Part shown: positions 1 through 64,000 of the stretch, piece after piece | Position numbering within the stretch: the stretch's first letter is position 1 | Layout of the letters: every line of letters begins with the position of its first letter | Source of the DNA: Escherichia coli | GTDB lineage: Bacteria > Pseudomonadota > Gammaproteobacteria > Enterobacterales > Enterobacteriaceae | NCBI RefSeq assembly: GCF_044324875.1 | Contig: NZ_CP172185.1 | DNA: 64,000 nt | Reading direction: 5' to 3' (one strand) | Notes under the pieces: model-generated | Database searches by the model: none | What the model saw: the letters and a program-made list of their open reading frames with translations, nothing else | What the model was told of the DNA's origin: nothing | Position numbers and translations under genes: made by a program

Positions 1-117
1 CAAAATGAAGGCCGGTGACCAGATACCACAGTTGAACGATAAACAGAAACCTGCTGATAAAACACCGTGGCGACATGACAAAACGCCAGAGCAAAAACCG
101 TAAGCGCATTATTCGTC

Positions 118-420
118 TTGTGGAACTCTGGCCTGAGTCATTCAACCGGGAAAAAAACAAAACCACTTAAAGTGGGGATACCTGACGACCTGATACAGGA
201 TATCGCCATCCGAGAACTGGCGTTTGGCGCTGGTACATTACATGCAGCAGTGGCGTCTTATGTGCAGTCTCCGCGCTATTACCGTGCGTTAATAGCAGGT
301 GGCGCCCGTTACAACCTGAACGGTCAGCCGTGCGGGGAAGTGACACCACAGGAACAGAAAGAGGCAGAGACCCGTTTAATGATGCTGAATGACCGACGAA
401 AAGACAGAAAACCTCGTTGA
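118..420 (+). CDS. hypothetical protein (island-borne)
   Basis: 100-aa ORF from the six-frame track; begins with TTG, no ATG near the 5' end; no family recognised; opposite strand to neighbouring island genes. Confidence 0.25.
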   Translation: MWNSGLSHSTGKKTKPLKVGIPDDLIQDIAIRELAFGAGTLHAAVASYVQSPRYYRALIAGGARYNLNGQPCGEVTPQEQKEAETRLMMLNDRRKDRKPR

Positions 421-437
421 CTGCACAACAGCGCTGT

Positions 438-1190
438 TCACTGAGCTGTAATCAATGTACAGCGCTGTACCGGGCGATGGGTAATACCGGTCACAACCGG
501 TAACCCCAGAGACAATGCAACTGTTTTTAACGCAATATACTGGCCGGATGTATCACCCCGGGCAGCCTGAAAACACCTTTCCACCCGGCATTGTCCGTCA
601 GCACTTATCACCCGCCATGTCTGTTGCAATAAATCCACCCGTTGCGAACATTCTTCATCAACCGTGGCACTGACCCGTGGATGGCAAATGCTCGTCTGGC
701 TGAGCAGCAACAGGCATCGCATTGTTGCTCCTCCATGTTGTTCCCGCAACCAGCGTAATACCACCGGTGGTGCTGGACTGGCCGTGTGATTACGTTCAGT
801 AATACGCTCGTGCACCTGTCGGTAAAAGGAAGTACAGAATGCATGAATCTGTTGTCCGTTGATGTTTCCTTCTGCCGAATGGAGTGTGAAGTGGACGGCC
901 AGCAGACGCGGCCAGTGATCCACCGCCTGCTGAATAAAACGCCGGATTTCCACCGGCTCTGAAAGTACGGTTTCGGTTATTTGCACGATTTGATCCCCTT
1001 GAATGTTGCTGAACCGGTGTCGGTACGCAGGAAAGCACGCCGAGACCGGTACGATGCCTGTTACAGCGAAGAACGAGGAATGACAGACGGGGGCAGCAGG
1101 TCGCCAGCACCAGGGACAGGGCTGATTTCCACAATACCAACGCTGGTATTTTGCACATTGCCAGCGTACCGGCATTACAACACGTTTCAT
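438..1190 (-). CDS. putative YfjJ/YagK-like (inovirus Gp2-type) island protein
   Basis: ORF 438..1232 trimmed to the ATG at 1190, which overlaps the alpA stop in an ATGA arrangement (possible translational coupling). Weak resemblance to the two paralogs at 1492-3152 (HFTLH..., ...CLLLLS). Family assignment is tentative. Confidence 0.4.
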   Translation of the reverse strand: MKRVVMPVRWQCAKYQRWYCGNQPCPWCWRPAAPVCHSSFFAVTGIVPVSACFPAYRHRFSNIQGDQIVQITETVLSEPVEIRRFIQQAVDHWPRLLAVHFTLHSAEGNINGQQIHAFCTSFYRQVHERITERNHTASPAPPVVLRWLREQHGGATMRCLLLLSQTSICHPRVSATVDEECSQRVDLLQQTWRVISADGQCRVERCFQAARGDTSGQYIALKTVALSLGLPVVTGITHRPVQRCTLITAQ

Positions 1191-1423
1191 GCGGCGACTC
1201 CCCGTGATGCTTCGATGCGCTGCTGCATCCACTGCTCCACTTCGCTTCTGTACCAGCGGCTGCTGCGGCCCAGTTTGATGGGTTTAGGGAAATGGCCTTC
1301 ACTGATCAGCTTGTAAAACCATTTGTCGGTCATACCAGTGAAGCTGGTGATGTAGTTCATGTCGATCAGGGGATCGTCGGCACGCAGCAATACGCTGTCG
1401 TGACCTGTCATTGAGGTCAACAT
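1187..1423 (-). CDS. alpA: AlpA-family prophage transcriptional regulator
   Basis: 78-aa protein with the C-terminal region FTGMTDKWFYKLISEGHFPKPIKLGRSSRWYRSEVEQWM, typical of AlpA/CP4-57 regulatory proteins; start may be an internal Met. Confidence 0.7.
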   Translation of the reverse strand: MLTSMTGHDSVLLRADDPLIDMNYITSFTGMTDKWFYKLISEGHFPKPIKLGRSSRWYRSEVEQWMQQRIEASRGVAA

Positions 1424-1491
1424 GGTCAGAATGTCCTCTGTGAGATTTATGAATGTTGGGCAAATGCGGGTGAATCTGCTGAGCTGAGCTT

Positions 1492-2064
1492 TCAGAGCTG
1501 GCCTGCTACGGGATACCAGGGATTACCGGCGAGGTAACGGGCTTCCGGATCGCGCACACCACGACGATCGCGGGCGAAATCACTGAACGCCCATATCAGC
1601 TCTTTGAGTCTCTCTTCGCAGTCCGGTGAACGGGGATCCAGCAGCACATCCCGGGTAATCTGCTTCTGGTACGGTGCCGCTTCACCCGGTGACGCGAAGC
1701 CCAGTACGTTGCTCCAGGCATCCAGAATCAGCCGATCCAGTTCAGGGCCGTCGAAATATTCCTCCCTGACGCACAGCACCACGTGGTATTCCGGTTTTTC
1801 AGGATGACGAGTCAGGAGCCAGCAGAGATCACGTCCGGGGGTTGCATTCATCAGCGCACTGACGGTTTCGATAAAGGCCATACCGAACCAGGTTTTTCTG
1901 TCGCTGAAGATGTTGCCATGTTCCCCCGGCAGACGAAGCAGGATCCGCCGTATTCGGGAGCAGGGCTGCTCACGCAGCGCACGCTCAAGGACACCGATAA
2001 CTTTGCTCTGATAAGATGGCCAGAAGGGCGCCATGCTATAGTCGAAATAAGGGATAGCATTCAT
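1492..2064 (-). CDS. YfjJ/YagK-family paralog, probably N-terminally degenerate
   Basis: ORF 1492..2094 (TTG start); first ATG at 2064 gives MNAIPYF..., alignable to MNQPIH... of the paralog at 2421..3152. The conserved leader element lies about 160 bp further upstream (2231-2261) with no in-frame ATG in between. Confidence 0.4.
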   Translation of the reverse strand: MNAIPYFDYSMAPFWPSYQSKVIGVLERALREQPCSRIRRILLRLPGEHGNIFSDRKTWFGMAFIETVSALMNATPGRDLCWLLTRHPEKPEYHVVLCVREEYFDGPELDRLILDAWSNVLGFASPGEAAPYQKQITRDVLLDPRSPDCEERLKELIWAFSDFARDRRGVRDPEARYLAGNPWYPVAGQL

Positions 2065-2230
2065 AAGATATGTTCCGTTATACGCAGCCCACAACGCGTC
2101 CTGCCCGTGGATGCGCTGACGTGTTATGGCTTGCGTATGGGGTTGATGGAATAAGTGAAAAACCGCGGCAGAACGGGAAGATCAGGTAACCGACAAGGGA
2201 CAGAACACCGGATGCAGGTTCAGAATGAAT

Positions 2231-2261
2231 GATCTCCGTTGACTTCGGTTCACATCATTAA
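2231..2261. repeat. conserved leader element, copy A (GATCTCCGTTGACTTCGGTTCACATCATTAA)
   Basis: Direct repeat of the element at 3160-3195; the shared core GATCTCCGTTGA...TTCACATCATTAA is visible in the sequence. Confidence 0.6.
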
Positions 2262-2420
2262 GCAGGACAGTAAGGTTTTACCGACGGAGTGTTTCCAGGA
2301 GCGAAAGCAGAGAAAAATACCGTTGCATGACTTCAGGACGACTTTTTCAGAAAACGAGCTAAGGGCGTCAGCCAACGTCCTGTAGCATAAGCTCAGGCAC
2401 CGGATGTCGTTTTACAGGGC

Positions 2421-3152
2421 TCACCTGCCATCCAGTAGACGCCCCGGCCCACGACTGCAACCATAATTACGTTGCCCGGAACCGTTATGCAACTTCGTTT
2501 CATATTTCACGAGATAACTGGCTCTGTTCCGGGCTTTCTGCATCGCTTCCACATCACCACGCTTGACCCAGAGCACAGCGGATTCACCCGGCTTTTTGTC
2601 TGAAGCCTTCCTGGTATCAGAACATCCACCCGACAAAGGCGTATCATCGGAAGAAGGGCGAGCATCAGATGATGTCGGTTTACGGAAAGGCGTCCGCCTG
2701 GAAAAATGAACCAGTCCATTACCCTGCCAGGGCTCAAGATGCAGAGCACTACACCATGCCAGCTTGATCAGTGTCGCCAGCGAAGAAGGAACGGTGAAAT
2801 CCCCTGGCGAGCACCAGGTATCTTTGTTGAGCAGCAATATCACGTGATAATGTTTCCTGCCTTTTTCCTTGCCAAACTCCCGGCACCAGAAATAACGCAG
2901 AGTGGTTGCACGCACACGCTTGTTGGCACGTCGTTTTTTCCGCTGGTAAGCCTGAATTTTGGCTTTCAGGGATGCAAAAAAACGAGAAATCACCGCTGAA
3001 TCCGGATCGGGATCCATGATGGTGACAGGCATATACTCAGGGAAACGTAAATCCACCCGGATTAACGAGACGGCACGGTGCTGCGCCAGGGCACTGTCGA
3101 GAAGGCTGTCAAAACGGGATAACCAGTAAGCATTATGTATTGGTTGATTCAT
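2421..3152 (-). CDS. YfjJ/YagK-family (inovirus Gp2-like) protein
   Basis: 243-aa protein with LIRVDLRFP and HYHVILLLN motifs as remembered for the YagK/YfjJ family of CP4-type islands; GGAG ribosome-binding site about 10 nt upstream of the ATG on the minus strand. Confidence 0.55.
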   Translation of the reverse strand: MNQPIHNAYWLSRFDSLLDSALAQHRAVSLIRVDLRFPEYMPVTIMDPDPDSAVISRFFASLKAKIQAYQRKKRRANKRVRATTLRYFWCREFGKEKGRKHYHVILLLNKDTWCSPGDFTVPSSLATLIKLAWCSALHLEPWQGNGLVHFSRRTPFRKPTSSDARPSSDDTPLSGGCSDTRKASDKKPGESAVLWVKRGDVEAMQKARNRASYLVKYETKLHNGSGQRNYGCSRGPGRLLDGR

Positions 3153-3159
3153 GATGAGA

Positions 3160-3195
3160 GATCTCCGTTGATTTGGATTGACTTCACATCATTAA
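3160..3195. repeat. conserved leader element, copy B (GATCTCCGTTGATTTGGATTGACTTCACATCATTAA)
   Basis: Immediately 5' of the 2421..3152 start codon on the minus strand (contains its GGAG ribosome-binding site); on the plus strand it contains TTGATT-17 bp-ATTAAT, a promoter-like arrangement. Confidence 0.6.
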
Positions 3196-4282
3196 TCACC
3201 GCAGTAAAACTTTACGGCGTCCTGTCATTAAGCAACACCAGTGGCTCCTGATTAGAACAGAATGAGTTTCCCACGAACAAAAAGACAAACCTACACGCAG
3301 GGTAAAAACACGCAACAACAGCATGAATGGATTTGAAAACAATATGGATGACGAAAAATGTCAAAAGTGAAACGGATCAACAGAACGTGCAAACAAAACG
3401 TCAGAAACGCAATCAGAGCACTTTCTGGCGCTGTGAATCAACAACAACACCAAAACCTACAGCTTAACCACATTACTCAATCACGAATGCGAATGACACG
3501 TTTAAAACCTGTTTACAGATAACGCCGTAACACGATCATCCCCATCACCATCAGAATCGATTTTCTCATCCCGAAAATGTTACGTTTCACTACGCACCAT
3601 AAAAACGATTAACCATCGATAACGTAAATCTCATCTGAATCAAAAAACCAAAACCAATCATCACACTTTCGCAATGCAAGAAGAAAAACCACATCATGAC
3701 GAAAACAATGACCTTACATGAAAAAGCAAAACGTCAGGAATCGTTAATGCCTCAATCTGATTGTTATCAAAACATCCAGAAAGTCGTTTAACAGAATCGT
3801 CGTAAGCACATCGAAAAGAACGTCAGATCACCTCAGGAAAGTTCGGGTTGATTTAGCGTAAAGATACTTTTCTCAGCTTAACGTCGAAACACAAACCAAA
3901 AACCACAAACAACCAAAGCTCAGGAAAGGTTAAACGTCACATCAGTAAAATCGAATAGCAGATTGATTGCTTAAACAGAAAGGTTTTACAGCAGCTTTAA
4001 ACTGATTTTAGCTAACGTAAAGATTTACTAAACTGGATGAGTTTCAGACAAAGCAATGTGTACAGCAATGCTTAATGAAAACACTTATAGGGCTGTTTAT
4101 GAAAACACGTGTATGTCTGGTAAAACACTTAGTAGAAAATACGTGTATAACACTTACTGAAATGCTTAGTAAAAATACTTAGTAAAATATGTAGACTGGC
4201 CCCCTGAATCTCCAGACAACCAGTATCACTTAAATAAGTGATAGTCTTAATACTAGTTTTTAGACTAGTCATTGGAGAACAG

Positions 4283-4648
4283 ATGATTGATGTCTTAGGG
4301 CCGGAGAAACGCAGACGGCGTACCACACAGGAAAAGATCGCAATTGTTCAGCAGAGCTTTGAACCGGGGATGACGGTCTCCCTCGTTGCCCGGCAACATG
4401 GTGTAGCAGCCAGCCAGTTATTTCTCTGGCGTAAGCAATACCAGGAAGGAAGTCTTACTGCTGTCGCCGCCGGAGAACAGGTTGTTCCTGCCTCTGAACT
4501 TGCTGCCGCCATGAAGCAGATTAAAGAACTCCAGCGCCTGCTCGGCAAGAAAACGATGGAAAATGAACTCCTCAAAGAAGCCGTTGAATATGGACGGGCA
4601 AAAAAGTGGATAGCGCACGCGCCCTTATTGCCCGGGGATGGGGAGTAA
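4283..4648 (+). CDS. insC: IS2 transposase OrfA (InsC)
   Basis: [56 protein letters not shown]... matches remembered IS2 InsC (121 aa). Confidence 0.95.
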
Positions 4649-5511
4649 GCTTAGTCAGCCGTTGTCTCCGGGTGTCGCGTGCGCAGTTGCACGTCATTCT
4701 CAGACGAACCGATGACTGGATGGATGGCCGCCGCAGTCGTCACACTGATGATACGGATGTGCTTCTCCGTATACACCATGTTATCGGAGAGCTGCCAACG
4801 TATGGTTATCGTCGGGTATGGGCGCTGCTTCGCAGACAGGCAGAACTTGATGGTATGCCTGCGATCAATGCCAAACGTGTTTACCGGATCATGCGCCAGA
4901 ATGCGCTGTTGCTTGAGCGAAAACCTGCTGTACCGCCATCGAAACGGGCACATACAGGCAGAGTGGCTGTGAAAGAAAGTAATCAGCGATGGTGCTCTGA
5001 CGGGTTCGAGTTCCGCTGTGATAACGGAGAAAAACTGCGAGTCACGTTCGCGCTGGACTGCTGTGACCGTGAGGCACTGCACTGGGCGGTCACTACGGGC
5101 GGCTTCAACAGTGAAACAGTACAGGACGTCATGCTGGGAGCGGTGGAACGCCGCTTCGGCAACGAGCTTCCGGCGTCTCCAGTAGAGTGGCTGACGGATA
5201 ATGGTTCATGCTACCGGGCTAATGAAACACGGCAGTTTGCCCGGATGTTGGGGCTTGAACCGAAGAGCACGGCGGTGCGGAGTCCGGAGAGTAACGGCAT
5301 AGCAGAGAGCTTCGTGAAAACGATAAAGCGTGACTACATCAGTGTCATGCCCAAACCAGACGGGTTAACGGCAGCAAAGAACCTTGCAGAGGCGTTCGAG
5401 CATTATAACGAATGGCATCCGCATAGTGCACTGGGTTATCGCTCGCCACGGGAATATCTACGGCAGCAAGCCAGTAATGGGTTAAGTGATAACAGGTGTC
5501 TGGAAATATAG
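4606..5511 (+). CDS. insD: IS2 transposase OrfB (InsD)
   Basis: 301-aa protein [34 protein letters not shown]... matches remembered IS2 InsD; overlaps insC as in IS2. Confidence 0.95.
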
Positions 5512-6227
5512 GGGCAAATCCAATATGTGTAGAATTATCTATTTAAAAAGATATGTATATAACACTTAATAAAAACATGTGTATATAGTATCATACCGAC
5601 ATTCTCAACATCTTCAGACTTCCATACATACTGGGTGTTGATTTCTCACTTTTACAGCCAGCATGGAGTTTTCTGTCCTAAAAACAGAGCAGATTTACTC
5701 TGGAATTATTTTTCTGCCCCCGTATTTCAGGCCCCAGAAAAGACAATCCGAAGCAAACCGTTTGTCAGCCTCCATATCATCTTTTACCCCCGGAAAGTGA
5801 TCGCGTTTTACAACCAGAATGACAGCCATACTGATTATGTCGTCTCCCGGCCCCCTTCACATATAACATGCATGTCTGTCATTGCTTACTGCTCCACATG
5901 ACCGGATTTCACATACAGGATGCACATTCAGTGTTTTTATCGCCACTATAACAGACAGATTACTGTCGTCTTTACTCTTCAGATTGTTAATCTGACCACA
6001 AGAACAGCCGAACGGCAAAACGCCCTCCACAAGGGGCACATGAACCATAGTTGATAGCATGTTTTTCCTAATCAAGGAATAGTTCAGGAATATTTTATTG
6101 CATTAATAACTGGCGAATAATCGTTCTGTGAACACAAAATGCTTTTATTTGTAAATTTTATTGCATTGCACTCGTTTTATTGATATGGGGTTTAATAACA
6201 GATAACCCGGAAAGAAGGAGAAAACAG

Positions 6228-7019
6228 ATGACATTACGGATTAACGATCAGGGGCGAGATAAACAGAATCAATTTTTATCGAAAAATGGAGAAAATCTGA
6301 ATTCGTTAAAATCGCGTCATGTGCAGGATAGGCATTTACCTGAATGGCTTAAGGATAAAGTTGCAGCATTCTGGTTTTGTCTGGTGATAAAGGATATGAA
6401 AGTGTCAGGGAGCAGTTACTATGAACTTACCATGCAACTTCCCACTTCTGAAGAATCTGTTTGCATCAGTAAGCTGTCATCCTCAACCCATGAGATTCGG
6501 CTGGAGATCATCAGGCGATGGATTGATAGTGTAGCACAGATAGAAACGGAAGCTTTTACTAAAAATCTCGTTGATGCCATCTATAAAAACTGGAAGGAAA
6601 TCGGGAACAAAAACCAGGCTACATGGCTTAAAAAAAATCCGGAACAACTCGAGTGGGCATGGAAATATATTAACATTCGTATTCCCGAGTCACATTTAAC
6701 CTGGTTTTGCCCCGTCAATAACGAAGAGAAACGCATTGCCATCTTAGCATTGCTTAAAATACTGTATCCCGGAGATATACCATGCCAGTACAACGACAAA
6801 GAGTTTCATGTCGGGATCTGCGCTGAAGAACATTTTTACAGAAGAATGCACGACGCTTTCAGAAAACAGTTTATCGACGGGAAAAAAGATAAACGGGTAC
6901 AAATTAACGTAAAGATATCACCGTCCGCAAAAAGCGCTCTGGACAGACTGACCAGAGCGAGGAAAACAACACAGCAGGCTATTCTGGAACAACTGATTCT
7001 GAACGGTAGACTGGATTAA
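6228..7019 (+). CDS. hypothetical protein with a possible C-terminal ribbon-helix-helix-like DNA-binding tail
   Basis: ORF 6180..7019 trimmed to the ATG at 6228, preceded by AAGGAG; AT-rich; C-terminus VQINVKISPSAKSALDRLTRARKTTQQAILEQLI resembles strand-helix RHH motifs (inference). No family recognised. Confidence 0.45.
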   Translation: MTLRINDQGRDKQNQFLSKNGENLNSLKSRHVQDRHLPEWLKDKVAAFWFCLVIKDMKVSGSSYYELTMQLPTSEESVCISKLSSSTHEIRLEIIRRWIDSVAQIETEAFTKNLVDAIYKNWKEIGNKNQATWLKKNPEQLEWAWKYINIRIPESHLTWFCPVNNEEKRIAILALLKILYPGDIPCQYNDKEFHVGICAEEHFYRRMHDAFRKQFIDGKKDKRVQINVKISPSAKSALDRLTRARKTTQQAILEQLILNGRLD

Positions 7020-8002
7020 CTTTCACTACTTCCACTCCTGGCAGTTTTCCTCTTTTTGTAGTGTCTCCCGGCTGCAGGCATCAGGTACTTTTCCGTCATT
7101 TCGTTGCAGAACTCTTCAATGTAGTTAATCAGCTTCTGGTGTGCTTTCACCTTTTCTTCCCCGGGGGACGCTTTCAGATAAATGTCCTCCTTTTCCACAA
7201 GTGTATTTATAAACTCTCCCGGACATCCCTGGTTATAAAGCAACGTGAAAAACAACACATTCCCCAGTCTCTCCAGTAACTGCGATTTAACCCTGTATTG
7301 TTGTTTGCTGAGGATTGATTGTTTTATAAAGCTTAGTCTTGTTAAAAGTTGTTCAAATCCCGGTTCCAGTTTAAAAACAGATTTTAATACCAGGGACTGA
7401 TACTCCTGATAAAAAAGTTCAAACGTCGGGGATGCAGACTGACGAACAGATTTGGCTACAACCCATGGACTAAATCCCATGATTGGGATTTCCTTCGCTC
7501 CCTCCAGCGCACTCAGAGGTAGTCCAGCAATCCATGCGTCCAGCTTAGCCGAATCAATATCCCCGCTCAAAACCTCATACAAACTGCCCGTGAACGGTTG
7601 AGTCGGTTTTTTTGTTGTTTTACCTTCTGATTGCCTGAATCCATCCACTTTTCTCCGGATATTACGCGGAATCAGCATAAAAGGCGGGACATTAAGTGAT
7701 AAACGTTTACCCGTCATACGATACCAGTGGCCCACCTCAACCTTAATCCGTGTATCTGGCCTTGTATCTGGCCTTGTATCTGGCCTTAGCTCAAGTGCTA
7801 TTATGTTAAGCAGGTACAGATAACGCACCGTATAACAGTCAAAATGTTTCTCCGGATCAAACGGCTCTGATCGTTCTCTGCACACAAGTCCGCTGCGCTT
7901 CAGTATTCGCTGGGTATCTTTCCAGGCCTTACTCTGAAGAATGGTGGTAACTCTGGCTTTATTAGCAATCTCACGCAGCGCATCACTTTGTTGTGCCGTC
8001 AT
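7016..8002 (-). CDS. hypothetical protein containing a tandem (RPDT)x3 repeat
   Basis: ORF 7016..8017 trimmed to the ATG at 8002, preceded by GGAGG; AT-rich; 12-bp unit repeated three times at 7752-7787; convergent with and overlapping the 3' end of 6228..7019 by 4 bp. Confidence 0.45.
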   Translation of the reverse strand: MTAQQSDALREIANKARVTTILQSKAWKDTQRILKRSGLVCRERSEPFDPEKHFDCYTVRYLYLLNIIALELRPDTRPDTRPDTRIKVEVGHWYRMTGKRLSLNVPPFMLIPRNIRRKVDGFRQSEGKTTKKPTQPFTGSLYEVLSGDIDSAKLDAWIAGLPLSALEGAKEIPIMGFSPWVVAKSVRQSASPTFELFYQEYQSLVLKSVFKLEPGFEQLLTRLSFIKQSILSKQQYRVKSQLLERLGNVLFFTLLYNQGCPGEFINTLVEKEDIYLKASPGEEKVKAHQKLINYIEEFCNEMTEKYLMPAAGRHYKKRKTARSGSSES

Positions 8003-8108
8003 CTCTTCCCTCCACACTTTGTCACTCCAGATTTTTTCACGTCCATATTACCTGAATGATAAACCGGATTAGTGTGATCCGGTTCAGCGAAATCAACAGG
8101 ATACCGGT

Positions 8109-8993
8109 ATGTCATTCAGCCATTCTTCCCTCTCTGCACAAGTGAAATCATATCTGACGTTTCTTCCTGAAGAAATTCGCCAGAAAATCCTTGAACATCT
8201 CCACGGTGTTATTCATTACGAGCCCGTGATTGGCATTATGGGTAAATCCGGCACAGGCAAAAGCAGCCTGTGTAATGCCATTTTTCAGTCCCATATCTGC
8301 GCCACGCATCCCCTGAACGGCTGCACCCGCCAGGCTCATCACCTCACCCTGCAGATCGGTGAACGCAGAATGACGCTGGTCGATCTGCCCGGCATTGGTG
8401 AGACACCGCAGCATGATCAGGAATACCGGGCACTTTATCATCAGTTGCTACCGGAACTGGATCTGATTATCTGGATCCTGCGGGCTGATGAACGTGCGTA
8501 TGCTGCCGATATTGCCATGCATCAGTTTTTACTGAATGAAGATGCCGATCCCTCGCGTTTTCTGTTTGTTCTCAGCCATGCCGATCGCGTGTTTCCTGCT
8601 GAAGAATGGAACGACACAGAAAAATGCCCGTCCCGTCAGCAGGAACTCTCACTGGCGACAGTAACAGCCCGGGTGGCCACCCTGTTCCCGTCATCATTTC
8701 CGGTACTCTCCGTTGCAGCGCCTGTCGGCTGGAATCTTCAGGCACTGGTGTCACTGATGATCCACGCACTGCCACCACAGGCAACCAGCGCGGTTTATTC
8801 GCATATCCGGAATGAAAAGCGCACTGCGCAGGATCAGCAACACGCACAGCAGGCTTTTGGTGACGCCATCGGCCAGAGTTTTGACGCTGCCATTGCCCGG
8901 TTCAGCTTTCCGGCCTGGATGCTGCAGCTTCTGCGCAAAGCCCGTGATCGCATTATCCGCCTGCTGATCACACTGTGGGATCGCCTGTTCTGA
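8109..8993 (+). CDS. YeeP/YkfA/YfjP-family GTPase (50S ribosome-binding GTPase domain)
   Basis: P-loop GIMGKSGTGKSSLCNA and DLPG motif; layout as remembered for YkfA/YfjP/YeeP of CP4 islands. Full length here (294 aa). Confidence 0.7.
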   Translation: MSFSHSSLSAQVKSYLTFLPEEIRQKILEHLHGVIHYEPVIGIMGKSGTGKSSLCNAIFQSHICATHPLNGCTRQAHHLTLQIGERRMTLVDLPGIGETPQHDQEYRALYHQLLPELDLIIWILRADERAYAADIAMHQFLLNEDADPSRFLFVLSHADRVFPAEEWNDTEKCPSRQQELSLATVTARVATLFPSSFPVLSVAAPVGWNLQALVSLMIHALPPQATSAVYSHIRNEKRTAQDQQHAQQAFGDAIGQSFDAAIARFSFPAWMLQLLRKARDRIIRLLITLWDRLF

Positions 8994-9102
8994 ATGTCCC
9001 CGCTTTTTGACCGGCCCCGGCGATAACCAGGAAACGCATTTCCGGTTGCGTCACCACAATGCTGAAGGGCTTCGGTAAACCCTCATTCATTTCATCCATC
9101 AG

Positions 9103-9133
9103 GCCGCGTCTTCTCCGTGAGACGCGGCTTTTT
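9103..9133 (+). terminator. putative intrinsic terminator downstream of the GTPase gene
   Basis: GCCGCGTC-loop-GACGCGGC stem followed by TTTTT. Confidence 0.55.
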
Positions 9134-9178
9134 CATTGATTACGTCATTCAGTCTTAACCACTGATAAGGAGCAAAGT

Positions 9179-9997
9179 ATGCGATTAGCCAGTCGTTTTG
9201 GTTATGCGAACCAGATACGCCGTGACCGTCCGCTGACCCGTGAAGAGCTGATGCACCATGTGCCCGGGATTTTCGGGGAAGATAAACACACCTCCCGGAG
9301 CCGGAACTATACATACATCCCCACCATCACCGTGCTGGAAAGCCTGCAGCGGGAAGGCTTTCAGCCATTCTTCGCCTGCCAGACCCGCGTACGTGACCCG
9401 GGTCGCCGGGGGTATACCAAACACATGCTGCGTCTGCGCCGTGACGGGGAGATAAACGGACAACATGTCCCTGAAATTATTCTGCTCAACTCTCATGACG
9501 GTACCTCCAGCTACCAGATGCTGCCGGGTTACTTCAGGTTCGTCTGCCAGAACGGATGCGTCTGCGGTCAGTCTCGGGGGGAAGTGCGTGTTCCGCACCG
9601 GGGAAATGTGGTGGACAGAGTCATTGAAGGGGCTTACGAGGTGGTGGGCGTGTTTGACCGGATAGAGGAGAAGCGTGATGCCATGCAGTCGCTGGTCCTG
9701 CCGCCACCGGCACGCCAGGCGCTGGCACAGGCGGCACTGACTTACCGTTATGGTGACGAACATCAGCCCGTCACCACCGCCGACATTCTGACACCACGAC
9801 GCCGGGAGGATTACGGTAAGGACCTGTGGAGTGCTTATCAGACCATCCAGGAGAATATGCTGAAAGGCGGGATTTCCGGTCGCAGTGCAAAAGGAAAACG
9901 TATCCATACCCGGGCCATTCACAGCATTGATACCGATATAAAACTCAACCGCGCATTGTGGGTGATGGCAGAAACGCTGCTGGAGAGCATGCGCTGA
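9179..9997 (+). CDS. DUF932-family protein (YfjQ/YafZ-like)
   Basis: 272-aa protein in the position and with the general sequence character of YafZ/YfjQ homologues that follow the GTPase in CP4-type islands. Confidence 0.6.
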   Translation: MRLASRFGYANQIRRDRPLTREELMHHVPGIFGEDKHTSRSRNYTYIPTITVLESLQREGFQPFFACQTRVRDPGRRGYTKHMLRLRRDGEINGQHVPEIILLNSHDGTSSYQMLPGYFRFVCQNGCVCGQSRGEVRVPHRGNVVDRVIEGAYEVVGVFDRIEEKRDAMQSLVLPPPARQALAQAALTYRYGDEHQPVTTADILTPRRREDYGKDLWSAYQTIQENMLKGGISGRSAKGKRIHTRAIHSIDTDIKLNRALWVMAETLLESMR

Positions 9998-10088
9998 TGC
10001 TGTTTCCCTGAAAGTGCAGCCCTGACTCACGTCTGTACCAGTCCCCAGGCATTCTTCCATTCATTTACTTTTTATAAGGAATCATCTC

Positions 10089-10574
10089 ATGACAACCTTT
10101 TCGCATAGCTCCACCACACCTTCTGTTTCCGCAACTACTGCATCAGGGAATAACCAGTCTCAACTGGTTGCCACTCCCGTCCCTGATGAACAGCGCATCA
10201 GCTTCTGGCCGCAGCACTTTGGCCTCATTCCACAGTGGGTGACCCTGGAGCCCCGTGTCTTCGGCTGGATGGACCGTCTGTGCGAAGACTACTGCGGTGG
10301 TATCTGGAATCTGTACACCCTGAACAACGGCGGGGCATTTATGGCCCCCGAACCGGATGATGATGATGACGAAACATGGGTACTGTTCAATGCCATGAAC
10401 GGTAACCGCGCTGAAATGAGCCCGGAAGCCGCCGGCATTGCCGCCTGTCTGATGACGTACAGTCATCACGCCTGCCGTACGGAGTGTTATGCCATGACGG
10501 TTCATTATTACCGTCTGCGGGATTACGCCCTGCAGCATCCGGAATGCAGCGCCATTATGCGCATCATTGACTGA
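10089..10574 (+). CDS. antirestriction protein (ArdB/KlcA-like; YfjX/YafX family)
   Basis: 161-aa acidic protein (DDDDDETW...), position between the DUF932 gene and the radC-like gene as in K-12 CP4 islands. Confidence 0.6.
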   Translation: MTTFSHSSTTPSVSATTASGNNQSQLVATPVPDEQRISFWPQHFGLIPQWVTLEPRVFGWMDRLCEDYCGGIWNLYTLNNGGAFMAPEPDDDDDETWVLFNAMNGNRAEMSPEAAGIAACLMTYSHHACRTECYAMTVHYYRLRDYALQHPECSAIMRIID

Positions 10575-10589
10575 AAGGGGGCCGGAACA

Positions 10590-11066
10590 ATGCAACAGAT
10601 TTCCTTTCTGCCCGGAGAAATGACAACCAGAGAGCGCAGCCTCATTCAGCGGGCCCTGAAAGCCCTGGACCGCCATCTTCATGAACCCGGCGTGGCCTTC
10701 ACCTCCACGCATGCGGCACGGGAATGGCTGATTCTGAACATGGCGGGACTGGAGCGTGAAGAATTCCGGGTGCTGTATCTGAACAACCAGAATCAGCTGA
10801 TTGCCGGTGAAACCCTCTTCACCGGCACCATCAACCGCACGGAAGTCCATCCCCGGGAAGTGATTAAACGCGCCCTGTACCACAATGCCGCTGCCGTGGT
10901 GCTGGCGCACAATCACCCGTCCGGTGAAGTCACACCCAGCAAGGCAGACCGCCTTATCACGGAACGTCTGGTACAGGCGCTGGCCCTGGTGGATATCCGG
11001 GTGCCGGACCATCTGATAGTCGGTGGCAGCCAGGTTTTCTCCTTTGCCGAACATGGTCTGCTTTAA
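10590..11066 (+). CDS. RadC-like JAB-domain protein (YeeS/YkfG/YfjY family)
   Basis: JAMM motif region HNHPSGEVTPSKADRLITERL typical of RadC-like proteins. Confidence 0.75.
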   Translation: MQQISFLPGEMTTRERSLIQRALKALDRHLHEPGVAFTSTHAAREWLILNMAGLEREEFRVLYLNNQNQLIAGETLFTGTINRTEVHPREVIKRALYHNAAAVVLAHNHPSGEVTPSKADRLITERLVQALALVDIRVPDHLIVGGSQVFSFAEHGLL

Positions 11067-11128
11067 CCCGTCACAACCACATCACACCTGTTTTCACTTT
11101 TATCTTCTGTCTTCAGAGGTATCCCATT

Positions 11129-11350
11129 ATGAAAATCATCACCCGTGGTGAAGCCATGCGTATTCACCAACAGCATCCTGCATCCCGTCTTTTTCCGTTC
11201 TGTACCGGCAAATACCGCTGGCACGGTGGCACTGAAGCGTATACCGGTCGTGAAGTGCAGGATATTCCCGGTGTGCTGGCCGTGTTTGCAGAACGCCGTA
11301 AGGACAGTTTTGGTCCGTATGTCCGGCTGATGAGCGTCACCCTGAACTGA
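11129..11350 (+). CDS. DUF987-family protein (YeeT/YkfH-like)
   Basis: 73-aa protein in the conserved position between the radC-like gene and the CbeA/CbtA module. Confidence 0.6.
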   Translation: MKIITRGEAMRIHQQHPASRLFPFCTGKYRWHGGTEAYTGREVQDIPGVLAVFAERRKDSFGPYVRLMSVTLN

Positions 11351-11364
11351 GTCAGGGCATTCTG

Positions 11365-12009
11365 ATGAGCAGAATTATCACCATCACAGTGTATACGCTG
11401 GATGAACTTTCCTGCCCGGCACGGGAAAAAGCCCGCGACGGGTACCGTCAGCATCATGCTGACAGCAGCTGGTATGAAAACGTGTATGAGGACTTCAGGG
11501 CGGTCTGTGACATTGTCGGGATTGCCCTCCGCCAGCGAGTTATCCGGCTCAGCAGCGGCAGGTTTATGGAAGAGCCGTGCATCTGGTTCAGCGGCTTCAG
11601 CAGCCAGGGGGACGGAGCCTGTTTTGACGGGCGCTGGCACTGGCAGCCGGCAACAGCCAGGAAAATCCGGGAATATGCCCCGCAGGACCGTGAGCTTCAT
11701 CGTATCGCGGATGCCCTGCAGGCGGTGCAGAAGCGTAACTTCCGGCAGCTTCAGGCTGAAATCCGCCACCGGGGACGCTACTGCCATCCGTACAGCATGG
11801 ATATCACCGTCACCCGGGACAGTCCGACTGGTCAGGCTATGACAGCCGATGCGGAAGCCGCTGTCAGCGAAGCCCTGCGCGACCTGGCCTTCTGGCTGTA
11901 CCGTCAACTGGAAAACGAGTACGACCAGATGACCTCAGACGCCGCTGTGGATGAGGCCATTCTCATCAATGCATACATCTTCACCGAAACCGGTCAGCGC
12001 ACCGGCTGA
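11365..12009 (+). CDS. hypothetical protein (214 aa) between DUF987 and cbeA
   Basis: Plus-strand ORF with mixed, protein-like composition. The competing minus-strand ORF 11164..11907 is Pro/Ala/Arg/Gly-rich, as expected of an antisense artefact in GC-rich DNA. No family recognised. Confidence 0.45.
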   Translation: MSRIITITVYTLDELSCPAREKARDGYRQHHADSSWYENVYEDFRAVCDIVGIALRQRVIRLSSGRFMEEPCIWFSGFSSQGDGACFDGRWHWQPATARKIREYAPQDRELHRIADALQAVQKRNFRQLQAEIRHRGRYCHPYSMDITVTRDSPTGQAMTADAEAAVSEALRDLAFWLYRQLENEYDQMTSDAAVDEAILINAYIFTETGQRTG

Positions 12010-12058
12010 CCTGTCATCGTTAAACCATTCTTAACCACTTTTCAGAGAGGATTTTATC

Positions 12059-12427
12059 GTGTCAGACACACTCTCCGGGATAACTCATCCCGACGACAAT
12101 CACGACCGCCCCTGGTGGGGGCTTCCCTGCACAGTGAGGCCCTGTTTTGGCGCCCGTCTGGTGCAGGAGGGTAACCGCCTGCATTACCTTGCCGACCGCG
12201 CCGGCATCAGAGGCCGGTTCAGCGATGCGGATGCATACCATCTGGACCAGGCCTTTCCGCTGCTGATGAAACAACTGGAACTCATGCTCACCAGCGGTGA
12301 ACTGAATCCCCGCCATCAGCATACCGTCACGCTGTATGCAAAAGGGCTGACCTGCGAAGCCGACACCCTCGGCAGTTGTGGTTACGTTTATCTGGCTGTT
12401 TATCCGACGCCCGAAACGAAAAAGTAA
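12059..12427 (+). CDS. cbeA: type IV toxin-antitoxin system antitoxin CbeA (YeeU/YfjZ/YagB family)
   Basis: MSDTLSGITHPDDNHDRPWWGLPCTVRPCFGARLVQEGNRLHYLADRAGIRG... near-identical to remembered K-12 YeeU. Confidence 0.85.
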   Translation: MSDTLSGITHPDDNHDRPWWGLPCTVRPCFGARLVQEGNRLHYLADRAGIRGRFSDADAYHLDQAFPLLMKQLELMLTSGELNPRHQHTVTLYAKGLTCEADTLGSCGYVYLAVYPTPETKK

Positions 12428-12517
12428 ACCACCGGAATAACCTTCTGCTCCGGCCAGGTGTTTTCACCACGCCACTCTCCCCATAATTTAATCTCTCATA
12501 TCAGGAAAATCTTCAGT

Positions 12518-12928
12518 ATGAAATTATTACCCGACACACATGTACGGGAGGCATCGTGCTGCCCGTCTCCCGTCACCATCTGGCAGACACTGCTCATCCG
12601 TCTGCTGGACCAGCACTATGGCCTCACACTGAATGACACACCGTTCGCTGATGAACGTGTGATTGAGCAGCATATTGAGGCCGGCATTTCACTGTGCGAT
12701 GCGGTGAACTTTCTCGTTGAAAAATACGCACTGGTACGTACCGACCAGCCGGGATTCAGCGCAGGAGCCCCGTCGCAGTTAATCAACAGCATCGATATTC
12801 TCCGGGCCCGCCGGGCAACAGGCCTGATGACACGTAATAACTACAGAATGGTAAATAACATTACCCTGGGTAGCATCCGGGGGCGAAACGATGAAACTTT
12901 CCCTGACGCTGGAAGCCGACAGCGTTAA
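12518..12928 (+). CDS. cbtA: type IV toxin-antitoxin system toxin CbtA (YeeV/YkfI/YpjF family)
   Basis: Internal Met of ORF 12458..12928; ...[62 protein letters not shown]... matches remembered YeeV. C-terminus differs from K-12 and overlaps the next gene. Confidence 0.8.
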
Positions 12929-13316
12929 CGTACAGGCGCTGAACATGGGGCGAATTGTCGTTGACATTGATGGTGTTGAGCTCACTGAACTGATTAACAA
13001 GGTCGCTGAAAACGGTTATTCACTCCGCGTGGTGGATGAACGTGACGCTACCGAAACACCGGCGACTTCTGCCAGCTCTCATCAGTTGCCGGAAGACAAT
13101 ACAGTGATACAGAGCGTGATGCCATTAACCACTGAAACAGCGCTGGATATCCTCATTGCGTGGCTGCAGGACAATATCGACTGCGGGTCCGGAATTATTT
13201 TCGACAACGATGAGGATAAAACGGATTCGGCAGCACTGCTGCCCTGTATCGAACAGGCCAGAGCAGATATCCGCACCCTGCGCCAGCTGCAGCAGCTTCT
13301 GCACCAGAACCGGTGA
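12891..13316 (+). CDS. YeeW-like protein (DUF5983)
   Basis: 141-aa ORF immediately after and overlapping cbtA, the position of yeeW in CP4-44. Confidence 0.55.
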
Positions 13317-13343
13317 GTCTCACTCACCACGATTCATTAACCT

Positions 13344-13377
13344 GACGCCAGTCCGAATACGACTGGCGTTTTCATTT
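13344..13377 (+). terminator. putative intrinsic terminator after the yeeW-like gene
   Basis: GACGCCAGTC-loop-GACTGGCGT followed by a T-rich tract. Confidence 0.5.
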
Positions 13378-13399
13378 ATCAGAAAAAAGGGAAACAGTT

Positions 13400-14248
13400 A
13401 TGTCAGACATCACCATCTCCCGTCCGGAAGCGCTTAACGGACATACGGACCTTATCTGCTCCACAGATATCCGGCACGTTGTGACGGTACGGAATGAAGC
13501 ACTGCAACAAACCGAAAGGCTTATCCGGCAACTGGCAGAAATCTCAGCAATGACAGAAAGTATTGGCGGTAAAACTGTCCGGGACTGGGCCGTGAAACAG
13601 GATTTTCGCTGTGGCTGCTGGCTGATGGAAAAACCGGAAACCGCAATGAAAGCCATCACCCGTAACCTTGACCGCGAAATCTGGCGTGACCTGATGCAAC
13701 GCTCCGGGATGCTGAGTCTGATGGATGTACAGACGCGTGATTAATGGTACCGTTCACTGGAGGAGGATAATTTCCCGGAAATCAGCGAAGCGAATATCCT
13801 GAGCACGGCTGAACAACTGCACCGTAACAGGTATGAAATGGCTGAACGCGGCGTCATCAACCTCTTCAGGGGACTGAGCCGGACGCACAACAGCAGGTCA
13901 CCCTGTAAATTCGGCAGTAAGATTATCCTCAACAATCTGGTGAAATGGGACTGGTGGGGATTTGGTCTGAACCATGGTCCGCAGGCCGGGCAGCTTGCCG
14001 ACCTGGAAAGGATACTGTATCAGTTCAGCGGCAAACCCATACCCGATTACAGGGACAATATTATCATTCGTCTGGATGAGCACATCCGGTCCGTTCAGGG
14101 TAAAGCGTGCTATGAGGATGAGATGTTCAGCATCAGATACTTCAGGAAGGGCTCCGCGCATATCACGTTTAAACACCCGGAACTGGTGGAGAAGCTGAAT
14201 GCTGTTCTGGCGAAACATTATTCGGTAAAGTTCCATTCTTCTGTATAA
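13400..14248 (+). pseudogene. DUF4942-family gene interrupted by an in-frame TAA (13742-13744)
   Basis: ORFs 13400..13744 and 13838..14248 are in the same frame and joined by an open in-frame stretch (…WYRSLEEDNFPEISEANILSTAEQLHRNRYE…) apart from the single stop; the DUF4942 assignment is from memory of genes that follow cbtA/yeeW. Confidence 0.5.
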
Positions 14249-14555
14249 ACTTACACATCATGGGTATTGTGTCTCGCCCTGAACAAGGCCGACAGGTATA
14301 CTGCATTCGCTGAGTCATTACAGATAATGCCTCAACTGAGTTCAATCTACCTCCATGTACAACAACAATACGATGGGGGCTACATTGGGGGCTATATTTT
14401 CAAGAAAAACGTATATAGTTCAATTAAATCAATAAACTGAAAAAATTTCACCATTCCCCTCTGGGGAGAGGATTAGGGTGAGGGGCGCAAACCCGCTCCG
14501 GGGCCATTAATTACCCTGAATTTGATTATTTACACCACGGTAACAGGAACAACAT

Positions 14556-15215
14556 ATGCAGTTTGACTGGAGTGCCATCTGGCCTGCCATTCCGCTTCTG
14601 ATTGAAGGTGCCAAAATGACCCTGTGGATTTCGGTCCTCGGTTTGGCTGGCGGTCTGGTGATCGGATTGCTGGCAGGTTTTGCACGCACCTTCGGTGGTT
14701 GGATAGCCAACCACGTCGCGCTGGTCTTTATTGAAGTGATCCGCGGCACACCTATCGTCGTCCAGGTGATGTTTATTTATTTCGCCCTGCCGATGGCGTT
14801 TAACGACTTACGCATCGACCCGTTTACTGCGGCGGTGGTCACCATCATGATCAACTCCGGCGCGTACATTGCGGAAATCACGCGTGGTGCGGTGCTGTCT
14901 ATTCACAAAGGTTTTCGTGAAGCAGGACTGGCGCTCGGTCTTTCACGTTGGGAAACCATTCGCTACGTCATTTTACCGCTGGCACTGCGTCGTATGCTGC
15001 CGCCGCTGGGTAACCAGTGGATCATCAGTATAAAAGATACCTCGCTGTTTATTGTTATCGGCGTGGCGGAACTGACCCGTCAGGGGCAAGAAATTATTGC
15101 CGGTAACTTCCGCGCCCTTGAGATCTGGAGCGCCGTGGCGGTGTTCTATCTGATTATTACCCTGGTGCTGAGCTTTATTCTGCGTCGTCTGGAAAGAAGG
15201 ATGAAAATCCTGTGA
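14556..15215 (+). CDS. glnP: glutamine ABC transporter permease GlnP
   Basis: 219 aa; matches remembered K-12 GlnP. Confidence 0.95.
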
Positions 15216-15934
15216 TTGAATTTAAAAACGTCTCCAAGCATTTTGGTCCAACCCAGGTGCTGCACAATATCGATTTGAACATTGCTCAGGGCGAAGTCGT
15301 GGTGATTATCGGGCCGTCCGGTTCCGGTAAATCGACCCTGCTGCGCTGCATCAACAAACTGGAAGAAATCACTTCCGGCGATCTGATTGTCGATGGCCTG
15401 AAGGTTAACGATCCGAAAGTTGACGAGCGCCTGATTCGCCAGGAAGCAGGTATGGTGTTCCAGCAGTTTTACCTCTTCCCGCATCTGACGGCGCTGGAAA
15501 ACGTCATGTTTGGTCCGCTACGCGTGCGTGGCGCGAACAAAGAAGAGGCGGAAAAACTGGCGCGTGAGCTGCTGGCGAAAGTCGGCCTGGCAGAACGCGC
15601 TCACCACTACCCTTCCGAGCTTTCTGGTGGTCAGCAACAGCGTGTGGCGATTGCCCGTGCGCTGGCGGTAAAACCGAAAATGATGCTGTTCGATGAACCG
15701 ACTTCCGCTCTTGACCCGGAACTGCGCCATGAAGTGCTGAAGGTTATGCAGGACCTGGCTGAAGAAGGGATGACGATGGTGATCGTGACCCACGAAATCG
15801 GTTTTGCCGAGAAAGTAGCTTCGCGCCTGATCTTTATCGACAAAGGCCGGATTGCGGAAGATGGCGATCCGCAGGTGTTAATCAAGAACCCACCGAGCCA
15901 GCGCTTGCAGGAATTTTTGCAGCACGTCTCTTAA
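15212..15934 (+). CDS. glnQ: glutamine ABC transporter ATP-binding protein GlnQ
   Basis: 240 aa; Walker [10 protein letters not shown] and signature LSGGQQQR; matches remembered K-12 GlnQ. Confidence 0.95.
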
Positions 15935-15942
15935 CTTCTCAG

Positions 15943-15966
15943 CCTCCCTTTCCCCCGAAAGGGAGG
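15943..15966 (+). terminator. GC-rich hairpin downstream of glnQ (possible terminator)
   Basis: CCTCCCTTT-CCCCCG-AAAGGGAGG; no clear U-tract, so low confidence. Confidence 0.3.
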
Positions 15967-16050
15967 CACACCAGATTCCTCTCATTTAAAATCGCCCCTC
16001 CCCCAGCATCTATACTTATCTTTTTGCTCTGTTTTCTCACTGGAGGAGTC

Positions 16051-18276
16051 ATGCGGTGGATCCTGTTCATCCTCTTCTGCCTGCTGGGCGCACCTGCCCA
16101 CGCGGTATCCATACCCGGCGTTACAACCACAACGACAACGGACTCAACGACTGAACCGGCCCCGGAACCGGATATCGAACAAAAAAAAGCGGCCTATGGC
16201 GCACTGGCGGATGTGCTGGATAATGACACCTCGCGTAAAGAGTTGATCGACCAGTTGCGCACCGTCGCCGCGACGCCCCCTGCGGAACCCGTACCGAAGA
16301 TCGTGCCGCCGACGCTGGTTGAAGAGCAAACCGTGCTGCAAAAAGTCACCGAAGTCAGCCGCCATTATGGTGAAGCCCTTTCCGCCCGCTTCGGACAGCT
16401 TTATCGCAATATCACCGGCTCCCCGCATAAGCCGTTTAATCCACAAACCTTCAGCAATGCGTTGACCCATTTTTCAATGTTAGCGGTATTAGTGTTTGGT
16501 TTTTACTGGCTGATTCGCCTGTGCGCACTGCCGCTGTATCGCAAAATGGGCCAGTGGGCGCGGCAAAAAAATCGTGAGCGCAGTAACTGGTTGCAGCTTC
16601 CGGCGATGATTATCGGGGCGTTTATTATCGACCTGCTGTTACTGGCACTGACATTATTTGTCGGTCAGGTTTTAAGCGACAACCTGAATGCGGGCAGTCG
16701 CACCATCGCTTTCCAACAAAGTTTGTTTCTCAACGCCTTTGCCCTGATTGAATTTTTCAAAGCTGTACTACGCCTGATTTTTTGCCCAAACGTGGCGGAA
16801 CTGCGCCCGTTCACGATTCATGACGAGACCGCCCGTTACTGGAGCCGTCGCCTGAGCTGGTTAAGCAGCCTGATTGGCTATGGCCTGATTGTGGCCGTGC
16901 CGATTATCTCTAATCAGGTGAATGTACAGATAGGTGCGCTGGCGAACGTCATCATTATGCTGTGCATGACGGTCTGGGCGTTGTACCTGATCTTTCGAAA
17001 TAAAAAAGAGATTACCCAGCATTTGCTCAACTTCGCGGAGCATTCGCTGGCCTTTTTCAGCCTGTTTATCCGCGCCTTTGCGCTGGTGTGGCACTGGCTG
17101 GCAAGCGCCTATTTTATCGTGCTGTTTTTCTTTTCGTTGTTCGATCCGGGCAACAGCCTGAAATTTATGATGGGTGCAACGGTGCGCAGCCTGGCGATTA
17201 TTGGTATCGCAGCATTTGTTTCCGGTATGTTTTCCCGTTGGCTGGCGAAAACCATCACTCTCTCGCCACATACTCAGCGTAACTATCCGGAGCTGCAAAA
17301 ACGGTTGAATGGCTGGCTGTCGGCGGCGCTGAAAACGGCGCGTATTCTGACAGTCTGCGTGGCGGTAATGTTGCTGTTGAGCGCATGGGGATTGTTCGAT
17401 TTCTGGAACTGGCTGCAAAACGGTGCGGGGCAGAAAACCGTAGATATCCTGATCCGTATCGCACTCATTCTTTTCTTCTCGGCGGTTGGCTGGACAGTGC
17501 TCGCCAGTTTGATCGAAAACCGGCTGGCTTCGGATATTCATGGCCGCCCGCTACCCAGCGCCCGTACGCGTACCCTGCTGACGCTGTTTCGTAACGCGCT
17601 GGCGGTGATTATCAGTACCATCACCATCATGATTGTGTTGTCGGAAATCGGCGTTAATATCGCGCCATTGCTGGCAGGTGCCGGGGCATTAGGTCTGGCT
17701 ATCTCTTTTGGTTCGCAAACACTGGTGAAAGATATTATCACCGGGGTATTTATTCAGTTTGAAAACGGCATGAACACTGGAGATTTGGTGACTATCGGGC
17801 CGTTGACCGGTACTGTGGAACGGATGTCGATTCGCTCCGTGGGCGTACGCCAGGATACCGGGGCGTATCACATCATTCCGTGGTCTTCGATTACCACCTT
17901 TGCTAACTTTGTCCGCGGCATTGGTTCGGTAGTGGCAAATTATGATGTTGATCGCCATGAAGATGCTGATAAAGCCAATCAGGCACTGAAAGATGCGGTA
18001 GCGGAATTAATGGAAAACGAAGAAATTCGCGGGTTGATTATCGGTGAACCGAACTTTGCCGGGATTGTCGGCTTAAGCAATACCGCATTTACACTGCGTG
18101 TTTCGTTCACCACGCTGCCACTCAAACAGTGGACGGTCCGCTTTGCCCTCGACAGCCAGGTGAAAAAACATTTCGACCTGGCGGGCGTTCGCGCGCCGGT
18201 GCAGACTTATCAGGTGCTGCCTGCTCCGGGCGCGGCCCCGGCTGAACCGCTGCCGCCGGGGGAGCCAACGCTTTAA
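16051..18276 (+). CDS. ybiO: mechanosensitive channel YbiO (MscS family)
   Basis: [18 protein letters not shown] signal-like N-terminus, multi-TM region and MscS-like C-terminal domain; start at the ATG at 16051 preceded by GGAGG. Confidence 0.9.
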
Positions 18277-19199
18277 CGTTGGCGATTGACAAAACGGCGG
18301 CGCTGCTCGTCGTTCATAAAGGTCCAGGCAATAAAGCGACTCTGCTTTTGCCCCTGGGCCATCTCTTTTTTTACCACCTTCACCGCGCCCACGTCCGTCA
18401 GAGCACGATACAACGGCGGTAAGTTTTCACCACGAGATACCAGCGAGGTAAACCACATCACCTGCTTCGCGAAGCCTTTGCTCTCTTCAATCATCTTTTT
18501 GATAAAAGCGACTTCACCGCCTTCACACCACAACTCCTGTTGCTGACCACCAAAGTTCAGTACATCGTCTTTGTTCAGCCCCAGGTTACGGCGTTTACGT
18601 TCACTACCTGCCCGTGCCGCAGCGGCGGAATCGTGGAATGGCGGGTTACACAAGGTCGCGTCGTATTGCTCGTTTTTATGGATGATGCCGTTAAAAATCG
18701 CCCCACTCTCTTTTTGCCGACGCAGACGAATGGCGCGGTTAAGCCCCGGATTAGCACTGATGATCGCCTGCGCACTGCTTAACGCCTGGCTGCTGGTTTC
18801 ACTACCAGTAAAACGCCAGCCATATTCATGTACGCCAATCAGCGGGTAAATACAGTTCGCACCAACGCCGATATCCAGAATGCTGGCATTCGCTGGAATT
18901 GTTCCGCTTGCTTCTGCCAGTAAATCGGCAAGGTGATGAATATAATCCGCCCGGCCCGGTACTGGTGGGCAGAGAAAACCGTCGGGGATATCCCAGTTCG
19001 CTACGGCGTAAAAATGGGCCAGCAACGCCTTATTGAGCGCCTTCACCGCCAGCGGATTGGCAAAGTCTACGCTTTGCTCCCCGGCGGGTGTAAGCGTGAG
19101 GAATTGCCTGAGTTCAGGATTGACCTGACAAAGCGTGGCGAGATCGTAGCGGCTGTGATGACGGTTGCGCGGATGCAACCCCGGTTTCTGGGCGGACAT
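18273..19199 (-). CDS. rlmF: 23S rRNA m6A1618 methyltransferase RlmF
   Basis: [24 protein letters not shown]... matches remembered K-12 RlmF (308 aa); ORF track extends further upstream. Confidence 0.9.
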
Positions 19200-19474
19200 A
19201 GCATTCTCCTTTAAGCAGCGGCGTAAGATACCCGCATAACGCGACAGGGTAAATATCTGGCTGCGTTTATCATTTCTATAAACCTTCACATGGCTATGGT
19301 TTATGGCAATTCATCATAAAAATCAGCATCATGCATGTCATTGATTTGTCTTATTTTGTAAAAATATATCGTTCAAAAAATAAGCGTATCTCTGTCAATT
19401 TTTTGCGTCATTTTCATCGCCCAGGCGACCTACACTTATCAGGCACTACCCGTTGTATTTATGAGGATGTCATT

Positions 19475-19735
19475 ATGAAAAAGTGCCTCACACTACTGAT
19501 TGCCACCGTCCTGAGCGGAATCTCTCTCACGGCTTATGCCGCGCAACCGATGAGTAACCTGGACAGCGGTCAGCTACGGCCCGCCGGTACCGTTTCGGCA
19601 ACTGGCGCATCAAACCTAAGCGATCTGGAGGATAAACTGGCAGAAAAAGCGCGCGAGCAAGGCGCGAAAGGTTATGTCATTAATTCCGCAGGCGGAAATG
19701 ACCAGATGTTCGGTACTGCAACCATCTACAAATAA
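19475..19735 (+). CDS. mcbA: McbA (YbiM), DUF1471-family periplasmic protein
   Basis: MKKCLTLLIATVLSGISLTAYA signal peptide and C-terminal ...TATIYK; paralog of ybiJ. Confidence 0.85.
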   Translation: MKKCLTLLIATVLSGISLTAYAAQPMSNLDSGQLRPAGTVSATGASNLSDLEDKLAEKAREQGAKGYVINSAGGNDQMFGTATIYK

Positions 19736-19749
19736 CCCCACCAACGTAA

Positions 19750-19785
19750 CTGCATTCGCCTCTGGATGCAGTTTTCGCCTGTTTT
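19750..19785 (+). terminator. putative terminator after mcbA
   Basis: Short hairpin CTGCAT...ATGCAG followed by TTTTCGCCTGTTTT. Confidence 0.35.
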
Positions 19786-38471: not shown

Positions 38472-39233
38472 ATGCCCGATCAAACACAACAATTTTCGTT
38501 CAAGGTGCTCACCATCAATATTCACAAAGGCTTTACCGCGTTTAACCGACGCTTCATTTTGCCGGAACTTCGCGACGCCGTGCGTACCGTCAGCGCCGAT
38601 ATTGTTTGCCTGCAGGAAGTGATGGGCGCGCACGAAGTTCATCCGCTGCATGTGGAAAACTGGCCCGATACCTCGCACTACGAGTTTCTCGCCGACACCA
38701 TGTGGAGCGATTTCGCCTACGGTCGCAATGCCGTATACCCGGAAGGACATCACGGTAACGCCGTTCTTTCACGTTATCCCATTGAACATTATGAGAATCG
38801 TGATGTTTCGGTCGATGGTGCGGAAAAGCGCGGCGTGCTCTACTGCCGCATTGTGCCGCCGATGACCGGGAAAGCGATTCATGTGATGTGCGTACATCTG
38901 GGCCTGCGTGAGGCGCACCGTCAGGCGCAGCTTGCGATGCTCGCCGAATGGGTGAATGAGCTGCCGGACGGCGAACCGGTATTGGTGGCGGGTGATTTCA
39001 ACGACTGGCGGCAAAAAGCTAATCATCCGTTAAAAGTGCAGGCCGGGCTGGATGAGATATTTACCCGCGCCCACGGACGCCCGGCGCGCACGTTTCCGGT
39101 GCAATTTCCTCTACTACGACTGGACAGGATCTACGTCAAAAATGCCAGCGCCAGCGCGCCAACCGCGTTGCCGCTGCGGACATGGCGACACCTTTCTGAT
39201 CATGCCCCTTTAAGTGCGGAGATTCATTTATGA
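38472..39233 (+). CDS. ybhP: endonuclease/exonuclease/phosphatase-family protein YbhP
   Basis: 253 aa. Confidence 0.9.
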
Positions 39234-40471
39234 AATGTAGCTGGCGCGAAGGCAATAAGATCCAGTTGCTGGAAAACGGCGAGCAATATTATCCCGCGGT
39301 GTTTAAGGCGATTGGCGAGGCGCAAGAACGTATCATTCTTGAAACGTTTATCTGGTTTGAGGATGACGTCGGCAAACAGCTGCATGCGGCGCTACTGGCA
39401 GCAGCACAACGCGGGGTTAAAGCGGAAGTCTTGCTGGATGGCTACGGTTCGCCGGATCTCAGCGATGAGTTTGTCAATGAACTGACGGCAGCTGGCGTGG
39501 TGTTCCGCTACTACGATCCCCGCCCTCGCCTTTTTGGTATGCGCACCAATGTGTTTCGCCGGATGCATCGCAAAATTGTGGTGATCGACGCGCGTATCGC
39601 CTTTATTGGCGGGCTGAATTACTCCGCCGAGCATATGTCCAGCTACGGTCCGGAGGCTAAACAGGATTACGCGGTACGCCTCGAAGGGCCGATTGTCGAA
39701 GATATTCTCCAGTTTGAGCTGGAAAACCTGCCAGGACAGAGCGCGGCACGACGCTGGTGGCGACGTCATCATAAAGCAGAAGAGAACCGCCAGCCGGGAG
39801 AAGCGCAGGTATTGCTGGTCTGGCGCGATAACGAAGAACATCGCGATGATATCGAACGCCACTATCTGAAAATGCTCACTCAGGCGCGGCGAGAAGTCAT
39901 TATCGCCAACGCCTACTTCTTCCCCGGCTATCGATTTTTACACGCCTTGCGTAAAGCGGCACGGCGCGGGGTGCGGATCAAACTGATCATTCAGGGCGAA
40001 CCGGATATGCCGATTGTCAGAGTCGGCGCGCGCTTGCTGTATAACTATCTGGTTAAAGGCGGCGTTCAGGTGTTTGAGTACCGCCGCCGTCCGCTCCACG
40101 GCAAAGTGGCATTGATGGACGATCACTGGGCGACGGTAGGGTCCAGTAATCTCGATCCGCTCAGTTTGTCACTGAATCTCGAAGCAAATGTCATCATCCA
40201 CGATCGTCATTTTAACCAGACGCTGCGTGATAATCTAAACGGCATTATCGCCGCAGATTGTCAGCAGGTCGATGAAACCATGCTGCCGAAACGCACCTGG
40301 TGGAACCTGACTAAAAGCGTGCTGGCCTTCCACTTTTTACGCCACTTCCCGGCTCTGGTGGGCTGGCTTCCGGCACACACACCACGTCTGGCGCAGGTTG
40401 ACCCGCCCGCCCAACCGACAATGGAAACGCAGGATCGGGTAGAAACTGAAAACACGGGGGTAAAACCCTGA
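39230..40471 (+). CDS. clsB: cardiolipin synthase B (phospholipase D family)
   Basis: Two HxK(x)4D motifs ([16 protein letters not shown]); 413 aa. Confidence 0.9.
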
Positions 40472-41427
40472 TGAGTAAATCACACCCGCGCTGGCGCTTA
40501 GCAAAGAAGATCCTCACCTGGCTGTTTTTTATCGCGGTGATTGTGTTGCTGGTGGTCTACGCCAAAAAGGTGGACTGGGAAGAGGTCTGGAAGGTCATCC
40601 GCGACTACAATCGCGTTGCGTTGCTCAGTGCGGTCGGGCTGGTGGTCGTCAGCTATCTGATTTACGGCTGCTATGACCTGCTCGCCCGCTTTTACTGCGG
40701 TCACAAACTGGCGAAGCGCCAGGTGATGCTGGTGTCGTTTATCTGCTACGCCTTCAACCTGACGCTCAGTACCTGGGTCGGCGGCATTGGTATGCGCTAT
40801 CGCTTGTACTCCCGGCTAGGGTTACCGGGCAGCACTATCACGCGGATTTTCTCGCTGAGTATTACCACCAACTGGCTGGGCTATATTTTACTGGCAGGGA
40901 TTATCTTTACCGCAGGCGTGGTGGAGTTGCCGGATCACTGGTATGTCGATCAAACTACACTGCGTATTCTCGGCATTGGCTTATTGATGATTATCGCGGT
41001 TTATTTGTGGTTTTGCGCTTTCGCGAAGCACCGCCATATGACCATCAAAGGGCAAAAACTGGTGCTGCCTTCATGGAAATTTGCCCTCGCCCAGATGCTG
41101 ATTTCCAGCGTTAACTGGATGGTAATGGGAGCAATTATCTGGCTGTTACTTGGTCAAAGCGTGAACTATTTCTTTGTACTGGGCGTGTTGCTGGTTAGTA
41201 GTATTGCCGGGGTGATTGTGCATATTCCGGCGGGGATTGGTGTGCTGGAAGCGGTATTTATCGCGCTACTGGCTGGGGAGCATACCTCCAAAGGCACAAT
41301 TATCGCCGCCCTGCTCGCTTACCGTGTGCTGTATTACTTTATCCCGCTGCTGCTGGCGCTGATCTGTTACCTGTTGCTGGAAAGCCAGGCGAAGAAGCTA
41401 CGAGCGAAAAATGAAGCGGCGATGTGA
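40471..41427 (+). CDS. ybhN: inner membrane protein YbhN
   Basis: 318 aa multi-TM protein directly downstream of clsB. Confidence 0.9.
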   Translation: MSKSHPRWRLAKKILTWLFFIAVIVLLVVYAKKVDWEEVWKVIRDYNRVALLSAVGLVVVSYLIYGCYDLLARFYCGHKLAKRQVMLVSFICYAFNLTLSTWVGGIGMRYRLYSRLGLPGSTITRIFSLSITTNWLGYILLAGIIFTAGVVELPDHWYVDQTTLRILGIGLLMIIAVYLWFCAFAKHRHMTIKGQKLVLPSWKFALAQMLISSVNWMVMGAIIWLLLGQSVNYFFVLGVLLVSSIAGVIVHIPAGIGVLEAVFIALLAGEHTSKGTIIAALLAYRVLYYFIPLLLALICYLLLESQAKKLRAKNEAAM

Positions 41428-41462
41428 AGTTTAGTTAAGTTCTTTAGTATGTGCATTTACGA

Positions 41463-42176
41463 CTAATGAAAAAAACGCGTATGCCTTTGCCAGACAAGCG
41501 TTATCGCTATTGCTGCAAGAATCCCAAAGAAGCCGATAAAATAGTAATAGTGTGTTAATGCACCTGTAACAGCGCAACGAACCGGACTCCACAACTCTTC
41601 GCTATGGCATTTTCCTGCCAGTTCAAGGAGCTTATTTCGTCCATGCGAGATAATGCCTGACCATAAAACAATCATTAAGCAACTTATTACCCAAATGGGC
41701 CGTTCACTCATTAATGCGGCATTCACGATGATCACCAGGGCCAACCCTGTCAACGTCATCATAATGATAAAACGGTGAGAACCAGGATCAACATTAAATA
41801 ATAAACCGGCCAGCATACTGATTAAAAACATCGCGCCCGCAGTGCTGAACACAAGGATAATGGCAGATACAGGAACTAAACTTGCAACGACAATCGCCAC
41901 CAAAGAGAGTAAAAACAGATATATTACGCCTGCGATGGCGGCATTTATCTTGTTGATATCCTTACTTAAACCATACATAGAAAGTAATAATAATCCTATG
42001 GCGACATACATTTGCGGTGAATCATATTTTGTTGCCGTAATTTCGAGATGCTTAGCTCCCCAGGCCAGTCCTGCGGTTGCCACCAAACCTAAAGCGGTAA
42101 TAAGCCATACGCCGTTTAATATCCTGGCTTCGTGCTGAAAATCTAATTTATTGCTGTTTTGCGAGTATGATTCCAT
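41463..42176 (-). CDS. ybhM: inner membrane protein YbhM (BAX inhibitor-1-like family)
   Basis: 237 aa multi-TM protein. Confidence 0.85.
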   Translation of the reverse strand: MESYSQNSNKLDFQHEARILNGVWLITALGLVATAGLAWGAKHLEITATKYDSPQMYVAIGLLLLSMYGLSKDINKINAAIAGVIYLFLLSLVAIVVASLVPVSAIILVFSTAGAMFLISMLAGLLFNVDPGSHRFIIMMTLTGLALVIIVNAALMSERPIWVISCLMIVLWSGIISHGRNKLLELAGKCHSEELWSPVRCAVTGALTHYYYFIGFFGILAAIAITLVWQRHTRFFH

Positions 42177-42380
42177 TCTTTAGTTATCCTTAGAAAAAAC
42201 ATTAATATTCACCATCAATAAATTTAAAACCACGCATACAAAATACTTTTGTATTTATGGATACGGAAAACACTTCCGCTCGGCCATAAGGCATATTTTA
42301 TACCTGATACTTGTTAAGTGTCGTTTTTAGTAAGAAAAAAAATCCCGACACATGGCCGGGATATTGATGGTGAAAAAGAA

Positions 42381-43085
42381 TTAACGGCGGTTGCCGAAGA
42401 TCCGCAACAACATCAGGAACAAGTTGATGAAGTCCAGATACAAGGTTAACGCGCCAAGAATGGAATATTTGCGCAGGTTCGACGTGTCGCGGGTATCAAT
42501 CTGCTCACCCATATTTTTCAATTTCTGAGTGTCATACGCCGTCAATCCGACAAAGACAATCACGCCGATGTAGGTAACTGCCCACATCAACGCTTCGCTT
42601 TTCAGCCAGAAGTTGACCAGCGATGCCAGCACAATGCCGATTAACGCCATAAACAGCATATTGCCAAAGCCGCTTAGATCGCGCTTCGTGGTGTAACCGT
42701 ACAGGCTCATTGCGCCGAACATCCCGGCAGTAACGACGAAAGTACTGGCGATAGAAGCAGCGGTATAGACAATGAAAATACTGGAAAGCGTAAGACCCGT
42801 CAGCGCCGAATAAAGCATAAAGAGCATCGTCGTTACACCTGCGCTCAGCTTTTGAATCATCGCTGATAACACAATAACCAATGCTAATTGCGCGATGATC
42901 AGACCGATTAAAAAGACACGGTTAGTGAACAACAGCTCCATCACGGCCGCGGAATTAGCCGCATACCAGGCAACAAATGCGGTCAGCAACAAGCCAACGG
43001 TCATCCAGCCATAGACTTGCGCCATATAAGTTTGCAAGCCAGCCCGGGGTTGTACAATTGAATCAGAACGTGGGAATCTGTCCAT
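42381..43085 (-). CDS. ybhL: BAX inhibitor-1/YccA-family inner membrane protein YbhL
   Basis: Start trimmed to MDRFPRSDSIVQPRAGLQTYMAQVYGWM... (234 aa). Confidence 0.9.
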   Translation of the reverse strand: MDRFPRSDSIVQPRAGLQTYMAQVYGWMTVGLLLTAFVAWYAANSAAVMELLFTNRVFLIGLIIAQLALVIVLSAMIQKLSAGVTTMLFMLYSALTGLTLSSIFIVYTAASIASTFVVTAGMFGAMSLYGYTTKRDLSGFGNMLFMALIGIVLASLVNFWLKSEALMWAVTYIGVIVFVGLTAYDTQKLKNMGEQIDTRDTSNLRKYSILGALTLYLDFINLFLMLLRIFGNRR

Positions 43086-43221
43086 GACGATCTCCTGAAG
43101 ATATAAGGAATATCTTAAGGATACTGCAAAATGATGAGGCTGTGCATCGACGCAGCGTAAACGCATGTACTGAGCGGTGAAATTGCCGGACGCAGCGGTG
43201 CCTTATCCGGCTAACAAAAAA

Positions 43222-43674
43222 CTACCAGCGTTTTGCCGCCTGCTGATCGCTCTCCCGAGCTTCGACCCAGCGGTCGCCTTCCGGCGTGGCTTCGCGCTTC
43301 CAGAACGGTGCGCGGGTTTTGAGATAATCCATAATAAACTGCCCGGCTTCAAACGCACTGCTGCGATGCGCACTGGTGACACCGACAAAAACGATTTCAT
43401 CGCCCGGCCATAATTCCCCGATGCGGTGAATCACCGTGACGCGCCCCAGCAGCCAGCGGTTACGCGCTTCATCGACAATTTCTGCCAGTGCTTTTTCAGT
43501 CATCCCCGGATAGTGTTCGAGGGTTAATGCTTTGACGCTGTCGCCAAGGTTATGGTTGCGCACCTTACCGGTAAAGGTGACTACCGCACCGTCTTCATCA
43601 CGCTCCGCCAGCCACGGATACTCTTCTCCTACGCTGAATGGCTGCGGGCCGACAACAATTTTGGTTTCTGCCAT
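43222..43674 (-). CDS. moaE: molybdopterin synthase catalytic subunit MoaE
   Basis: 150 aa. Confidence 0.95.
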   Translation of the reverse strand: MAETKIVVGPQPFSVGEEYPWLAERDEDGAVVTFTGKVRNHNLGDSVKALTLEHYPGMTEKALAEIVDEARNRWLLGRVTVIHRIGELWPGDEIVFVGVTSAHRSSAFEAGQFIMDYLKTRAPFWKREATPEGDRWVEARESDQQAAKRW

Positions 43675-43675
43675 C

Positions 43676-43921
43676 TTAACCTCCGGTTACCGGCGGGAAG
43701 AAAGCTACTTCGTCGCCGTCAGTCAGCGGATGGTCAAAACTCACCAGCGTCTGGTTGACGGCAGCCAGCAATTTGCCATCTTCCAGCGCCAGCGCCCAGC
43801 GATCGCTCTGCGCAGCCAGGTGCTGGCGTAACGCTTCAACGGTTGGGAAATCCGCAGCTACTTCGGTTGCATCTGTTCCCACCAACTCGCGCACCTGGGC
43901 GAAAAAAAGAACTTTAATCAT
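43676..43921 (-). CDS. moaD: molybdopterin synthase sulfur-carrier subunit MoaD
   Basis: 81 aa ending in GG (…FFPPVTGG); start trimmed to [12 protein letters not shown]. Confidence 0.95.
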
Positions 43922-44399
43922 CCGCTTCCACCTTAAAGTCACCCGACTTGCCGCCGCTCTTCGCCAGCAAACGTACCGGACCAATCACCATATCTTTTTG
44001 CACCGCTTTGCACATGTCATAAATGGTCAGCGCCGCCACGGAGGCCGCGGTTAATGCTTCCATTTCGACACCGGTTTTCCCGGTCAGGCGGCATAAGGTT
44101 TCTATACGTACCCGATTGTGCTCCGGCTCGGCCTGTAAATTGACTTCAACTTTGCTGAGCATCAGCGGGTGACAGAGCGGGATCAGATCCCAGGTGCGTT
44201 TTGCCGCCTGAATACCGGCAATACGCGCAGTGGCAAATACGTCGCCTTTGTGGTGGCGACCATCAATAATCATCGCCAGCGTCTCGCTGCGCATGGTGAC
44301 AAAGGCTTCGGCGCGCGCTTCACGCACGGTTTCCGCTTTGGCGGAGACATCCACCATGTGCGCTTCGCCAGCGGCGTTGATATGGGTCAGTTGCGACAT
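43914..44399 (-). CDS. moaC: cyclic pyranopterin monophosphate synthase MoaC
   Basis: 161 aa. Confidence 0.95.
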
Positions 44400-44401
44400 A
44401 C

Positions 44402-44914
44402 TTATTTCTTCAAATGTGGATGGAAATTACACGGACGCGTACGGGCATCCAGCTGCGGCGCGATGATATTTTCCCATGCGGTACGGCACGCTTTGGTCGA
44501 ACCCGGCATGGCGAAAATCAGCGTTTTGTTAGCGACGCCCGCTACCGCACGAGATTGCAACGTTGAGGTGCCAATCTCTTCGAACGACAACATCCGGAAC
44601 ACTTCACCAAAACCTTCAACCTCACGGTCGAACAACGGCAGCAGCGCTTCGGGAGCCTGATCACCTTCCGTCAGGCCAGTACCCCCCGTAATCAATACCA
44701 CTTGTACATCGTCGCTGGCGATCCACGCAGATACCTGAGCGCGAATAGCGTAGCGGTTTTCTTTCACAATGGCTTTATCGACAACGTGATGACCCGCTTC
44801 TTGCGCCGAATCGCGCAGATAGTGACCGGAGGTATCGTCTTCTTCACCGCGACGATTAGAAACCGTAAGAATAGCAATACGGGTCGGGATAAATTCAGTG
44901 CTTACCTGACTCAT
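44402..44914 (-). CDS. moaB: molybdenum cofactor biosynthesis protein MoaB
   Basis: 170 aa. Confidence 0.95.
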
Positions 44915-44935
44915 CTGATCTCTCCTTTTGACGTT

Positions 44936-45925
44936 TTAGCCGCCAATGTACGATAAGTTTTGCGTAATACCGGTGTTATTTTGATGCAGGAAATGGGTCT
45001 GTTTCTTCTCCCGCAGCGCCGCTGAAATACGCGCTTCCAGCGCCTGTTGCTGGGTATCGTCTTCCAGCAGATCGCGCAGGTTAACGCCGCCCTCACCAAA
45101 CAGGCAGAGATGGAGTTTACCAATGGAGGAAACGCGCAGGCGGTTGCAAGTGGCGCAGAAGTCTTTTTCATACGGCATGATAAGGCCAATCTCTCCGGCA
45201 TAATCTGGATGGCAAAAGACTTGCGCGGGACCGTCGCTGCGTTGACGTAATTGGTGGATCCAGCCGCGACGCAGTAGCTCGTCACGCAGAACCTGACCAG
45301 AGATGTGATGCTTACGGAAGAGCTCGCTGCCCTCGCCCGTTTCCATCAGTTCGATGAAACGCAGCTGGATGGGACGATGCTGTATCCAGTTCAGAAAGGT
45401 GTCGAGCTGATGATGATTAACATCACGCATCAGCACGGTATTGACTTTGACCTTCTCAAAACCGGCCTCAAATGCAGCATCGATCCCTGCCATGACCTGG
45501 TTGAATTTATCCTGCCCGGTAATAGCGTGAAACTGGCGGGCGTCCAGACTATCAACGCTGACGTTGATGCCAGTAAGTCCAGCATCGCGCCAGTTCGCCA
45601 CATCGCGTTCCAGACGGTAACCATTGGTGGTGACCGCAATCTGGCGGATAGCGTCGTTTTCTCGCACAGCGGCGATGATATCGGTAAAGTCGCGGCGTAA
45701 AGACGGCTCACCACCTGTCAGACGGACTTTTTCGGTGCCCAGACTGGCGAAGGCGCGTGTAACCCGGCGAATTTCATCGACGGTAAGAAAGCCTTTATTG
45801 GTGACGCCGCTCGGTTTGTAGCCATCCGGCAGGCAGTAGGTGCAACGAAAGTTACACACATCGGTAATCGACAGGCGCAAGTAGTAAAACTTACGCGCAA
45901 ATGCATCAGTCAGTTGTGAAGCCAT
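44936..45925 (-). CDS. moaA: GTP 3',8-cyclase MoaA (radical SAM)
   Basis: CNFRCTYC radical-SAM cluster motif; start trimmed to [24 protein letters not shown] (329 aa). Confidence 0.95.
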
Positions 45926-45929
45926 GTAC

Positions 45930-46075
45930 ACCTTTCCAGATACGGGAGGCGAAGTCATTTCTTCCTTCGCCCTGGTGGCAATCTTTACGAGCATTGTCAC
46001 GGCCAAAGCACCGTATCAGTTGACCCAGGTGCAGAGGCTAGAGTGTTTAGTGGTTAAGCCGATACTAGCGCGTAA
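45930..46075 (-). ncRNA. expected molybdenum-cofactor (Moco) riboswitch in the moaA 5' leader
   Basis: Placed by established knowledge that the E. coli moaABCDE leader carries the Moco RNA motif; I did not verify the conserved structure base by base. Confidence 0.45.
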
Positions 46076-46261
46076 ATGAGATTTTTACCATCCACACTTT
46101 CGCTATGTAATCATGTATATAGCGTCATAATCGTGCTATTTCGCTACAGAATAAGGGAAAATGGCGGTTTTACTTTGATATACATCATCAGAGAGGCATA
46201 GCGTGCATCGTCCTTTAGAGGTAGAAGAAAATAGTTTGTATCCTCAATATTGGCAGGTTAA

Positions 46262-47230
<969 letters not shown>

Positions 47231-47376
47231 TGTGGCCGAGATTGCTGACCAGGCTTCTGGTGCAATGCGACCTGTTCCCCTCACCCTCTCCCCGGAGGGA
47301 CGAGGGGACCGTTCGAGCACTTTTTTGACTTGATCGTTAATCTGAACCGGAAGAACATTCCGGCTTTTTCATCTTG

Positions 47377-49398
47377 TCACGACGCGGCAATGAACAATTC
47401 ACGCAGCTGATGCAACTGGTCACGAATTTGCGCCGCTTCTTCGAACTCCAGATTCTGCGCGTGTTGCATCATCAACCCTTCCAGTTCATGGATCTTCTGC
47501 TGCAACGCTTTAGGCGACATATCCATCGGCACATTATCCGGCTCAACAATCGGTCGCGATTTTCCTCTGCCCTTCGCTTTGGTTTTAGCAATGTTCTGCC
47601 CCAGCGCCAGGATATCGACCACTTTCTTGTTCAAGCCCTGCGGCGTAATACCGTGTTCCTCGTTGTACTTCTGCTGTTTCTCGCGGCGACGTTCGGTTTC
47701 GCCAATCGCTTTCGCCATTGACGGGGTGATCTTATCGCCGTAGAGAATCGCTTTACCGTTAACGTTACGCGCCGCACGACCAATAGTCTGGATCAACGAA
47801 CGTTCAGAACGCAGGAAGCCTTCTTTGTCGGCGTCGAGGATCGCCACCAGCGACACTTCTGGCATATCCAGACCTTCGCGCAGTAAGTTGATCCCCACCA
47901 GCACGTCGAACTCGCCCAGACGCAAGTCGCGGATAATCTCCATACGCTCGACGGTGTCGATATCGGAGTGAAGATAACGCACGCGCTCGCCGTGTTCTTC
48001 GAGATATTCCGTGAGATCTTCCGCCATTCGCTTGGTCAGAGTTGTAACCAGTACGCGTTCGTTAATTGCCGCTCGCTGACGAATCTCCGATAGAAGATCA
48101 TCGACCTGTGTCGCCACCGGCCGCACTTCAATTATCGGGTCAAGCAATCCGGTTGGACGCACCACCTGATCCACCACATCGCCGCCGGATTTTTCCAGCT
48201 CGTAATTACCCGGCGTCGCCGAAACATAGATGGTTTGCGGCGCTAATGCTTCGAACTCTTCAAATTTCAGCGGACGGTTATCCAGCGCTGATGGCAGGCG
48301 GAAGCCGTACTCCACCAGCGTCTCTTTACGCGCCCGGTCACCGCGATACATGCCGCCAATTTGCGGAATGGTGACGTGTGATTCATCGACCACCAGCAGC
48401 CCATCGGCAGGCAGGTAATCAAACAGCGTCGGCGGTGGCTCACCCGGTCCACGACCGGAGAGGAAGCGCGAGTAGTTCTCAATCCCAGAACAGTAGCCCA
48501 GCTCGTTCATCATCTCCAGATCAAACTGGGTACGCTGGGTCAGCCGCTGCTCTTCAAGCAACTTGTTGTTCTCCAACAGCACTTTGCGTCTGGCGGCCAG
48601 TTCTTCTTTGATCTCTTCCATCGCCTGTACGATGCGCTCGCGCGGCGTGACGTAGTGCGTTTTCGGGTAGATGGTAAAACGTGGAATAGTGGAAACAATC
48701 TGCCCGGTGAGCGGGTCAAATAACGACAATCGTTCCACTTCCTCGTCAAACAGCTCCACGCGAAGTGCAATGTCATCCGATTCTGCTGGGAAGATATCAA
48801 TCACCTCACCACGAACGCGGAAAGTACCACGCTGGAATGCCTGATCATTACGAGCGTATTGCAGCTCCGCCAGTCGGCGCAGGATCGCGCGCTGATCGAT
48901 AATCATGCCGACCGTGAGATGGAGCATCATCTTGAGATATAAATCAGGATCGCCCAGACCATAAATCGCGGAAACAGACGCCACCACAACCACATCACGC
49001 CGCTCCAGCATCGCTTTGGTGGCGGACAAACGCATCTGTTCAATATGTTCGTTAACCGAGGCATCTTTCTCAATGAAGGTGTCGGAACTCGGTACATAGG
49101 CTTCCGGCTGATAGTAGTCGTAGTAGGAGACGAAATATTCCACCGCGTTTTCCGGGAAGAACTCTTTCATTTCGCCATACAACTGGGCCGCCAGCGTTTT
49201 GTTGGGCGCAAGTACCATGGTAGGGCGCTGAAGATCAGCAATGACATTGGCAATGGTGAAGGTTTTCCCGGAGCCAGTCACGCCAAGTAACGTCTGATGC
49301 GCCAGGCCATCTTCCAGCCCCTCTTCGAGACGTCGAATCGCCTCTGGCTGATCGCCAGAAGGTTTAAAAGCGGAATTCAGTTTGAACGGTTTACTCAT
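47377..49398 (-). CDS. uvrB: excinuclease ABC subunit B
   Basis: 673 aa, [48 protein letters not shown]... Confidence 0.97.
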
Positions 49399-49474
49399 GA
49401 GTCGCTACCTGAAGGAGTTGGGCGGGCAGGTATGTAATTTTACTCGTCGTACTTAATTATGCCAACAAATTATA

Positions 49475-49490
49475 CTGGATAAAAAAACAG
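49475..49490 (-). promoter_or_regulatory. LexA (SOS) box of uvrB
   Basis: CTGGATAAAAAAACAG on the plus strand (CTG-N10-CAG), upstream of uvrB. Confidence 0.75.
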
Positions 49491-49976
49491 TTCCTCACCA
49501 TAATATTTCTGTTACAGCGTAAACTCCGCTGTCAATCATGAGCAAAATTTACTCTGTGGCGAGATAAAACTCCGGCCTTACCGGGTTATCCCCAAAGCAA
49601 CGGCTTTTTTAACATTTGTCAAGATGAGTGATGACAGTTTTATGGCAAGAGATGCCTCTTCAGTGACTGCCATTGCAATTATCTAACCAGTTAAAAAATA
49701 AAAGATATTTCTTTAAGCCGTCTTTAACGCCAATTCGCGTGCAAGCCGCGTATTCTCTCGCTTGCCTCGTGTTTTCTAACTCTAATACACATGGTTATCC
49801 ACAGGAATAGTGGATAACTGTCTGCAGCCCCTATCCCCCGCCGCCTGGGCAATTCCCACATTCATCGCATGATGCGGAAGTAAAATTTTTTTCGTGATTA
49901 TTTTAGAATTTAATTGGTTAAATTGCAGTCAATCGAAGACGCGATCTCGCTCGCAATTTAACCAAATACAGGATGG

Positions 49977-50654
49977 CTACAACAAGGCAAGGTTTATGTA
50001 CTTTCCGGTTGCCGCATTTTCTGGATTTTCTGCAAGCCAGGGAATTTCGCCCACCAGCGGAGCGGGAATCATGCGGGTGAGCGTGGTCATATATTCAGCG
50101 TGACGTTTTCCAGGAGGCGTGACATCATTCGCCACCCAACCCGCCAGAGTCAGTCCGGCGTGTTGTATTGCCTGTGCCGTCAACATCGCGTGATTAATAC
50201 AGCCGAGTTTCACACCAACTACCAGTATCACCGGCAGTTGTTCCTGTGTTACCCAATCTGCAAAAGTGAAAGTGTCAGAAAGCGGCGTAAACCAGCCGCC
50301 AGCACCTTCCACTAACACCCAGTCAGCCTGTTGTTCAAGCGCGCGTAATCCGGCGCTCATTACCAATGATTCTATCGGCCTGCCCTCTTGTGCGCTGATG
50401 ATGTGCGGCGAAGTGGGTTCTGCGAAGGTGTAAGGATTTACCGTTGCGTAATCCAGCTGCAGGCTGCTGTTGCGCTGTAACGCCAGCGCGTCACTATTAC
50501 GTAAGCCTTCCGGGGTCTTTTCGCTGCCAGAGGCGACCGGTTTATAACCTGCCGTCCGATAACCTGCTGCCTTCGCGGCTTGTAAAAGTGCACAACTGGC
50601 GACAGTTTTCCCCACTTCGGTATCCGTTCCGGTGACAAAATAACGTTTACTCAC
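49977..50654 (-). CDS. bioD: dethiobiotin synthetase BioD
   Basis: 225 aa if started at the GTG at 50654 (…[16 protein letters not shown]…); the ORF track starts 6 nt further upstream at a TTG. Confidence 0.9.
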
Positions 50655-51402
50655 GAGCAATCACTCCCAAAAAAAGATGATACGTCAGAGGATATCGCCC
50701 CTGTTGTTGCGGCCATGCCAGTTGCAATCGCTGCAACTGCGAACGCGTTAATATTCGTGGGTAGCGCCCTTCATGAAGATGCGTGGCACCGATGCCTTTC
50801 AGCGAACGCATAGCACTGAGCGCATCATCAAACCACAGCGTGATGGGCTGAATATGATGTTGATAATGCACTCCGTTCAGCGACTGTTCGATTTCATCTG
50901 GCGGTAAAAAGCGATTAGCATGCGGGCGCTCGTCCACCGCCTGCCACGCCTGATGTAATTCAGGGAGCGATCCCTGCACCAGCGTGGTAAACGCGACCAC
51001 GCCTCCGGGGCGCACCACCCGATACAGCTCGCGAAGTGCCGTGGATAAATTACCGCACCACTGCACCGCGAGATTGCTCCATGCAAGATCGAACGTCGCA
51101 GTCGCTAACGGCAGGGATTCGATATCTCCCGCCAGATAATGGTCTGCGGCATCTTTATGGCGTGCCTGAACAAGCATTGGCGGCGAGAGATCTAACGCCG
51201 TCACCTGCGCGTGACGCTCTCTCCAATGGCGGCTCATCCAGCCAGGTCCACAACCCGCGTCCAGTACGTGGGTGTATTTACGCTGTGGGAGCGTTGCCAG
51301 TAAGACGTCAGCACTCTGGCGCTGTAACTCTGCGTGTTGCTCATAGTGCGCGGCTGCCCGACCAAATGCCGCTGCAATGGCTTGTTTATTAACCGTTGCC
51401 AT
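50647..51402 (-). CDS. bioC: malonyl-ACP O-methyltransferase BioC
   Basis: Start trimmed to [27 protein letters not shown] (251 aa). Confidence 0.92.

Positions 51403-64000: not shown

Follow-up and report, generated by a model that had tools for sequence, protein, structure and literature searches.

In the 64,000-nucleotide stretch of Escherichia coli DNA analyzed here, referred to throughout as the window, the Moco riboswitch of moaA and the LexA, BirA and Fur operators of neighboring genes are confirmed at their textbook E. coli K-12 places, which makes the result a control and not a discovery. Both the moa control region and the operators around it are already known and already present in public annotation. 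The window is the bio–uvrB–moa–dinG–fiu region of the chromosome, with the gene order bioABFCD–uvrB–yvcK–moaABCDE–ybhL…rhlE–dinG…fiu according to the RefSeq annotation of strain MEW (99.0% identity) and of K-12 MG1655, and the gene map that an earlier, sequence-only reading had drawn for this region is correct. Its orientation is inverted relative to K-12, so that the minus strand carries moaA, uvrB, dinG and bioB and the plus strand fiu, bioA and yvcK. Each element named by that reading sits beside the gene where it was expected, and its sequence equals, or all but equals, that of K-12, on which the experiments were done. It is very probable that we are dealing with the well-characterized moaABCDE control region, operating by the published switch model of the Moco leader, and that the remaining sites are the known LexA, BirA and Fur operators.

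The immediate surroundings of the riboswitch are widely shared within the species. Of 5426 complete E. coli genomes, 5424 contain a match to the 2-kb stretch around it at 90-99% identity; moaA, yvcK and a "riboswitch" are the features annotated there in these genomes. The best match to the moaA region, at 99.0%, comes from a single genome among these 5426, most of the others falling at 95-99%; as even the best match reaches only 99.0%, the strain is without a very close relative in the collection for this segment.

Identity and architecture of the moaA leader

A Moco riboswitch had been placed before moaA from the letters of the sequence, and a covariance-model scan bears this out. The whole window was scanned with cmscan against all 4227 families of Rfam 15 at gathering thresholds. 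The strongest of the three matches is RF01055, the Moco RNA motif, which scores 103.4 bits where the gathering score is 36 and has an E-value of 1.2e-24 (Table 1). The match spans the full model (1-135 of 135) with no truncation, overlaps the start codon of moaA on the same strand, and has an intact moaABCDE operon downstream. The range originally proposed, 45930-46075, holds good for 128 of the 145 nucleotides of the actual element at 45913-46057; it is offset by about 17 nt and omitted the strand, which is minus. Upstream it overshoots by 18 nt into the -10 region of the S1 promoter, and at the other end it leaves out the final 17 nt, in which the moaA AUG, the codons that follow it and the 3' strand of P1 are located. 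No evidence against the riboswitch identification was seen within the window.

Table 1. Positions of the riboswitch, promoter elements, genes of the moa operon and operators, counted from the first letter of the window.
Feature	Coordinates	Strand	Basis and remarks
Moco riboswitch aptamer, RF01055	45913..46057	-	cmscan; entire moaA leader, which begins at about the S1 start and extends 12 nt into the coding sequence
P1	46055-46041 with 45932-45919	-	cmscan alignment
P2	46038-46002	-	cmscan alignment
P3	46000-45975	-	cmscan alignment; 46000-45996 with 45979-45975, 5 pairs, 16-nt loop
P4	45972-45947	-	cmscan alignment; GAAA loop cap at 45961-45958
P5	45946-45936	-	cmscan alignment
Expression platform: purine-rich ribosome binding site GGAAAGGUG and moaA AUG (45925-45923)	45923..45937	-	cmscan structure; RefSeq annotation of MEW
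moaABCDE operon	43222..45925	-	ORF list; RefSeq annotation of the 99%-identical strain MEW
moaA	44936-45925	-	reading frame open
moaB	44402-44914	-	reading frame open
moaC	43914-44399	-	reading frame open
moaD	end at 43676	-	reading frame open
moaE	43222-43674	-	reading frame open
-10-like hexamer TAGTAT of the proximal S1 (ModE-dependent) promoter	46062..46067	-	read from the sequence; poor -35
ModE binding site CGCTATATACATGATTACATAGCG	46101..46124	-	pattern scan; centred about 55 nt upstream of S1
FNR-like site TTGATatacATCAT	46175..46188		one mismatch to TTGAT-N4-ATCAA
LexA box of uvrB, AACTGTTTTTTTATCCAGTA	49473..49492	-	22.6 bits, best in window; score reached by 0 of 300 shuffles
LexA box of dinG, TATTGGCTGTTTATACAGTA (asymmetric operator)	28475..28494	-	15.8 bits, second best in window
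Fur operator of fiu, two overlapping 7-1-7 motifs TGATAATGCTTATCA and TCAAAATTATTATCA	19870..19896	+	best Fur matches in window
bioO, 40-bp inverted repeat GACTCGTAAACC-N16-GGTTTACAAGTC	53623..53662		pattern scan and direct reading

Helix coordinates were obtained by mapping the cmscan structure line onto the window. All five helices, P1-P5, are aligned, with canonical pairs at 34 of the 41 paired positions of the model. The GNRA tetraloop on P4 is GAAA, and the P2 positions aligned to the tetraloop receptor read CCUGGG/UACGG against the model consensus CUAag/AuGg, as they do in K-12. P3 marks the Moco-associated members of the family, whereas members associated with the tungsten cofactor (Tuco), which share the overall motif and the Rfam family, are without it (PMC2408646); as the window RNA has P3, it belongs with the Moco-class members. 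Minimum free energy folding was dropped as structural support, given that the optimal structure of the 145-nt RNA (-42.0 kcal/mol) is unlike the consensus fold (-32.4 kcal/mol) and that its z-score against shuffles is -1.57. Energy folding being uninformative, it is the family model and published probing that support the structure.

The start position of moaA, verified both in the sequence and by the MEW annotation in RefSeq, is embedded in the first helix. The 3' strand of P1 reads GGUGUA at 45932-45927, and these bases form the 3' part of GGAAAGGUG, the purine tract acting as ribosome binding site; an internal loop of 4 nt within P1 holds the AUG itself, and pairing resumes below it with the first codons. 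The location of the E. coli ribosome binding site inside P1 was described by Regulski et al., and it implies an OFF switch (PMC2408646). The aptamer also contains GGA motifs at 45965-45963 and 45937-45935, which are probably the two CsrA sites that have been reported.

Of 5424 complete E. coli genomes, 5396 carry the 145-nt riboswitch at 99% identity or more, and RefSeq labels it "riboswitch" there. The moaA-yvcK spacer, at 396 bp, has the same length as in K-12 and aligns to it with four differences, at 46057, 46071, 46129 and 46192. The sole difference within the Rfam match is that at 46057 (U here, A in K-12), which corresponds to model position 1 and is unpaired. With no more than one unpaired base changed, the RNA is effectively the K-12 RNA that was used for probing, P3 mutants and knockout genetics. 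Indeed, it shares with the K-12 moaA leader (Regulski 2008, PMC2408646) the gene, the position, the five stems, the GAAA tetraloop, P3, the Shine-Dalgarno sequence in P1, the ModE site and the leader length. The other three fall within the promoter region upstream of the aptamer and leave the ModE site, the FNR-like site and the -10-like hexamer untouched.

A consensus scan of 45850-46400 found no strong sigma-70 promoter, and S1 and S2 are therefore placed from the literature and from weak -10-like hexamers only; the lack of a strong sigma-70 promoter fits two activator-dependent promoters. The ModE site is identical in K-12, has 0 mismatches to CGNTATAT-N7-TAYATANCG and is unique in the 64 kb, a match that is partly circular because this pattern, the ModE consensus, comes from the modA and moaA operators. 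The S1 start would fall near 46056-46057, at the 5' end of the Rfam match, going by the published leader length of 131 nt, and S1 is the moaA promoter at which ModE acts (PMC2408646). S2, the distal and FNR-dependent promoter of moaA, is at -87 relative to S1 (PMC2408646). FNR sites of anaerobically activated promoters are centred near -41.5. The FNR-like site, about 38-42 nt upstream of the expected S2 start, has a position that appears to fit S2, though only approximately, and its pattern is not above chance on sequence alone, with 5 such matches in the window against 1.8 expected.

Control of moaA expression

According to the published model, moa transcription would start from two activator-dependent promoters, S1 by way of molybdate-bound ModE and S2 by way of FNR. 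The resulting leader of about 131 nt would fold into the five-stem Moco aptamer, in which P1 joins the 5' end of the leader to the Shine-Dalgarno region and flanks the AUG. When plentiful, Moco would bind the aptamer and stabilize P1, hiding the ribosome binding site and start codon and turning off moaA translation. The Moco signal would need MogA, MoeA and molybdate and would not need MobA, while leader RNA left untranslated would be open to Rho-dependent termination. CsrA, binding at two sites inside the aptamer, would have the opposite effect and expose the ribosome binding site. Much of this has been studied on the same RNA. In-line probing has been carried out on it, repression is lost when mutations disrupt P3 and regained with compensatory ones, and the leader represses in vivo in a manner that depends on mogA, modC and moeA and is independent of mobA (PMC2408646). 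CsrA activates moaA through two sites within the aptamer, with exposure of the Shine-Dalgarno sequence (PMC7652899).

How repression is finally executed is where the most serious alternative arises. Premature Rho-dependent termination could be the main output of the leader, occlusion of the Shine-Dalgarno sequence mattering only by uncoupling translation from transcription. Rho-dependent 3' ends have been reported in the moaA 5' UTR and ORF, with expression of a fusion more than 2-fold up in rhoR66S cells (PMC7815308), and no intrinsic terminator was found in the moaA leader. The Rho effect is modest in size, however, and with the Shine-Dalgarno sequence and the AUG physically part of P1, such termination extends the translational model rather than replacing it. 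We regard Rho as a possible, if somewhat unlikely, principal output, and translational occlusion by P1 as the preferred account.

A different objection concerns the reader of the signal. If the cofactor were sensed by a protein or some other intermediary acting on the leader, the RNA would not be a true riboswitch. Instability of the cofactor precluded a direct test of Moco–RNA binding (PMC2408646), a review still speaks of an "apparent" Moco-responsive aptamer, and there is at least one protein, CsrA, with binding sites inside the aptamer (PMC7652899). Yet sequence and structure are conserved around the multi-stem junction across distant phyla, and they are combined with varied expression platforms, the usual signature of a ligand-binding aptamer (PMC2408646). 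Moreover, a protein that mediates Moco-dependent repression has not come to light, and the effect of CsrA is in the opposite direction (PMC2408646, PMC7652899). An intermediary of this kind is therefore highly improbable, and we infer, as does the field, that Moco binds the RNA directly. Direct Moco–RNA binding is a biochemical problem, which the present sequence makes no easier, as the window RNA is effectively that of K-12.

Operators of the SOS, iron and biotin genes

Beside the riboswitch, the sequence-only reading had listed LexA boxes at uvrB and dinG, a Fur-like box before fiu and the bio operator between bioB and bioA. All are present, and in the matrix and pattern scans for LexA, BirA and Fur they top the window-wide rankings.

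For LexA, a matrix was built from 17 literature sites, with those of uvrB and dinG left out, and these two boxes took the two highest scores in the window, each being identical at 20 of 20 positions to the published site. The uvrB box, 74 nt upstream of the uvrB ATG (49398), is LexA-box1, lying between uvrBp2's -35 and -10 elements, and its core CTGTTTTTTTATCCAG conforms to CTG-N10-CAG. The 20-mer and its distance to the gene are the same as in K-12 and as published (PMC6015884, PMC3009722), and two substitutions relative to K-12 occur 5 and 23 nt upstream of the box. The dinG box, 14 nt upstream of the dinG ATG (28460), likewise retains the K-12 and published 20-mer and gene distance (PMC3009722). 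One of its half-sites reads TTGG in place of CTGT (2 mismatches), so that the two half-sites are not both consensus. A score at the dinG level turns up somewhere in 22 of 300 shuffled windows and is expected 0.0002 times per 150-bp promoter region. A simple scan for CTGT-N8-ACAG with 1 mismatch, which gave 30 matches against 18.85 expected, missed the dinG site because the operator is asymmetric, with one half-site off consensus.

Lower-scoring LexA matches at 18791-18810 and 26394-26413 were rejected as chance, since they lie within coding sequence and have scores in the range of the shuffles. Also near uvrB, about 400 nt upstream of the gene, are a perfect DnaA box TTATCCACA (49795-49803) and an inverted copy GTGGATAAC (49811-49819), both identical to K-12. 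They belong to the uvrBp3/DARS1 region, the place of ADP-DnaA reactivation (PMC6015884).

The Fur operator is located 103 nt upstream of the fiu ATG (20000), ahead of fiu-ybiX (20000-23001), and both genes are core members of the Fur regulon (PMC10164565). Of its two overlapping motifs, TGATAATGCTTATCA (19870-19884) has 1 mismatch and TCAAAATTATTATCA (19882-19896) has 2, where shuffles average 0.09 matches per window. The site is identical to the K-12 fiu-ybiX Fur operator, with only single-base differences in the flanks. When the 19-bp Fur consensus was used with up to 3 mismatches, no match was found in the window; the fiu site agrees with this 19-mer at 15 of 19 positions (4-5 mismatches), whereas the 7-1-7 model fits it well. 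A further 7-1-7-like sequence, TGATGATGATTAACA at 45408-45422 with 2 mismatches, occurs about 500 nt into the coding sequence of moaA. At that stringency the only other matches are the two fiu motifs. The copy within moaA may be due to chance, and it is not put down as such outright because shuffles yield only 0.09 per window.

The bio operator, whose full sequence is GACTCGTAAACCTAAATCTTTTCAATTTGGTTTACAAGTC, lies within the 86-bp spacer of the divergent genes bioB (ATG 53580, minus strand) and bioA (ATG 53667, plus strand). The operator is known as an imperfect repeat of two half-sites that overlaps the face-to-face promoters of bioA and bioB. The one in the window has one mismatch to the two-half-site pattern, to which shuffles never came closer than 3 mismatches. 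The biology of BirA and bioO and of the divergent bioA and bioBFCD promoters has been reviewed (PMC5640590). Both the 40-bp repeat and the 86-bp spacer are those of K-12 apart from one base, the half-site TCGTAAACC standing against TTGTAAACC in K-12 with C for T at 53627. Among 5419 E. coli genomes, exact matches to the spacer number 1918 (35%) for the allele of the window and 3226 (60%) for that of K-12. On these counts, C and T at 53627 are two common natural alleles and not a lesion. That the C allele measurably weakens cooperative BirA binding seems doubtful to us; if it did, a third of E. coli strains would be at a different set-point for the repression of biotin synthesis.

The probability that all of these matches are chance resemblances, or decayed and functionless relics in this strain, is negligible, although a dinG-level score recurs in 22 of 300 shuffled windows, the FNR-like site does not rise above chance and bioO is one base off K-12. 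The riboswitch (E 1.2e-24) shows hardly any variation over 5424 genomes, both LexA boxes equal footprinted sites at 20 of 20 positions and at the correct distance from the start codon, and all the regulated genes are intact.

Mobile elements, small RNAs and overall significance

The window includes several features outside these control regions. From position 1 to about 14455 it consists of a CP4-like genomic island directly upstream of glnP (ATG 14556), encoding a GTPase, a DUF932 protein, an antirestriction protein, RadC, a YeeU/CbtA toxin-antitoxin pair and a DUF4942 protein. K-12 homology sets in again some 100 nt ahead of the glnP ATG, within the glnH-glnP spacer, at a GC-rich repeat. The island separates glnPQ from glnH, which is absent from the window, and the glnHPQ operon appears to have been split by it from its promoter and binding-protein gene. 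Only a single genome covers at least 80% of positions 1-20000 in one place. The three best matches listed run from the island into the glnP-ybiO-rlmF flank, and in one of them the island exceeds 50 kb.

An IS1397 element of the IS3 family occupies about 29100-30700, between ybiA (28580-29062) and rhlE (30733-32097), where K-12 has a 231-bp spacer, and the Rfam match to ES036 (CssrF) at 30615-30657 is located at its edge. The Rfam match to naRNA4 (CssrE, a REP-derived nucleoid-associated RNA), with 78.4 bits at 23872-23942, is to the right of fiu-ybiX, on the side of hcxB, and the ORF at 24094-25179 follows after about 150 nt. Toward the other end, an exact lambda attachment core, GCTTTTTTATACTAA, is found at 55582-55596, just after ybhB. 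It is followed by gtrA, gtrB and type-specific glucosyltransferase genes of the gtrABC type of O-antigen modification (55940-58702) and, on the minus strand, by Mu-like genes for tail fibre and baseplate (59004-63960). The combination resembles a serotype-converting prophage sitting at the lambda attB, and 49 genomes have at least 80% of the stretch in common.

Existing knowledge of Moco, SOS, biotin and iron regulation is unchanged by the regulatory sites described here. Their value is one of quality control: simple scans recover known regulatory elements where they are expected, and the window is a normal segment of the E. coli chromosome.
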